From a virus (Duplodnaviria > Caudoviricetes), in the IMG/VR virus record IMGVR_UViG_3300037242_000178, positions 1-62,017 of that record: a stretch of 62,017 nt of DNA. One strand, 5' to 3'. Each line of letters begins with the position of its first letter. Position 1 is the first letter of the stretch. Of the stretch, positions 1 to 62,017 are shown piece by piece. The translations under genes were made by a program, and so were the position numbers. The notes beneath the pieces are model-generated. The model was not told the origin of the DNA, searched no databases, and saw only the letters and a program-made list of their open reading frames with translations.

Positions 1-99
1 GGCTACGACCACCCGTTGTCGCCGGGCTGCACGATTGGCGGCGATGCTTTTTTAAGAGGCTACGACCACCAATTGCCCCAGGGCTGCACGATTGGCGGC
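1..99. repeat. Terminal overlap identical to 61919-62017 (circular assembly junction)
   Basis: Exact 99-bp match between the start and end of the window; it lies inside a tandem repeat array. Confidence 0.95.
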
Positions 100-855
100 A
101 GCGTCTATTTGACGGGCTACGGCCACCAATTGCCGCAGGGCTGCACGATTGGCGGCGCTGCTTGGTTGAGAGGCTACGATCACCAATTGCCCCAGGGCTG
201 CACGATAGGCGGGACGGCCTATTTGGAGAGCTACGGCCACCAATTACCGCAGGGCTGCACGATTGGCGGCGACGCCTATTTGACGGGCTACGGCCACCAA
301 TTACCCCAGGATTGCACGATAGGCGGCAGCGCTTTTTTAAGAGGCTACAACCACCCATTGCCCCAGGGCTGCACGATAGACGGCGACGCCTATTTGACAG
401 GCTACGACCACCAATTGCCCCAGGGCTGCACGATTGGCGGAAGCGCTATTTTGGAGGGCTACGACCACCAATTACCCCAGAGCTGCACGATTAGCGGCAG
501 CGCCGATTTGACGGGCTACGGCCACCAATTGCCCCAGGGCTGCACGATTGGCGGCAGCGCTTTTTTGGAGGGCTACGACCACCAATTACCCCAGAGCTGC
601 ACGATTGGCGGCGACGCTTTTTTAAGAGGCTACGACCATCCGTTGCCTGCCGACTTAAAAATGTATGGAGTGCCGGGAAAACTGTTGCTTTTCAAACAAT
701 ACTCGCTGTGGAAATCCGTAGACGGGCTGTATTATGCCGGATGCAAACGCGGGTTGACCTATGACAAGGCCGTGGCACTCGGCGAAAATTTCGAAGATCA
801 AAATCTTTCGACGTTGTTCATCGCTGCTATTCAAAAAGATTTAGGTTTAATTTAA
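1..855 (+). CDS. 19-aa variable repeat protein C, 3' part (gene starts at 61508 and wraps; 421 aa, 18 units)
   Basis: Frame is continuous across the junction; LPQGCTIGGxAxLxGYxHQ units followed by a C-terminal domain ending YYAGCKRGLT...QKDLGLI. Confidence 0.85.
   Translation, partial: GYDHPLSPGCTIGGDAFLRGYDHQLPQGCTIGGSVYLTGYGHQLPQGCTIGGAAWLRGYDHQLPQGCTIGGTAYLESYGHQLPQGCTIGGDAYLTGYGHQLPQDCTIGGSAFLRGYNHPLPQGCTIDGDAYLTGYDHQLPQGCTIGGSAILEGYDHQLPQSCTISGSADLTGYGHQLPQGCTIGGSAFLEGYDHQLPQSCTIGGDAFLRGYDHPLPADLKMYGVPGKLLLFKQYSLWKSVDGLYYAGCKRGLTYDKAVALGENFEDQNLSTLFIAAIQKDLGLI
16..642 (+). repeat. 57-bp coding tandem repeat, 11 units (continues from 61535)
   Basis: Visible 57-bp periodicity. Confidence 0.95.
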
Positions 856-870
856 ATTCGCCTTGCACTT
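644..870 (+). repeat. ~230-bp near-identical direct repeat of 56219-56446
   Basis: Same C-terminal domain and downstream TTCGCCTTGCACTT in both copies, with few substitutions. Confidence 0.9.
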
Positions 871-892
871 ATTGTTTTTTTGAAAGATCAAA

Positions 893-1405
893 ATGAGTTC
901 ATTTTCAGACGATATCAAAAAATTTAACGTCATGTATAAATTGCCAGTCAATGCCAAGCCGTCGTTGGATGTCGGCGTGTACGCGGGTGAGCGTTTGAAG
1001 GCTTTTAAAAGTATTTTGTCCGAAGAATTGAATGAGATCGATGAGATTGTCGAGATCATCGATACCGCTGCTCTCCCGTTGCCGGAGCTGGAAATCTTGA
1101 CGATGCTGGCCGATTTGTTGGGCGATATTCAGGTATATTGCGCATCCGAAATGGCCAAATTCGGTTTGCCGCTGGATCGGATTTTGGCGATTATCATGCA
1201 ATCGAATTTTTCAAAATTGGGGGCCGATGGCAAGCCGATTTACGACGAGCGTGGCAAGGTTCAAAAAGGGCCACACTACTGGAAGCCGGAACCTGCCATA
1301 AAATTGCTTCTTGAGACGGCTTTTCTGACGCCAGGGCAACAAGACGCAGCCGAATTTCTTCAAAAGCATAACGCAAAACTAAAATACGGTCGTAAAACAA
1401 CTTGA
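893..1405 (+). CDS. MazG-like/PRA-PH nucleoside triphosphate pyrophosphohydrolase
   Basis: EExxE, LADLLGDIQVY and SNFSKLGADGKPIYDERGKVQKGP motifs. Confidence 0.85.
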   Translation: MSSFSDDIKKFNVMYKLPVNAKPSLDVGVYAGERLKAFKSILSEELNEIDEIVEIIDTAALPLPELEILTMLADLLGDIQVYCASEMAKFGLPLDRILAIIMQSNFSKLGADGKPIYDERGKVQKGPHYWKPEPAIKLLLETAFLTPGQQDAAEFLQKHNAKLKYGRKTT

Positions 1406-1438
1406 GCCGTTAGTTCGGCAATATCTACGGGAGAGAAA

Positions 1439-1987
1439 ATGAGCGACGCATTAAACAGAATAACCGATATGGCGAATCAGCTGATGCAAGCCGAAGAGAA
1501 AGTTGCGCAGCTTGAAGCCGACTTAAAATCCGCGAAAATCGCGCATCAAAAACTGGAACGCGAAGATTTACCTACGCTTATGACTGAACTTGAAATAAGT
1601 AAAATATCTTTGAACAACGGAGCGTCCGTGGAAGTGGTTCTCGATCTTGTTTGTTCGATTCCAGCAAATAGACGCGAAAGCGCGCATAGATGGCTCAAAG
1701 ATCATGGTTTTGGCGGGATTATAAAAACGAATCTCGAATTGTCATTCGGAAAGGATGAAATCGCGGCGGCAAAAGAAATTGCGGAAGAGATCGTGGAAAA
1801 ATTCGCTCGCACGCCAGAACTGACCGAAGGCGTTCACGCGCAAACGCTAAAATCGTTCATCAAAGAACGAAAAGAATGGGCGGCAAGCAACCCGGAAGCG
1901 AATGAGCGAGACCCATTCCCGGACGAATTGTTCGGGGTGTTCGAGTTCAACAAGGCGAAAATTACCATGCCAAAGGCAAAGAAGTAA
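1439..1987 (+). CDS. Conserved phage replication-module protein
   Basis: Coiled-coil N-terminus, WLKDHGFGGIIK and VHAQTLKSFIKE motifs; GGAG RBS. Confidence 0.65.
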   Translation: MSDALNRITDMANQLMQAEEKVAQLEADLKSAKIAHQKLEREDLPTLMTELEISKISLNNGASVEVVLDLVCSIPANRRESAHRWLKDHGFGGIIKTNLELSFGKDEIAAAKEIAEEIVEKFARTPELTEGVHAQTLKSFIKERKEWAASNPEANERDPFPDELFGVFEFNKAKITMPKAKK

Positions 1988-2036
1988 CAAGCGACGTTGC
2001 GCCGCTTAAGGAGCGCAACAAATCTGGAGCAATATC

Positions 2037-2888
2037 ATGGCTAAAGCCAAACACGAAAACACAGCAGTAGTTGAAGTAAAGTCGCATCCTATTTCAACAA
2101 AAGAGGCTCAGGAACTTTCGTTCGAAGAAGATCAAGGCGGCGGATTTGAAAATGTAACGGCGGAATCTGTCGCTCTTCCGTTTTTGGGAGTTTTGCAAAA
2201 AGGAAGTCCGCAAGTAGACGAAGCGCTAGGTCAAGCGATTGAAGGCGCAAAAGCAGGCATGTTTTTCGAAAACGTTACCGGTCGAATGTTTGACGGTAAA
2301 AAAGGCGTCCAGATTGTGCAATGCGCTTTTCGACGGGTGTATGTTCAATGGACACCGAAAGGCGTTCCTGGCGCAGGATTTAAGGGAGAGCTGTTGCCGG
2401 AAGCTGTGACGCGGCTTCACAACGAAGGAAAACTTGTCGAATTTGAACGATCTTTGTATGTTCCAAAGCCGGACGGATCGGTGAACCCGAAAGAATGCGA
2501 CATAATTGTCGATACGCGAAATCATTACGTATTGCTGCTGGACGAAGAAACTGGCGGTTGGACGAATGCGTTAATATCGATGTCGAAGACGCAAATTAAG
2601 AAGTCGAAGATGTTGATTGCGGGATTGGCAAGCGTAAAATTGAAAGGCGCTAACGGGATTTACACTCCGCCATCGTTTGCAAGCATCGTTCGGGCGACAT
2701 CTATCGGCGAGTCGAATGATAAGGGCAGTTGGTTCGGCATTAAATTCGACATCATAGGTAAAGTGGCCAGACCTGAAATATACGAAGCCGCCAAAGCGTT
2801 TAGGGATGTTGTAAATAAAGGAAATGTTGCGGCGAAATATGAGATGTCTACGGAAGGGTCTATCGACGTCGAACCTGAAAAATTTTAA
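2037..2888 (+). CDS. Putative ssDNA-binding/annealing protein
   Basis: LPFLGVLQKGSPQV and ESNDKGSWF motifs; acidic tail ending in F. Confidence 0.6.
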   Translation: MAKAKHENTAVVEVKSHPISTKEAQELSFEEDQGGGFENVTAESVALPFLGVLQKGSPQVDEALGQAIEGAKAGMFFENVTGRMFDGKKGVQIVQCAFRRVYVQWTPKGVPGAGFKGELLPEAVTRLHNEGKLVEFERSLYVPKPDGSVNPKECDIIVDTRNHYVLLLDEETGGWTNALISMSKTQIKKSKMLIAGLASVKLKGANGIYTPPSFASIVRATSIGESNDKGSWFGIKFDIIGKVARPEIYEAAKAFRDVVNKGNVAAKYEMSTEGSIDVEPEKF

Positions 2889-2915
2889 GAGAATCTATTT
2901 CGTTGAATTTGATGT

Positions 2916-2952
2916 ACACGCTCTTCGAAACGTTTCGAAGAGCGTGTTTTTG
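2916..2952 (+). terminator. Perfect 32-bp palindrome followed by a T-run; likely intrinsic terminator
   Basis: ACACGCTCTTCGAAAC|GTTTCGAAGAGCGTGT then TTTT. Confidence 0.7.
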
Positions 2953-2961
2953 AAAGATTAT

Positions 2962-3234
2962 ATGAAAATTACACTTCAAGGCGGAATTTACAAAAGAATC
3001 GGCGTCAACTGTTTCGTTTTTATGAGCGGATCTGCGCAGTCTTTTTCCGATTACATTCTCGTCCAGCCGTACACAATACACATCGAAACACAAGAACAAT
3101 CTTTCGTTGAGGAAGAAGTGAGTTTGTTGATAGAGCGAATGAAAAGATTACGCTCTGCTACTGAAAGCGAGATCGCGGACATCACAAGAGCGATAGATAA
3201 ACTGTGGGAATCTGACGCAAAATTTGCGGGATAA
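2962..3234 (+). CDS. Hypothetical protein
   Basis: In-frame ATG (MKITLQ) after the terminator; coiled-coil C-terminus. Confidence 0.55.
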   Translation: MKITLQGGIYKRIGVNCFVFMSGSAQSFSDYILVQPYTIHIETQEQSFVEEEVSLLIERMKRLRSATESEIADITRAIDKLWESDAKFAG

Positions 3235-3239
3235 CTGAC

Positions 3240-3590
3240 ATGACAAATCATTGTCCAGTAACAGCTGATTTAAACCGATACCTGGCGGAACAAGACCGAC
3301 AAGAGGAGATGTCGTTCGCTGTTGAAGAGCTTGCGGAAAGGCTCATGGAGAAGGGCTGCGAATATGATCCATTTAGCGCAGAAAATTTATCGGAAGCTAT
3401 CGGGGAAATGAGCGCTGAAGCGTTAAACTCGTTAGGCGATTTTTTACGATCATCCTTTAAGAACTCGGAGGAAAGAAATCTTGATTTTATTTATTTTTAC
3501 GATTCGGTATTTACGTATTGGAAACAAAAATCCGAAGTTGAAGCGCAAAAGATCATTGAGCGCGAAATAGTGGACGGTCAGCGTCCGTAA
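3240..3590 (+). CDS. Hypothetical acidic protein
   Basis: Tightly packed in the operon. Confidence 0.65.
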   Translation: MTNHCPVTADLNRYLAEQDRQEEMSFAVEELAERLMEKGCEYDPFSAENLSEAIGEMSAEALNSLGDFLRSSFKNSEERNLDFIYFYDSVFTYWKQKSEVEAQKIIEREIVDGQRP

Positions 3591-3619
3591 TCATTCATTT
3601 TACAAAGAGGGGTGCGAAA

Positions 3620-3820
3620 ATGATTAAATCGATTTTAAAGACGAGTTTAGAACTCTTGAAGATTGCGGGAGCTGTCGCCGCCGCAATCGGACTTGGCTTG
3701 ATAATTTTTGCCATTTTTTTCTTATCGCTTGTAGCGATTTTTGCGCTTGGCATGCTTGCTCTTCATTTTTTCGCGAACATGCTTGAATTCGTCATCGATC
3801 TCCTGGAGGCGTTAACATGA
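3620..3820 (+). CDS. Small membrane protein
   Basis: Long hydrophobic stretch; GAGGGG RBS. Confidence 0.6.
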   Translation: MIKSILKTSLELLKIAGAVAAAIGLGLIIFAIFFLSLVAIFALGMLALHFFANMLEFVIDLLEALT

Positions 3821-4014
3821 AATTAGAACGCCCAATCATGACCCTTTCCGGGCCTGCGCAAAAGCTTCTCGCGGATGCGCTAAACAGCGCGCAAGCCGCA
3901 CTTAAATCGACAGACGCGAAGCTAATCGAAACTGCGCAGAATTACGTAGAGACCGCACTGAATGTGCTGCGTTTGATTGAGCTTGTCGCATTTGCCGAAA
4001 AGGAGCGGAAATGA
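3817..4014 (+). CDS. Hypothetical protein
   Basis: GGAGG RBS; ATGA overlap with the methyltransferase gene. Confidence 0.6.
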   Translation: MKLERPIMTLSGPAQKLLADALNSAQAALKSTDAKLIETAQNYVETALNVLRLIELVAFAEKERK

Positions 4015-4901
4015 AAATTGTCGATTTATTTTCGGGGTGTGGAGGCTCGTCCCTCGGGTTTGAAGGCGCAGGCTTAAGCGTTGACGCTGCGTTTGATTGG
4101 TGGGGCGCAGCGATTGCCGTGTATTCAGAAAATTTCGCTCACCCAATTTTTAAACAAGATTTATCCGATATTGACGCATCTGTTAAGATTATCTCGTCGT
4201 TCCGACCGGACATAATTATCGGCAGCCCGCCGTGCCAAGACTTTTCGCTTGCTGGTAAACGGGTTGAAGGAGATCGTGCAAGCCTCACCGTCGCGTATTC
4301 GAAAATCATAGCGAAAATTAAACCTATGATTTTTGTCATGGAAAATGTAAGCGGAACACAAAACAGTGCTGCCTTTGAAACTGCCGAAAGAGTATTTCGT
4401 GAAGCTGGTTATGGTCTCACGATGAAAGTTCTGAACGCAAGTTTGTGTGGAGTTCCACAAAAGAGAAAACGTCTCTTTTGTATTGGGAAATTAGGCGAAT
4501 GCGATGAATTTCTTTCTTCAACTTTGGCAAGTCGTCAATCGAAAAGCGAAATGACTGTTCGAGACTATCTTGGGAATGAACTCGGAATCGATCATTATTA
4601 CGTGCATCCGCGAAATTATTCGAATAGAGCGATATTTTCGATTGACGAACCGGCTCCGACAATTCGCGGCACAAACAGGCCTGTTGCGCCTGGGTATAAA
4701 AAGCATAAGAAAGACTTTGCTGAATTAACCGGGCTGCGGGCATTGACTACGGAAGAACGCGCTAGAGTGCAAACGTTCCCGTCACACTTCAAATTTCTGG
4801 GAAATAAAAAGGACAGAGAGCAGATGATCGGAAATGCAGTTCCAGTCAATCTCGCGAAGTTTGTCGCAAAATGCATCATTGAATACGAATCTAATCTTTG
4901 A
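4011..4901 (+). CDS. Orphan C5-cytosine DNA methyltransferase (resembles the M.HindV/HgiDI group)
   Basis: DLFSGCGG, PPCQ, ENV, QxRxR and GNAVP motifs; HPRNY...IFSIDEP target-recognition region. Confidence 0.93.
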   Translation: MKIVDLFSGCGGSSLGFEGAGLSVDAAFDWWGAAIAVYSENFAHPIFKQDLSDIDASVKIISSFRPDIIIGSPPCQDFSLAGKRVEGDRASLTVAYSKIIAKIKPMIFVMENVSGTQNSAAFETAERVFREAGYGLTMKVLNASLCGVPQKRKRLFCIGKLGECDEFLSSTLASRQSKSEMTVRDYLGNELGIDHYYVHPRNYSNRAIFSIDEPAPTIRGTNRPVAPGYKKHKKDFAELTGLRALTTEERARVQTFPSHFKFLGNKKDREQMIGNAVPVNLAKFVAKCIIEYESNL

Positions 4902-4918
4902 CTGAAAAAGGAGCGGAA

Positions 4919-5092
4919 ATGAATTTCTTTGAAGTAATAGCGGACAACAATTTGTGTACCATAAACTTAGATCGCATTTCTCTGATTGAAGTGCATGGCG
5001 GCAATCAAACGCAAGTGCGTATCGACGGCAGAAGTTTGATTGTCAATCTGCCATATAAAGAATTTGTAGAAATCCTGCGCAAGCTTTCCTGA
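4919..5092 (+). CDS. Hypothetical protein
   Basis: AAGGAG RBS before ATG; its stop abuts the convergent lipase stop. Confidence 0.6.
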   Translation: MNFFEVIADNNLCTINLDRISLIEVHGGNQTQVRIDGRSLIVNLPYKEFVEILRKLS

Positions 5093-5749
5093 TTATGCCG
5101 GATACATTTCTTCCACGCCGGTATAGATTGTCGAACCGGCGTGCCATTTCATTAAGTTTAACTCTCCAATTCCGCCCGGCGCGCAGTACAACTCGACCCT
5201 CGGGTAGGTAGGAATTCTTTCAGTCAACCCAACAAGCATTGACGCTGGCACTGGATCGGGGCCGTTTGTCGTTGATAAATCCACCGTCCTCATGCTGCAA
5301 GCCCAGTTCGAATATTGTTTCGTCCCGACGCATGCTGCCTCGAATAGGAACAATTGGTCGATGACAATCCCGTCTAGCGCGCATTCGCTTGCCACAATGT
5401 CCGCTAGACTACCGCCTCTTGAATGACCTTGTAGAGAGATTTTGCCGCCCGCAGCCAAGTGCGCCGAAAAGATCGGCTTCAGCGTGGCAGTCATCGCCGT
5501 TGCCGATTCCAAGAATCCTTTATGCATTGGGCCGAACGTCGGATGATCTGCGTTCTCGATTTTAAAATTATTTTCCCACATCGACCAATCGACAGTGCCG
5601 AGAATCGTTGCGGTAAGAAGATTGTCCATCTGCTTCAGATATACAAAGTCCGGCCCGATAGACAGCACTTGATCGAAACCTCCGATTTGCTTGCCTTGAT
5701 ACGCGCAGACGCATGCAAGGAATGCGGCTTCCTTTTTCGAGATGTTCAT
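5093..5749 (-). CDS. Class 3 lipase (alpha/beta hydrolase)
   Basis: HKGF, GHSRGG nucleophile elbow, DPVP and a C-terminal His. Confidence 0.85.
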   Translation of the reverse strand: MNISKKEAAFLACVCAYQGKQIGGFDQVLSIGPDFVYLKQMDNLLTATILGTVDWSMWENNFKIENADHPTFGPMHKGFLESATAMTATLKPIFSAHLAAGGKISLQGHSRGGSLADIVASECALDGIVIDQLFLFEAACVGTKQYSNWACSMRTVDLSTTNGPDPVPASMLVGLTERIPTYPRVELYCAPGGIGELNLMKWHAGSTIYTGVEEMYPA

Positions 5750-5766
5750 TTTTCTTCCTAAGAATG

Positions 5767-5798
5767 AAAAACCGCGTCATTCAATTGATGCGGTTTTT
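5767..5798. terminator. Bidirectional intrinsic terminator
   Basis: AAAAACCGC...GCGGTTTTT hairpin. Confidence 0.7.
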
Positions 5799-5826
5799 GA
5801 GTCTGTAGCGATTTGTAAACGATAAG

Positions 5827-6213
5827 CTACGGATTAACCGACTGAACGAATGATATAGCGATTTGCACCGCGCCAATGGCCAGTGTAATATCGTTTTGCT
5901 GCGCCGTTGTCAACGCTACCGCTTTTGCAACGTCCATCAACAAGGGCACGGCTTGCGCATCGATGTTTTGCAAATCAAGATTAGTAAATACCGCTCCGTC
6001 CGCGCAAACCGCCGCGACGAGAGTTGAAGCTTTTTGAATATTCGCTTCCGCATCGGCAGGAAGGCCTACAAGGCCGGTTAAAGATGTTAACGCTACGTGG
6101 GCTGGCGGACAAACCTTTGCAACGATCTGCGCAGGCGTTTGGACTGTTGTGGTCGGTGTTGAAGAGCATCCGAGCAAGCATGCGGCAAGCAACGTTAAAG
6201 TAATCTTTTTCAT
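5827..6213 (-). CDS. Lipoprotein with hydrophobic C-terminus (candidate unimolecular spanin)
   Basis: MKKITLTLLAACLLG-C lipobox with +2 Ser; ITLAIGAVQIAISFV at the C-terminus. Confidence 0.65.
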   Translation of the reverse strand: MKKITLTLLAACLLGCSSTPTTTVQTPAQIVAKVCPPAHVALTSLTGLVGLPADAEANIQKASTLVAAVCADGAVFTNLDLQNIDAQAVPLLMDVAKAVALTTAQQNDITLAIGAVQIAISFVQSVNP

Positions 6214-6377
6214 GATATAGGTTCCTTCTCTAATTGTTCGATATCGGTTTGAAATTGTTGCGCTTCTCTGGGTGAAACAAAAATGTACCTGGCTTGTAAA
6301 GGCAACACGCTTAACGCTCCATTCATATGGATTATTCGCTGTATAACGGTTTCGTTTTCCGGGACAAAATTGTCCAT
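6210..6377 (-). CDS. Hypothetical protein (55 aa, absent from the ORF track)
   Basis: AAGGAG RBS; ATGA overlap with the lipoprotein gene. Confidence 0.55.
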   Translation of the reverse strand: MDNFVPENETVIQRIIHMNGALSVLPLQARYIFVSPREAQQFQTDIEQLEKEPIS

Positions 6378-6387
6378 GCCGACTCCT

Positions 6388-6630
6388 TTATTTATGACTC
6401 GGCAACGTTGCGTACCCGCCTGAACGCAGCTCTTCCCCGTGTCTGAGTAAAAGCACGTTTCCGGCTACGTGCGTGCTTCCGTACATGTCCAGGATGCTCA
6501 AATTAACTTTAAACTCCTCATGCACGTAACAAACCGTCGCAGCGAGCGGCAGAATCTTATCGTGCGCGATAAAGTCATCTTTCTTGTGCGGAAAATACCA
6601 AACAGACATGCCTATATAAGTTTTGCTCAT
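6388..6630 (-). CDS. Conserved phage hypothetical protein
   Basis: IGMSVWY...LAATVCYV...VNL pattern common in small phage proteins. Confidence 0.6.
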   Translation of the reverse strand: MSKTYIGMSVWYFPHKKDDFIAHDKILPLAATVCYVHEEFKVNLSILDMYGSTHVAGNVLLLRHGEELRSGGYATLPSHK

Positions 6631-6637
6631 CTGACGT

Positions 6638-7948
6638 TTAAGAGTGAATCGCTACATGCGACGCGCCTTGAAGCTGCTGCGGCACTCCGACGAGACTGGC
6701 GAGAATCGTCGATTGGTCCGCCGTAACCGTCGTCAAAATGTTGTGAAGAGTTGCGTTGTTTCCTTGTCCAGCTTGTATGGCAATCGCCGCATCTTCCGCA
6801 ACCTGTATTTTATTTTGGAATATCCCCGATTCCGTCATCATGTTAGGATCGTTATTCGTTCCCGACCATACGCCGCCCTCGAATGTGTTACTCCAATTTC
6901 CGAGAGCTTCGCCAGCCGTGATAATTTGCGCGGCCACAGCGCCTATAGTAGCGCCTCCTGCAAGCTCTCCTAACAGCGCCGTCATGCCTGCCGGTAGCGC
7001 GTTCCGACCTAATACATTTTGGTAAAGTTGATTAATAATTTGCGTATTGGTCATCCCGGCGAAATCGGCTTGCGCCTCCGAGGACGCAAAGATGGAATCG
7101 CACATGTTCGCAACGGTCATTGCGCCGTTATTCAGCGCAGCCGAGAAAGCCGTCATACCGGACAAAGCCGATGCGCGCCCAAGGATCGCGACAAATGCGG
7201 CAGATACGGCTTGCGTGTTAGAGTTTTGTGTGAGATCAATGCCGTTAAATCCATTTATCGCGTCGATTGCCAGTAAATTAATCGCCCCTGCGCCATCGAA
7301 ACTGCTCAAAGATATTTGGAACAAACCCTTAGCTCCATAAGCCGATCCCCACGATTCGACTGTCAGCATGTCCGTATTGGTGTTGACCGCAACAATCGCT
7401 ACCTCATGCAACCCTGCGGCTGCGCCCGTATCCATGCCGTTTTGGTTTGCCAAATTTGAAATAGTTTCTTCGGCAAAGAAGCCTGCGCAAGCTTCAAACT
7501 CCATGAGCAGCGGTTTCATTTGGTTTAAATACCCAGCGATTTCATTCGCTAACCAATTGTCAGCGCTCCCTGTTAGCACTGTTAGCGGTGTGATTCCGGT
7601 TACAGTATGCGTTGCCGCGTCGGCAAGATCGGTAGCGCCAGGCGCAGTCGTGTAATCACCATATTGGATTGTTGTATTTTGAGTCAAGCCGGACGTCTGC
7701 AATAGCGATAACGCCTCGGAAACATTCGTTCCAGCGTCTACGCCTAGCTGACCTTGCGCTTGCAGGTTCAGGTTGTATTGAAATTCCGCGTTTGAATTAA
7801 AAACAGGGCCATATAAGGATGTCGTCAGAGCAATTAGATTGGTTGTCGCGCACTCAACGCAATCCCCGACATTCCCCTGAGTCAGAACAGGCTGAGGGGT
7901 GAATGGAATTAGCGAATCATTGCTTTGCAGGAATGTTGTTGTCATCAT
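6638..7948 (-). CDS. Papain-like (C1) cysteine protease fused to a DUF4214-like domain
   Basis: QGNVGDC, GLHEVAIV and ESWGSAYG motifs; QLYQNVLGR-type helical repeats. Confidence 0.75.
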   Translation of the reverse strand: MMTTTFLQSNDSLIPFTPQPVLTQGNVGDCVECATTNLIALTTSLYGPVFNSNAEFQYNLNLQAQGQLGVDAGTNVSEALSLLQTSGLTQNTTIQYGDYTTAPGATDLADAATHTVTGITPLTVLTGSADNWLANEIAGYLNQMKPLLMEFEACAGFFAEETISNLANQNGMDTGAAAGLHEVAIVAVNTNTDMLTVESWGSAYGAKGLFQISLSSFDGAGAINLLAIDAINGFNGIDLTQNSNTQAVSAAFVAILGRASALSGMTAFSAALNNGAMTVANMCDSIFASSEAQADFAGMTNTQIINQLYQNVLGRNALPAGMTALLGELAGGATIGAVAAQIITAGEALGNWSNTFEGGVWSGTNNDPNMMTESGIFQNKIQVAEDAAIAIQAGQGNNATLHNILTTVTADQSTILASLVGVPQQLQGASHVAIHS

Positions 7949-8156
7949 CGACTTTCGTGTTAGAAAGATTCATTTTAACACTAGAAAGTGAATTTGCAAG
8001 AAAATGCGCAAAAGTAACGATTAACGCTGCGAGAGCCATTTCTATATCGTTCGGCATATGCATGCCACAAAGCGTGTTCGCGATCCAATCGATGACGGAC
8101 GCTAGCTGAATGGTGACGAGGGCCGCTCCTCCAGTGTGGGCTGCGCTGGCGCTCAT
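7917..8156 (-). CDS. Putative holin (two transmembrane segments)
   Basis: Overlaps the endolysin stop; two hydrophobic helices. Confidence 0.55.
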   Translation of the reverse strand: MSASAAHTGGAALVTIQLASVIDWIANTLCGMHMPNDIEMALAALIVTFAHFLANSLSSVKMNLSNTKVDDDNNIPAKQ

Positions 8157-8638
8157 GCCAGGCTCCCGCCAGCGGAAGTATAGGCGTTTTGCAATGCCGC
8201 CATGCTGTTTTCGTGTTGCATGTATTGGCTTCCAGGCAGCGATGCCCACCGGCTATTGCACTTTATAATCGCGCTTGAAAAATTTCCAGCGATTATATCG
8301 TCAAAAGCATGACATTCGTGAATCAGCTGGATAGCGATCCTATCCTGACTACGCGGCCCGAAATCCGGGAGCAAGAGCTGTTTTTTGTACGGTTCAAAAT
8401 ACCTAGCCATAAGTTGATATCTTCCTGCCGCATCGCTATTCAACGCCTTGTCGAAAATGTTCGGATGCGAAACAAAGCTTTTGAACACGAGCGGATTTGC
8501 TGGCGTGCTTCCTACCAAAATTAGGTAGCCGTCATCAGTGACAGGATTAGCAAGTAACGAAGGCCCGATTTCGGAAAACGCAACGCAATCTAAAAATGCG
8601 TTGAGATTTGCAGGGACGATATTTTTTGAAAACGACAT
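8153..8638 (-). CDS. Endolysin, lambda R-like lytic transglycosylase
   Basis: AFLDxxAxSE, AAGRYQ, DFGPRSQD and WASLPG motifs. Confidence 0.92.
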   Translation of the reverse strand: MSFSKNIVPANLNAFLDCVAFSEIGPSLLANPVTDDGYLILVGSTPANPLVFKSFVSHPNIFDKALNSDAAGRYQLMARYFEPYKKQLLLPDFGPRSQDRIAIQLIHECHAFDDIIAGNFSSAIIKCNSRWASLPGSQYMQHENSMAALQNAYTSAGGSLA

Positions 8639-8925
8639 TATTTATCCGCCTTTTGATCTAATCTATCTCGAAACATATTCGCCATCGAACTGATATCCGT
8701 TCGAATCTGATCTATTCTGTCGAAAATAGATGCAAGCATGTCCTTGTCTGGGTGATGCGTCGCGACATGCGTTTTGAATAAAGCTAAATCTTCTTTCAGC
8801 TTTTCCAACCCTAGCACATTCTGCCGGATATTGAACCAGATTACAATCCCAAAAGCCGTGGTGACAAACCCCAAAAGACTAAGAAAAATTGTAATCACCT
8901 CGAACCACGTCAATTGTCCGTTCAT
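8638..8925 (-). CDS. Single-TM coiled-coil protein (holin/antiholin-like)
   Basis: N-terminal TM; ends LDQKADK; directly upstream of the endolysin. Confidence 0.6.
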   Translation of the reverse strand: MNGQLTWFEVITIFLSLLGFVTTAFGIVIWFNIRQNVLGLEKLKEDLALFKTHVATHHPDKDMLASIFDRIDQIRTDISSMANMFRDRLDQKADK

Positions 8926-8926
8926 T

Positions 8927-9400
8927 TTACGCCTGTTCGTGATGGATGATTTCAACGCTAGAAAATTGATAACCTTCTTTTGCATATCGCTGCGCGAGCC
9001 AAACAGGTTCCGGCAAGCAATGGACGCCCTCATCCTTGCCTATGTGGTGCGCTTTGCATAGTAATCTGCCATTTACGTTCATGTCATCGACGAAAGTATA
9101 AGGATTCGTTTCATCGAAACTTCCCCATCCGAAATGAGGGAAATCCTTTCGGATTTGCGATTCTTCTGACCAGTCGATCATTTCTGCGAATGAGCGTTCT
9201 ATTGGCCAGTGATGCGCCTCTGGAGGGTGTCCAGTCTCTTTCTCTGTGCATCCGCAAATCCAGCATTTCCCTGCTTGTGCCGCGATTAAGTGCAGTCTGG
9301 ACTTTCTGAATAACGGAGATGTTACGCGCGGATCATGTCCAGGTAAATTCACGTCTACCGTAAAAGTGTTTTTCTCTTCATGAGTTTCATTTATCGACAT
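8927..9400 (-). CDS. HNH-like zinc-binding protein
   Basis: CWICG, EAHH and LCKAHH...GVH motifs. Confidence 0.55.
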   Translation of the reverse strand: MSINETHEEKNTFTVDVNLPGHDPRVTSPLFRKSRLHLIAAQAGKCWICGCTEKETGHPPEAHHWPIERSFAEMIDWSEESQIRKDFPHFGWGSFDETNPYTFVDDMNVNGRLLCKAHHIGKDEGVHCLPEPVWLAQRYAKEGYQFSSVEIIHHEQA

Positions 9401-9402
9401 GA

Positions 9403-10503
9403 TTAATATTCCACCATTACAAAACCGGGCGCGCCTGCGCCGCCGGTCGTTGTTGTCGCTCCTGAGTACCCCCCAGAAGCGCCCCCTCCGCCGCCGCCGC
9501 CAGAACCGTAACCTGCTGCCGCGCCGCCATTGCCACCGACCGCGCCGGTTGCTGACGTCCCAGTGCCAGCGCCGCCGCCGCCGCCGCCGCCGCTAATTCC
9601 GCCTGCGTAACCGATAGCGCCGTTGCTGACTCCTGCAAGACCGGGAGCGCCGCCGCCGCCGCCGGAACCGGTGCCGCCGATAGCCGCTTCACCTCCCGAT
9701 CCGCGAAACTTGTTGTCCAAATATGTGCGTGCGGTATAAGCGTATATAGATGAGTCTTCGCCGCTGCTGCCTGCAATATTAACTCCTGGAGTTCCGCCCG
9801 ACGCCGCGCCGCCAGAGCCGCCCCCTGCGCTTGTGCTTCCTGCGCCGCCAACGCCGCCGCCGCCTGCGCCTGTCGAAGCAGCGGAGCTAGTGCCAGCAAC
9901 GCCAGTCCCGCCAATCCCAAGGCCATTACTAATCCCGGAAGCAGCCCCGCCGCCGCCGGAACCGGCGTATCCGGTTGACGAGTTGGTATATCCAGCCCCG
10001 CCAGCACCGCCAACGGGGCCTGTCAAATTAAGCGTTCCGCCCGATGCCGTCCCGCCAGCGCCGCCGGTTCCGCCAGTGCCGCCAGCGCCGTTCGATCCTG
10101 TTCCGCCAGCGCCGCCGTTGCCGCCTGCATTCGCGATAACCGGCGTGGCGAGTCCAAATTCTGCTATAGAACTGGATATGGTTACAGCGTAAGTGCTGCT
10201 CGGATTAAGAGTAGTGATAATCTGAGCGAATCCACCGCCGCCGCCGCCACCGCCACCACCGCCGCTGCCATGGCCGCCTGTAGCGTCATTCCCCCCGCCA
10301 GCGCCGCCAGCGCCGCCCGGGCCAAAGCAGGTAATCCGCGCATTTTGTGTCGAAGCAAGAAAAGAAGCGTTAAAATTGCTGCTCGCAAGGTATAAGCGAA
10401 TATTCCCTGTTCCAAAAACTTCTTGCCCTAGTCCTGCTGAAAAAGTAAGCAGGAATGCCGCTAGATTTGCATTCGATTGAGTAAAATCAGATAGTTTTGC
10501 CAT
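9403..10503 (-). CDS. Glycine-rich tail fibre-associated protein
   Basis: Poly-Gly tracts; ends GFVMVEY; follows the tail fibre gene. Confidence 0.75.
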   Translation of the reverse strand: MAKLSDFTQSNANLAAFLLTFSAGLGQEVFGTGNIRLYLASSNFNASFLASTQNARITCFGPGGAGGAGGGNDATGGHGSGGGGGGGGGGGFAQIITTLNPSSTYAVTISSSIAEFGLATPVIANAGGNGGAGGTGSNGAGGTGGTGGAGGTASGGTLNLTGPVGGAGGAGYTNSSTGYAGSGGGGAASGISNGLGIGGTGVAGTSSAASTGAGGGGVGGAGSTSAGGGSGGAASGGTPGVNIAGSSGEDSSIYAYTARTYLDNKFRGSGGEAAIGGTGSGGGGGAPGLAGVSNGAIGYAGGISGGGGGGGAGTGTSATGAVGGNGGAAAGYGSGGGGGGGASGGYSGATTTTGGAGAPGFVMVEY

Positions 10504-11813
10504 TACACCAATCTCCAAAAAGACGAAGCTGAAACAGCTGCGATATAAAATTGAGCGTCGGAAATATTCGCTAGGAACGTTGAAGCGCCATCCGCAATAG
10601 CCAACGCAAGCGTCGGGCCGCCGCCGATGTTGTGCCCGTTGCCGTTAATCGTAAGATTATTGACGCCCCAGTAGTTCATTTCATCGACGAACGTGTAGGC
10701 CCCAGACACCGACGCGGAAAGCGTCAACGTGATTGCGCCACCTGTCGTATCGACGTAATAAACTCCGGGCAGCAATGATTGCGACGAGTTTATGACCTCG
10801 CCGCCGAATGCCGGGAGCGGCCCGCCATCCTCAATCGTCCCTTCGTCATCAACGAATACAGAAATATGCCCTGGAACGATGCTGCCGCTACCTGTCACTG
10901 CCGACACAGTACCTGTGTTGGAACTGGCATTTGCCAGCGCGGCAGTGCCTAAACACGTCGCGGTCAACTGCCAGTAAGTGCCGTCGTAAGTCGCGGTCAA
11001 AATATTCCCTGCGACGATCTCGCCGCCATTCAATGCGATTGGCCCGGTTGGGCCATCTTGACGCATCGATTTTGTTCCAAAGGAGCCAACAGCCAGTGTC
11101 ATTGCGCCGGTGTTGGTGTACCCGGCTTTCCACCGGATTTCTGTGCCTGTCGCAAGCGTTTGCAACGCGGTTGGAACAGTCAAAATTTGCGCATTTGCCG
11201 ATCCCGTCGATGTGCCGCAGTAGAATGTGCTGTAGGCGGCGCTTGACGTCAATTGCGTCCACACCGCGCCCGATGCGTTGCCGGTTGTCGTGCAAATCCA
11301 CAAAACTTTATTCGTCGAATCCCACAGAATCGACGATGCCAGAAAGTCATTAATGGGAGAAATGCCCGCAACAAATCCGTTCGGATTCCCGGCATAAACC
11401 AGCCCGCTGTTGATTTGTTGCCAGTTCGCGCCGCCGGTATCTGGATCGGTAGTGTTGTTGTCGGCAGTGCTTAACCACCATGACCCGCCCGCTGCCGAAT
11501 AAAGCAGCGCGCCATTCGGATAGCCGCCGATGGCAGTCGAAAAGGCGGAGTCATAAACAACTGCCGCGCCCGCGTTCTGCCATTGAGACCAAGCGGTAAT
11601 TTGATTAAGGATTCCATTCTCATCTTGTCCGAACGGAAAAGCGCCGCCAGCCGTGACGGGAACGAATGTCAATGGCGGAAACCCGTCAGTCAACGATGCC
11701 GCGCCCGCCTGAATGCCTTGTTGAGATGCGACAGGGATCGGGCGAATGTAATCCGACCCGGCATCTGCGCCCCACGGAATTGGGAATTTTATCGGAATTT
11801 GACTGGCTTGCAT
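10503..11813 (-). CDS. Tail fibre protein
   Basis: N-terminal PIPWG...GFPPLT...GGYPNGA anchor typical of this myovirus type; follows DUF2612. Confidence 0.8.
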   Translation of the reverse strand: MQASQIPIKFPIPWGADAGSDYIRPIPVASQQGIQAGAASLTDGFPPLTFVPVTAGGAFPFGQDENGILNQITAWSQWQNAGAAVVYDSAFSTAIGGYPNGALLYSAAGGSWWLSTADNNTTDPDTGGANWQQINSGLVYAGNPNGFVAGISPINDFLASSILWDSTNKVLWICTTTGNASGAVWTQLTSSAAYSTFYCGTSTGSANAQILTVPTALQTLATGTEIRWKAGYTNTGAMTLAVGSFGTKSMRQDGPTGPIALNGGEIVAGNILTATYDGTYWQLTATCLGTAALANASSNTGTVSAVTGSGSIVPGHISVFVDDEGTIEDGGPLPAFGGEVINSSQSLLPGVYYVDTTGGAITLTLSASVSGAYTFVDEMNYWGVNNLTINGNGHNIGGGPTLALAIADGASTFLANISDAQFYIAAVSASSFWRLV

Positions 11814-11822
11814 GTGCTTTCC

Positions 11823-12455
11823 CTAGATTTGAACGACACTCGCCAATACCCCAGCAGGGCGTGGCAATACGTTTGAATTAAACACGATAGAGATTTGAAC
11901 TGGCGATAACGCGAAAGCAAACGTGTAAGTCATGGTCATGTCGAGATTATCTGTGCAGTACGATATTTGCCCAGGGAATAATGCTTGAAGAATCTTGTTC
12001 AATCCAGGAATGGAACCGTCCCAAATATTCGCGGCAGCTTTTGCCAAAATTAATTGACGAAACGCGCCATCCGACAGCGTGACGTTTTCCGTCAGCGCTT
12101 CGCCGGAATACCAGATTCCCGTGCCCCAATTACCGCCGGATAAATCCATCGCCTCTTCAAACGCAAGATACTTCGTTGGATAGACGGTCAACACGCGACC
12201 GGTGTTTAGTCCGACGATACGCCCCCACACATCCAAGCCATAGCCGACAGCCGTATCCACATTCCAAACGTTGTCGAACCATCCGTCAACCGTGCCACTA
12301 GCATCGACGGCTTGCGAAAAGTAATCGATCAACTGCGTGAGGACAGGCGAGTTTGCGTATTGCGAAAATAAGGTTTTGCCCCAGTCGAAAGGTTGCGCGC
12401 CTATCGGGCTTTCACCAATGATGAATTCACCAATACCGTTTGGGATTTGAGACAT
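11823..12455 (-). CDS. Baseplate wedge protein (DUF2612-like)
   Basis: SQYANSP, GYGLDVWGRIVG and LPRPAGV motifs. Confidence 0.85.
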   Translation of the reverse strand: MSQIPNGIGEFIIGESPIGAQPFDWGKTLFSQYANSPVLTQLIDYFSQAVDASGTVDGWFDNVWNVDTAVGYGLDVWGRIVGLNTGRVLTVYPTKYLAFEEAMDLSGGNWGTGIWYSGEALTENVTLSDGAFRQLILAKAAANIWDGSIPGLNKILQALFPGQISYCTDNLDMTMTYTFAFALSPVQISIVFNSNVLPRPAGVLASVVQI

Positions 12456-12493
12456 ATTAGTTTCGTATTTAGCGAGTTAAGGGACGCTTAAAA

Positions 12494-12529
12494 ATGAAAA
12501 ACGCTCAATCGTCAAAAACGATTGAGCGT
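12494..12529 (-). terminator. Intrinsic terminator after the 12566-13126 gene
   Basis: 12-bp perfect stem ACGCTCAATCGT/ACGATTGAGCGT followed by a U-run on the minus strand. Confidence 0.8.
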
Positions 12530-12565
12530 CACGCTATGCCCGGATTAATTTCAATCCATATTGAC

Positions 12566-13126
12566 TTACAGAAGCACCGGAATCTGAGTGCTTGTCGCCG
12601 GGCCGAAAGTCTGCGTGGCTACAGGCCGCGCAGGGCAGCATTCATCTCGATGCCCTCGACCGTCACGGTCGTGATGATGAGCGAATTTCGAATACATTTC
12701 AGCAAATCTTAAATCAGCCACTTTCTGTTCGTTTATCAACGAGCGCGTCGTGGCCCCGTCAGCAACCAACTGCTGTCCGAGCAATGCGCTTGCTAATTGT
12801 GCGGCGGAAGCGGTTTGAACGGCATTCAATTCAATCGCTGCCAACGTTGCCGCGTTTTGCGCATTTACTTGCGCGGTCAACGAAGCTAAAGCGGTAGCGG
12901 TGGAAAACTGCTGCGCTTGCGCGGCAATGAAATACGCGGTCGATTGATCGGTTACGCGGTCGGTCTTGTTATCGATTTTGTCGGAAATTTTGAATGCATT
13001 TTCCGCAGTCGCATACCGACCGGCGTCGGCTTGCATTGCTGTTTCCCTACGAATATCCGCTTCAGCTTTCAGCACTGAAGTTAAATCGACTTGCCCAGTT
13101 ACGGTGCCTGTTACGATATCAGCCAT
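12566..13126 (-). CDS. Moron-like alanine-rich helical protein
   Basis: AAGGA RBS, AT-rich upstream region and its own terminator. Confidence 0.7.
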   Translation of the reverse strand: MADIVTGTVTGQVDLTSVLKAEADIRRETAMQADAGRYATAENAFKISDKIDNKTDRVTDQSTAYFIAAQAQQFSTATALASLTAQVNAQNAATLAAIELNAVQTASAAQLASALLGQQLVADGATTRSLINEQKVADLRFAEMYSKFAHHHDRDGRGHRDECCPARPVATQTFGPATSTQIPVLL

Positions 13127-13157
13127 GAGGTAATCCTTAAGTGATTTAGAAGGTTGT

Positions 13158-13200
13158 TTATGGTTCTGTCACGTTTTGATTCTTGTTGACAAAACCATAA
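13158..13200. promoter_or_regulatory. 14-bp inverted repeat in the leader of 12566-13126, just downstream of a minus-strand TATAAT
   Basis: TTATGGTTCTGTCA-N15-TGACAAAACCATAA. Confidence 0.5.
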
Positions 13201-13268
13201 TCAATTATATTCCAAATCAATGACGAGAAGATGACAAAAAATAAATTTTTATTGGATGTTAAAATTGT

Positions 13269-14189
13269 TCAATATGTAATAACTATGACACCGTTTCCAC
13301 CGTTAATTCCGCTGTCGCCGCTATCGCCGCCAGCGTATCCGCCGCCGCCGCCGCCATTCGCGTTTATCTCACTACCGCCGCCGCCGCCGCCTGGCCCGTA
13401 GCCAGCTCCCCACGGCGAATAAGTGTAAGTCGATCCCGCAGACGAAACTTTCGCAGACGATCCGCCGCCCCCGCCGCCGCCGCTAGACGACGCCCCCGCA
13501 GCAGCAGACAGCGTAGCGCCAGTGCCTCCGCCTGATCCGCTCGGGCCGCTGCCGCCGTTACCGCCGCTGCCGCTGCCGCCATTCGATCCCGCTGTGCTAC
13601 TCGATCCGCCAGCCCCTCCGCCTCCACCTCCGCCCGTCACGGATTGATTCCCTCCGTTTTGACCGGCACCGTTCGGGCCGCCTGCCCCTCCGCCCCCTCC
13701 GCCTCCGCCAGTTCCGCCGTTACCGCCTGCGTATTTCACGTTTCCGACCGACGCTGTAACGGCGCAACCCGCCCCAGGGCTGCTCCCTGGAGCGGCATAA
13801 ACTCCGTTCGTTGTTAATGTCGGTTGGCTGTTCGCGGCGATGTTGATCCAACTCCCTGTGACGGACGCTCCCGAACCAACTTGATAGTGAACAGGACTTC
13901 CGGGAGTCACCGTAAGACTTGTAGATTTCGCATAACAACCGCCGCCGCCGCCCGGCCCACTTTCTGAGAAATCTGCGCCGCCTGCGCCGATAGCTTCCGC
14001 ATTAATGGTAATAACACCTGCTGGTACAGTCCATGAGCCGGAACCGAGAGTAGTAACGATTACTACTCCGTGCGATGCGTTCCCGCCGGATGCTCGGAAA
14101 AATTTCCCTGCGCTAAATGGCGCTGAAGAAGCGCAGACGGTCGTAAGAAGCGCCGCTAGTAAAAATGCCTTCAGAAGATTTATCATCAC
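13269..14189 (-). CDS. Glycine-rich fibre-like protein with Sec signal peptide
   Basis: MMINLLKAFLLAALLTTVCA leader; WTVPAGV...GAGG and poly-Gly; ends GVIVITY. Confidence 0.75.
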   Translation of the reverse strand: MMINLLKAFLLAALLTTVCASSAPFSAGKFFRASGGNASHGVVIVTTLGSGSWTVPAGVITINAEAIGAGGADFSESGPGGGGGCYAKSTSLTVTPGSPVHYQVGSGASVTGSWINIAANSQPTLTTNGVYAAPGSSPGAGCAVTASVGNVKYAGGNGGTGGGGGGGGAGGPNGAGQNGGNQSVTGGGGGGGAGGSSSTAGSNGGSGSGGNGGSGPSGSGGGTGATLSAAAGASSSGGGGGGGSSAKVSSAGSTYTYSPWGAGYGPGGGGGGSEINANGGGGGGYAGGDSGDSGINGGNGVIVITY

Positions 14190-14818
14190 GACCCCGTAAA
14201 ATTCGCGCCGCCAGATTGTCCGTAGGTATATGTCGTGTCATGCGCCATGAAAACGTAGAAGTCGCACTTTCCGCTGACACTGGTAGCTGTTGGGGCCGTA
14301 GCTGCTGGCCACGATAGAGTGCCTCCGCCCGCCCATGTGACCGTGTACACGCCGCCATAGCACACTTGTATCGTGAACGACTGACCAGCAGCAGGCGTTG
14401 GCAGCGTAATAGTGGTATTCGCCGCCAACGAGAGCTTATGAAACGTGCATGTGGTATTGGATATCGTCACCGCGCCAGCTGAGATAGTTGGAGTATCCGC
14501 GCATTCTGTGTATCCGTTTATGGTAGGAGTGGTCAATACCGGTGTAGCGACAGTAGGAGATGTGTCAACCACAAATTTAGTGCCGGTGCCGGTTTGCGAC
14601 GCGATACTTGTCGCGTTGCCGGACGACGTAATAACACCGGTTAAATTTGCATTGGTTACGACTGTCGTTGCGCAACTTCCAGCCGAGGCGGTGACGCTAC
14701 CGGTTAGCGCCGGTTGATTCGCGCATTGCATATTTGGCGACGTCTGCGTGATCGTCTGCGCATTACAGACCCCGCATAAAAACAATATCGACGCGATGAG
14801 AATTTTAAAGCGAGTCAT
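14186..14818 (-). CDS. Fibre-like protein with Sec signal peptide
   Basis: GGAGG RBS; MTRFKILIASILFLCGVCNA-Q leader; C-terminal domain TVTWAGGGTLSWP. Confidence 0.75.
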   Translation of the reverse strand: MTRFKILIASILFLCGVCNAQTITQTSPNMQCANQPALTGSVTASAGSCATTVVTNANLTGVITSSGNATSIASQTGTGTKFVVDTSPTVATPVLTTPTINGYTECADTPTISAGAVTISNTTCTFHKLSLAANTTITLPTPAAGQSFTIQVCYGGVYTVTWAGGGTLSWPAATAPTATSVSGKCDFYVFMAHDTTYTYGQSGGANFTGS

Positions 14819-14866
14819 CCTTGCCTCCGTAAATACGCCCCTCCTAAATCGGGCCGATGTTTTCAA

Positions 14867-15772
14867 TCAGATGGCAACGGAAACGAGCAACCAGACATCA
14901 ACCGATCCAGCAGTCAATGTAGAAAGGTTCCCTCCCGTTGAATTCGCGGTAATCGTAATCGAATTCGTCGCTGTCTGGCTCGCGCCAAATAGCGATGCCA
15001 CTAGCTGATAGTTTGTCGCTGTTACTGCAGAAAAGACATCCCATGTTGGAGTAATCGCGGTGTTCGTTCCGCCGTACCCAATCGACACGTTCACGTCCGA
15101 TACAGAACCGCCGCTAAATGCCGTGCTTTGCTTCACTTTTGCCGTCTGGATTACTCCGCCTGCGGCAAGGGTGTACAGAGTAATCGTTTGAGTCGTTGCG
15201 GCAGATGTAAATGACGTGTAAGGAACGGTTGTTTTGACCCACGAAGGCCCTGACGATGAGCTGGCAAAACAATTTGACGACGAAGTGGAAATGATATGAC
15301 CTGAAGAGTCGGAACAAATCGAATTTGCGATAGTGCCCGAAGTAGTTAAACCGGACATCATCACATTGCCGGTTGCTGACAGTGTGGTTGCGCTAATAGC
15401 TGCGGGCGCAGTGCCGCCAATAGCGGGAGGGGAAGCCAGATAAGTGCTGAAACCGCTACCCGAAACGGTAGATGACGCGCTTAAAGCTGTAAACGATCCC
15501 GCCGCCGCGCTTGAACCGCCAATAGCGGGAGGGGAAGCCAGATAAGTGCTGAAACCGCTACCCGAAACAGTGGACGACGCGGATAAGGTCGTAAATGCGC
15601 CGGTTGATGGCGTGGTTGCGCCAATCGTCGTACCGTCTATTGTACCGCCGGTGAACAGTACGTTCGCTGATTGAGTAATGATTGTTTGCGCTTCAAGGCC
15701 TATAGACAGCGCCGCAAAAAATCCTAGAAGAACATATTTTAAACTTCGACCCACCTTCTTAAAAGAATCCAC
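14867..15772 (-). CDS. Fibre-like protein with Sec signal peptide
   Basis: YVLLGFFAALSIGLEA-Q leader; GGTIDGTTIGATTPSTGAFT fibre motif; C-terminal domain paralogous to 15783-16850. Confidence 0.75.
   Translation of the reverse strand: MDSFKKVGRSLKYVLLGFFAALSIGLEAQTIITQSANVLFTGGTIDGTTIGATTPSTGAFTTLSASSTVSGSGFSTYLASPPAIGGSSAAAGSFTALSASSTVSGSGFSTYLASPPAIGGTAPAAISATTLSATGNVMMSGLTTSGTIANSICSDSSGHIISTSSSNCFASSSSGPSWVKTTVPYTSFTSAATTQTITLYTLAAGGVIQTAKVKQSTAFSGGSVSDVNVSIGYGGTNTAITPTWDVFSAVTATNYQLVASLFGASQTATNSITITANSTGGNLSTLTAGSVDVWLLVSVAI
15414..15568. repeat. 53-bp exact internal duplication, 102-bp period
   Basis: 15414-15466 equals 15516-15568. Confidence 0.9.
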
Positions 15773-15782
15773 GATAAAGCTC

Positions 15783-16850
15783 CTAAAGCGCAGTTGAAAT
15801 TAATGCCCACACATCGACTGACCCGGCGGCAAGCGTCGAAAGATTCCCCCCGATGGAGTTGAATGTTGCAGTAACATTCGTTGTTGCAGTTCTCGACTCC
15901 GCCCCATTCGTCGTGACCAGTTCGTAATTCGTCGCGCTTGGCGCGCTGTAGACGCTAAACGCTGGCGCATATTTAGCGAGACTGCCGGAAACGCCTACAG
16001 AAGCGGTTACAGCCGAGATTGAACCGCCCGTAAAAGCGATGCTCTGCTGAATTAAGACTTGATGCACAATGCCACCGGCAGGCAGAACGAATAGCGTTAC
16101 AGTATCTGTCGTCGCCCCCACACTTATCGAGGTGTAAAGCACCGTGTATTTTGCCCAGAAAGGCGCTCTAGGCGCGTCGGACGGAACTATCGCACGGAAA
16201 CCCGGCTGTGCGGCACTGCCGCTGGCAGGCCCGGCAAAAACAGTGTTTGCGGACTGTGTATTAAGCGTTTCATTGATCGTTCCGCTAGTCGTGATTGGGG
16301 AATTCGTTATCGTATAAATTGGCGTAGACGACGCATCGGAAAAGCCGACAGAGGATACCGTTCCGCTGCTGCTGCAACTTCCGTTCGACGCTGCGGTAAG
16401 TTGCCCTGCCGCGTTTGCCGTAATGTTCGCGCACGTGTAAGGGCCGGGAGTAATGCCTGTTGGTGTGATCGTCGTTGCCGCGCCGGTAGTCGTCACCGGA
16501 CCTGTCAAGTTTCCCCATCCAGGCACGCCAGCGCTGTTACTTAACATCAATGCGCTATCCAGCGGAAGAATAAAGCTCGTCAAGTTCGGAGCGGTTTGAT
16601 AGGGGATGTAATTCGCTGCTCCCCCATAAATGTTTGTGATCGGAGATGGCGCAGCCCAATAAGCCGTCGTGCCGTTGGAGGTAAAGACATTCCCTGCCGT
16701 GCCGGGAGCGAGATAGTCTTGCTTGTTTGAAAAATAAAGATTCCACTGCCCTGCCGTGGGTATTTGTCCGTAGGTAAATCCTGGCGATGTTTGCGCAAAG
16801 GATGAAAGCAACTTTAACGCTAGGGCGAATCCTAAAATAATCTTTTTCAT
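15783..16850 (-). CDS. Fibre-like protein with Sec signal peptide
   Basis: [20 protein letters not shown] leader; GTVSSVG...PITTSGT and NTVFAGP fibre motifs; ATGA-coupled to baseplate J. Confidence 0.78.
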
Positions 16851-18481
16851 GTCGCAGTCGTCACATTAATGTTGGCCGCTGCCGTCACCGGCATTTGATT
16901 TATCAGCATTTGAATGCTTGTCGCATTCATTCCCAAAACGTTCATCGATTCGCTTCCAACGGTTTGGGAACTCGATACCGTGTACGTGCCCGTTGAGCCA
17001 GAGGAACCTGTCAACTGCGCTTTAATATACGTCCCCACCGTTACGCCTGTTCCGATCAAAACTTGCCCAACAGCCAGCGCGCCGCCAGTCGCTGTCACTG
17101 TTAAAACGGTCGTTGCGATTGATGCGGTTATCGCAAATGCGGGCGCGGCAGAACTTCCAATTGTCAATCCGGTAATTAATGCCCACGAGCCGAGCGCGTA
17201 AATCCCCTGGTAATATCGACTGGTTAAAATTAACGTTTCCATTTGCATGCGCAAACCGCCATCGCCGCCGATGAAAGCGTTCAAAATCGCATTTTGAATC
17301 AACGTGCTTGCGTTGGACGGAACGGCAGGCGACGGATAAATACTGACGTTAAAGTATATTTCGACATCAGGCGGGTTTTCGAACGAGATCGCATAAGGAA
17401 TTCCTGGCGTGCTATAGACGTAGCTTGTATCATAAACCGTTTCTGTCGTATTGCCTTGAAGTCCGCAACCAGGCGGTTTTTTGCTCCAAATCGCATTGGC
17501 GATATCTTGCGCCGTGCCCCCCGCAACGCTTATATAAAGCGTATTCGCTTCAATGCTTACCCCTCCAAGCTGAAGCGGAATGGCCGCCGCCGTCGTTTGG
17601 CTCACGGAAACCGTATAAGGACTGCTGGAACCGCTAACAATCGTTGTGCCGTATGTTACCCCAGGCCCGCTAATAACTTGCCCTATAGCGACAGTCCCAG
17701 AGAGAACAGCATCGATCGTCAACGATGTTCCGCTGATCGATCCCGTAATCGTCGATACCGGATTGACAGCGTAAGGATAATTGTAAAAATTATCTTGAAC
17801 ATAAGCACCCAACACATTTGCAACATTAAGAATCGTCCCGAGAACGGATTGGGGAGTGTTGAGTGAATTGGCTGCGACGGAATTGAACCGGCGCGTTTCG
17901 AACTGCGATCTGCTTTCGACTAGCGATCCTTCTGCGCCATCCGCTGGATTATTGATTGTGTCCCATCCGCTGACGCCGGAAACGATTGTCGTCAATGTAT
18001 TTTCCGGGCACGGAATCGGGCCTTGCGCGACGTTTGCGAACGGCAAAACGATGCTGCCACCTCCCGGGCCGCCAGGAAGTGTTCCCGCTTGCATGCACAT
18101 ATAAGTATTTCCAGACACATCTTGCGCTAGCGCGCCAACAGGAATTGTTGCACTTAAGCCTGAGCAAGTGCATTGAACGACCGTGCTAGCTGCGGGGATG
18201 CGCGTCATGTAGTAAATCCGCCCGATGGCGTCCTGCATGCGGCCTGAAGCGAAAGCTGGATCGACGCCATTAAAAAGGGCGAGGAGTAAGTCGTTTGTGT
18301 TTCCGATGATTGCAGTCTCGCTCACCGATAATTGCGTTTGCGGCGTTGCGGTCGAAGTAAAATTCAACCCATTGCCGAATGCGGAATTGATGTCGGCTTG
18401 CACGCCTGCGAGGATTGCCGATTCCGCAGGCGCAATGTAGCCGTTCGCTCCGAGCGAAACTGGAGGGACGTTCGTTGTCAT
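16847..18481 (-). CDS. Baseplate J-like protein with two inserted beta domains
   Basis: [24 protein letters not shown] and IANAIWSKK motifs. Confidence 0.88.
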
Positions 18482-18837
18482 TAGAAGTTCGCTATCGAAA
18501 CGTTATCGGATGAATCGGAAATCTGCACCTGCCCGGACACTTGTCCGTTTTCAATTGACGAGATAAAACAAACAGCGACTTCGACTCCTGGGACTTGCAA
18601 AGCCGCCGCGACGAATTGCGACTTCATCAAATTGATTGGTGGCGTTTGACCGATACCTAAAATTTCCTGGAAATAAGGAATGCCTTGCGTCGTATCATAC
18701 CAATACTCGCCTTGAAACAACTTTATTTGCGACGCAGCGTCTTGTGCCAAAGCATAACCTAGACTGGCCATTGCAATGTTTCCGTCCGAATCAATGCACA
18801 AGTCGTTGTATGTTCTGTCGAGTAAAAGCGTGTTCAT
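18481..18837 (-). CDS. Baseplate wedge/sheath initiator (gp25-like)
   Basis: [16 protein letters not shown] motif; synteny. Confidence 0.8.
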
Positions 18838-18839
18838 AA

Positions 18840-18852
18840 TAAAGTCACTTTA
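18840..18852. promoter_or_regulatory. Palindrome TAAAGTNACTTTA
   Basis: TAAAGTCACTTTA at a gene junction; recurs elsewhere. Confidence 0.6.
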
Positions 18853-19620
18853 TTCATTAGGAGGCCCGGTTTCGACAGAATCGTCGCCGCCTTGAATGTT
18901 GTCTACAGGATGCGCATGCGTCGAACCGATATCCACTCCGTTATTCATCATCGAACCGGTTACGGAGGCATTCGCTTCCATTGAGACCATGCCGGTCACA
19001 GTTAGCGTGCCGTCCACAGTCGTCGTTCCAGTCAGTGTAATTGTCGGCGCAGTGACGGCTGCCGATTCGCTTGCGGTCACGTCCGCATTACCTCCCGCAA
19101 TCACAGTAACGTTTCCTGTTGTTTGCGCCGTGATGTTGTTCGGAGAAAAAATTGTGATGCCGGAATCATTGAATTGAATGTATTGCGTCGGCTGCGCGTT
19201 TAAGATGCCGCCAATATACATTCCGTCCGACAAATCGAACTGCCGAAAAGTCGCGGGGTTCGCTTGCGCTTGCGTATTGATTAGCGTCGAAATATCCCGG
19301 TCGGCAACGATCATGATTCCAATGTCGCCAGCCTGTGGGTCGATGATAATCGCGTTCGCGCCACCTTGCAATCGGCAGTACGGCACTTTATGAATGATGC
19401 CGTGCGACGTCATATTCATTTGCCCGTCAACCTGATTGATGAGCGGCAGAACGTTGACAAACCCGAACGGCGCTAATCCGCCGTCATTCGTGCAAGATTG
19501 GACTTGAACAGGAATTGCCGTTCTGACTTGCGACAAAAGCTGCTGTATCTGAAATTGAGTCGCGTTGAATTTCGACCCGAACGTTTCATTCGGTTGAAAG
19601 CCGTTGTAAAAATCGGTCAT
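18850..19620 (-). CDS. Baseplate central spike (Gp138-like)
   Basis: DPQAGDIG...DRDIS, RQFDLSDG and C-terminal THAH motifs. Confidence 0.88.
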   Translation of the reverse strand: MTDFYNGFQPNETFGSKFNATQFQIQQLLSQVRTAIPVQVQSCTNDGGLAPFGFVNVLPLINQVDGQMNMTSHGIIHKVPYCRLQGGANAIIIDPQAGDIGIMIVADRDISTLINTQAQANPATFRQFDLSDGMYIGGILNAQPTQYIQFNDSGITIFSPNNITAQTTGNVTVIAGGNADVTASESAAVTAPTITLTGTTTVDGTLTVTGMVSMEANASVTGSMMNNGVDIGSTHAHPVDNIQGGDDSVETGPPNE

Positions 19621-20519
19621 AGCGAGCTCGGTGGAGTGGGCGCGCCTAACAAGCTGTAATTTGCGCCTTGAATTTCAGTCATCCATTGACCGTCTGGCAT
19701 TTCGCTTTCCAGCGTATGCGCAAGCCCGTACACCGTCCAGTTTCCGTTCATGCCTGTCACCTTCAGACTGCTGACTAAAGTCACTTGACCGCCATATTGC
19801 ACGTTCGGATTGTACCTCGTTTTAATTCCGATCCCGATATTCGAGTAAGATGGATATCCGATCAAGTCGTCCTCATACGAAATTGTAGGAATTAAATCTA
19901 GCGACGTGCGGCTGCCGGTTGCAGGCCAAATCGCCAACACTCCGTCATCGCCGCCATTCCATTTAATCCCGGATGCCTTGATGACCGTTAATGCTTGCTG
20001 TCTTGGCGTTCCCGGCAAATATTGTTTCGGCAAAATGCCTGTCACGCCATTATTTTCAAATCTTAATCCCATGACTCCCGCAATCGTATTCATCGTGGAC
20101 GCGATGGAAATTCCTTCGGGATAGCTTAACGGCACTGTCGGTTGCAACGCCTGCAATAAGCAAGATTGCGCAACGACGGTTAATATGCTATTCGGTTGAG
20201 AATTCAAGTCGATTTGCGCTATTTGAATCTGTCCGATAAATACTTGGGACATAGCTGTGGAAGAATCCCCGGCGCTGACTGCGATTGTGTTTCTTTGCGC
20301 ATATTGCGGCGTCGAATAAATCGAGACCAAAGAGTTGTACACGGTCGGTGGCAGCCCGAAAACGCGCAGTTCGCACATGGACATTCCTGCGTAACCTGTT
20401 TTAACGATTTTCGCCGAAATCCGCAGCCCTGTCACCGTCACCTGATTATCGCCGGCTTCACCGAAACTGCCGGTGCCTAGCGTGAACGTCAGGCTGATTT
20501 GCTTGTTTGTGAACGCCAT
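19617..20519 (-). CDS. Baseplate hub protein
   Basis: LIGYPS and HTLESEMPDGQW motifs; synteny. Confidence 0.8.
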   Translation of the reverse strand: MAFTNKQISLTFTLGTGSFGEAGDNQVTVTGLRISAKIVKTGYAGMSMCELRVFGLPPTVYNSLVSIYSTPQYAQRNTIAVSAGDSSTAMSQVFIGQIQIAQIDLNSQPNSILTVVAQSCLLQALQPTVPLSYPEGISIASTMNTIAGVMGLRFENNGVTGILPKQYLPGTPRQQALTVIKASGIKWNGGDDGVLAIWPATGSRTSLDLIPTISYEDDLIGYPSYSNIGIGIKTRYNPNVQYGGQVTLVSSLKVTGMNGNWTVYGLAHTLESEMPDGQWMTEIQGANYSLLGAPTPPSSL

Positions 20520-20522
20520 TTT

Positions 20523-20837
20523 TCAACCTTCTCCTGGCGCAAGGTCGAATGGATCGATATAGCATAACAAGTATCGCGTTCCAAGCCCTGGGCTGCTCGG
20601 GTCGTTTGACCCTTGCGTATCGATAAAGGTAAAATCGCCAACAAAACCGAGATACAAATCTCGAACGATTCTGTTTCGATCTTCGCAAATCACGCCGCCG
20701 ATAATCAAAACCGCATTAACGTATAAGTCCATAAACAGACCGAATGCGTTTTGATAGATGTTTATCTTACAATTCTGCTGAGTCAAACTGCACGTCAGGG
20801 TTTGTGAAAAAACATCTTGTATCGGAACGATTTGCAT
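20523..20837 (-). CDS. Baseplate protein
   Basis: YLGFVGDFTFIDTQG...GLGTRY motif; synteny. Confidence 0.75.
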   Translation of the reverse strand: MQIVPIQDVFSQTLTCSLTQQNCKINIYQNAFGLFMDLYVNAVLIIGGVICEDRNRIVRDLYLGFVGDFTFIDTQGSNDPSSPGLGTRYLLCYIDPFDLAPGEG

Positions 20838-20873
20838 TTGTCGTCTTCCACGAATCTGTAAATGAATCGCAAG

Positions 20874-22004
20874 CTATTGAATTGCGTCATCGGCAGGCGA
20901 CGCAATTTTAACGACACTCCCGTCCTTGTCGTATTGCATTAAATGCCCTGTGTTTGGGTTGACCTGAAAGTATCCGTTCGCGGTCTGAGTGCGTCCCGTA
21001 AGTGGATTCACTGCGGTTGGAGTGACAATGTTTCCGTTTGCATCCCTAAGTTTATCGTCAAATGCTGGCGGCGTTGCTGATACAGCAGGAGTTTGACTGC
21101 TCGTTACTGCTGCTGCTGCTGCGGGAGGCACTGCCTCTGGAGGAGCAACAGATGTTGGAGGAGCAACTTCCCCGCTGGCTGATTGCGCTGCGCTAGTTGG
21201 ATTTCCGTCTGGAGCTAAATTCGGGCCTGTAGTTACAGGAATCGGCTGAACAATGCCGCCGTTCACCGTGCCTGAGCCGCTAGGCGTCGCTGTGTTCGTA
21301 AAGTTTGCTGCTGCGGCCAGCCTTATTTGCAGCAGTGAAATATCTACCGTCAGCAATTTTGCGCCGTTTATTGCCGTGCGAACGTAGTCATAACTTTCAA
21401 TCGATACATTTGAATAAGTAATTTCTGGCGTTACCACATCGTATAGATCAAACGAATTCGCCAAAGTCGCTAGAGTGGATAAGAAATTTGTTCGCTCGCT
21501 GTCGCCGCCGCCTTTTGTGAAAGCAACTTTAACCTCGAAAGGGGTTTGGACTTTATTGTAGGATTGAAACGCCCCCTGCTCCATTGGGTAGTTAGCGATT
21601 CTCCACCCTTGCTTGTAGTTCAACGACTTAAACGAATCCGGCGTCAAAACGATGTTCGTCGTGCCTGCGGCGAATATTCCCCATTGTCCAGCGCTGGAGT
21701 TGGCGGCAGCAACAACTCCAGGCGCGTCCGCAAACATCTGCGACGGCAATGTGCCGTATGCGCCAGCTATCAAGCTCTGCGCGCCATTTACCGTTGCTAG
21801 CTGTGCGTTCGTCACAATGCCACTCGGCAATTGCGCCGCGCCTATCCCGATGTTCGCCAGGCTATTTGCAACGCTTCCGGCAGGCGCTAAAAGCGTCCGC
21901 AAAACGTTCGGAACGCCTGCCGCGATGGGCACGTCTGGGTAGGACGGATTGTAAGCCGCTACGCTAGGATCGTCTGGGGGAGGGGGAGGCGGAGCTAAAG
22001 CCAT
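20874..22004 (-). CDS. Tail tube initiator/Dit-like protein with Pro/Ala-rich extensions
   Basis: YPMEQGAFQSYNKVQTP motif; follows the tape measure gene. Confidence 0.75.
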   Translation of the reverse strand: MALAPPPPPPDDPSVAAYNPSYPDVPIAAGVPNVLRTLLAPAGSVANSLANIGIGAAQLPSGIVTNAQLATVNGAQSLIAGAYGTLPSQMFADAPGVVAAANSSAGQWGIFAAGTTNIVLTPDSFKSLNYKQGWRIANYPMEQGAFQSYNKVQTPFEVKVAFTKGGGDSERTNFLSTLATLANSFDLYDVVTPEITYSNVSIESYDYVRTAINGAKLLTVDISLLQIRLAAAANFTNTATPSGSGTVNGGIVQPIPVTTGPNLAPDGNPTSAAQSASGEVAPPTSVAPPEAVPPAAAAAVTSSQTPAVSATPPAFDDKLRDANGNIVTPTAVNPLTGRTQTANGYFQVNPNTGHLMQYDKDGSVVKIASPADDAIQ

Positions 22005-24265
22005 TACGCAAGTCCTGAATTTGCCATCGACGCGATAGAAAAGTCTTGCATGCGTTCTCCGATCAATGACGCTACGTCCGCGTTCGTTTTTGCGTTTGGC
22101 GCATTAATGTTCACGGAGCCAACGTTTGTTTGTATCTGCGCGTTGTTATTCGCTACGCGATTATTGAGCGCCTGATTGTTCACCACGCTTGATTGCGCGC
22201 CGGAAATCACACCCTTGTCGATAGGAGGCATCGCCGACCTTGCATCCGACGACATAATGCTTTTCAACTTTGCGCCATATTCGGGGTCGGTTGCGTACTT
22301 TCCCGTCAACGCATCCGCATAGGCTTTAGGATCGTCGGTATGCTTTCGCGCTTCCGAATATGCCGCATCCGTTGCGAGCAATTCCGCGTGCGCATCGAAT
22401 GCATCTTCCAACGAATCGAATTTCGCAAATTTCTGCTTCACATGCTGCATTTGCCCGTTTATATATTCAGTCGTTTCCGCTTCCACATACGGCTGCCCGC
22501 CTTTCGCTTTTATGCCGAAAGGATTGTTGCTGCCTGCAGGCATATTCTTTCCGCTGTTGCTTTCCAATTGATACTGGGCGAGCGTCACGGCAGCAGGGAC
22601 GCCGTATTTCTTTTCCGCAGCATCTGCCGCAGCTTGCGCATCGGCACGTGTCGGCTTCGACGCGCCGAATGAAGGGCGAATGTTGACAGCCGAAGCGCCC
22701 GTTCCTTTTCCGCCAGCCAAAATTGCTGCGTTTTGATCCTGGTATGATTTTAGTTCGGCTTGCGCCTGTTCCGGCGTCCGGTTCGCTTCTTTGTATTTTG
22801 CGTAAGCAGTTTCGCGTTTTTTGCGATTCGCTTCTTGCGTATGTTGCCCGGTAGCCGCGTCCCAAATCGCTGAAGCGCGATCTTCAATCCAACCGAGCGC
22901 CCCGGCTAAAGCTTCTTTAATCACGTCGGCAATCTTTGGTGCAGCATCTTTTGCAAGAATAATAAAATTGTCCCACATCGCGTTCCACGCTTTGCGAATG
23001 TCTTCGCCGTTGCCTGTGAACAATGCAGAAATGAAACCTTTATTGCTAGCAATAAAGGTTTTTATTTCTGCAAAGACGGACGACACATCGCCAAGCTTTT
23101 CTTTTACGCCGCCAAGCTTTTCTTTTACGCCGCCAAGCTTTTCTTTCATGTCGCCGGTCATTGCGCCCCATCCATCCGTGGCGAACTTTATCAAGCCGTC
23201 TATCGCGTCCAACACGGAATTTATCGCAGGAAGGACAGCGACAAGAATCGTTTCCCCTAACGCTTTGACATGGATCAACGTTTGGTTCCAGCGTTTTTGC
23301 ATTGCTAACGAAGCTGCGCTCGCTTTGTCATTGTCTTTTGCAAGCTCCTTTGCCGACTGAAGCTGTTTGGCAAGCTCAACATTTCCCGAGTGCAAAGCAC
23401 GCGCAACGTTCTCGTCGATACCAAGCTTTGCCACGCTCTGAGCAAACACTTTTTCACTGACTTGTTGCGATTCTTTCGCAAGTTGCAAAAGGAACTCTTG
23501 TTGCGTCAAATTCGGCGCGGCAAGAACGTTCGTCTCAACGTGTGCGCCGCCTAATGCGGACATCGTTTTTGCATACTCGGTCAGCGCTTCAACCGATCCA
23601 ACGTCGCCTTTTGCCAGCCCTTCCTGAATTTTATTTACAGCCCGGAAAGCACCTTCAACCTGCGCCCCAGTCGCCCCAAAATCCGATGCGGCAATAGCCC
23701 ACGCATTTAAATCGGTCGTCGAAACGCCTATCGTTCCAGACAGGCGCTGTACGTCTCCATCGACGCCAATGATATGTTCGCCGAAACTTTTAATCGCGGC
23801 CAGCCCTAAAAAACCGGCAATCAGCCCGATAACTTCCGTGCGGATGTGAGATATCCCTTCGACCATCGACTTCGCTTGCGCGTCTTGCGCTTTTGCCGCC
23901 TTGGTTTTTGCGTCCGACTCTTGCTTAACCATCGACTTCGTTTGCGCGAGATTACGCTGCGCTTCGGCAATTTTATCTTTTTGCGTGCGCGAAAACTGAA
24001 ACGCTTGTTGCCGTTGATTTTCTTTGAAATCGTTTAGCTGTTGTTTTCCTTGACCTGCCGTTATTTTCCCCTGTTTCACGGCAGCGGCAGTCTGCGCCTC
24101 AAAAGAGCCTTTCATTGCCGCTTGTTCTTGCTTAAATGCCTGCGCAGCTTCTTCCGCTTCGCGCTTAACCGCATCGAAAGCGCGTTTGGCTTCCGAAACG
24201 CCTTTTGACATTCCAGAAGAGTCGAGGCCTAATTCCACTAGAAGACTATCGATGATGGTCGCCAT
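22004..24265 (-). CDS. Tape measure protein with a GH73 (FlgJ-like) peptidoglycan hydrolase domain
   Basis: MATIIDSLLVELGLD start; helical body; AQYQLES, NNPFGIKA and YATDPEY motifs. Confidence 0.88.
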   Translation of the reverse strand: MATIIDSLLVELGLDSSGMSKGVSEAKRAFDAVKREAEEAAQAFKQEQAAMKGSFEAQTAAAVKQGKITAGQGKQQLNDFKENQRQQAFQFSRTQKDKIAEAQRNLAQTKSMVKQESDAKTKAAKAQDAQAKSMVEGISHIRTEVIGLIAGFLGLAAIKSFGEHIIGVDGDVQRLSGTIGVSTTDLNAWAIAASDFGATGAQVEGAFRAVNKIQEGLAKGDVGSVEALTEYAKTMSALGGAHVETNVLAAPNLTQQEFLLQLAKESQQVSEKVFAQSVAKLGIDENVARALHSGNVELAKQLQSAKELAKDNDKASAASLAMQKRWNQTLIHVKALGETILVAVLPAINSVLDAIDGLIKFATDGWGAMTGDMKEKLGGVKEKLGGVKEKLGDVSSVFAEIKTFIASNKGFISALFTGNGEDIRKAWNAMWDNFIILAKDAAPKIADVIKEALAGALGWIEDRASAIWDAATGQHTQEANRKKRETAYAKYKEANRTPEQAQAELKSYQDQNAAILAGGKGTGASAVNIRPSFGASKPTRADAQAAADAAEKKYGVPAAVTLAQYQLESNSGKNMPAGSNNPFGIKAKGGQPYVEAETTEYINGQMQHVKQKFAKFDSLEDAFDAHAELLATDAAYSEARKHTDDPKAYADALTGKYATDPEYGAKLKSIMSSDARSAMPPIDKGVISGAQSSVVNNQALNNRVANNNAQIQTNVGSVNINAPNAKTNADVASLIGERMQDFSIASMANSGLA
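23089..23146. repeat. 21-bp tandem repeat (~2.8 copies, KEKLGGV) in the tape measure gene
   Basis: CGCCAAGCTTTTCTTTTACGC units. Confidence 0.85.
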
Positions 24266-24269
24266 TTTA

Positions 24270-24506
24270 TTAACGCTTTCTTCTCGCTTCTGCTTCTGCA
24301 ATTGTCTTGCGGTTATATGCGTCGATACTCAACACTTCCAACGTCAAATATACGTCTTCCAACGAGTAAATAGTTTGCATCTCATGCAACGTCATTTTTC
24401 CGCTGGAAATCATCGCTCCGATGGTCGGAGGAAGATTTACATATTCCTTGACCGTTTCCCCGCCGTCATGGTCGATGTTAAGGTGACGGCGGGTTTTGAA
24501 AAATTT
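24270..24506 (-). CDS. Tail assembly chaperone -1 frameshift extension (G-T-like)
   Basis: Open -1 frame from the slippery heptamer; encodes TLHEMQTIYSLEDVY. Confidence 0.65.
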   Translation of the reverse strand, partial: KFFKTRRHLNIDHDGGETVKEYVNLPPTIGAMISSGKMTLHEMQTIYSLEDVYLTLEVLSIDAYNRKTIAEAEARRKR

Positions 24507-24880
24507 GCGTGAAGGTTGAAAACTTCTTTTCGCAATTTCAAAATCGTAGAAACCTCTTCGATGTCGCAATGAATGTCCGAGCGCTTCACTTCCGGGTTCT
24601 GCGGGTTGGGAATAATCTGAACGCACTGTAACATCTCTTCTAGCAAAGGTTCTAAGTCAAAATAATTGATCCCAGCCAATGCCTCAACACCTAACGTAAC
24701 CAACCCGGCAAAGCCGCTGCTAACTATATCGTCGGGAATCGACACCCCGGATTTTGCGAGCGCTAAAAAAGCCCTTGTCGCCCACCGTTCGGTTTGAAAC
24801 GGAGGCATTTCTGTCAGATAAAAAACCTTGCCTTTGTCGCGGCCTTCCGTTGCGATTGTTACTGTCGCGGTCTTGCGCAT
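24437..24880 (-). CDS. Tail assembly chaperone
   Basis: EGRDKGKVFYLTEMP and DIEEVSTILKLRKEV motifs; lies between tube and tape measure genes. Confidence 0.8.
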   Translation of the reverse strand: MRKTATVTIATEGRDKGKVFYLTEMPPFQTERWATRAFLALAKSGVSIPDDIVSSGFAGLVTLGVEALAGINYFDLEPLLEEMLQCVQIIPNPQNPEVKRSDIHCDIEEVSTILKLRKEVFNLHANFSKPAVTLTSTMTAGKRSRNM

Positions 24881-24971
24881 GTCGAATCCCCTTGATTCGC
24901 CCCTTTCACGAATTCGCACGGCCACCGACCCAAGGGGTGTAAGTCGGCCCGGTTTCCCGGTGCCGTGCGAA
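24881..24971 (-). ncRNA. Candidate cis-regulatory structured leader
   Basis: 10-bp closing stem, GAAA-tetraloop hairpin, and a loop CCCCUUG complementary to the downstream CAAGGGG RBS. Confidence 0.45.
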
Positions 24972-24976
24972 ACTTG

Positions 24977-25417
24977 TTAAGATGTCGCTGGCGACGAGCC
25001 GTTAAAGACGAAGTAAAATTTGCGCGGCTGAAGAATCTTTTTTGCGCTTGGCAACGGAGGCGCTTTCTTCAAATATCCGTTTGTCAATTGGTATTTAATC
25101 CCAAGCCCTGTCAATGTCACTGAGACGGAAATTCCTGGAAATAGATCGTTTTGCGCAAACTGCGCCTGAATCAAATTGTCCAGAATTTGAATCGAAGGCG
25201 AGTTCGATTGCAACGCAAGCGTCCATGGCAATTCGGCATAGATCAAACCTGCCGACAAGATTCCATCGACGCCCATGGACGTTTCAGCGATTTCGACCTC
25301 TTCCGAGTCATACACGTCGTCAGCAGCGAATCCCTGCAACTGTTGAGGGTTCGGGTAATAGTTTGGAACCGTCAACATGATAATTGCGTTTGCTGCGGTC
25401 AGAGTTCCGAGTGCCAT
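24977..25417 (-). CDS. Tail tube protein
   Basis: LQGFAADD and MGVDGILSAG motifs; follows the sheath gene. Confidence 0.85.
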   Translation of the reverse strand: MALGTLTAANAIIMLTVPNYYPNPQQLQGFAADDVYDSEEVEIAETSMGVDGILSAGLIYAELPWTLALQSNSPSIQILDNLIQAQFAQNDLFPGISVSVTLTGLGIKYQLTNGYLKKAPPLPSAKKILQPRKFYFVFNGSSPATS

Positions 25418-25444
25418 GGCTAGTATCCTTAAAATAAATTCGAT

Positions 25445-27205
25445 TTATTCCACGTCGAAGGCGGACATGTTTAGATTCAAGACGCTCCCGCCGTCCGTCC
25501 ACCAAAAAGTAATGGATGGACTTCCGCCATTGCCGCGCACGACAGAGCCTGGATCAAGCACTTGCAAATACCAACCGCGAGTTGCCAATGTCGTTCCAAT
25601 GTTCTTTCCGGCCTGACTATTTACCGTTGCGATTTGCGCAGCAGACAAGTTCACGCCGGGCTGAATCGCGCCAAACGTCAAGGCCGCGTCAATCGTGGGC
25701 TGCAAGTAAGCTTCTATTAGCGCATATCCGGCGGGCACATAAGGGATAGCGGTTTCTGTAGTCAGCAGCGTCATCATTCCGGTTTGGAATCCAGCTTGCA
25801 TGATGATTTGATTGATGTAACGTTCAATCGTGCCGAACGTTCCCGTGATCGTTTGCGGATAGAAGAACTGCCATTGGTTCGTGCGATTTGCGGCAGCAAC
25901 ATAAGTGTTGTAACCGTTTGCAATCAAATTCGCTAACACAGTTTCGCTGCTGACCGCCGGTGAAATCCCTGCCTGAGATTTATACGCTGCGGAAGAATTT
26001 CCGTTCGTTTGCGTCTGATCTATCGACGCGATAAATCCCATTTCAAACGCGGCCAAGCTTAAATCTGACGGCTCATAAATAAGGATCGTCCCCGAATTGC
26101 CATTCGCTTTTAGGATTTGTCCGAGCGACGATGCTGCGTCGGTCGATTCGGTAGGGGTGATGTCGGTGTCCCACGCAACATAAGCGAATTGATTGTCTTG
26201 AAGCGTTACCCATGCAGCGAATTCTTGCTTTATCGTGTTGCCGGAACCGCCATCTGGATCGAACAACGTGGTGAAAGAAACCCAATTCGACGTTTGCTGT
26301 GCCAACGCCGTCATAAACGCATTTGGCGTCGAAGACGTCGGAGCGGCAGCGCCAGCCGACACAATCGCGCCTGTCGCGGTTGTCAATCCAAGACCGACCG
26401 TGAACGCGCCCAAAGGCCCGAACGCATCGACAGCGCTAGACGCCAAATTACTCGGAGTAGCTGCTGCGCTGATCGTGTAAGTGCCAGCGCCGCCTGTGCC
26501 AGTTCCTAGCGCGGTAATTGTCGTTCCGACAGGCAACGAATTCGTGCCGTCCGTTCCCGTCACGACATCGCCAACGTGATACGTGCCGACAACCGTGCCG
26601 GAAATTGTTAATACCGTTCCGGTCGTCGTGCTGGTCGTCGAGGTCGCCGTGCCGCTTATCGCAGTCGTAATCGTTTCGCTTGCGCCGGTAGCAGTCGTCG
26701 TAAAAAGAAAACCGCCGGAAACGCTGTCGTAAGTTACAGTGCCAACGAACGCGGCAAATTCCGATTGGATATACGCAGCAGCAGCGGAAAAAGTTCCGTA
26801 AGAACTCAAATTGATCGCGCTGGATGTTTTCCAAACGCCATTCACTTCCAGCATCAACGTGCCGGACAGCGCTTCCAACTGCGCGGAAGTCAACGACGAC
26901 ACATTGCCGCCACGTAGCCATGCAGGAGTGGCGACTGTGTTGTATTGCGCGAAAAGAAGCGCAGCAGGTTTCTGAAACGATCCTGTGTTTCCGGCGAAAT
27001 ACACCTCGGATTGATTGAATTCGTTCGACGACAATCCAAAATACGCCCCGACATTCGCGGCAGAAGAAAAAGTTAACACTTGACCGATAGGAATGCGGCT
27101 GCTATTCGTCAGAAACAATCCGCTAAGATTGATTCCCGCGCCGCCTGCGCTTATTACAGCAGTGTTGACATTCGCAAAAAACGAAGCTGGAATCGATGCT
27201 GCCAT
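25445..27205 (-). CDS. Tail sheath protein (DUF3383-like)
   Basis: IPYxxxG, GAIQPGVNLS, RGWYLQ and WWTDGGSV motifs. Confidence 0.9.
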   Translation of the reverse strand: MAASIPASFFANVNTAVISAGGAGINLSGLFLTNSSRIPIGQVLTFSSAANVGAYFGLSSNEFNQSEVYFAGNTGSFQKPAALLFAQYNTVATPAWLRGGNVSSLTSAQLEALSGTLMLEVNGVWKTSSAINLSSYGTFSAAAAYIQSEFAAFVGTVTYDSVSGGFLFTTTATGASETITTAISGTATSTTSTTTGTVLTISGTVVGTYHVGDVVTGTDGTNSLPVGTTITALGTGTGGAGTYTISAAATPSNLASSAVDAFGPLGAFTVGLGLTTATGAIVSAGAAAPTSSTPNAFMTALAQQTSNWVSFTTLFDPDGGSGNTIKQEFAAWVTLQDNQFAYVAWDTDITPTESTDAASSLGQILKANGNSGTILIYEPSDLSLAAFEMGFIASIDQTQTNGNSSAAYKSQAGISPAVSSETVLANLIANGYNTYVAAANRTNQWQFFYPQTITGTFGTIERYINQIIMQAGFQTGMMTLLTTETAIPYVPAGYALIEAYLQPTIDAALTFGAIQPGVNLSAAQIATVNSQAGKNIGTTLATRGWYLQVLDPGSVVRGNGGSPSITFWWTDGGSVLNLNMSAFDVE

Positions 27206-27216
27206 GTTGTTTCTCC

Positions 27217-27243
27217 AAAAATAAAACCCGCACGCGGCGGGTT
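27217..27243 (-). terminator. Intrinsic terminator upstream of the sheath gene
   Basis: AACCCGC/GCGGGTT stem with a U-rich tail on the minus strand. Confidence 0.65.
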
Positions 27244-27253
27244 GCTTAACCTA

Positions 27254-27266
27254 TAAAGTAACTTTA
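27254..27266. promoter_or_regulatory. Palindrome TAAAGTNACTTTA
   Basis: TAAAGTAACTTTA, intergenic. Confidence 0.6.
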
Positions 27267-27267
27267 A

Positions 27268-27981
27268 TCACTCGACATCGTGCAATACGACAGGCCCCAA
27301 CGCAATCGCAAATTGCTGAGGAATGGTTACGATAGCGTTCGCCTCTAGCATGACATCTATCGTCCACCGTTCCTCAAATTGCTGTTCGCCGTTGATAAAC
27401 GGCATTTGTTTCGGATCGCTTGTGTAAAGCGCGTCAAGATTAAATCCGCTCATCTCGAAAAAATTCGTTCCGTATTGATCTCGAAATAGGGTCGAGATGA
27501 TTTGCGCGTTATCTGCGCTTGCAGGACCATGAACATCAAGCTGAATTGTCACTTGCGTTGTTTGCTCAACTTGCGATGTTCCTGCTTGCATCGTGCTGCC
27601 AGCGACGCTCTGCGAATTATTTACCGTGTACGTGCCAGTGCCGCCTGTTCCGGTTCCTAGCGCTGTAATAATCGTGCCTGCCGCGACGTTAGGGCCGTAA
27701 ATCTGCGATCCAATTGCGACAGTGCCTGTCGTTATGCTTGATATCGTCAGCGTTGTTCCGCTGATCGAACCGGCAAACAATGTTTCTACTAACCCCTCGA
27801 TGTTCGTTGCCATCCGCTCTTGGAACAGCGGCGTCATCGTAACGAAATTTGTGTTTGCCGGTTCGGGAACGCGGTTCGTTTGAGCGCGAATAACAGGCGT
27901 TCCTGTCGGTAAGATTGAAATCAGAAAATTTCTTAGGGTCGTGAAAATTTGCGTTTCCGTAATGCTTAGGGAGATCGACAT
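27268..27981 (-). CDS. Tail completion/terminator protein with inserted beta domain
   Basis: QTNRVPEP and [13 protein letters not shown] motifs. Confidence 0.75.
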
Positions 27982-27982
27982 G

Positions 27983-28366
27983 TCAACTCCCGTTTTGAAG
28001 CGTTAAACAAATTTTAGTCCATCCAGCAGAAAGCGCCCAAGGCTCTAACACCATCGCGCAAAGCCATACCGATCCGTCTGGGAGCGTTACAAGATCGCCG
28101 CCTTTATTCTCGCTACGAACGACGCCTTCCCAGTCTCCAAAAATATAGGCGGCAAGCCTGCGCCCCTGGATATTCAATCCATTCGTTTGCATCAAATCGT
28201 TGTATTGCAGCGCCTGCACCTGGCAAAAAATATCGACACAGTTTCCATAGCTCGGCACTTGCGTGCCGTCTTCCGCAACCGTGTAGCCGTTCGACGGTTG
28301 CAGCTGGCATAGCAATGGCGGATTTACCGCAGAGATATATCCGGCAGCAATACTATGCAGATTCAT
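27983..28366 (-). CDS. Head closure/neck protein
   Basis: MNLHSIA...VNP and GGDLVT motifs; synteny. Confidence 0.72.
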
Positions 28367-28872
28367 TACTGGTCTTTCACAGGAACAATTTCGCCGTCGT
28401 TCACCTGAAACGACACTGCGTTTGACATGTCGCCAGTGTCGATAAGCGTTTGGTCGTTCTTTTTTCTAGCTATCGTTTTCGGAGAAAGAGGCGCGTAGCG
28501 TCTTTTTTGAATTGAATTTTGCAATTCTTCGCCAAGTTGTTGCCCCATGAATTCCATAGCTAAGTCCACATCCCCCGAATATCTCTCAAGCGCCTTCGCC
28601 ATGTCTTCGCCCCAATGATTTTGTCCGTCTTTAATCATTCCCCTAAAAAACGGCCGGGGAGGAGGGTTCGGTTCGGAATCTTTATCCTCTGGATTGGATT
28701 GCCCTCCAAATTCGTTGCATGCCGCGACATATGCCGTCGAAACGCCGGATTTAGTTTCCGTCGCACCCTCGAAAAATCCGACTTTCACTAAAGCGTCCTT
28801 ATTTGCGAGAGCGGCCAGTTCTTTGAGTTTTTCCGCGAGCTTTGCGCCGCCCGAAAACTTAAAGGCAGACAT
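28366..28872 (-). CDS. Neck protein (HK97 gp10-like)
   Basis: NEFG, PPRPFFR and LIDTGDM motifs. Confidence 0.78.
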   Translation of the reverse strand: MSAFKFSGGAKLAEKLKELAALANKDALVKVGFFEGATETKSGVSTAYVAACNEFGGQSNPEDKDSEPNPPPRPFFRGMIKDGQNHWGEDMAKALERYSGDVDLAMEFMGQQLGEELQNSIQKRRYAPLSPKTIARKKNDQTLIDTGDMSNAVSFQVNDGEIVPVKDQ

Positions 28873-28873
28873 G

Positions 28874-29368
28874 TCATTTGCGCCCGAATCCGTTGAACCC
28901 ACCGAAGGGATAGCCGCCCTGCCATGGGTTCGGCACGTTGCGCGGGCCGGGGACATACCGCATTGTTCGATATTTTGTTGTTGCAGCCCAGAACGCTGCG
29001 CCATACTTTGTCTGCTGATACCATTGCGGCGTACCTGGCGGAAATTGGTTGTCGGTGTTGACTGTCACGCTGCCTTCGGTCGCTGTCGCAATGCGCCCGA
29101 CGAGCGGCGAAGATGGCGTTACTTGTCCATTGACAGGATTTGCTAACGGCGCATTCAACGCAGCGATATGTGCCGTTAGCTGGTTCAAAAATGTAGCTCT
29201 CGCAAATGCAGGAGGGCAATTGTCGATAATGCTTGTGCAGGTGTTATCGCAATAAAGCTGCGCTTCCATAAAAAACATGCCAGCTTGCACAGAATTGACG
29301 GACGCGGCCAATTCAGGGTACCGCGCACTCCAATTTTGATACGAAAACACCACCGGCTGGCTTTGCAT
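28874..29368 (-). CDS. Head-tail adaptor (DUF4054-like)
   Basis: VGRIATATEGSV and WYQQTKYGAAFW motifs. Confidence 0.85.
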   Translation of the reverse strand: MQSQPVVFSYQNWSARYPELAASVNSVQAGMFFMEAQLYCDNTCTSIIDNCPPAFARATFLNQLTAHIAALNAPLANPVNGQVTPSSPLVGRIATATEGSVTVNTDNQFPPGTPQWYQQTKYGAAFWAATTKYRTMRYVPGPRNVPNPWQGGYPFGGFNGFGRK

Positions 29369-29370
29369 AA

Positions 29371-29874
29371 TCAGTCCGCAGCGTTCCCGGTGTAAGGCGC
29401 AAAGCCGTGGCGATGCGTGTCGGCTGGGTTGCAGCGTTCAAGGCCGGACTTGACATCTTTCATTTCATTGGTCTGCGAAATCGCGCTTGCGACGTCATCG
29501 CGCGCAAAAATCATACCATTCGCGATGAATTCCGCCTCTTTGTTTTGTTCCAGCCACTCATCCCAAAATGCTTTTGGCACGCCATGCGTAATCGCATAGC
29601 CATTAGCCAATTGTTGATGCGGGCCTTTATTTTGCGCCCAGGAAGCGCCGTCGATTGTTACGGGTTTCGCGGATATCCGCTTCATCGACTCTTTCACGCG
29701 GCGCACGCCACCACCAAGCACAGGTTGATCGTATTCGCGCCAGTCGTGCAATTGCAGAATGAACGGGAAAGGAAACTTACTCGCGATTGTTACCGTTGCG
29801 CCGCCAGTAAGTTTGCTGTTGTCGGTCGCCTTCAAATTGTCCAGCGTCCGCAGACCTAATGTTTCTCTACTCAT
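29371..29874 (-). CDS. Conserved protein downstream of the major capsid gene
   Basis: GYAIT...FWDEWL and KSGLE motifs; synteny. Confidence 0.7.
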   Translation of the reverse strand: MSRETLGLRTLDNLKATDNSKLTGGATVTIASKFPFPFILQLHDWREYDQPVLGGGVRRVKESMKRISAKPVTIDGASWAQNKGPHQQLANGYAITHGVPKAFWDEWLEQNKEAEFIANGMIFARDDVASAISQTNEMKDVKSGLERCNPADTHRHGFAPYTGNAAD

Positions 29875-29932
29875 TTTGATGCCCCTTGTGATTTCAACTA
29901 CGATTAAAGCTGCTTTAATGTTTCCTAAACCC

Positions 29933-31045
29933 CTACAAACCTACCATCGTAGCCATTGCCCATGGCTGGCGAAGCAAAAAGCCTGCCGAACCACAAATCA
30001 TTTTTTGCTTAAACGACGAAGAATTTACAATGACAGGGCCGGATTTTAGTTTGGTATTGAACACGCAATACCCTGACTTTTGACCAGCCGCTTCTGGGCA
30101 CCATAATTGCATCACTTCACCAAGCGCGCTGCCTTGGTTATTTTGTGCGGTCACAGCACCGTATTGAATGGCTGTTTTCACTTCCAAGTTCGGAAAATTC
30201 TTTTTCAGCAAATCCGAAACGTTAACGTTGAACGTGTTCGTCGCGGTCATAGCGCCTTCTCTAGCAGGCGACAAAGCCAATATAAACTTCGATTTCAAAT
30301 TAATCTGACCGTCCGATTGATTAATCGATTGAATGACGAGGGATTGAATATCCGTAAAAATTTCATTCGCGGTCGCGGTAACGGTCGTCCCCGACATCCA
30401 CGCAATGCCTCCAGCCGCCTTTGGAGCAGGAGCGATTGCAGCAGGCAAGTTAGGGTCGTTCAATGCTCCGTAGTTGTTCAATCCAGCCACACCCTTAAAG
30501 TATGTCAGGTTGGTGAAGTTGTCGAGTCCGAAAATGGCTGCGGCTTTTTGTTCCGCGACGAACCCGATTTTTGCCAAGCCCATGCGTTCAATTTCCAGAT
30601 TGCCATAGCGAGCCATCGTTTGAAAAAGGAACGGTTGACGTTCTGGGAAGTTGGCGTTGATGCCGCTCGTTCCGCCTTCGTCGTAATCGCCGTACGCTTT
30701 TGTTTCATATGTCCGTTCAACGACACTGAAAATCAACGTTGTCGATTCCCACGAGCCTTTTTGCTGTTCGCCGAAAATATCGGCGGCTTCCAGTTTCGCG
30801 GTCAACACTCGAAGCAAATCGGGATCGAGATAATACGTTAGCCACGCAGGAACGCCAGACGACGGTGTAGAAACCAGCTGCGGCTGCGCGTCGAATGCAA
30901 GCCTGTAGTCATCGCGATATTCCGGGCGCAAAAATCTTTCTGCGCCCGTGTCGATACCAAAGACGCGCTTGTGTTCCGCAATTGCGGCGCGCTGCCATTC
31001 AGGCGATTGGTCGTAAACCGGTTTTGCGGAATCAAATGCAAGCAT
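29933..31045 (-). CDS. Major capsid protein (DUF2184-like)
   Basis: YGDY, NYGALNDPNLP and LLKKNFPNL motifs. Confidence 0.88.
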   Translation of the reverse strand: MLAFDSAKPVYDQSPEWQRAAIAEHKRVFGIDTGAERFLRPEYRDDYRLAFDAQPQLVSTPSSGVPAWLTYYLDPDLLRVLTAKLEAADIFGEQQKGSWESTTLIFSVVERTYETKAYGDYDEGGTSGINANFPERQPFLFQTMARYGNLEIERMGLAKIGFVAEQKAAAIFGLDNFTNLTYFKGVAGLNNYGALNDPNLPAAIAPAPKAAGGIAWMSGTTVTATANEIFTDIQSLVIQSINQSDGQINLKSKFILALSPAREGAMTATNTFNVNVSDLLKKNFPNLEVKTAIQYGAVTAQNNQGSALGEVMQLWCPEAAGQKSGYCVFNTKLKSGPVIVNSSSFKQKMICGSAGFLLRQPWAMATMVGL

Positions 31046-31076
31046 GATAATGTCCTTTTTAAGTAAGTTTAATTGA

Positions 31077-32297
31077 TTAGCCGTTGAGATAACTTGTCAT
31101 CTTGACAAGTTCACCCGGCGCACCGATTGAACTTGCAACCCATTTCGTTTCGACGCCAATATCGACAGTGACTGTTCCCGACGCGAACGTGTACGATTGC
31201 GACACAAGATATGTTCCTGCGCCGCCAAGACCGGTCAAGTTCGGGTTCGTCGCGCCCGTCGCCAAAATGTACGAATACGGCGCAGCCGAAGGGATGTTTG
31301 CGCCGCCAGTCAGCTGGTCGTTTATCGCCCACGTCCCCGTCGAAGAAGAATCGACCGTTAGCAGCGAGGTATTAGTCGATGTGATCGTTCCGGCAGTGAC
31401 AGCCGTTGCGGCAGGCTGATTAAGCAGGTAAGTGCCGGCGCCGCCCGCAGTTGCCGATATCAACGCTGTAATCGTTGTCCCGGCAGTCAACGAACCGCTT
31501 GCGGCTACGGATAATGCATTCCCGACAGCGAAGATGCCGGAAGTGTTTGCGCCGGTTAGCGTCATGCAGCCGCCCGAAGCCGTGATCGTGCCGGAAGCGA
31601 CGTTTTGCGAAATATTGACGGTATAGACACCGACGCCGCCGTTTGTGCCGCTGACAAAACCGGTAATCGTCGTGTTCGGATCGACAGGATTCGCTGTAGG
31701 CCCGCCGGAAATCACTTGGCCTGCGCCAAGTACCGTGCCGGAAGCGATTGCCGTGACAGTCAATGTCTGCCCTGCAATCGAACCAGTGAACGAAGGGCCT
31801 GTTGCCGGGATTGCTGCGCCGGTTGATGCGGAAATATTCTTAACGACAGTCGCGGAAGTCGCGGAGCCGGAAGTCGGAGGCGAACCGGTAACGCCGAACG
31901 AAATCTGTCCGGTAGAATTGTTCGCATAGGCTTTGTTGCCAATGGCGCTAGTCGTCGTTCCGCTGTTAAGCACCCAGAAACCACCGGCATTAAATATTTC
32001 GCACGGGGAACCTGGATAAGCTGTCATCACAGCATACGCGAGGTAATTCGTAATGATGCCTTGTTGATTGCGGCGGAAAAATCCGGTAGGCAATCCCGGG
32101 CCAAAACTGTTTAGAAACGTGTTTGTGGGATCGGCCCAAGCAAAGCACCCGACAGACAGCCCGTTAGGCCCGGCAACGAACGCGCCTTGACCTGCATCGA
32201 CGGTGGACGCGACGTTAGCCGCCGTGCCGTCGCAAAAATCGCCTAGAACTGCTGGCGCGCCCTGGGTGTTCACTAAACGTGGAAAATCTCCGAACAT
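31077..32297 (-). CDS. Head decoration/cement protein expanded with inserted beta domains
   Basis: Core GDF...GCFAW...GGFWV and C-terminal ETKW...GELVKM; lies between protease and capsid genes. Confidence 0.75.
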   Translation of the reverse strand: MFGDFPRLVNTQGAPAVLGDFCDGTAANVASTVDAGQGAFVAGPNGLSVGCFAWADPTNTFLNSFGPGLPTGFFRRNQQGIITNYLAYAVMTAYPGSPCEIFNAGGFWVLNSGTTTSAIGNKAYANNSTGQISFGVTGSPPTSGSATSATVVKNISASTGAAIPATGPSFTGSIAGQTLTVTAIASGTVLGAGQVISGGPTANPVDPNTTITGFVSGTNGGVGVYTVNISQNVASGTITASGGCMTLTGANTSGIFAVGNALSVAASGSLTAGTTITALISATAGGAGTYLLNQPAATAVTAGTITSTNTSLLTVDSSSTGTWAINDQLTGGANIPSAAPYSYILATGATNPNLTGLGGAGTYLVSQSYTFASGTVTVDIGVETKWVASSIGAPGELVKMTSYLNG

Positions 32298-32325
32298 GGT
32301 ATTACTCCTTAAGATTTGAGAACGA

Positions 32326-35300
32326 TTATTTGACTAGACGGAGAAGTTCGGGAAACGCCTTTTCCATGCCATCGCCTTGCGGCTGCGCGTCTTGCGCAAT
32401 GCGCGATTTATGCGCTTCGCCCGGCTTCTGTTGCGCGGCTAAAACAGATTTATAGGCGCTCGGGTGCAAATCCTTAATATCGATTTTCATCGCTTCAAGC
32501 GCGGCTTTATAAACCGCTTCGGCACTATCCATGGCAACAAGCTTGCCGACGTAAGGCTTGATGAACTCTTCGGCTTCAACGATAGCGCGCATATTCGCCA
32601 TAACCTTCGCTTCGGTTTTCTTTTCCGTCGCATCGCAAGCAAGTTGAATCGCTTTATCCATGGCTTTCTTCATTTCTTTCGCATCCATCATATCTTCCTT
32701 ATTCTCTTTGTCATCCATGCCTTTTGCAGCGTCCTTGTCCTTCTTACCGCCAGGATTCGCAGTTGCCGCGCCCGGGGTCTGTGTCGGTTCGTCCTTCGCT
32801 TTCGCTTTTTCGACCGGCTTGGCGGATAGCATGCTTTCAATCTGCATTAAATCTTCGTCAGAGATTTTCCCACGAAGCATGCCAAGGATACTTTCGCACT
32901 TTGGGCCGGGATCGTCCATCGCTACATTGTCATCGTCAGGCTTTTCAGAATCAAGTTTGTCCAGTAGCGCGACGATATCTTTCAAATCGGCATCCGCCGC
33001 CAAATGCGGCTTGACAGCGGCAATAATCCCCGGCTTCTTTTCAAGCCAGTTTTTCCGCTTGACGCCTTCAAGGATTTTATTTAAGTCGATCTGCGAGTCC
33101 GCAGCCAACATCTTTGGGGTAAGCACTGCGAGCAAAGCTCCGTGCGCGAGAACCGCCTTTTTACTTAGCTTGCTCATAGTTAAAACTCCTGGGTTGAAAT
33201 TGATTTTACTGTCGCTTGCCACTCTAACATCATGTCCAGCACGCCCAACTTGCACCAAAGCAATATGGTTAAACTTAATGTCGCGCATCACGCCATCGTA
33301 ATGACTGCCGTCCGGCGAAACGCCTGGAGTCATGTCGGGGCGGTAATAATATGCGCAACTGATTTCCTGCTGCCGACCGGTTTCTACACCGCAGATTGCG
33401 TCTTTCGTCCAAATTACTAACGATTGATCCAGGTACGGCGCGTTGAACACTGCGTCCGTGCCTGTCGCTCCGACGATCGAATCCGGCTTGTGATCTGTCA
33501 CATCAACCGCAACATGGTCGTTCAACAGAGGGATGTTATTCGCCGTTGACGCGCCCTTTTTCAATTCTTCCGGGTCACGATAGAGCAAATACACTTTATC
33601 GGCTTGCAATCCCAGTTTTTGATAATCCGGGATTTCTGCTCCTGCATATTGGCAGACGTTCGCTTTGCTGATATGCGTCAAAGCGATATGCATCCGCCCA
33701 TCTTGGTCTACTGTTCTGACAGAGGCTTTATCGAAGGTTAGGGAATCGTTGGCGCGAGGGTGATCCGACTCTTTAAAATCGGAATCCTGCGCATTCTCCC
33801 GATTCATGACAGCGATTTGATCTTGCGTGTATCCGCAATAAAATCCTGCGTCTTCTCCCAAGGCGGAATCGAATTCGACCTCAGCGGCAGAAGCCGGTTC
33901 ATAGCGCGGGGCATGCCTCCTATGAAAATCAGCCCACAACTCGCCTTCATGACCCAACAACTCGTGTCCCCATATCGACGGATCGTTTTCATCAATCCGT
34001 CCAGTTGTCGGCATTTGCCTTTTCACAGTTGCCGATTGATTCTGCGCTCCAGAAACAGCCTTAGTCTGAGGAGATGCGGCATTCGACGAATACTTTTCCA
34101 ATTCTTTCGGCAATTCCCCTCCAGAGTGATACCACTTCTTTTTGTCTGCGTCCCATCTTGCGCCATGCTTCTTCGCATGGTCTTTGTCGTCGTATTTCAC
34201 ATTCAAGTACGTCCTTTGCACAGCTTCTTTTTGTTTTCTCTCTTGACGCTCATGTGTCCCGAAATTTAATTTGTCAGCCAACCATGGAGCCATCGATTTT
34301 ATTTCGTATCCATGCGCTTTCGACGCGCTTTTTGGAATCCACAGCACGTCCTTTTCTCCCTGACCGGGATTTTCAACTCCATACGCAGCGTCGGTTTCTT
34401 TTATTATTTTCTTCGGGACAGTCAAGGTTTCATGCTCAGTCGGCTTTTCAAAAGGCTTCGCCAGAGATTTTTCTCTTTCTTCCTGCCTTGCAGCAGCCGC
34501 TTCAGATTTCCGTTTCGCTTCTTCAGATTTCCGTTTCGCTTCGATTTCCGCCCTTTTTATCGCGGCTTGTCGATAAGGCTCCGCCCTCTTTTCTCTTTCT
34601 GTTCTTGCACGCTCTTTTGCTTCTTCTGCGTTTTTCTGAACGACCTCTTCATGTTCTTTTAGAAGATGGTCGAACTTTCCGCTTTTAACTTGTTCTTTCC
34701 ATTGAGAGCGCGAGCCTTCGCCTTTCGGGCCATGCTTTTTGTACAAATCCTCGTTCTTCTGAATGCTTTTCCTTTGCTCGTCGGAAAGCTCTCCTTTAAA
34801 TTCTGACGTTTCCAAGTCATTAAACGCAGTCTTTAAATCGATTTTTTTAGACGGTTGCTCACTTGCTTTCGGCGAATACCCCAAAAGTTTTGTTACATCC
34901 TTGCTTTTGCTTTTCGGGGAAAGTTTCTTTCCGTTTAAGCTCCCGCCAGCGCCGCCAATCACTTCACCCTCGCCGTTCAGCAACAAATGCGTACCGGTTT
35001 GGGACGTTATCCAATGCTGTGAAGCATCCTTCGCCATCTTCCCCATAGCTGCGTCAACCACTTCTCGCATGCCGTGGTGCATCGGCTCAGGAGCATCTAC
35101 CAACTTGCGCCAAACGAATGCCGTATGCTCCGATTTATCGATTTTCGGCGTAAATTTATGACGAACAAACATGCGGTAGGTAATGAAATCCACATCGCTG
35201 CCGCTATCGTCTTTACTAGACGTGTCGGCTAGCTGTTCTAGCTCGCCATACGGCATTGCGCCGATCTCTTCTCGCGTTTCGCGCTTGGCGGTTTCTTCCG

Positions 35301-35445
35301 GCGTTTCGTCTTCGTCAGCTCTGCCGCCTGGAAAATCCCATTCGTTCGGATGATTCGCGTCGGGAGAGCGCAATAGGAATAGCGCCTCTCCTTCAGGCGT
35401 GACCAGCATTATTCCTGCGCCTTTGATTTTTTCGTCAACTGACAT
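32326..35445 (-). CDS. Polyprotein: Nudix hydrolase, cargo domains (incl. DUF5710-like) and DUF2213-like prohead protease/scaffold
   Basis: Nudix box GGRADEDETPEETAKRETREEIG; YLNVKYDDKDHAKKHGARWD; ISKANV...EISCAY...NHIALVQVGRAG. Confidence 0.85.
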   Translation of the reverse strand: MSVDEKIKGAGIMLVTPEGEALFLLRSPDANHPNEWDFPGGRADEDETPEETAKRETREEIGAMPYGELEQLADTSSKDDSGSDVDFITYRMFVRHKFTPKIDKSEHTAFVWRKLVDAPEPMHHGMREVVDAAMGKMAKDASQHWITSQTGTHLLLNGEGEVIGGAGGSLNGKKLSPKSKSKDVTKLLGYSPKASEQPSKKIDLKTAFNDLETSEFKGELSDEQRKSIQKNEDLYKKHGPKGEGSRSQWKEQVKSGKFDHLLKEHEEVVQKNAEEAKERARTEREKRAEPYRQAAIKRAEIEAKRKSEEAKRKSEAAAARQEEREKSLAKPFEKPTEHETLTVPKKIIKETDAAYGVENPGQGEKDVLWIPKSASKAHGYEIKSMAPWLADKLNFGTHERQERKQKEAVQRTYLNVKYDDKDHAKKHGARWDADKKKWYHSGGELPKELEKYSSNAASPQTKAVSGAQNQSATVKRQMPTTGRIDENDPSIWGHELLGHEGELWADFHRRHAPRYEPASAAEVEFDSALGEDAGFYCGYTQDQIAVMNRENAQDSDFKESDHPRANDSLTFDKASVRTVDQDGRMHIALTHISKANVCQYAGAEIPDYQKLGLQADKVYLLYRDPEELKKGASTANNIPLLNDHVAVDVTDHKPDSIVGATGTDAVFNAPYLDQSLVIWTKDAICGVETGRQQEISCAYYYRPDMTPGVSPDGSHYDGVMRDIKFNHIALVQVGRAGHDVRVASDSKINFNPGVLTMSKLSKKAVLAHGALLAVLTPKMLAADSQIDLNKILEGVKRKNWLEKKPGIIAAVKPHLAADADLKDIVALLDKLDSEKPDDDNVAMDDPGPKCESILGMLRGKISDEDLMQIESMLSAKPVEKAKAKDEPTQTPGAATANPGGKKDKDAAKGMDDKENKEDMMDAKEMKKAMDKAIQLACDATEKKTEAKVMANMRAIVEAEEFIKPYVGKLVAMDSAEAVYKAALEAMKIDIKDLHPSAYKSVLAAQQKPGEAHKSRIAQDAQPQGDGMEKAFPELLRLVK

Positions 35446-35447
35446 GA

Positions 35448-35460
35448 TAAAGTGACTTTA
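35448..35460. promoter_or_regulatory. Palindrome TAAAGTNACTTTA
   Basis: TAAAGTGACTTTA, 2 bp upstream of the polyprotein ATG. Confidence 0.6.
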
Positions 35461-35464
35461 CAAA

Positions 35465-35779
35465 TTACCGCAAACACAAAACTGCGCTAGCTACAATCAG
35501 CGCGCACAAAACCAATATCCCGGAAATAAGCAACATGTCGCGGGCAAACATCGGCACAGGCTTGCGCATATAGTAATGATAATGTCGCACTCCATTTTCT
35601 TGCGACGATAACGAAAGTTGCGCGCCTTCCTCTGCGCAAGCAACCAGCTCTTCAGATTGCATCAGCAGCGGCTTTTTATAAAACCAACCTCCATCGTCCG
35701 CAAGCCAAATGGTTTTCGGAAAGACGACCGGCGGCGCGCCTTCCGGTTTCGTTATCAGCTGCACTATTTGAGCGGTCAT
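35465..35779 (-). CDS. Hypothetical protein with C-terminal TM
   Basis: In-frame ATG after the previous stop; hydrophobic C-terminus. Confidence 0.55.
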   Translation of the reverse strand: MTAQIVQLITKPEGAPPVVFPKTIWLADDGGWFYKKPLLMQSEELVACAEEGAQLSLSSQENGVRHYHYYMRKPVPMFARDMLLISGILVLCALIVASAVLCLR

Positions 35780-35780
35780 G

Positions 35781-36059
35781 TTAAAACGTCCCCTGGTTGA
35801 CCAAAAATTGCCCGACTGCCGATGCCTGAACGGTGCCTGTTGCCAGCCATTCGTACTGGAACAATCCAATCTGATCGGCAAGTACAGCGCAAGTGTAATT
35901 CCCTGTTGACGGATTTAAAATTGCAGAAGAGTAATCCGTCACGACGCCGCTAGGCGATTTCACCCTAAAAGCCAAATTCTGCGCATCAATCAGTGCCCCG
36001 GTAGGCGTCGTTAAAGCGATGCTTACCTGAATCAATGTCCCTTGCGTATAGAAGTTCAT
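35781..36059 (-). CDS. Small beta-rich (BppU/Ig-like) virion protein
   Basis: VKSPSG...STGNY...YEW pattern. Confidence 0.6.
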   Translation of the reverse strand: MNFYTQGTLIQVSIALTTPTGALIDAQNLAFRVKSPSGVVTDYSSAILNPSTGNYTCAVLADQIGLFQYEWLATGTVQASAVGQFLVNQGTF

Positions 36060-37480
36060 GAGTTCTCATTTACGCGAATTCGAAAAGCTTTTTGATCTTT
36101 CGTTTTTACACTAAACGCGGAGGCATCCAACACAGTCATTCTTGCGATTATCGGGCCAACGAACGGTGAGTAGCCTGCGACTACGCAAGTGCCAGCTGCT
36201 GTGCCTGTTGAAACTGCCGTTGCGCTAATAAATCCACTGACCGCGCAAGTGCCAGCAGCGGTACCCGTTGAAACAAAAAACGAGCGTCCGGCTGCATTCA
36301 CCGCGCAAGTTCCAGCCGCTGTGCCTATTGAAACAGCAAATGCCGCGCCTATCGCTTCAACTACACAAGTTCCAGCCGCTGTGCCCGTTGAAATAGCAAA
36401 CGTGCCACTAAACCCGCTCACTACACAAGTGCCCGCGGCTGCGCCTGTTGAAGCCGCAAATGCAGCGCCTATCGCTTCGACTACGCAAGCGCCTGCCGCT
36501 GCACCTGTCGAGACTGCTGTCGCGCTGCTAAACCCGCTTACTACGCAAGCGCCTGTCGCTGCACCTGTCGAGATCGCAAACGCCGCGCCTATCGCTTCAA
36601 CCGCGCAAAAGCCATTTGCTGCGCCTGCCGAACTAAAAATCGAGTGTCCGACCCCGCTTACCGTACAAGTCCCGTCCGCGGTTCCCGTTGCGGTCGAAGC
36701 TCCTGACGATATAAAAAATCCAGGCAGCTGATTGCGAAAAACCTGCCACGGATTTTGAATCGTCGCGGTAAGCTGCAATATCTCTTGATCCGTCAACGCC
36801 TGGTTGAACATCAACACAACAGCCGCTTGATCTAGCCATTCTTGCGAGATCGACGGATAGCCTTGTGTCGCGCCTATAATGACGTTCGACGAACTAGGAC
36901 TGCTTGTTCCGGCGCTAGTGTCGGGAGATGTTCTTTCACCAAATGCAAACCATGAAATCAACCCGGTCCCAGGGTTATATCGGCAAGCGACCGGGGTGTC
37001 AACGTAGGACGCGATTGTTACATTCGATTCTTGATAGTCGGCAACGCCGAAAAACGTCAATTGTTGACTTGTAATGTTTCCTTCCGACCCGCCGCCTGCC
37101 GTAATTCCGCGTGACCATGCCCACCCGGAATTGGTGGCAGCTATCCTTGAGTAATCCCCGCTGCTGTAGTAGTCCTGCCCTGCCGCAGCCTTCCAAATCG
37201 AAATTAACGTCAGCCCGTTCGCAGTATCTATCGTGACGTCCGACAACGCTTGCGCGCTTCCCGCGTAAGATATTCCTGACTCGATAATGTTCTGTAGATA
37301 CGCGCCGTTATTCTGCCAACCTATCCCAGTAACTAAGTTGACGAAACCGACGCTCGGCAAAAAAGCTAATTGAAGCCCACGCGCCAACCAATGAGGATCA
37401 ATCTGTATCGGTTGCTGCGGTTGCCGCCCTTGATCTGCGGCAGGCCAAACGACGCTGGACAAATCATACGGCGTACTCAT
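36056..37480 (-). CDS. LamG/ConA-like domain plus 20-aa repeat stalk (putative appendage protein)
   Basis: FNQALTDQEI LamG-type end; STGxAAGTCxV repeats. Confidence 0.6.
   Translation of the reverse strand: MSTPYDLSSVVWPAADQGRQPQQPIQIDPHWLARGLQLAFLPSVGFVNLVTGIGWQNNGAYLQNIIESGISYAGSAQALSDVTIDTANGLTLISIWKAAAGQDYYSSGDYSRIAATNSGWAWSRGITAGGGSEGNITSQQLTFFGVADYQESNVTIASYVDTPVACRYNPGTGLISWFAFGERTSPDTSAGTSSPSSSNVIIGATQGYPSISQEWLDQAAVVLMFNQALTDQEILQLTATIQNPWQVFRNQLPGFFISSGASTATGTADGTCTVSGVGHSIFSSAGAANGFCAVEAIGAAFAISTGAATGACVVSGFSSATAVSTGAAAGACVVEAIGAAFAASTGAAAGTCVVSGFSGTFAISTGTAAGTCVVEAIGAAFAVSIGTAAGTCAVNAAGRSFFVSTGTAAGTCAVSGFISATAVSTGTAAGTCVVAGYSPFVGPIIARMTVLDASAFSVKTKDQKAFRIRVNENS
36180..36700. repeat. 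Degenerate 60-bp coding repeat, ~9 units
   Basis: CAAGTGCC/CAAGCGCC recurs every 60 bp. Confidence 0.8.
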
Positions 37481-37927
37481 TTACGTGCCAGGACTCCACG
37501 GTGTTGCGGTAAGCGTGCAGCCGGACGCGATTGTATATCCCGTCCCGTTGTTGTACAGCCAGTAATCGCAATCTGCGGAAAGTGGAACGGCATTAATTGT
37601 CATCGTCCACGTCGTCAAAACGTTGGACGTAGATGGAACAGGATTAAACGTTCCCGCCACACGACCCAACAGCGATGCGGAAGGCGTTGGGCCTTGCGTC
37701 CCGGACGGCGTGCGATCAACCGCAATCAATTGCACCGATCCCCCGGAAGGGGCCGTTCCAAATGTCGCGCCAGTCAAACAGAAATCGGCAAGCAAATATG
37801 CAGCGGAAAGCGCAGAAATTTCCAATCTCATCGCATCCGCGCTATTCGCGTAAGCATTGTTCGCAATCGCATTCGCGGTTGTCAACGTTACCGGCGTTCC
37901 AGAATCGCGAATCAGAGGCGTAGACAT
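37481..37927 (-). CDS. Hypothetical beta-rich virion protein
   Basis: Tightly packed in the appendage cluster. Confidence 0.6.
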   Translation of the reverse strand: MSTPLIRDSGTPVTLTTANAIANNAYANSADAMRLEISALSAAYLLADFCLTGATFGTAPSGGSVQLIAVDRTPSGTQGPTPSASLLGRVAGTFNPVPSTSNVLTTWTMTINAVPLSADCDYWLYNNGTGYTIASGCTLTATPWSPGT

Positions 37928-38356
37928 TTAATATCCGTTCGCGTTAAGAACATTCGACACGCGATTGTAACTGATCGAATCAGGCACCGTGCAAAGCGCT
38001 ATGATCGCTGCCGCTTGCGTCGAAGTCATTAGACCGTCGGTAACAAGCGCGGCTAATTGCGCTTGCGTTGCCGACAAAGATATGTCGAGAATGCCTTTGT
38101 TGAGCAACATAAGACCCCAATATAAAGGAGATGTGTTTGCCGACGCTGCCGATTCCATCGCACCAAGCACAACAGCGCCATCAACGGGATCCAGCGCTTG
38201 CAATACATTGCCAATGCCTATTCTCGTCGTCACCTGTTTAGTCAAGCCTACGCTTATTTGTGCCGCGATAGCAACATCGCCAATCGTTTCGCGAGTCTCC
38301 TTCGTCAATCCGGGATAAGCCGCCTGAATCAACGACAAAATCTGGGTGTCAGTCAT
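37928..38356 (-). CDS. Hypothetical protein
   Basis: Tightly packed in the appendage cluster. Confidence 0.6.
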   Translation of the reverse strand: MTDTQILSLIQAAYPGLTKETRETIGDVAIAAQISVGLTKQVTTRIGIGNVLQALDPVDGAVVLGAMESAASANTSPLYWGLMLLNKGILDISLSATQAQLAALVTDGLMTSTQAAAIIALCTVPDSISYNRVSNVLNANGY

Positions 38357-38357
38357 A

Positions 38358-38792
38358 TCAACTCTCAGACGCCATCGTAGCCGTCGTCAGCTGCGGAGTC
38401 ACGCCTGTAGAAATTGCAAGCGAAGGCGTAATCGGCCCCGCATACAAGAATTGCGTTGCGCCGGAAGCTGCAACGCCAATCGAAAAATAAGTTGCGGTAG
38501 TTGAGCCGCCTGTGCATGCGGGAAAAGAGATTGCCGCGACAGGTTCGACAGTGTTTGTCGAAACAGTCCAGCCGCCAGACGTTCGCGCAACAGCGACGCG
38601 GGCATAACTTGTATAGGCAACCTCGTTCGTCGATTGATTTCCGCTTGCCGTGGGGTCGGCAGTATGCAGCGCCACGTACAAATTTGTCAGCGGCGAAGAA
38701 GAAACGTTCTGAGCAATCGTCGCTAAAGTCGTTGCGTTGAATAATAGCGCAAGCAACCCGTTAGACCAATAACCGCTTTTTTCGCCAGCCAT
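38358..38792 (-). CDS. Conserved virion structural (fibre-associated) protein
   Basis: LYVALHTADP...NEVAYTSYARVAV...ISFP motif. Confidence 0.7.
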   Translation of the reverse strand: MAGEKSGYWSNGLLALLFNATTLATIAQNVSSSPLTNLYVALHTADPTASGNQSTNEVAYTSYARVAVARTSGGWTVSTNTVEPVAAISFPACTGGSTTATYFSIGVAASGATQFLYAGPITPSLAISTGVTPQLTTATMASES

Positions 38793-38795
38793 AAA

Positions 38796-39605
38796 TTATC
38801 CGTTCGTCCTTGTTGCGATGTTAGTTGAGTGGGCAATTAAACGCATTGAACAGCGGCAATTAAAATCCGTGCCCGGCCACACATATTTTTTCGATACAAA
38901 AGAGTATTTCCCCTCTTTCATGTTAAACATCGTGCCACTCCAATGCACATGCTCAGGGCGCGGCTCTTTTCCCGCATTAGAATGCACCCACTGTGCCTCT
39001 TCAATCCCCAGCCGTTCCGCTCTAGCTCTCAAAATCTCCGCAGAGGCTTGGTTGTTGGATGTCCTAGCAATCAACGATGCCCGACGTTTGGTGATTCCGT
39101 ATCGGTTTTGCAGCTCTTCGCGCAGCCCTCCGAGATCACGCCCAGCCATGACGGAGCGCATAACGATCTCATTCACATCCGACAGATGCTCACTAGCAAT
39201 CGTTTTAATGAGCGAAACGTTTTGATTAACTGCCGCTGTCAGAATATCTTGAATGACCGGCGTCACCTTGAATTCGATAGCGAATCCAGCCTTCTTTAAA
39301 GTCGCTTTAAGCGCGGCATCCGTTCGGTCTTTGTTTGCTTGCATGTAATACGCGGCCATTTCAACAGCGGCTTCAGCAAACTTGCGATTCCACTTTTTCG
39401 CTAAGCGCTTCATAACGAGCGTCAAGAATGCTGCCGGGCTGATGTCTTGTGCCATTTCCGGCTTATTCGCTTTGTACGCGGCGCTCAACCAGTACACCAA
39501 CGAGTTTTGCATCTCGTCGATGAGGCGATCAAGCTTGCTTTGGTATTCGCGGATCAAACCTTCGTTCGGGTTGATTGCCGCCAGTAGCTTACGCTTTCGC
39601 TTCAT
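38796..39605 (-). CDS. MuF/SPP1 gp7-like minor head protein
   Basis: RASLIART, WVHS...PRPEH and PGTDFNCRC motifs. Confidence 0.88.
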   Translation of the reverse strand: MKRKRKLLAAINPNEGLIREYQSKLDRLIDEMQNSLVYWLSAAYKANKPEMAQDISPAAFLTLVMKRLAKKWNRKFAEAAVEMAAYYMQANKDRTDAALKATLKKAGFAIEFKVTPVIQDILTAAVNQNVSLIKTIASEHLSDVNEIVMRSVMAGRDLGGLREELQNRYGITKRRASLIARTSNNQASAEILRARAERLGIEEAQWVHSNAGKEPRPEHVHWSGTMFNMKEGKYSFVSKKYVWPGTDFNCRCSMRLIAHSTNIATRTNG

Positions 39606-39777
39606 CTCTGAAACCGGTAAATAATTTTTGCGCACGAAGATACTTTTTCGCTTCAGCGGAAGAAGCGTGATTCGGCACTTCAATATCCAAAGCGCGAACA
39701 GTCATCGCCAGCAGCGAAATGAGATTCCTATTCTGTGCTTCCAGCCGCCTAATTTCCAATGCGTCTTTATTAGTCAT
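39589..39777 (-). CDS. Hypothetical protein
   Basis: Overlaps both neighbouring genes. Confidence 0.5.
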   Translation of the reverse strand: MTNKDALEIRRLEAQNRNLISLLAMTVRALDIEVPNHASSAEAKKYLRAQKLFTGFRDEAKA

Positions 39778-40052
39778 TCTTCGTACAGCGCCTCGTTAAA
39801 ACTCCTGACCAGAGCGAGCATAGCGCCCGACCTACGCGGCATGTTTCGAATATTCGCTGTCGCGCCTTGATTGATAAACTGTTCGACTTGATCGAGTTCG
39901 ATGTCTGCTGAATGGTTTTTGCTTTGAATATTTTCGATTTGCGCAGCTGATAGGCCAAACGCAAATCGACTTTCAGGAACGATTACCTCTTCCGTTCCAT
40001 CTTCGCGCATCCGAACGAAACTGAATTTTAAACGGAACTTTTGATTTTTCAT
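39774..40052 (-). CDS. Hypothetical protein
   Basis: ATG (MKNQKF) follows the upstream stop by 1 nt. Confidence 0.5.
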   Translation of the reverse strand: MKNQKFRLKFSFVRMREDGTEEVIVPESRFAFGLSAAQIENIQSKNHSADIELDQVEQFINQGATANIRNMPRRSGAMLALVRSFNEALYEE

Positions 40053-40053
40053 G

Positions 40054-40224
40054 TTACGAAGCGGCATCCTCTTCAGGCTCGATGTCCTCTTCAGAATATC
40101 CTTCAAGCTCCAGACCGCCAATTTCAACCGCACAGTTGTCGAAAGTTGATTTTTGACTGCGCGTTTCTTTGACGACCGCCTCAATCGGCGCGTTAATTGT
40201 TTCAATGTCGATCTGTCTCATCAT
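40054..40224 (-). CDS. Hypothetical acidic protein (56 aa, absent from the ORF track)
   Basis: AAGGGG RBS; fills the gap exactly. Confidence 0.5.
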   Translation of the reverse strand: MMRQIDIETINAPIEAVVKETRSQKSTFDNCAVEIGGLELEGYSEEDIEPEEDAAS

Positions 40225-40238
40225 AAACCCCTTTACGA

Positions 40239-41900
40239 TTAGTTATTCGGCAGCAAAATTGCGGACGCGGCGGAAATTATAGCATTAATTCCAGACGAAT
40301 TCGCTATCGTAACCGTCGTAAAATTTGCGCCGTTCGTCGTGATCGTAGCGAATTCATTCGCGCCGCCAGTGCCGACCGCATCGACAGACGAGCCTGTGCT
40401 TAACGTATTGAGATAATCAGACGACTGCTCAATCGTCGCTGTGGTCGCGGCGCTCGCCGTCCAAGAGAATGTCAAACCGCCATACCCCTGAATCGCCCCA
40501 TTCAACATGTTGTATTGCGACATAGGAATGACCGGCAATTGCGCTGTCGTTCCGGTCGGAACGACAGACGGCACCGAGATTGCAATCGGCAATTGCGAGT
40601 TACCTGAAATGCGCAAAGGATAAGCAGACGCGCCAGGCAAAATTAAAGTAGGAATTGCTGAAATTTGCGCGGCAGTCAGCGCAGCAGCTTGTGCAGTCGG
40701 CATCGCTGTCCATTCTGCAATCGTCAGCGCAGCTATTTGACTCGACGTCAACGCTTGAATCTGGCTTGTCGTCAACTTGGCAAATTGCGCGGTCGTTAGA
40801 CCAGCAATTTGCGCCCCGGACAGCGCTTGAATTTGATTCGTAAGCAACGCTTGAATCTGCGCGGTCGTCAACCCTGTCGTGGAAACCGCAGGGATTTGTG
40901 CAGTCGTCAACGCCTGAATCTGCGCGGAAAGCAATTTTGACGCCTGTAACGTGTTTAGTGCTGCAAGACTAAACGCCGACAACGATGCCACTTGACTTGT
41001 AGTCATTGCCTGAATTTGCGCGGTCGTCAGCGCTTGCGCATCGGCAGTCGTCAGTCCGCGAAAAACCTGATTCGTGTTGAGTGCGGCAATTTGTGCAGTG
41101 GACATCGCCGCAAAATCGCCAGACGGCAATGCAATCACAGCGGCAACCGGCAACGCATTCAACTGCGCGGTGCTTACGGATGCAACCTGCGCTGTCGTGA
41201 GTCCAGCTAAATTCGAACCAAAGCTAGTTGCTTGCAAAGTGGTTAGCGCAGCGACATCGGTCGCCGTCAGTGTCGCAACCTGTGCCGATGTTAGCGCTGT
41301 AATCGCGTCAGACGTAAGCGCAACAGCTTGGCTAGTCGTCAGCAACGCGATATTGGCGGTACTAAAAGAATGAATTTGATCGGGGATGAGTCCGCTTGAA
41401 ATCTGGTTTGTCGTTAGCGCTTCAAATTGTGCCGAGTTGATCGCTGCCACTTGCGGCGGACTAAACGCGCCAATCTGCGCAGTCGTTAATACGGAAAAAT
41501 CATTCGTCGGTAGAGATGACGTCTGAAGCGTCGTTAAACCTTGATTAATCTGCGCAGGAGTCAGCGCGGTCACTTGAGCGGTCGTCAACGCCAAAATTTG
41601 CGCCGTCGTCAAGCCTGGGACTGCGCCTATTGAGATTGACGCAACTTGCGCGGTCGTCAACGCCTCATTGATTTGCGCCGTGCTTAACGCTTGGACTTGT
41701 TGAGACGACAAAGCCGCAACATCTAACAAGGGCATATCCGTAAGCGTCGCAGTCACGAAAGCAGGAATTTGCGCAGTCGTTAATCCGGGCACTTGGTCAG
41801 GAAACAGCCCAAGGATGTCGTCCGTCCCTGCCGCAGCAATCGGAGCGGTGCCTAATGCCGATATTTGCGCAGTGGTCAATCCTGTAAAAATCGAACTCAT
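40239..41900 (-). CDS. LTTAQ-repeat protein with C-terminal beta domain
   Basis: ~400 aa of degenerate 8/16-aa LTTAQIxA repeats. Confidence 0.8.
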   Translation of the reverse strand: MSSIFTGLTTAQISALGTAPIAAAGTDDILGLFPDQVPGLTTAQIPAFVTATLTDMPLLDVAALSSQQVQALSTAQINEALTTAQVASISIGAVPGLTTAQILALTTAQVTALTPAQINQGLTTLQTSSLPTNDFSVLTTAQIGAFSPPQVAAINSAQFEALTTNQISSGLIPDQIHSFSTANIALLTTSQAVALTSDAITALTSAQVATLTATDVAALTTLQATSFGSNLAGLTTAQVASVSTAQLNALPVAAVIALPSGDFAAMSTAQIAALNTNQVFRGLTTADAQALTTAQIQAMTTSQVASLSAFSLAALNTLQASKLLSAQIQALTTAQIPAVSTTGLTTAQIQALLTNQIQALSGAQIAGLTTAQFAKLTTSQIQALTSSQIAALTIAEWTAMPTAQAAALTAAQISAIPTLILPGASAYPLRISGNSQLPIAISVPSVVPTGTTAQLPVIPMSQYNMLNGAIQGYGGLTFSWTASAATTATIEQSSDYLNTLSTGSSVDAVGTGGANEFATITTNGANFTTVTIANSSGINAIISAASAILLPNN

Positions 41901-42085
41901 CCTGGCAATCCTAAATTAATTTTCGCTTCGATTAAACTTGCGTTCAGCTTGTGCGCAGCATCTTCCTGCTGCTCTAAAACGATGCACATTTTCGCGACTT
42001 GAAGGCGAAAGCTGCGCAAATTGTCGTTAAAATCGGAAACTGCCGCCTCCATTGTCGCCAAATCTTCTTTAGTCATGATTCGCAA
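41897..42085 (-). CDS. Small coiled-coil protein
   Basis: Overlaps both neighbouring genes. Confidence 0.55.
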   Translation of the reverse strand: MRIMTKEDLATMEAAVSDFNDNLRSFRLQVAKMCIVLEQQEDAAHKLNASLIEAKINLGLPG

Positions 42086-42705
42086 ATCGCCTCTTTGATC
42101 TTTTTTCGCGTTCGGCTGATACTCGATTTAGCCGTCCCGACAGGAACTCGATGCTCGTCGGCAATCAACTGATATTCATCAACTTTATGAGATGAGCCTG
42201 TTAGACCCATGCCCGTGTTAAGCCAAGACACGAAGATCGCCTTGTGCAGCTTTTGCTTAGCTGGCGCACAGCGCCTACGAATGCCGCAACTAAAAAGATT
42301 ATCAAGCGCCGCATCTGCCTTTTCAATGTCGCTTCTGTTTTCGCAAATCCGCGCCGGATCGGCTCTTAGATCAAGCATTGATTCCAAATCAAAGCCATCA
42401 TCAAAATTACCAGGAAGATCGTCAGCATGATAAACGTCTACAAACGGCATTTTCTTTTCTTGTCTAAATTTATTCTTGAGAAGATTCAACGCTATAGAAT
42501 TAATCCACGTTGATAAGGCGCTTTCGCCGTTAAAACTCTCTCTCTTCGTCAAGGCTGTCAAAAAAGCGTCTTGAACGATCTCTTCCGCTTCCGCTTCTCT
42601 GCCGGAACGGTAGCGACAAATAAAAAGGAAAATCTTCCTTCTATCTCGTCGATAGCAATCAGCAACTTCTTCAATCGTCAGCATGCTCGTCATTATTCTT
42701 GTCAT
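42073..42705 (-). CDS. ECF-type sigma-70 factor
   Basis: Region 2 AEEIVQDAFL...FNGESALSTWINSIALN; region 4 YQLIA...VPVGTAKSSISR. Confidence 0.85.
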   Translation of the reverse strand: MTRIMTSMLTIEEVADCYRRDRRKIFLFICRYRSGREAEAEEIVQDAFLTALTKRESFNGESALSTWINSIALNLLKNKFRQEKKMPFVDVYHADDLPGNFDDGFDLESMLDLRADPARICENRSDIEKADAALDNLFSCGIRRRCAPAKQKLHKAIFVSWLNTGMGLTGSSHKVDEYQLIADEHRVPVGTAKSSISRTRKKIKEAICES

Positions 42706-44275
42706 CCTTTTCTTCAGGCTCGTGCATGTCGTGCATGTCTGGGTCTTGCGAAGGGTCGGCAGGAGGTTCGATCTTTGCGTTCAAGTCCAGTCCGGTGTAA
42801 AGACTGTCCTCCTGCTGCGCAATTCTCGTCCGTTCTTCCTGCGGCGAAATGACACCGGCATCGATCAGCGCCACGGCTGTGTCAGTTTCTGTCTTGCGCA
42901 TCGCGGATAGTTCAGTTTCTGTCGGAGAATTCAACTCGACCCATTTAAACCCAATGTCGGAATCGATTTCACCGAGAGTCGAGAGCATGACCAGATTCAG
43001 CACTTTACTCAATAACGGCGTATAAATTTCCTGATTTGCCGAGCAATTGTCTTTGAAAATCTTTATTTCGCCTTCACTAGAGGCATTCAAGCCTTTCGGT
43101 GTGATGCCTGTCAGATAGACCAAAGGCACCCCGGTAGGAGCGCTCATTTGCTCTTGCGCCTGCGCCTGTAGATCAGCCAGCCCTGCCAAACTTGCGGATA
43201 CGTTGGAAAATTCTTCCGTATCCTTGTTTATGGCATTAACACCATGATTATCGCGCCCGAGATTGAATATTTGCATGCGCGCAAAGAAGTCTTCTGCACC
43301 TTCATTGTTTAATATCGCGGACATGTCCGTTGAAAGAGTCCACACCGTGAAAGAGTGAACAAGATCGCTAACTGATTGCCGCGTCCGAAGCCAGTTGTCC
43401 ACGTAGGGCGTCATCATCTGCGGCAACGACAACCCGGCAAACGAATACGCAGGTTTTAAAATGTCGGGAACAGGATGCGGCACAAAAGTAAGCAGTCGCG
43501 AACTGTGCACTTCCTTGCCCATCACAAACCAGCTGATCGGCTTATAAAACGTCTCATCTAACAGGTCATCAGCGTTATAACGATTCGGGTAACACCAAAC
43601 CGGTTCGATAACCGTTAACCGTTTGATCGAGTTCAACCCTATTTTGCTCTTCGACTCAATTAACTCAGTCGTCAGCTCATGCTCGTCCAATTGATCGGAT
43701 TTCAAACCGACATCGATGAATATCTGCGAGCGCCCGAATCCTTCCGCTTTCCAAATCGCCTCGTGAAATACGCCTTGTACATTCAAGCGTTTGAACTCTT
43801 TTTCGATCAGTTTTATTTTGTCGGACTTGTCTTCTTCGCCAACAGCCTGAAACTTGATCCAGCGCCGCGTCATTTCACGCGCATAAATTTCAGCAGGTTT
43901 TCGATATTCCGTCACCTGCATGTAATCCGCAAGCGTCATGAATCCGGGCCACGCATAGCCTTGATTGAACGCTTGATTAACGTTGCCTAGCGCAGTCATA
44001 TCAGCGTAAGAGCCGCCCTGATATCCGGCGTCCATCGCCAATTTTTTGCCTGTTACGCCTTTCGGCAACACGCCTGGAGGCGGTTCTGCCGGGGCAAAAA
44101 ACCTTTCGGCAATTGCTCTTTGTTCGCGTTTCGTTTTCCGGTGCATCGTTGCCACTGCATCGGCAGAAATCTTTACGCGCTTTTTTACCGGCGCGACAGG
44201 CGCAACGATTGCTGGTAAAACGACTTTAACCTCAGGCGGCGACAGCCAGTCTGCAATCCGCTTTCTCCAGTTCAT
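42671..44275 (-). CDS. Portal protein (DUF1073-like)
   Basis: EMTRRWI, VHSSRL and LTGITPKGLNASSEGE motifs. Confidence 0.9.
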   Translation of the reverse strand: MNWRKRIADWLSPPEVKVVLPAIVAPVAPVKKRVKISADAVATMHRKTKREQRAIAERFFAPAEPPPGVLPKGVTGKKLAMDAGYQGGSYADMTALGNVNQAFNQGYAWPGFMTLADYMQVTEYRKPAEIYAREMTRRWIKFQAVGEEDKSDKIKLIEKEFKRLNVQGVFHEAIWKAEGFGRSQIFIDVGLKSDQLDEHELTTELIESKSKIGLNSIKRLTVIEPVWCYPNRYNADDLLDETFYKPISWFVMGKEVHSSRLLTFVPHPVPDILKPAYSFAGLSLPQMMTPYVDNWLRTRQSVSDLVHSFTVWTLSTDMSAILNNEGAEDFFARMQIFNLGRDNHGVNAINKDTEEFSNVSASLAGLADLQAQAQEQMSAPTGVPLVYLTGITPKGLNASSEGEIKIFKDNCSANQEIYTPLLSKVLNLVMLSTLGEIDSDIGFKWVELNSPTETELSAMRKTETDTAVALIDAGVISPQEERTRIAQQEDSLYTGLDLNAKIEPPADPSQDPDMHDMHEPEEKDDKNNDEHADD

Positions 44276-44421
44276 TTGCTCTTCTTCTTTCTCTGTTCGT
44301 CGATCAAATCCATGCCCAGACTTCTGCGCAATTCTTTCTGACTAGGCAACGGTTTATGGCTTTTGACGCGCTCCGACAGCCACTTTCTTATTTTTTCCTT
44401 GCTCGGTAGACGGTCAGGCAT
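44272..44421 (-). CDS. Small basic protein (49 aa, absent from the ORF track)
   Basis: GAGG RBS; ATGA overlap with the portal gene. Confidence 0.55.
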   Translation of the reverse strand: MPDRLPSKEKIRKWLSERVKSHKPLPSQKELRRSLGMDLIDEQRKKKSK

Positions 44422-44438
44422 GACGCACCTCGCATAAG

Positions 44439-46172
44439 TTATCTTGTCCGCCCAAATCCCTTCAAGGCGTCAACCATATTTTGTTTCGGGCGCTGTTCTG
44501 CCGACGGCTTGTTCGTCAAAACTATCGCCTTACCCGCCGCCATCTGTCGCACGGCTGTCGGGTTGATAATCATCTGCTGACGTTTGATCGGAGCAAATTT
44601 AATCATCACCGAATCGGCAAGGTTTGGCGATCTTGTTCCGTCCGGGGATTTGTCGATCACTATCTTGCCAACGCCATTCTGCTTATACGTCGGCTGAGAA
44701 AGCTCTCCGATAAGCTTCATGTGATCCGCAAAACTCGAAGATATCGAGATTATTTCGTCAGGATCAAACGGCGCACCCTCGACAACAGCCCTGAAAGTCT
44801 TTTGAAATCGAGTGCGCAGCGACCACCACGCTTGTGCCTTCAAATTCATAAAGTAGTCTTCGTTTTTTCGGCCTTTCACATCCTCGCCAAGCGGATTAAA
44901 AACGCTTGCGCTGCCTCTAAACGCTTCAACCTCCAACAACTGCCGTTGCATTTTTTTCCGCGTCTCGTTGATGATGCGCGCATCGCCTTTTACACCTGCG
45001 CCTAGGCCATCCGCATCATAACGCAACAGTGCGTAACCGCTTGCGTCGCACAGCTCAAAGGCATGTTCCACCGTATCGAATATGTCGCTGCCTTTTCCGC
45101 TCCACTCCTTTACATACTCAATCAAAACGCCATGCGAGCCGCACAGGGCGTTTTTATCTCGCCCTTCGTCTGCTACGTCCAACGCTGCGATTCGTGCGCC
45201 TGTAGGCTTGATTTGAAGCTTTAAATGCGCGTCTATAGCCGCCATCGCCCATTGGTGCGGAATAACGACACCTGTCACGCTGGCAGAATACGATAAATCG
45301 ACTTCTTGCGCCAGCGTGACAGGATCAAGTTCTGCCTGTTGCTTTGCGTACCAAATTTCGTTCTTGCGCGGATCGTCGCGCCAGTGAAAAGTGAATACCG
45401 GTAATCTACCTGCGTGACGCTTCTGCGCAAAAGGATTCGCTAATCCATGCGGCGTGCTGATGTCCTGCCTGCAATTCGTCGTCTGCGAAAGCGACGCTTC
45501 GACAAGTTCTGGATGCTCTAAATATGCCGATTCATCGACGAAATAAATCGATGTTCTATCGCCGCGTCCTATGCCGTCGCCAGATTCCCCGGCAATAACC
45601 GCCTCAGTCTCGGGGAATATTATCCGCATGTGAGGCGCATGCTTATCGCGCTCCCACCCGCCTCTAAATTCATGCGGCAGGCTGTCCATAAACTGCCGCG
45701 CTTTGTGGAATAAGGATTTCGGCGCGCCGATTTTATCCACATATTCCTCTTTGCGCGATCCAAACCCTATCGCCATGCCATCGTAGAACAAGCACAGCGT
45801 GCAAGCTAACGACACCGACAACCACGACATGCCCATATCACGCGATTTTTCGGTAATTCCAGGTTGCCGATTCTTCCAATTAGCGACAATCCACTCGATC
45901 CATTCGATTTGTTTCGGAAATAATTTGAACGGTATCGCGACAGGTAATCCTATCTCGATGTTGCGAGGGTCAAACGTCATGCCCCAGTCATCAATAAATT
46001 TCGCGGGATTCGTTTTATAAAACGACTTTAATCCGGCCAAATCCTTTGCGTCGAACTCTTTTCGAATTCTTTGAAGCATTGCCGCACGGCGTTTAAATTC
46101 TCCAGCTATGTCCGACGCTTGCCAATTATAAGTTTCGGCAGGGAGCAACTTTGCTTTTTCAACATCGCGCAT
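44439..46172 (-). CDS. terL: Terminase large subunit
   Basis: KSRDMGMSW Walker A, YFVDE Walker B, LDVADEGRD and SPNLADS nuclease motifs. Confidence 0.93.
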   Translation of the reverse strand: MRDVEKAKLLPAETYNWQASDIAGEFKRRAAMLQRIRKEFDAKDLAGLKSFYKTNPAKFIDDWGMTFDPRNIEIGLPVAIPFKLFPKQIEWIEWIVANWKNRQPGITEKSRDMGMSWLSVSLACTLCLFYDGMAIGFGSRKEEYVDKIGAPKSLFHKARQFMDSLPHEFRGGWERDKHAPHMRIIFPETEAVIAGESGDGIGRGDRTSIYFVDESAYLEHPELVEASLSQTTNCRQDISTPHGLANPFAQKRHAGRLPVFTFHWRDDPRKNEIWYAKQQAELDPVTLAQEVDLSYSASVTGVVIPHQWAMAAIDAHLKLQIKPTGARIAALDVADEGRDKNALCGSHGVLIEYVKEWSGKGSDIFDTVEHAFELCDASGYALLRYDADGLGAGVKGDARIINETRKKMQRQLLEVEAFRGSASVFNPLGEDVKGRKNEDYFMNLKAQAWWSLRTRFQKTFRAVVEGAPFDPDEIISISSSFADHMKLIGELSQPTYKQNGVGKIVIDKSPDGTRSPNLADSVMIKFAPIKRQQMIINPTAVRQMAAGKAIVLTNKPSAEQRPKQNMVDALKGFGRTR

Positions 46173-46362
46173 ATCAACCGCATCAAGAGTTGAGAAAGCT
46201 CTCTACTTCCATTTTACATAATGTATGTTATGCGAATATTGCGCTGCAACACGCTTATAAATCAACGACTTGCAACGTTTTTCTTCGCGCAACACTACAT
46301 CTAGGGAATTTTCGTGAAACAATTTGCGTTTTTGCTGACACACACACTACCGGTAGTGCGCG

Positions 46363-47043
46363 TTACCCGCCAATAAGCTTAAGATAAGCCTTGCTCGCAT
46401 CAACGCTGTCATCGGGAATCGCAACAGGCGTAATGTCTTTTTCTGCTCGCGCCGCCTCTGCCGCCTGCTCTTTGTTGCCGTTAAGAATTGCTAAAGGCAC
46501 TTTCGACGCTTCGTTGACAACTTGTGTCATTTCGGCAATTTCCATCAGTACCGAACGATTCGTGCCAGGCTCTGCGCACTCGTCCAGCTGCTCCGTTTTA
46601 AGCTCTGCAAGACGCGAAACACGTGCCGCAACTGCCGATTGCCGACATCCGACATTAGACATATTCAGTGCCATCGTTCGCAAATTGTCCGCAACCATGT
46701 TTACTAGCCCGTTTGAATAAATGGGCAATTTAGACAATTTACTTTCCCATTCTATTTTTTCTTTTGCGAGCGCTCTAATTTTTTCCGCATCGGAATTAAT
46801 TTGCTGCCCGATAGCCTTGCCCGAAACGCCATACTCACCAGCCAACGTTGACATCGGCACTTTATCTACGATGTGTTTTTTTCGAATCTCATCCCATTGA
46901 AACGGACGCAATTTGCTTTTACGTCCAGCAAGCGATTTAGGCTCAGGAGGCGGTGGAGGTGGAGGTGGAGGGTTCTTTGGCGGTCTGCCGCGCTTTCTCT
47001 TCGGAGGGTCAGGAATAGGAACAGGTTTTGCTTTCACGATCAA
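46363..47043 (-). CDS. terS: Terminase small subunit
   Basis: AT-hook RGRP, HTH and C-terminal ASKAYLKLIGG; upstream of terL. Confidence 0.7.
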   Translation of the reverse strand: MIVKAKPVPIPDPPKRKRGRPPKNPPPPPPPPPEPKSLAGRKSKLRPFQWDEIRKKHIVDKVPMSTLAGEYGVSGKAIGQQINSDAEKIRALAKEKIEWESKLSKLPIYSNGLVNMVADNLRTMALNMSNVGCRQSAVAARVSRLAELKTEQLDECAEPGTNRSVLMEIAEMTQVVNEASKVPLAILNGNKEQAAEAARAEKDITPVAIPDDSVDASKAYLKLIGG

Positions 47044-47056
47044 TGCCCAGTCCGAT

Positions 47057-47069
47057 TAAAGTAACTTTA
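47057..47069. promoter_or_regulatory. Palindrome TAAAGTNACTTTA
   Basis: TAAAGTAACTTTA, 13 bp upstream of terS and flanked by GTCCG/CGGAC. Confidence 0.6.
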
Positions 47070-47171
47070 CGGACACCGATCCAACCTTGCGGGCAGATCG
47101 GAACCTATGCGTATTCGCTCTTCCGTATCGAAATGTTTCTTTTCGGATTGTAATCGCTTCTTTTTCATAAT

Positions 47172-47393
47172 TCAAGATTTATTTTTCAAAAACTCATCCA
47201 TTGCCGCCTGAAGACTGTCAGAAGAGAACTTTCTTTTAGCAATTTGTTCTTTTTCGTGACTGTCTACTGCGAAATCAGCTTTAGTTCTGATCGCCCTGAG
47301 CCTGTCCAGATTCGCGCTCCTCCCTCTATTATTCGCATCAACCTCGATTTTCCATTTTGAATCGATTACGCGACCAATCCTTTGTTTCCCCAT
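47172..47393 (-). CDS. Hypothetical protein
   Basis: GAGGAG RBS before MGKQRI. Confidence 0.55.
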   Translation of the reverse strand: MGKQRIGRVIDSKWKIEVDANNRGRSANLDRLRAIRTKADFAVDSHEKEQIAKRKFSSDSLQAAMDEFLKNKS

Positions 47394-47403
47394 AACTTTC
47401 TCC

Positions 47404-47820
47404 TCAAACGACATCCGCATGAAACTTCCCGCTGCAAAGGCTATCACGGGCCGCGTGCAGCGTCGAAGCGATTGTCGAGTACCCCCTAGCCAGCCGCCTT
47501 TTTAAACGGCCTGGCGACCCTTTATCGTCAATGTAATACCAAACAATGACAATTCGTTGAATCGACCTAAGCCGCACAATCTTCTTTTCCATCTCAATCG
47601 CATCGAGGACATCGATCTCCCCCAGACTATGCCGCGTATCGGCGCTTCCCTCGGCCATATCGATGTTTTCCAGCCGAGGGCGATAATATTTAAACATCGG
47701 CGACACTTTCGAGACTTGACCGCAAGGCCGCGCCCAACGCGCCCAATTTTGCAGCCTGACATCGATAGCATAGTGCTGCGCATGCACAATGTTTAAGCCG
47801 CACACATTTTCTTTGCTCAT
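47404..47820 (-). CDS. Antitermination protein Q-like
   Basis: RLQNWARW N-terminus and sigma4-like C-terminus; upstream of the late operon. Confidence 0.65.
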   Translation of the reverse strand: MSKENVCGLNIVHAQHYAIDVRLQNWARWARPCGQVSKVSPMFKYYRPRLENIDMAEGSADTRHSLGEIDVLDAIEMEKKIVRLRSIQRIVIVWYYIDDKGSPGRLKRRLARGYSTIASTLHAARDSLCSGKFHADVV

Positions 47821-48086
47821 AATTTTATCTATCCTATTTCAAATTAAAAGTCAATGTTGCGCAAAATCAATCAAAAACCCGCGAACCCGAGAACCCGCCA
47901 TTTATATACCGTTTGATAAAATAAATTAAATTACTTTTTCGATGTCTTTTATACAATTTACGTTATCTTTTTTATATTTAATTAATTTTATCTTCCGGTA
48001 TATGAAAGAGGGTATGAGGGTTTGTGGGTTTTAAATGATAACTAAAAAGTATATAAAACGGTTTTAATATAATTTATAAATCTTAA
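47821..48086. other. AT-rich non-coding region (candidate origin or late promoter region)
   Basis: Very AT-rich; AACCCG x3 at its left edge and GGGT x3 at its right edge. Confidence 0.45.
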
Positions 48087-49628
48087 TTATTTTTCAAATC
48101 TATCTTTATTTAACTCAAAAACTTTCCCGTTTGACATCTGACTGGCGTTTTTCACGACATTTTCTCCGTGCGCGATTATTTTTTCATTAAGATTTTCGTC
48201 GGAAAGCATTTCTTTCCTCACGAAAGCTACACGCGACCTTTCCATCCTCGTGCCGCCCCGAAAAATCCACTTTTCTTGCCCCGACTGCGGATTTTTTGAA
48301 ACGTACCCGGCCTGTTGCATCCGTTTATGCAGTAAGCGCGTGGCTGAGACCACCTCCCGAACTTTATCTGCATGGTCGAATCCGTCGCGAAGCAACTCGA
48401 ACCCGAATACAATCTGTGGTCTTCCCAATCGATCAAGCGCTGCATCGAAAGCGTCTTCCGGTACCCCCCACGTATTGCACACACTCTGTTTCATCACGGT
48501 GTCTTTTGCCGATGCTTTGGGATCGAACGAGGATATGTCTCGCTGCATGAGCCATGCGTTGACCGCTGCGAACCCTACTTTATCCATCCATGCCACAAGA
48601 TTTTTAAAGTAGCTTTCATCATCTTCTCTTTTGAACCATTCTGAGGCTAATGGGGAATGCATGATAAACATCCGTTTATCTTCTTCGGGGATGTGCATAG
48701 CGAAAGGATCGTTTGTCGTCATGATAATCCGCAGAATGTTGATGACGTATTGCTGGTTGATGCCTTTATATTCTATCGGTAGCGTGTCAGGCGGCGCGGC
48801 GCACAACGGCTTTAAAATGTTGTACATCGCAATCGCCTGTGCTTTGGCCACAGGTTTTACTTCATCGATGACGAGTAACGCTGTTTTCAAAAAAGGCTGG
48901 AATCGAAGAAACAATTGATCCGGCCCTATTCTGCGGCAGTTCCAGTGCCCCATCGATTTTATGACGGGTTGGAGAGCGACATCTTTCCCTATTCGCGTTT
49001 CGCCCGACAAAATTATCGCGATATTGCATTTTTCATATGTCTTTTGCACCATGTGCGCGCAATAATCAAAGAAAACATTGTGCTCTTCTTTGTCAGGCCA
49101 AAGCTTTTTTACGTGATTTATCCAAGGCCACGCCATGTCCACATCACCTTTCAGGTCTGGCGGCGGAACGTATTGATTATAGAAACGTCTTCCGGGAACT
49201 GGGGAAGCTCCCGCTTCTCCGACGAAAAAATTTTCGATGATTTGAGGCTTTCCAGGCCACCATGTGGAACCTTCGACGAACTGATTCCGCTCCACGCGCT
49301 TTATGTCTTCGCTAGGCTTTATCAATTTTGCTTTTTTTGTTTTAGGTCTTCCGGCTTTTTTTGGCGCAGCTGAATCCCCTTGTTCCATGGGTGACTCAGA
49401 TTCACTGTTAATTAGCCGCCACCTCTCAATAGGGATAGATGCGTCTACGGCATCAGGGCCGTTCAGGGTGCCATCTTCCAAATCCCAAAATTTTTCTTGA
49501 GATTTGTCATAAATGTAATCTTCTATTTTTGCTAACCGCCTCTGTTTTTTTGTTGCTTCGATTAAGTTTTTTTCACGCGCTTCTACACGCGCTTGCATCT
49601 CAATCTGAGTTGGCGTTTCGGTTTCCAT
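48087..49628 (-). CDS. SF3/primase-associated helicase (DUF5906-like)
   Basis: SGETRIGKD Walker A, VIDE Walker B and IMTTN sensor. Confidence 0.82.
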   Translation of the reverse strand: METETPTQIEMQARVEAREKNLIEATKKQRRLAKIEDYIYDKSQEKFWDLEDGTLNGPDAVDASIPIERWRLINSESESPMEQGDSAAPKKAGRPKTKKAKLIKPSEDIKRVERNQFVEGSTWWPGKPQIIENFFVGEAGASPVPGRRFYNQYVPPPDLKGDVDMAWPWINHVKKLWPDKEEHNVFFDYCAHMVQKTYEKCNIAIILSGETRIGKDVALQPVIKSMGHWNCRRIGPDQLFLRFQPFLKTALLVIDEVKPVAKAQAIAMYNILKPLCAAPPDTLPIEYKGINQQYVINILRIIMTTNDPFAMHIPEEDKRMFIMHSPLASEWFKREDDESYFKNLVAWMDKVGFAAVNAWLMQRDISSFDPKASAKDTVMKQSVCNTWGVPEDAFDAALDRLGRPQIVFGFELLRDGFDHADKVREVVSATRLLHKRMQQAGYVSKNPQSGQEKWIFRGGTRMERSRVAFVRKEMLSDENLNEKIIAHGENVVKNASQMSNGKVFELNKDRFEK

Positions 49629-49679
49629 GACGTTCCTAAGTTCGTTGTCGAATCGGAATTATATTGACGATGAACTCCT

Positions 49680-49853
49680 CTATTTCATAGACAAGCGCGC
49701 TGACATTCTTTTTCTCTTCATCTCTTCATCTCTTTTCGCTCTATGAAGAGATGTCGGCAGGACGCCGGATCTCCTCGCGGCTTGCGTAACGCTTTCCCCT
49801 GACGCGATTAATTTCAGGGCCGTTCTCATTTCTTCCGATCGCTTCGCTCCCAT
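49680..49853 (-). CDS. Small HTH DNA-binding protein (57 aa, absent from the ORF track)
   Basis: AGGAGG RBS; SVTQAARRSGVLPTSL helix-turn-helix. Confidence 0.65.
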   Translation of the reverse strand: MGAKRSEEMRTALKLIASGESVTQAARRSGVLPTSLHRAKRDEEMKRKRMSARLSMK

Positions 49854-49905
49854 AAAACCTCCTTTACGTTTGACGACAACTTATAATAATACAAATTACC
49901 GAAAA

Positions 49906-50874
49906 TCAACCGTTATCTTCCGCTGCATTCTCCAATTCCTCCCCGGACGTTTCGTTTATCCAATCCGTCAACTCATGCCATCCTGCGCTGGAACAAACAG
50001 AGTTGCCATGGTGACAACGAAAAGACCCGAAATATCCGTTTTCCGGCGCAGGCTCCCGAATGGCCGCGCCGGTGTCGGCTCTATCGGTATGATTGCCGAT
50101 GAAAGGGCAGTGAACCTCCATCCACCCGGAGCTGTCGGGCGTGTCTCTTTTTAACATTCCTCGCGCATAAAGCCATTTCCAATAAACGAGGAACATGCGA
50201 TTACGCTCAATCGCATCCTCGCTAACCAAGCGCAGCGGCTTGACAATCGTCCCGTTAATGGTTAGTTTAAACGCTTTGAGCAGCGCATCGATTGAATACC
50301 GCTTTTCGTTTAATTCCAATAAAGTCACTTTAAACGCGCCGCCATATTTCGCTTTGTCGTTGACATAACCGGGGATCCGCGCCACCCGCGTCACACCGGC
50401 TTGCCCTGGATCATGGCCGAGCAATTGCGCAGAGATGAACGCCCTGATTAATCCGTCGAACCGCCCCATATCCGTTTCCGGCCTGTCCAGGATGTACAAG
50501 CACTGATGATTGTTCGGGGACGTTTCGACAATCGATGTAGGCGGCAAAGCCTTGATGATATCTGGAGACACTTTCGACCCGAGGCCAGTTCCGACATCAT
50601 CGATAAACAGCGCCCGACCTGCGTCGAAACATGCGCCTCTACGGCGGAACGAATTATCAGCAGCACGCCCGAAGCTGCTGATGGTGACGTAAGCGTTCAT
50701 TTTCGGCAAAATTCCACAGTCGTACATCAAATCCTTGTCTGCCGACCATGGACGCGGCTTCCAGGCGGATGGCCCGACTTTATTCGGATCGCCTGCGAAT
50801 CCGCAAACGATTAATCTTTTTTCTTTTGGCAAATCCGCTCCAAGCGCGGACATAAACTCTTCGTTTTGCGACAT
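49906..50874 (-). CDS. RepB-type DNA primase (AEP family) with C-terminal zinc domain
   Basis: FIDDVG, ETSPNNHQ, RIPG and CP...H...FRCHH...C motifs. Confidence 0.82.
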   Translation of the reverse strand: MSQNEEFMSALGADLPKEKRLIVCGFAGDPNKVGPSAWKPRPWSADKDLMYDCGILPKMNAYVTISSFGRAADNSFRRRGACFDAGRALFIDDVGTGLGSKVSPDIIKALPPTSIVETSPNNHQCLYILDRPETDMGRFDGLIRAFISAQLLGHDPGQAGVTRVARIPGYVNDKAKYGGAFKVTLLELNEKRYSIDALLKAFKLTINGTIVKPLRLVSEDAIERNRMFLVYWKWLYARGMLKRDTPDSSGWMEVHCPFIGNHTDRADTGAAIREPAPENGYFGSFRCHHGNSVCSSAGWHELTDWINETSGEELENAAEDNG

Positions 50875-50887
50875 TTTGCCCTCAAGT

Positions 50888-51133
50888 TTAAATATTCTTT
50901 ATCTCGGCGAGTGCAGCCCTTACCTTTGCTTGATCGAGAGCGCGGACTATCCCGTTGTTGACTTGCGCGTAAATGCCGGTAGCGATAATGCGCACAAGCG
51001 CGCCAGACTCGGAAACGCTGCCGTCACACGACACAACGCCTACGAAGCGACTACCAATCGGCAGCTTGTCGGTGTAGAGCCAACAATTATCGCGGAGAGC
51101 GACGGCAATGCTGTCTCGGTTCGCGTGGGTCAT
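50888..51133 (-). CDS. Hypothetical protein
   Basis: GALV...TGIYAQVNNG...LDQ pattern; ATG follows the upstream stop. Confidence 0.6.
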   Translation of the reverse strand: MTHANRDSIAVALRDNCWLYTDKLPIGSRFVGVVSCDGSVSESGALVRIIATGIYAQVNNGIVRALDQAKVRAALAEIKNI

Positions 51134-51134
51134 T

Positions 51135-51449
51135 TTATTCGTCCACAAGCGATTGAATAGTCTCGTAATCGAGTGCTTCAACGGCTTCTTGCAGCTCATC
51201 GCTCACCTCGATATCGTCCAGAGTCACAACCTCGATTTCGGCATTGATGCCTAAACTAAACATAATCCTATTTGCGGCGGCGCGGTGCGTGCCTGTAAGC
51301 ATATTTCCGTCCTTGCAATCGATCAAAATCGACGGGATTTTATCGCCGCGTTTTGCAGCGCGGATTAATGCGCGCACTTTGCACCAATCGTTAACTGCGT
51401 GAATCGGGTTACAGCCTTGCACACTAGGGTAGAGGACTGGCAGCGACAT
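51135..51449 (-). CDS. Small ParB/Srx-like domain protein
   Basis: PSILID...LTGTHRAAA motif; GGAG RBS. Confidence 0.55.
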   Translation of the reverse strand: MSLPVLYPSVQGCNPIHAVNDWCKVRALIRAAKRGDKIPSILIDCKDGNMLTGTHRAAANRIMFSLGINAEIEVVTLDDIEVSDELQEAVEALDYETIQSLVDE

Positions 51450-51484
51450 GATTTTCTCCGGTTGTTTGTTGATTCGATGAATTC

Positions 51485-51512
51485 ATAATACCACACTTAC
51501 TAGAAAGCGCAA
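51485..51512 (-). promoter_or_regulatory. Sigma70-like early promoter, copy 1
   Basis: TTGCGC-TTTCTAGTAAGTGTGG-TATTAT. Confidence 0.75.
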
Positions 51513-51530
51513 GGAAATTTAAACAAAAAA

Positions 51531-51884
51531 TCAAAACGGGCATTTGGCGTCGGGCGGCAGGCGTCGATCATGATTCCAGGAAATATCCGTCTCAACATCA
51601 TCTGGATTTTCGTCGTACCTGGCGATGCGCGTGTCTTTTTCACAATTCGAATGATGAAAACAAAACTTGACGCCGGGGCGATGCGGGTGTTTGTGCCCTG
51701 AGCAATAACAGGTCTCTTTACTTCGGTCAATGCGACCTGCTGCACGGTCGTTGCGCTCTTTGTCCAAATAAAAGCGTCGATGCCCGCAGGTTTTGCACTT
51801 TTTGAAAGAAATATATTCCTCCAGTTTTTTGCGGAACATATTTCTCGCTCGGCACCTCATGCAACGATAAGCCGTCATCGCCAT
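51531..51884 (-). CDS. Zinc-finger protein
   Basis: Two CxxC motifs plus CYC...HPHR...C. Confidence 0.7.
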   Translation of the reverse strand: MAMTAYRCMRCRARNMFRKKLEEYISFKKCKTCGHRRFYLDKERNDRAAGRIDRSKETCYCSGHKHPHRPGVKFCFHHSNCEKDTRIARYDENPDDVETDISWNHDRRLPPDAKCPF

Positions 51885-52237
51885 ATTTTACCTCCATGCT
51901 TCTCTATTCGGATTAAGCGTCGATACGCGCCGAACAGAAATCCGGGCGCTTCGCTGTTGAAATCTCTCGCACAATCTATTGCGCCATTTAATAAATCTGT
52001 GTGGTACCAGCAAAAGCAAGGCACGTGCGCCAGAACGTAATCCCTGAGTTCGACGCAGTGAGCGCACGTTTTTGCAGTTGAAAAGTTTCCGTCCCACTTC
52101 CCTGCGACTCTTTCATATTTCTCGCCCGCATCAATTTTACCTTTGCATTCTAAGCATCGATGCGCCTTTCGTGCGGATAAAACGTTTTTTACCGAGTAAA
52201 AATCTGGCGAGCTATAATCACAATAACAGTCAACCAT
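51875..52237 (-). CDS. Zinc-binding phage protein
   Basis: ARKAHRCLEC...GEKY...TCAHC motif. Confidence 0.7.
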   Translation of the reverse strand: MVDCYCDYSSPDFYSVKNVLSARKAHRCLECKGKIDAGEKYERVAGKWDGNFSTAKTCAHCVELRDYVLAHVPCFCWYHTDLLNGAIDCARDFNSEAPGFLFGAYRRLIRIEKHGGKIWR

Positions 52238-52508
52238 GCTGTGCCTCCTTAGGCTCTGCCGCATCGGTAACATCCTCTTCCACCGGCTTCGCGAGCGGCT
52301 CAATCGTTCGCTCGTCGAAATACCAAGTTCCCGCGAGAAGCGTAAAGCCGGTTTGACAAATACCTTTCCGATCCATGCGTGCCGCCCAGACGTTGCAATC
52401 GCGAATCACCCCGTGAAAAGCGACTATTTCCACGATGCGCCCTGCGATTTGCGATTTACCGCTTTCCCGAACGACAATCGCTAAATCTCCCGGCTTGAAT
52501 TTGCTCAT
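52230..52508 (-). CDS. Hypothetical protein
   Basis: FKPGDLAIVV start; GAGGAG RBS. Confidence 0.7.
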   Translation of the reverse strand: MSKFKPGDLAIVVRESGKSQIAGRIVEIVAFHGVIRDCNVWAARMDRKGICQTGFTLLAGTWYFDERTIEPLAKPVEEDVTDAAEPKEAQHG

Positions 52509-52620
52509 AAAAACTCCTCTTAATTTAACCCCTAAACTTTCTAGTCACTCGACTTTACTTTAACACACTCGCTGATTTTATTCAAAAAGAATTTATTCGC
52601 TAGAAAGTTTGCGCTATAAT
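52509..52620. promoter_or_regulatory. Divergent control region with an 11-bp inverted repeat and TATAAT
   Basis: AAACTTTCTAG 52534-52544, CTAGAAAGTTT 52600-52610, TATAAT 52615-52620. Confidence 0.55.
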
Positions 52621-53188
52621 GATTTTACGAAAACGATTTAGAAAGATAAAAATGGACTGTGGCGGAAACACTCATCTCGATAAGGCGAAAAAAGAAGGCC
52701 TTGTTGAATTTAACGACAGGCTTAAGCTTAAGCTGGATTATCTCTTAGCTCGGGCACGAGGATACCCCAATTCTTTTTCCCCTGTGCAAAAAGCGTTCAT
52801 GTTTAATTTAACCGGCAAAGCGCTAGCTGGCGCCGGTTATCTGCCTGAAAGCAGCATTAAAATGCTTGACGAGCTATTCCGCCTCCTTCCTGCGTTTGCA
52901 GACGCAACCCGCGGAGCCTTCAACGCATGCGACCCGAACCGGGAGCCGGACAAAAAACAAGAAAAAGCGAACGACATTCAACGCGACGGCGATCATTACA
53001 AAAAATCGAAAATTCAGGTTCGGGATTTTATCGTCGCCAACAACCTTAATTATTTAGAGGGAAACGCGATTAAATATATAACGCGGCACCGCTCGAAAAA
53101 CGGTAAAGATGATTTGTTGAAAGCGACGCGCTATATCCAAAAGCTGCTGGAAATCGAATATTCAGAGGAGACGGAACGAAATGGCTGA
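52619..53188 (+). CDS. DUF3310-like (T7 gp1.7 nucleotide kinase-like) domain protein
   Basis: GDHY...GNAIKYITR...KNGKDDLLKA motif. Confidence 0.78.
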   Translation: MILRKRFRKIKMDCGGNTHLDKAKKEGLVEFNDRLKLKLDYLLARARGYPNSFSPVQKAFMFNLTGKALAGAGYLPESSIKMLDELFRLLPAFADATRGAFNACDPNREPDKKQEKANDIQRDGDHYKKSKIQVRDFIVANNLNYLEGNAIKYITRHRSKNGKDDLLKATRYIQKLLEIEYSEETERNG

Positions 53189-53960
53189 ACAAAAAACTCT
53201 CCGGCAGATGGTGGAGTTGAAAACGCACGAAGGGTTGACAAAATCTACTGCGTTCAAAATCGATCCGCGTGAAATCCGGATCGAAAGCGGATTCAATGCT
53301 CGCGCTATCGATGAAAATCATGTCGAAAGCATAAAAGCGTCAATAAAAGAAAATATGCGGATCCCGCCTATCATCGTGAAAGCGGTTGGAAACGCCATTT
53401 ATGTCCGCGACGGCCATCATCGCGTGGAAGCTTATTGTCAATTAATTCGTGAAGGCGAAAAAATCGATAAAATCGATGCGATAGAGTTTAAGGGCACGTG
53501 CGTTGACGAAATCTTTCTGCTTTTGACCAGTGCGCAAGGAAAACCTTTAGCTCCTGTTGAACAGGGATGTCAATTCAAAAAGTTGACGAAAAAAGGGTTG
53601 TCGCACGCGCAGATTGCCAAGAAAATTGGAAAAACCGTCCAGCATGTAGGACAGATGCTGAAACTGATTGAGCTGCCCGAAGACGTTTTGGTGATGGTGA
53701 AATCGGGCGATGTCTCAGCTAGAGTCGCAATGGCGGCAGTAAAGAAAAACGACGCGGCAGCGAAATCCGTTTTACAAGCAGGCATCTACAAAGCGCACGC
53801 GGCTGGCAGAGCGAAAGCGGTGAAAAGAGATTTAAACGACGATCAAATCAGCCTTGAAAAAGCGATCCGGCTGGAAATAAGGTCTAACGGTCTGTGGCGC
53901 GCAGAAAAGTTTTGCGAAAAACACGCCGATTTAATTGCTTATTTGCGCGGATCGAAATAA
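53181..53960 (+). CDS. ParB-like protein
   Basis: GFNAR, PPIIV, DGHHR motifs and HTH. Confidence 0.85.
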   Translation: MAEQKTLRQMVELKTHEGLTKSTAFKIDPREIRIESGFNARAIDENHVESIKASIKENMRIPPIIVKAVGNAIYVRDGHHRVEAYCQLIREGEKIDKIDAIEFKGTCVDEIFLLLTSAQGKPLAPVEQGCQFKKLTKKGLSHAQIAKKIGKTVQHVGQMLKLIELPEDVLVMVKSGDVSARVAMAAVKKNDAAAKSVLQAGIYKAHAAGRAKAVKRDLNDDQISLEKAIRLEIRSNGLWRAEKFCEKHADLIAYLRGSK

Positions 53961-53986
53961 TTTACAAGAAAGAAGGAGAAGCGAAA

Positions 53987-54160
53987 ATGACAACAAACAA
54001 GCGTCACACACAAGCGATTCGGGAAAGACGCTTGGCAGCTGATGTAAAACAGTTGAATCTGTATGTTCATACTTCCGAAATCGAGGCAGTTCGGCGCTAT
54101 GTTAAGCGCCTGCCTGTTACGAAAACAGTTCTTGCAGAACTAAAATTAAAGCGACTTTAA
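53987..54160 (+). CDS. Small basic protein
   Basis: AAGGAG RBS before MTTNKR. Confidence 0.55.
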   Translation: MTTNKRHTQAIRERRLAADVKQLNLYVHTSEIEAVRRYVKRLPVTKTVLAELKLKRL

Positions 54161-54196
54161 TTAAATTTGCAGGATTATAAAGCGATCAAACTCCTC

Positions 54197-54224
54197 TTGC
54201 GCTTTCTAGTAAGTGGACTATAAT
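54197..54224 (+). promoter_or_regulatory. Sigma70-like early promoter, copy 2
   Basis: TTGCGC-TTTCTAGTAAGTGGAC-TATAAT. Confidence 0.8.
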
Positions 54225-54255
54225 TCAGTTTATGGAAATGCAAACGGGGAAGACA

Positions 54256-54411
54256 GTGAACAAGTACACGGTCATAGTTAAATTTGCAGGAAAGTTCCTT
54301 GTGCAGGCGACTGTTTTTGCCGACACCGGTTTCGACGCTGTGGAAAAAGTGAAGGCGAGATTGCACAGCAAGTTCGACGGTCAATTTTATTATCGTCCTT
54401 ACAGAGGATAG
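54256..54411 (+). CDS. Hypothetical protein (51 aa, absent from the ORF track)
   Basis: GGGGA RBS and GTG start after the promoter. Confidence 0.5.
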   Translation: MNKYTVIVKFAGKFLVQATVFADTGFDAVEKVKARLHSKFDGQFYYRPYRG

Positions 54412-54518
54412 AATCATGTCAACGCTTCTTAAATTGTTTTTCGCGACAGCGCGAAATATTTCCGAGTCGATCTCAAACAAAATTCGCGAGATAGAGATAG
54501 AGCGGATGTTCGACTGAA

Positions 54519-54764
54519 ATGAAGCATGATTGTTCAACTCCGAATCGTCTGTTGAATGCGTTGCAAGAACATTTTGACGTAAAGTTCGATAGCGCGCTAG
54601 CGGATAAACTCGGATATTGTCGCGATACGATCACGCGCTATCGAAAAAAAGAGCATACCATTTCGCGATGCTTTTTAAATAACGCCCGATTAAAAACGGG
54701 TTGGCAAATCGAAAAAGTTTACCTGTTGGCCGGATTTAAATTATTGGAGAATGTAAATGTATAG
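54519..54764 (+). CDS. Cro/CI-like HTH protein
   Basis: DSALADKLGYCRDTITRYR motif. Confidence 0.7.
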   Translation: MKHDCSTPNRLLNALQEHFDVKFDSALADKLGYCRDTITRYRKKEHTISRCFLNNARLKTGWQIEKVYLLAGFKLLENVNV

Positions 54765-55650
54765 CTTATTTAAAAATCAAGATTCACAAGTTGAGTATTT
54801 AGCTGTTTTGACGCGAGAAATAGGGAGTGAAAGACTTTTTGCAAAAGTCGAAATCGAGGTCATTAAGGACAGCTTGAAGAAGAAAACGATAAAGAAACTG
54901 ATAAAAAACAACCACCCATTGCCCCAGGGTTGCACGATAGACGGCGACGCCTATTTGACGGGCTACGGCCACCAATTACCGCAGGGCTGCACGATTGGCG
55001 GGACGGCCTATTTGACAGGCTACAACCACCAATTACCCCAGGGCTGCACGATTGGCGGGGCGGCCTGTTTGACAGGCTACAACCACCAATTACCCCAGGG
55101 CTGCACGATAGGCGGCATGGCTTGGTTGGAGGGCTACGACCACCAATTGCCCCAGGGCTGCACGATTGGCGGGACGGCCTATTTGGCGGGCTACGACCAC
55201 CCGTTGTCGCCGGGTTGCGCGATAGGCGGCAGCGTTTTTTTAAGAGGCTACGGCCACCAATTGCCCCAGGGCTGCACGATAAGGGGTAGCGCCGATTTGA
55301 CGGGCTACGGCCACCAATTGCCCCAGGGCTGCACGATAGGCGGCAACGCTTGGTTGGAGGGCTACGACCACCCGTTGCCCCAGGGTTGCACGATAGGCGG
55401 CAGCGCCGATTTGAGAGGCTACAACCACCAATTGCCCCAGGGCTGCATGATTGGCGGCAACGCCGATTTGAGAGGCTACAACCACCAATTGCCCCAGGGC
55501 TGCACGATAGGCGGCGAAATTATCGACGACGCTCAAAACGTGCTAAAAGAATTTTCTACGAGCATGTTGTTGGCGTTTGCAAATAGTTTGTTAGACGCGC
55601 CTAAAATTGAAACTGTTGATGAGATTTTGAAAGAAATCGACGGTTTCTGA
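54757..55650 (+). CDS. 19-aa variable repeat protein A (10 full units, unique N- and C-termini)
   Basis: GGAG RBS; repeat array 54919-55515. Confidence 0.85.
   Translation: MYSLFKNQDSQVEYLAVLTREIGSERLFAKVEIEVIKDSLKKKTIKKLIKNNHPLPQGCTIDGDAYLTGYGHQLPQGCTIGGTAYLTGYNHQLPQGCTIGGAACLTGYNHQLPQGCTIGGMAWLEGYDHQLPQGCTIGGTAYLAGYDHPLSPGCAIGGSVFLRGYGHQLPQGCTIRGSADLTGYGHQLPQGCTIGGNAWLEGYDHPLPQGCTIGGSADLRGYNHQLPQGCMIGGNADLRGYNHQLPQGCTIGGEIIDDAQNVLKEFSTSMLLAFANSLLDAPKIETVDEILKEIDGF
54919..55515 (+). repeat. 57-bp coding tandem repeat, 10.5 units
   Basis: Visible 57-bp periodicity. Confidence 0.95.
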
Positions 55651-55676
55651 AATAACATTTAATCAAGGAAAATACC

Positions 55677-55832
55677 GTGAAAAATATAGTTGACAATAAC
55701 ATGGCGCAATTATCGTTCGCGTTACGTCTTAAAAGTTTAACAGGAACTTTCTGCGCAGCGAAGTACATGCGCGCTAACGATTGGCCACTGCAAACTGCGC
55801 TATGGATACTGGTTAATCGCGAATTTAAATAA
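55677..55832 (+). CDS. Hypothetical protein (51 aa, absent from the ORF track)
   Basis: AAGGA RBS; fills the gap between repeat genes A and B. Confidence 0.5.
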   Translation: MKNIVDNNMAQLSFALRLKSLTGTFCAAKYMRANDWPLQTALWILVNREFK

Positions 55833-55845
55833 AATTGGAAATTTT

Positions 55846-56430
55846 ATGAGTGAACATATAAAAAACAACCGCCCATTGCCGCAGGGCTGCACGATAGGCG
55901 GCATGGCTTGGTTGGAGGGCTACGACCACCAATTGCCCCATGGCTGCACGATTGGCGGCGATGCTTTTTTAAGAGGCTACGATCACCAATTGCCCCAGGG
56001 CTGCACGATAGGCGGCAACGCTTGGTTGGGGGGCTACGACTGCCCGTTGCCCCAGGGCTGCACGATTGGCGTCAACGCTTGGTTGGGGGGCTACGACTGC
56101 CCGTTGCCCCAGGGCTGCACGATTGGCGGCAGCGCTTTTTTAAGAGGCTACAAACACCCATTGCCCCAGGGCTGCACGATTGGCGGCAACGCCTATTTGA
56201 CAGGCTACGACCACCAACTGCCTGCCGACTTAAAAATGTATGGAGTGCCAGGGAAACTGTTGCTTTTCAATAAATATTCGTTATGGAAATCCGTGGATGG
56301 GCTGTATTACGCCGGATGCAAACGCGGGTTGACCTATGACAAGGCCGTGGCACTCGGCGAAAATTTCGAAGATCAAAATCTTTCGGCATTGTTCATCGCT
56401 GCTATTCAAAAAGATTTAGGTTTAATTTAA
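55846..56430 (+). CDS. 19-aa variable repeat protein B (6 units plus shared C-terminal domain)
   Basis: Repeat array 55876-56217; C-terminus near-identical to protein C. Confidence 0.85.
   Translation: MSEHIKNNRPLPQGCTIGGMAWLEGYDHQLPHGCTIGGDAFLRGYDHQLPQGCTIGGNAWLGGYDCPLPQGCTIGVNAWLGGYDCPLPQGCTIGGSAFLRGYKHPLPQGCTIGGNAYLTGYDHQLPADLKMYGVPGKLLLFNKYSLWKSVDGLYYAGCKRGLTYDKAVALGENFEDQNLSALFIAAIQKDLGLI
55876..56217 (+). repeat. 57-bp coding tandem repeat, 6 units
   Basis: Visible 57-bp periodicity. Confidence 0.95.
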
Positions 56431-56438
56431 ATTTCGCC

Positions 56439-56466
56439 TTGCACTTTCTAGTAAGTGGACTATAAT
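56439..56466 (+). promoter_or_regulatory. Sigma70-like early promoter, copy 3
   Basis: TTGCAC-TTTCTAGTAAGTGGAC-TATAAT. Confidence 0.8.
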
Positions 56467-56498
56467 TCAGTTTATTGAGATTCGTTAGGAAATGAAAA

Positions 56499-56663
56499 AT
56501 GAAATCGCATGAACCGATTCTTCCGTTAATTTGCGAGTTGCCAGACAGGGAGTTTTTGAAGTCGATTCGCGAAATTGAATTGGCTATAGCAAAAGAGCGG
56601 CATGAACAGCTTTTCCCAAAGCAAAACGAATTGCCGATTCTGCTTCGTCGGCAAGCTTTTTGA
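56499..56663 (+). CDS. Hypothetical protein (54 aa, ends LLRRQAF)
   Basis: AGGA RBS downstream of the promoter. Confidence 0.5.
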   Translation: MKSHEPILPLICELPDREFLKSIREIELAIAKERHEQLFPKQNELPILLRRQAF

Positions 56664-56677
56664 AACCTTTTTAAGGA

Positions 56678-56959
56678 TTGATTATGATGATTATGAAACG
56701 CCCATTTCACCGTTTTAAAAGTTTTATGGCAGAAATGGTAGCAGCTTTATCTGTGAAAGGTGGTGTATTCGACGAGGTGTATAAATCACGCGGGCACGGC
56801 GGAAAGCACAAACCGAATCGCAGCCGTCCATCTCCACGGAGATTCGGCGGAAAATACTCCGGTCATGTCGGAGAAAGACAAATAAAGCGGCAGCTCTCTC
56901 AAGGATTGTTCAATACCGTCGTCAACGACTTTTCGATTATGCAGCAAAAGAAGCGTTAA
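56678..56959 (+). CDS. Basic hypothetical protein
   Basis: YKSRGHGGK motif; AAGGA RBS. Confidence 0.55.
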   Translation: MIMMIMKRPFHRFKSFMAEMVAALSVKGGVFDEVYKSRGHGGKHKPNRSRPSPRRFGGKYSGHVGERQIKRQLSQGLFNTVVNDFSIMQQKKR

Positions 56960-56981
56960 TTATTAGGAAAGAATGTGAAAA

Positions 56982-57617
56982 ATGAAGATCAAAATAGATA
57001 GAAACCGACTTTTAGCTGCTCTTTGCACTTCCGCAAAAGCGGATCGTCGCGCCGACTTAAATCACATCCTTGTCGAAGCGACAAAGAATGAAACGCGCCT
57101 GACATCGACTACCGGTTCTGTAATGTCTATTCAACGCACGGTTCATTCTGAAAAAGAATCGAATGAATGTGATTTTGCTCGAGTTTTTATCCCAGTCTCG
57201 ATTTGCAAAGGGATAAAGAAAGATTCGATTAATTCTCCATTGCTTTTGGTAGATGACGGGACGAATTGGCATTTGGTTGATTATTTGAAAGGCGTGTCAT
57301 GGGCTTTCAAGGACGTCGTCCACAAGCGACGTCCTTTTGAACAAATGATTCCGAAAAAAACCGACGCAAACGGACGGCACGGGTTCGATCCATTACTTCT
57401 TTTCAAATTTCAAAAAGCGGCGCAAATTCTTCGAAAAAAAAGTGCGCGAATTTCGTTTGAATTCAATGGCTACGACGCCTATGCGGTTTTTGTTCTGAAT
57501 GACCCGGATTATGTCGGCGTTCTGATGTCGCTCAGATTCTCTGGAGGAGAGGTCGAGTTTTGTCCTAGCGATCATTGGGCGCGGACGGCATTGACGTTGA
57601 CGGAATGCGAAAAGTGA
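56982..57617 (+). CDS. DNA polymerase III beta-clamp-like protein
   Basis: AKADRRADLNHILVE...TTG, FDPLLL and GVLMSLR patterns; adjacent to the exonuclease and polymerase genes. Confidence 0.6.
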   Translation: MKIKIDRNRLLAALCTSAKADRRADLNHILVEATKNETRLTSTTGSVMSIQRTVHSEKESNECDFARVFIPVSICKGIKKDSINSPLLLVDDGTNWHLVDYLKGVSWAFKDVVHKRRPFEQMIPKKTDANGRHGFDPLLLFKFQKAAQILRKKSARISFEFNGYDAYAVFVLNDPDYVGVLMSLRFSGGEVEFCPSDHWARTALTLTECEK

Positions 57618-58162
57618 AACTCGCGATTATTTGGGATACCGAAACTACGGGTCTTCTTTTGCATCCGAATGCGGAGTTGAGCAAACAGCCGCGCATCACA
57701 GAATTTGGCGGCTCTCTTCTCGATTGCGCGACGGGCGCGGTGCGCGACACACTCAACGTGTTGATTAACCCGGGGATAGAATTGTCGCCGGAAATAACGA
57801 AGTTGACCGGAATCACGAATGAGATGTTGCGCGACGAACCGCCCTTCGTTGATGCGTTGCCGAAAATAAGCGCATTTTTTGCGCAAGCGTCAAGCATGTT
57901 CTCGCACAATTTGCCATTCGACAAAGGCGTTTTGATACGTGAACTCCGGCGAATCGATGCGAACGCGATAGAGACGTTCCCGTGGCCTGCGCACGAGTTT
58001 TGTACGGTAGGGCTTTATTCGGAGCAGTACGGGCGAAATCCGCGCCTAATTGAGTTGTATGCGGACGTAATGGAAAAGCCGCTGGAGCAGAAGCACCGCG
58101 CAATGTCAGACGTGGAAGCGTTGATTGAAATCATTCAAAAAGAAAGGTTATATTTATTATGA
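57614..58162 (+). CDS. DEDDh 3'-5' exonuclease (Pol III epsilon-like)
   Basis: DTETTG, HNLPFD and HRAMSD motifs. Confidence 0.9.
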   Translation: MKLAIIWDTETTGLLLHPNAELSKQPRITEFGGSLLDCATGAVRDTLNVLINPGIELSPEITKLTGITNEMLRDEPPFVDALPKISAFFAQASSMFSHNLPFDKGVLIRELRRIDANAIETFPWPAHEFCTVGLYSEQYGRNPRLIELYADVMEKPLEQKHRAMSDVEALIEIIQKERLYLL

Positions 58163-58314
58163 AAAGTGCATTTATCGGTTCGTTATGGCTTTTTATCTGG
58201 ATTTGCGATTTTGCGGCTTCTTCTACCGTAAATTTTGAGTGTCCATGCGAAGTGTTTTCAATCGTCGCTCTTTCCATTATTAGCGCGTGGAATTTTGGAA
58301 AGGCGATCTTTTAA
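58159..58314 (+). CDS. Small membrane protein (51 aa)
   Basis: ATGA-coupled to the exonuclease gene; two hydrophobic segments. Confidence 0.45.
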   Translation: MKSAFIGSLWLFIWICDFAASSTVNFECPCEVFSIVALSIISAWNFGKAIF

Positions 58315-58398
58315 CTGTGAATACTGGCGCAAGACTTTTGGTCATGCCTCAGTTACATCTGTAGCTGGGTGTGTAATTTTTATGGCTCCTAAAAGGAC

Positions 58399-58563
58399 AT
58401 GATTGTGAATTTTCTATGTTTTATGCTAGCCTCGACCGCGTTTGCGATGGACGTCTCGCTATTGCCCGTTCTAGCCGTTGATGAAAGCCCTTGGATACTC
58501 TTAGTGCTTGTGTTACTGCCTGTTTGCGTATGGATTTTAATTAGTCGGATTGATAAATTATGA
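58399..58563 (+). CDS. Small membrane protein (54 aa)
   Basis: AAGGA RBS; two hydrophobic segments. Confidence 0.5.
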   Translation: MIVNFLCFMLASTAFAMDVSLLPVLAVDESPWILLVLVLLPVCVWILISRIDKL

Positions 58564-58700
58564 AATGCATTCTGTGGACAGTTGTGGGCGTGATCAACGC
58601 GGCAATCGTTTTCCCGATGACCGATGGATATCCATTTTGCGCAGCATGCTCGCTAACGTTTGCGCTGTTCGCTGCCTATAAAGCTGCAATGAATTTATGA
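58560..58700 (+). CDS. Small membrane protein (46 aa)
   Basis: ATGA overlaps with the upstream ORF and with dnaE. Confidence 0.5.
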   Translation: MKCILWTVVGVINAAIVFPMTDGYPFCAACSLTFALFAAYKAAMNL

Positions 58701-61474
58701 CCATTCCAAATTTAAGAGTGAGAACGGAATTTTCGTTCAAATCCGTTTTCGGGCCGGTTGCGCTGGTAAGCGAAACGCTGGCGAAAATGAAGTGTCCTGC
58801 TGCTGCAATGGTAGATGTGGGGACGTGGGGACATGCGGCATGGGCGAAACAGCTAAAAAAAGACGGCGTAAAACCTATGTTCGGAGTCGAAATCGTCTGC
58901 CCACGAGCGGACGGCAAAAAGCCGTCTTGTTGGGCGCTGGCAACGGAAACGAAAGACTTTTACAATTTAAGCTCGCAAGCGTTAAAGAAAGATGCCGACT
59001 TTGACGAGTTGATGCGCAACGCCCGAGGCGTGATTCGTTTCGCTGGCGCGGCGCTCATGGAACCTGACACGTTCGATTACATCGATATAAATCCGGCGTC
59101 GCTAATCAAGCAAAAACAGGCGCTAGAACTTCACCGAAAAACGGGAAAACCGCTGGTTGTGACGGGGGATAACGCTTATCCTAGGACAGCCGATTACGCC
59201 GCGTTCATGGCGCTTTCAGGGCGCGAAAAGCTTACGCCGCAACACATCCTGTCTGAAGCTGAATTGCGCGCCGCATTGCCCTGCTTGACCGATGCGCAAT
59301 TCGCGCAAGCGGTAAAAAATTCTTTCGAAATCGAGGAGCGCTGCGCCGATGCGCTGCCGACAGCGCCGATAATTGCGTTGGACGGGGACTTGCGCAAAAT
59401 CGTCGAAGAAGGCAAAACCGTAAGGCTGGCGTTGAGACATATAACGGAATGGACGCTGGAGTATCAATCGCGGATGGAGTATGAACTTTCCGTCATCGAA
59501 CTTAAAAAGTTCGAGAGTTATTTCGTTTGTGTGGCCGATTTGATGGAGTGGGCGAAAAAGCGCATGCTGTGCGGCCCGGGACGCGGCTCTTCCGCAGGAT
59601 CGCTAGTTTGCTATTTGCTTCGGATAACCGAAATCGACCCGCTTAAACACGGATTGATGTTTGAGCGGTTCATGTCCCCAGAACGAAACGACATGCCTGA
59701 CATCGATCTTGATTTTAGCGATGTGAAACGTGATGAATGCTTCGCGTATCTCGCTGAGAAATATGGCGCGGAAAAAGTGGCGCGAATCGGGAACATCAAT
59801 ACGTTAAAGCCACGCAGCGCCATGGGAAAAATTTGCGAAAGAATGGCGGTGCAAGATGTCGAACGGTTTAACGTCATCGACGTTTTAATCGATTACAGCG
59901 CAGGCGATGCGCGCTATGGACATTCGTTGGAAGATACGTTCGCGCAAACGGAATCTGGGCGGCGATTTGCAGCGAAACACCCGGAGTTTACGACGGCGCT
60001 TGGCATTGAAAATCATGCGTCGCATACCGGCGTGCATGCGGCAGGAATGATCGTTTGTAACGAGTCGATCAGCGATTTTTGCACGGTAGGGGAGAGCGGG
60101 GTTGCGCAAATCGACAAGCCCTATGCAGAAGCCGTTAACTTATTGAAGATCGATGCTCTTGGATTAAGCACATTGGGAATAATTGAGGACGCAGGATGCG
60201 TGAAAGCCGACGAGCTTTATGCATTGACGTTTGACGATCCTAAAGTCTTTGCGCTGTTGAACTCTCATCGTTTTACTGGCGTGTTCCAATTCGAAGGCAC
60301 ATCACAAAGGCGCATTGCTGCGCAAATCGACATCAAATCGTTTCGAGAAATTAACCACATCGTTGCGTTGGCACGCCCAGGCCCGATGAGTTGCGGCGCG
60401 ACGGAACATTATATCAGACGTGTTGCCGGGAATGAAACTCTCCATTTTCATCACGTCCTGATGGAAGCTTGTTTGGGCGCGACTTACGGAATTGTACTTT
60501 TTCAAGAACAGGTAATGAGGATTTGCGCAGAAATAGGTCTTTTCGACTGGAAAGAGGTTTCCGCCGTTCGCAAATTAATTTCTCTGCGTAAAGGGGAGGA
60601 AGCGCTAAATGTTTGGCGTGAAAAGTTTCTTGCCGGAGCTATCCAAAAAGGCATGAAGGGCGCAGATGCAACGCAACTATGGGATGAAATGGTGTCGTTT
60701 GGGGCGTATGGATTTAACGAAGCCCATAGCGTTGCTTATGGCGCAATTGCTTACTATACCGCATGGATGAAAGTGTATCATCCATTGGAATATGCAGCTG
60801 CATGCTTGCGCAACGCGAAAGACGACGAGCAGGCGCTTTCCTTGCTCAGAGACATGCAGGGGGAAGGTGTCGATTATGTCGCGTTCGATGCGGATCGCAG
60901 CAGCATCGATTGGGAAGTTGTTGATGAAATGTTGATCGGTGGTTTTAAAAATCTGAAAGGATTCGGGCCAGCCAAAGCATCAGCGGCTGTCGAACAGCGC
61001 AACGCTGGAAAATTGAATAAAGAAAAAATTGCGAAAATGGAAGTGAAGTTTGCCGAACTGCGTCCGCTGCACACTGCCTATTCGGATTTGTACCGCAACC
61101 CTGAAAATCATGGATGTCGAACGGGTAGTGTAATCCGCCAATTAAACGAATTGCCGGATGGCGGCGATGTTCTGACAATTGGGCGCGTGATAAAAGTGGA
61201 GTTGCGCGATGAAAACGAGAAAACGCGATTGGATCGACGGAATGGAAAACGAATCGAAGGGCAAACGCTGTTCTTAAACATTATCGTTTCCGACGACACC
61301 GGATCGACATGTACGTTGCGGATTGATCGGTATAAGTACATGCCATTCGGAAAAACGCTTTTTGAAACGCTTAAAATCGGCGACGATTTGTTGTGTAGGG
61401 GATCGAGAATTCCTAGATTCGAAATGATAAAAATCACTCTAGTTAAAGTTTTGAATAGGGAAATAAAGGTTTAA
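58697..61474 (+). CDS. dnaE: DNA polymerase III alpha subunit-like (family C)
   Basis: GPGRGSSAGS, FERF, PDIDLD, HAAG, KIDALGL, ARPGP and YGFNEAHS motifs. Confidence 0.95.
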   Translation: MTIPNLRVRTEFSFKSVFGPVALVSETLAKMKCPAAAMVDVGTWGHAAWAKQLKKDGVKPMFGVEIVCPRADGKKPSCWALATETKDFYNLSSQALKKDADFDELMRNARGVIRFAGAALMEPDTFDYIDINPASLIKQKQALELHRKTGKPLVVTGDNAYPRTADYAAFMALSGREKLTPQHILSEAELRAALPCLTDAQFAQAVKNSFEIEERCADALPTAPIIALDGDLRKIVEEGKTVRLALRHITEWTLEYQSRMEYELSVIELKKFESYFVCVADLMEWAKKRMLCGPGRGSSAGSLVCYLLRITEIDPLKHGLMFERFMSPERNDMPDIDLDFSDVKRDECFAYLAEKYGAEKVARIGNINTLKPRSAMGKICERMAVQDVERFNVIDVLIDYSAGDARYGHSLEDTFAQTESGRRFAAKHPEFTTALGIENHASHTGVHAAGMIVCNESISDFCTVGESGVAQIDKPYAEAVNLLKIDALGLSTLGIIEDAGCVKADELYALTFDDPKVFALLNSHRFTGVFQFEGTSQRRIAAQIDIKSFREINHIVALARPGPMSCGATEHYIRRVAGNETLHFHHVLMEACLGATYGIVLFQEQVMRICAEIGLFDWKEVSAVRKLISLRKGEEALNVWREKFLAGAIQKGMKGADATQLWDEMVSFGAYGFNEAHSVAYGAIAYYTAWMKVYHPLEYAAACLRNAKDDEQALSLLRDMQGEGVDYVAFDADRSSIDWEVVDEMLIGGFKNLKGFGPAKASAAVEQRNAGKLNKEKIAKMEVKFAELRPLHTAYSDLYRNPENHGCRTGSVIRQLNELPDGGDVLTIGRVIKVELRDENEKTRLDRRNGKRIEGQTLFLNIIVSDDTGSTCTLRIDRYKYMPFGKTLFETLKIGDDLLCRGSRIPRFEMIKITLVKVLNREIKV

Positions 61475-61507
61475 TTTCAGTTCACCAAGAATTTATTAGG
61501 AGGCGAC

Positions 61508-62017
61508 ATGATTGAGCTAAGAAATAATCTGCCATTGCCCCAGGGCTGCACGATTGGCGGCAACGCCGATTTGACGGGCTACGGCCACCAATTGCCCCAG
61601 GGCTGCACGATTGGCGGCGCTGCTTGGTTGAGAGGCTACGATCACCAATTGCCCCAGGGCTGCACGATTGGCGGCGCTGCTTGGTTGAGAGGCTACGATC
61701 ACCAATTGCCCCAGGGCTGCACGATTGGCGGCGACGCTTTTTTAAGAGGCTACAACCACCCATTGCCCCAGGGCTGCACGATTGGCGGCAACGCTTGGTT
61801 GGAGGGCTACGACTGCCCGTTGCCCCAGGGCTGCACGATAGACGGCGACGCCGATTTGACGGGCTACGGCCACCAATTGCCGCAGGGCTGCACGATTGGC
61901 GGCGACGCCTATTTGAAGGGCTACGACCACCCGTTGTCGCCGGGCTGCACGATTGGCGGCGATGCTTTTTTAAGAGGCTACGACCACCAATTGCCCCAGG
62001 GCTGCACGATTGGCGGC
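61508..62017 (+). CDS. 19-aa variable repeat protein C, 5' part (continues at position 100 on the circle)
   Basis: AGGAGG RBS; MIELRNNLPLPQGCTIGG start; open to the end of the window. Confidence 0.85.
   Translation, partial: MIELRNNLPLPQGCTIGGNADLTGYGHQLPQGCTIGGAAWLRGYDHQLPQGCTIGGAAWLRGYDHQLPQGCTIGGDAFLRGYNHPLPQGCTIGGNAWLEGYDCPLPQGCTIDGDADLTGYGHQLPQGCTIGGDAYLKGYDHPLSPGCTIGGDAFLRGYDHQLPQGCTIGG
61535..62017 (+). repeat. 57-bp coding tandem repeat (7 units before the junction overlap)
   Basis: Visible 57-bp periodicity. Confidence 0.95.

What the first reader, a model, noticed from the sequence alone, without database searches (positions are those of the whole stretch)
13269..16850. Four consecutive fibre-like genes with Sec signal peptides and paired cysteines inside the baseplate operon
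Seen: between baseplate J and DUF2612, which are normally adjacent, lie four genes. Each has a basic-hydrophobic signal peptide: ...LSSFA|QT, ...GLEA|QT, ...VCNA|QT, ...TVCA|SS. The mature parts carry tail-fibre-type motifs or a Gly-rich domain and have 2, 2, 6 and 2 Cys, largely as local pairs. The two signal-less fibre genes downstream have 3 and 1 Cys. The first gene is ATGA-coupled to baseplate J. Known: tailed-phage virion proteins normally fold in the cytoplasm. Inference: an exported, disulfide-stabilised appendage built in the periplasm and attached at lysis, or a secreted or surface receptor-blocking complex derived from fibre genes.
Basis: partly seen in the sequence, partly recalled or inferred. 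Interest (0 to 1): 0.87.

Follow-up and report, generated by a model that had tools for sequence, protein, structure and literature searches.

The report
Phage tail fibres carrying export signals
Four neighbouring tail-fibre-like genes of this phage begin with secretion signals, and they belong to a large, unnamed group of phage fibre proteins that seem to be made outside the cytoplasm, which is not how tailed-phage particles are thought to be built.

Summary
Downstream of baseplate J lie four co-oriented, tightly packed genes (g1-g4), each with a Sec-type leader. No plausible start lies downstream of any leader. A fifth, leaderless gene and a terminator-like hairpin precede DUF2612.

The leader is conserved. 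g1's leader plus a mature N-terminal motif defines a family of 1356 clusters; 144 of the best 149 members show a leader. No library names the family, and no deposited phage carries it. In 61 viral contexts it lies almost always in J-type myovirus baseplate/fibre modules.

Export is supported by cysteine statistics. Of 125 family members, 101 have an even cysteine count, 16 odd and 8 none, mostly as local pairs. Leaderless fibre homologues are cysteine-poor.

In eight related loci the primary, baseplate-docking fibre also has a leader. In seven of these it has a cysteine pair that is absent from 99 leaderless homologues.

Best reading, probability about 0.5: the fibres are Sec-exported, fold in the periplasm and join the particle at lysis. 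Export itself I rate about 0.9.

Main rival: exported proteins that stay in the host envelope.

Everything is computational; virion proteomics was not possible.

The parts
16847..18481 (-). Baseplate wedge protein J (544 aa), no leader. Its stop overlaps the g1 start.
   Evidence: phrog_6 baseplate wedge subunit, E 6.5e-38; 302 relatives in viral contigs; ATGA overlap read
15783..16850 (-). g1 (355 aa): leader-bearing fibre, the member of the new family in this window.
   Evidence: Its homologues are phage tail fibre or tailspike proteins.
16794..16850 (-). g1 leader, residues 1-19: basic MKK, a hydrophobic core holding one Lys, and SFA before Gln.
   Evidence: The AlphaFold model has a helix at 2-16. 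In the alignment A1 this region varies in sequence but stays hydrophobic.
16713..16793 (-). g1 conserved mature N-terminal motif, residues 20-46. Invariant in A1: P23, G28, P31, Q35, W36, K43, D45. Proposed docking peptide.
   Evidence: Profile search found 1356 clusters. Predicted helix at 33-43. Mean pairwise identity 61%, against 50-54% for J, gpW, DUF2612 and the primary-fibre N-domain.
15786..16163 (-). g1 C-terminal beta-sandwich (jelly-roll) domain, residues 230-355, shared with g2.
   Evidence: 52% identity to g2 over 126 aa. pLDDT about 80-90. Foldseek matches phage cement proteins and the lambda gpJ tip, E 3e-5 to 9e-4.
14867..15772 (-). g2 (301 aa): leader residues 1-28 (15689-15772), fibre-type repeats with an internal duplication, and the same C-terminal domain as g1.
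14186..14818 (-). g3 (210 aa from the ATG): leader residues 1-20 (14759-14818), 6 mature Cys in three local pairs, and a C-terminal beta domain common in phage fibre tips.
   Evidence: phrog_5596, E 2e-8. The same C-terminal domain ends the leader-bearing fibre of L010. The model is poor and its fold search gave nothing significant.
13269..14186 (-). g4 (305 aa): leader residues 1-19 (14130-14186) followed by a glycine-rich domain.
   Evidence: Two of its 8 homologues carry Pfam Gly_rich_2, and two homologues have a Sec-type leader. L010 holds a leader-bearing homologue. g4 itself hits no Pfam model.
13127..13268 (-). AT-rich 142-nt gap after g4; end of the tightly packed block.
12566..13126 (-). 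Leaderless 186-aa ORF of unknown family. Probably a separate insert and not part of the exported set.
   Evidence: No family in Pfam, PHROGs, PADLOC or NCBIfam. No homologue in the related loci.
12500..12530 (-). Terminator-like hairpin (14-bp stem and a T run) between the 186-aa ORF and DUF2612.
   Evidence: This is a consensus match only.
11823..12455 (-). DUF2612 baseplate protein (210 aa), no leader.
   Evidence: PF11041, E 3e-51
10503..11813 (-). Primary tail fibre (436 aa), leaderless here. Its N-terminal ~130 aa are conserved in all relatives.
   Evidence: phrog_12796 tail fiber protein, E 8e-34. Alignment A2. Its nearest relatives in the tree include the leader-bearing clade.
9403..10518 (-). 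Leaderless glycine-rich fibre protein (371 aa).
   Evidence: No family hit. No BLAST similarity to g4.

Best explanation
g1-g4 are tail-fibre-type proteins made late from the baseplate operon. The Sec pathway exports them, signal peptidase I cleaves them (leaving N-terminal Gln in g1-g3), and they fold in the periplasm, where their paired cysteines are oxidised to disulfides. They stay apart from the particles, which assemble in the cytoplasm with the leaderless fibres. They attach to the baseplate when holin and endolysin action mixes the compartments, or just after release. g1 docks through its conserved mature N-terminal motif, and g2-g4 join it or each other.

Supported by comparative sequence evidence only; nothing was measured: the leaders, their conservation, the cysteine signature, the position in the fibre module, and the existence of relatives whose primary fibre has a leader.

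Inferred: actual export, disulfide formation, docking, the time of attachment and the reason for export.

I put export at about 0.9 and the whole model at about 0.5.
For: The gene block is tight and co-oriented, with an ATGA overlap with J.

Leader plus motif are conserved in 14 of 14 orthologues. The leader varies in sequence but stays hydrophobic. The family has 1356 clusters at E<=1e-3. Of the 149 best, 144 pass the leader rule; of the other five, three have mis-called upstream starts, one has an Asp in the leader, and one (P0267, 132 aa) carries the motif only at residues 86-131 and shows no leader.

Each of three bacterial genomes holds a single copy, inside the prophage.

Of the 71 viral loci, 61 motif-bearing genes were called in 58, nearly all beside hub, gpW, J, DUF2612 and the primary fibre. 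Seven of ten contexts that BLAST left unclear were confirmed with PHROGs.

Members carry tail-fibre hallmarks: of 84 scanned, 3 have Peptidase_S74, 2 a pectate-lyase-like domain, 1 Beta_helix and 1 Gly_rich_2.

Cysteines: leader-bearing fibre homologues have 0.87 per 100 aa (n=32), leaderless ones 0.31 (n=104), Mann-Whitney p 6e-7; even:odd counts are 21:7 against 21:46. Of 125 family representatives, 101 are even, 16 odd and 8 zero (binomial p 1e-16), with a median pair spacing of 16 residues.

The gene just downstream of a family member has a leader in 15 of 42 cases. After a leaderless primary fibre it is 1 of 46.

In 8 loci, one of them a Bradyrhizobium prophage, the primary fibre itself has a leader in front of its conserved docking domain. 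Among distinct N-termini, 7 of 8 leader-bearing ones have Cys at two conserved sites 21 residues apart, against 0 of 99 leaderless ones. No leaderless fibre gene was seen in those modules.

The motif is conserved about as well as the baseplate proteins: 61% against 50-54%.

Bdellovibrio MAT fibres show that phage-type trimeric fibres with S74 domains can carry signal peptides and work outside the cytoplasm (PMC10769870, passages read).
Against: No virion data exist. No deposited phage carries the family, so particle association is inferred only.

The leader calls rest on my own rule, not on SignalP.

The g1-type motif is almost never found without a leader. The exceptions are a 127-aa ORF in L180 and the fragment P0267. 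A pure docking role does not predict this; it could mean the motif works in the envelope.

8 of 125 members have no Cys, among them the Paraburkholderia prophage member. Disulfides therefore cannot be the general reason for export.

The family is accessory: it occurs in 6 of 29 viral and 2 of 42 genome J-relatives with at least 5 kb downstream.

Members of up to 1645 aa would have to lie sideways in a periplasm.

The leader/Cys co-variation in the primary fibre is one clade plus one further gain of a leader. It is one or two events, not eight.

Only 14 kb per locus was seen, so a leaderless fibre gene elsewhere in those genomes is not ruled out.
Confidence: 0.5

Rival explanations
1. The proteins are exported but never join the virion. 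They stay in the periplasm or on the envelope of the infected cell, held by the conserved N-terminal motif. There they could mask or degrade receptors, which would shield progeny from debris or exclude other phages. They could stick infected cells to neighbours. The pectate-lyase-like members could clear polysaccharide before release.
For: The leaders are universal and the cysteine signature is strong. The motif is almost never leaderless. The family is accessory and sits at varying places in the module. 3 of 84 members have pectate-lyase-like or beta-helix domains. The MAT fibres of Bdellovibrio are anchored on the producer's own surface by a conserved N-terminal domain (PMC10769870). From my own recall, not from a call: T5 Llp and Cor-type lipoproteins are exported phage proteins encoded next to fibre genes.
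Against: g1-g4 have no lipobox. g1 has no promoter gap and is translationally coupled to J, which points to late, structural-level expression. Only 1 of 61 family members shares a domain with a leaderless fibre of its own locus, so they are not exported copies of the phage's own receptor-binding tip. The family was seen only with one baseplate type, whereas a host-binding module would be expected to spread to other phage types. This reading leaves the phages whose primary fibre has a leader without any cytoplasmic fibre in the module. There is no PADLOC hit.
Confidence: 0.3
2. The hydrophobic N-termini are not export signals. The proteins stay in the cytoplasm and assemble as ordinary fibres, and the hydrophobic end is buried in the baseplate or acts on the host membrane during infection.
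For: Tailed-phage virion proteins are normally cytoplasmic (established knowledge). The genes lie in the fibre module. SignalP was not run.
Against: The N-termini have a basic n-region, an uncharged core and small -3/-1 residues, and the sequence is free to vary. The boundary before Gln is conserved. Leader-bearing members are cysteine-enriched, with even counts and local pairs. A cysteine pair appears in the primary fibre only where a leader is present.
Confidence: 0.05
3. The block is a recently acquired insert with no lasting function, or its genes are mis-called.
For: The block interrupts the usual J-DUF2612 adjacency. A terminator-like hairpin follows it.
Against: G+C content is like the flanks. 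The frames are intact, with ribosome-binding sites. The same arrangement occurs in L003, L005, L009, L010, L015, L022, L026, L046 and the Paraburkholderia prophage L079. The family is very large.
Confidence: 0.02

Closest known systems
Mosaic adhesive trimer (MAT) fibres of Bdellovibrio bacteriovorus (PMC10769870; passages read)
   Same: Both have a signal peptide, then a conserved N-terminal domain, then a phage-type trimeric fibre shaft, then swappable tips. Some members of each have a Peptidase_S74 chaperone domain. The full-length MAT fibre was produced with a PelB leader.
   Different: MATs are chromosomal genes of a predator and sit on its own surface. Their conserved domain is about 130 aa and beta-rich. 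Here the genes lie inside phage baseplate operons and the conserved piece is about 30 aa with a predicted helix. Sequence relatedness was not tested.
Ordinary tail fibres and tailspikes of contractile-tailed phages, such as the leaderless primary fibre of this window
   Same: Position in the module, a conserved N-terminus with variable tips, fibre repeat motifs, and S74 and pectate-lyase-like domains.
   Different: These have a Sec-type leader and a cysteine signature of oxidative folding. Known fibres fold in the cytoplasm (established knowledge).
Exported late or accessory phage proteins: spanins, SAR endolysins, T5 Llp, Cor, lambda Lom/Bor (recalled, not from a call)
   Same: They are phage-encoded proteins that use the host Sec pathway. 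Llp, Cor and Lom are encoded beside fibre genes.
   Different: Those are small lipoproteins, membrane proteins or enzymes, not fibre-like. g1-g4 have no lipobox.
Filamentous-phage coat proteins pIII and pVIII (recalled)
   Same: They are virion proteins with cleaved Sec signal peptides, and pIII has disulfides that depend on DsbA.
   Different: Those virions assemble at and extrude through the membrane. Here the capsid and tail are of the tailed-phage type.
Late attachment of T4 long tail fibres to finished particles (recalled)
   Same: Fibres are a separately assembled sub-structure, added as the last step.
   Different: In T4 everything happens in the cytoplasm.

Membership tests
Sec / signal peptidase I signal peptide | Basic n-region, uncharged hydrophobic core of about 8-16 residues, and small residues at -3 and -1 | tested here: met
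   My own rule passes g1-g4. Caveats: a Lys inside g1's core and Leu at -3 in g2. SignalP was not available.
Sec / signal peptidase I signal peptide | The leader is kept in homologues while its sequence drifts | tested here: met
   14 of 14 in alignment A1; 144 of 149 representatives
Sec / signal peptidase I signal peptide | Actual translocation and cleavage | not testable with these tools
   Needs PhoA fusions or N-terminal sequencing
Proteins folded oxidatively in the periplasm | Excess of cysteines, even counts, local pairs | tested here: met
   101 even, 16 odd and 8 zero of 125; median spacing 16. 0.87 against 0.31 Cys per 100 aa. g1-g4 have 2, 2, 6 and 2.
Leader-bearing fibre family defined here (profile A1) | A leader followed by the motif with invariant P, G, P, Q-W, K, D | tested here: met
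   g1 scores 106 bits. g2, g3 and g4 lack the motif, so only g1 is a member.
Phage tail fibre / receptor-binding protein | Homology to fibre proteins and a place in the tail module | tested here: met
   119 homologues of g1, several with fibre-tip Pfam domains. The context is a J-type baseplate.
Phage tail fibre / receptor-binding protein | Presence in the virion | not testable with these tools
   No isolate carries the family
Pfam Gly_rich_2 (PF21722), for g4 | Match to the model above its threshold | tested here: inconclusive
   g4 has no Pfam hit at E<=1. Two of its 8 homologues carry PF21722.
Superinfection-exclusion lipoproteins (Llp, Cor type) | A lipobox with Cys at +1 | tested here: not met
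   None of g1-g4 has a lipobox at the cleavage site. The lipoprotein of the window lies elsewhere, at 5827-6213.
Known anti-phage defence proteins | Match to a PADLOC model | tested here: not met
   0 families for g1-g4 and the 186-aa ORF
Bdellovibrio MAT fibres | A conserved beta-rich N-terminal domain of about 130 aa after the signal peptide | not tested
   No MAT N-terminal sequence was fetched. Here the conserved part is about 30 aa.

The most novel reading that the evidence does not exclude
A whole lineage of contractile-tailed phages of Pseudomonadota builds some or all of its tail fibres in the periplasm. The fibres, and probably their helper proteins, are Sec-exported and disulfide-bonded. 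They meet the particles, which are fibreless or only partly fibred, only when the holin breaches the inner membrane. Virion assembly is thus split between two cell compartments and finished by lysis itself.
Probability: 0.45. Interest if true: 0.95.

Novelty: new variant of a known kind. Interest (0 to 1): 0.85.

Why it matters
Textbook assembly of tailed phages is wholly cytoplasmic. If receptor-binding fibres are exported first, three things follow. Host Sec and Dsb functions become phage host factors. Fibres could carry disulfides or other periplasmic modifications that matter for stability in soil. Lysis becomes an assembly step.

Practically, engineered fibres of these phages would have to be made in the periplasm, and annotation pipelines that discard leader-bearing proteins as non-structural would miss receptor-binding proteins.

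If instead the proteins stay in the envelope, they are a large new class of phage-encoded surface or periplasmic fibre.

In both cases the family is large (1356 clusters), unnamed, and present in prophages of cultured Bradyrhizobium and Paraburkholderia, so the question can be put to the bench.

Tried and rejected
- Bacteroidota host (the 'Q-rule'): I dropped this. The nearest relatives are prophages of Pseudomonadota, and Gln at +1 is a feature of the family.
- T9SS-type C-terminal signal for the shared g1/g2 domain: not pursued further. The domain models as a viral jelly-roll.
- Word-indexed search with g1 residues 1-72: found only g1 itself. The profile search replaced it.
- tblastn against deposited phages: g1, no match; g3, no match; a typical family N-terminus, one partial weak hit outside the motif.
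- Complex prediction with three copies of the primary-fibre N-domain and three of the g1 mature N-terminus: 'no answer', score 0.01. This says nothing either way.
- g3 structure: poor model, pLDDT 52, and no significant fold match.
- g4 against the leaderless glycine-rich fibre, and g3 against the primary fibre: no BLAST similarity.
- PDB sequence searches: the motif profile gave nothing significant, and the primary-fibre N-domain gave one partial tailspike hit.
- ESM Atlas: only viral hypothetical clusters under the 0.9 mark.
- Tandem Repeats Finder missed the duplication in g2.
- Five literature searches found no paper describing signal peptides on tail fibres of tailed phages. I saw listings and abstracts only, except PMC10769870, where I read passages. 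Subscription journals are not covered.
- My first count of family members in genome loci gave 0 because of gene-calling in high-GC DNA. It was redone.
Full report
WHAT THE WINDOW IS. The window is a complete-looking virus record of 62,017 bp with direct terminal repeats. It encodes a contractile-tailed phage. Pfam and PHROGs find a portal, a DUF3383 protein, a tail terminator, a tape measure with a glucosaminidase domain, a Dit-like protein, an E217-gp41-like hub, a spike, a gpW-like protein, baseplate J, DUF2612, and fibres. It also carries replication genes, including a DNA polymerase III alpha subunit. No tRNA gene was found. G+C is even across the region.

THE OBSERVATION. On the minus strand, J (16847-18481) is followed by four genes.
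- g1, 15783-16850: its ATG overlaps J's TGA.
- g2, 14867-15772: GTG start behind GGAG.
- g3, 14186-14818: ATG start behind GGAGG.
- g4, 13269-14186: its start overlaps g3's stop.

Each begins with a basic stretch, an uncharged hydrophobic core, and small residues at -3/-1 before Gln-Thr (g1-g3) or Ser-Ser (g4). I ran a simple n/h/c rule of my own over 79 called ORFs, trying in-frame starts in up to the first 60 codons. It flagged 11. Five are convincing: these four and a lipoprotein at 5827-6213. The other six, two at the first start and four at internal starts, I judge weak. The same rule flags 80 of 1176 ordinary genes in related loci. No usable start lies behind the leaders.

There are two corrections. 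A fifth, leaderless 186-aa gene lies before DUF2612, behind a 142-nt AT-rich gap and ahead of a terminator-like hairpin. The mechanical ORF of g3 starts too far upstream.

J and DUF2612 are adjacent in 56 of 66 relatives in which both were called.

THE LEADER IS CONSERVED AND DEFINES A LARGE FAMILY. Relatives fetched through J (76 viral loci; 50 genome loci) show a similar gene directly after J in L003, L005, L009, L010, L015, L022, L026 and L046. The nearest cultured relative, a Paraburkholderia prophage (J 62% identical), has one too. Others carry it after the fibre genes: L004, L045, and prophages of Lichenihabitans and Bradyrhizobium.

In an alignment of 14 N-termini the leader is hydrophobic but not conserved in sequence. 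The cleavage boundary before Gln is kept in at least 90% of them. The next ~27 residues contain seven invariant positions.

A profile of this alignment finds 1356 clusters (50% identity) at E<=1e-3 among 1.84 billion representatives, and 659 at E<=1e-10. In the best 149, whose lengths run from 65 to 1520 aa, the match begins at the protein's N-terminus in nearly all. 144 pass the leader rule. Of the other five, three have mis-called upstream starts, one has an Asp in the leader, and one 132-aa fragment carries the motif at its C-terminal end with no visible leader.

Ten members looked up by exact sequence are named 'hypothetical protein' or carry no name; one UniRef entry reads 'glycine-rich domain-containing protein'. 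g1-g4 hit nothing in Pfam, NCBIfam or PADLOC. No deposited phage genome holds the family. Three bacterial genomes each hold exactly one copy, in the prophage.

WHERE THE FAMILY SITS. A scan of viral contigs with the motif gave 71 loci. I called 61 motif-bearing genes in 58 of them. Nearly all lie beside hub, gpW, J, DUF2612 and the primary fibre. Most follow the primary fibre, some follow J, and the upstream gaps are mostly under about 35 nt. Ten contexts were unclear by BLAST. PHROGs showed hub and wedge proteins in seven of them. Two lie at contig ends and one has no recognisable neighbour apart from a terminase.

The family is accessory. It occurs in 6 of 29 distinct viral and 2 of 42 genome J-relatives with at least 5 kb downstream.

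Members are true fibre or spike proteins. g1's homologues include proteins with K1-lyase C, T4 gp9/10 N, Gp53-like C, BppL N and Gly_rich_2 domains. Of 84 family members scanned, 3 have Peptidase_S74, 2 a pectate-lyase-like domain, 1 Beta_helix and 1 Gly_rich_2. Another protein had one sub-threshold hit to an unrelated model, and the remaining 76 hit nothing.

The g1 model has a helix over the leader, a helix at residues 33-43 in the motif, and a confident C-terminal jelly-roll shared with g2 at 52% identity. That domain resembles phage cement proteins and the lambda gpJ tip.

EVIDENCE FOR REAL EXPORT. Among g1's fibre homologues and the orthologues from loci, leader-bearing proteins (n=32) have 0.87 Cys per 100 aa. 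Leaderless ones (n=104) have 0.31 (p 6e-7). Even:odd counts are 21:7 against 21:46 (Fisher p 1e-4).

In the wider family, of 125 representatives of at least 200 aa, 101 have an even count, 16 odd and 8 none (binomial p 1e-16). Consecutive cysteines lie a median of 16 residues apart. This is the pattern expected of proteins folded in an oxidising compartment.

Leaders also cluster. The gene just after a family member has a leader in 15 of 42 distinct cases, against 1 of 46 after a leaderless primary fibre. The four-gene block of the window is one instance of this habit.

THE KEY COMPARATIVE RESULT. In eight loci the primary fibre itself has a 20-30-residue Sec-type leader. These are L139, L172, L165/L177, L178, L161, L156, L150 and the Bradyrhizobium oropedii prophage L109. 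The primary fibre's N-terminal domain is conserved in all relatives and normally starts the protein. Here the leader stands in front of that domain, and in most of these loci there is no Met at the usual start.

Among 107 distinct N-termini, 7 of 8 leader-bearing ones have Cys at two conserved sites 21 residues apart, where leaderless ones have Gly and Val/Ile. None of 99 leaderless ones does.

A quick tree (the careful search did not finish) puts the seven in one clade, SH-aLRT 97, next to the window's own fibre. L156 stands apart. This is therefore one or two events, kept through much divergence, not eight independent ones. No leaderless fibre gene is visible in those modules.

MECHANISM. 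These phages appear to have moved every fibre gene in view to the export route. The exported primary fibre also keeps its docking domain. The simplest reading is that exported fibres still end up on the particle. They would fold and oxidise in the periplasm and attach when lysis mixes the compartments.

In the window phage, the leaderless primary fibre and the leaderless glycine-rich protein would be added in the cytoplasm, and g1-g4 afterwards. g1 would dock through its motif, which is conserved about as well as the baseplate proteins (61% against 50-54%).

Export I rate at about 0.9 and the full model at about 0.5.

Against the model:
- there are no virion data;
- the motif is almost never seen without a leader;
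- 8 of 125 members have no Cys;
- the family is accessory;
- very long members would fit the periplasm poorly.

The main rival, at 0.3, keeps the proteins in the envelope as masks, depolymerases or adhesins. Two things weaken it. Only 1 of 61 family members resembles a leaderless fibre of its own locus. The family is also tied to one baseplate type.

COMPARISON WITH WHAT IS KNOWN. The nearest analogue is the MAT fibre family of Bdellovibrio: a signal peptide, a conserved N-domain, a fibre, swappable tips and S74 in some members (PMC10769870, passages read). Those are cellular surface adhesins, not phage genes.

Five full-text searches found no report of signal peptides on tail fibres of tailed phages. 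I saw listings and abstracts only, and subscription journals are not covered.

VERDICT. What is shown is a new variant of a known kind, tail fibres that carry export signals. If the assembly route is as proposed, it would be new for tailed phages.

Noticed in passing
window 12500-13268: A leaderless, helix-rich 186-aa ORF (12566-13126) with no family anywhere. An AT-rich gap lies upstream of it and a strong terminator-like hairpin (12500-12530, minus strand) downstream, so it looks like a self-contained insert between the exported block and DUF2612. DUF2612 and the fibres would then need read-through or a promoter of their own.
   Followed up: partly
window 5827-6213 (-): A 128-aa protein with a classic lipoprotein signal (lipobox ending in Cys). 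It lies apart from the endolysin (8153-8638) and a weak holin-like ORF (7917-8249). It may be an outer-membrane spanin or an exclusion lipoprotein.
   Followed up: no
window 15400-15590 (-), inside g2: An internal duplication of about 25 residues in g2, visible in the translation. Tandem Repeats Finder did not report it.
   Followed up: partly
window 32326-35445 (-): A 1039-aa fusion protein with NUDIX, DUF5710 and DUF2213 domains in the head module.
   Followed up: no
window 40239-41900 (-): A 553-aa protein with nine ALTTAQ repeats (Pfam E 7e-61), close to the portal gene.
   Followed up: no
window 8927-9400 (-): An HNH endonuclease directly after the fibre genes. Its end overlaps a 131-aa membrane-protein ORF (8638-9033). 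Homologues sit at the same place in L004 and L025.
   Followed up: no
L180:6992-7375: A 127-aa ORF that starts directly with the family motif and has no leader. It is one of two leaderless instances seen and may be a remnant.
   Followed up: no
protein P0279: A homologue of g4's glycine-rich domain is fused to a prepilin-type N-terminal cleavage/methylation domain in a bacterial metagenome-assembled genome. This is another route by which the domain is placed outside the cytoplasm.
   Followed up: no
L165:2762-3976 and its neighbours: Four genes in a row all carry leaders: the primary fibre, a 296-aa helical protein, the family member and a 386-aa protein. The 296-aa protein sits where a fibre chaperone would be expected.
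   Followed up: partly
window 1439-2888 (+): Homologues of Pam3 gp33 and gp34 (Pfam DUF7307 and Pam3_Gp34) on the opposite strand, near the left end.
   Followed up: no
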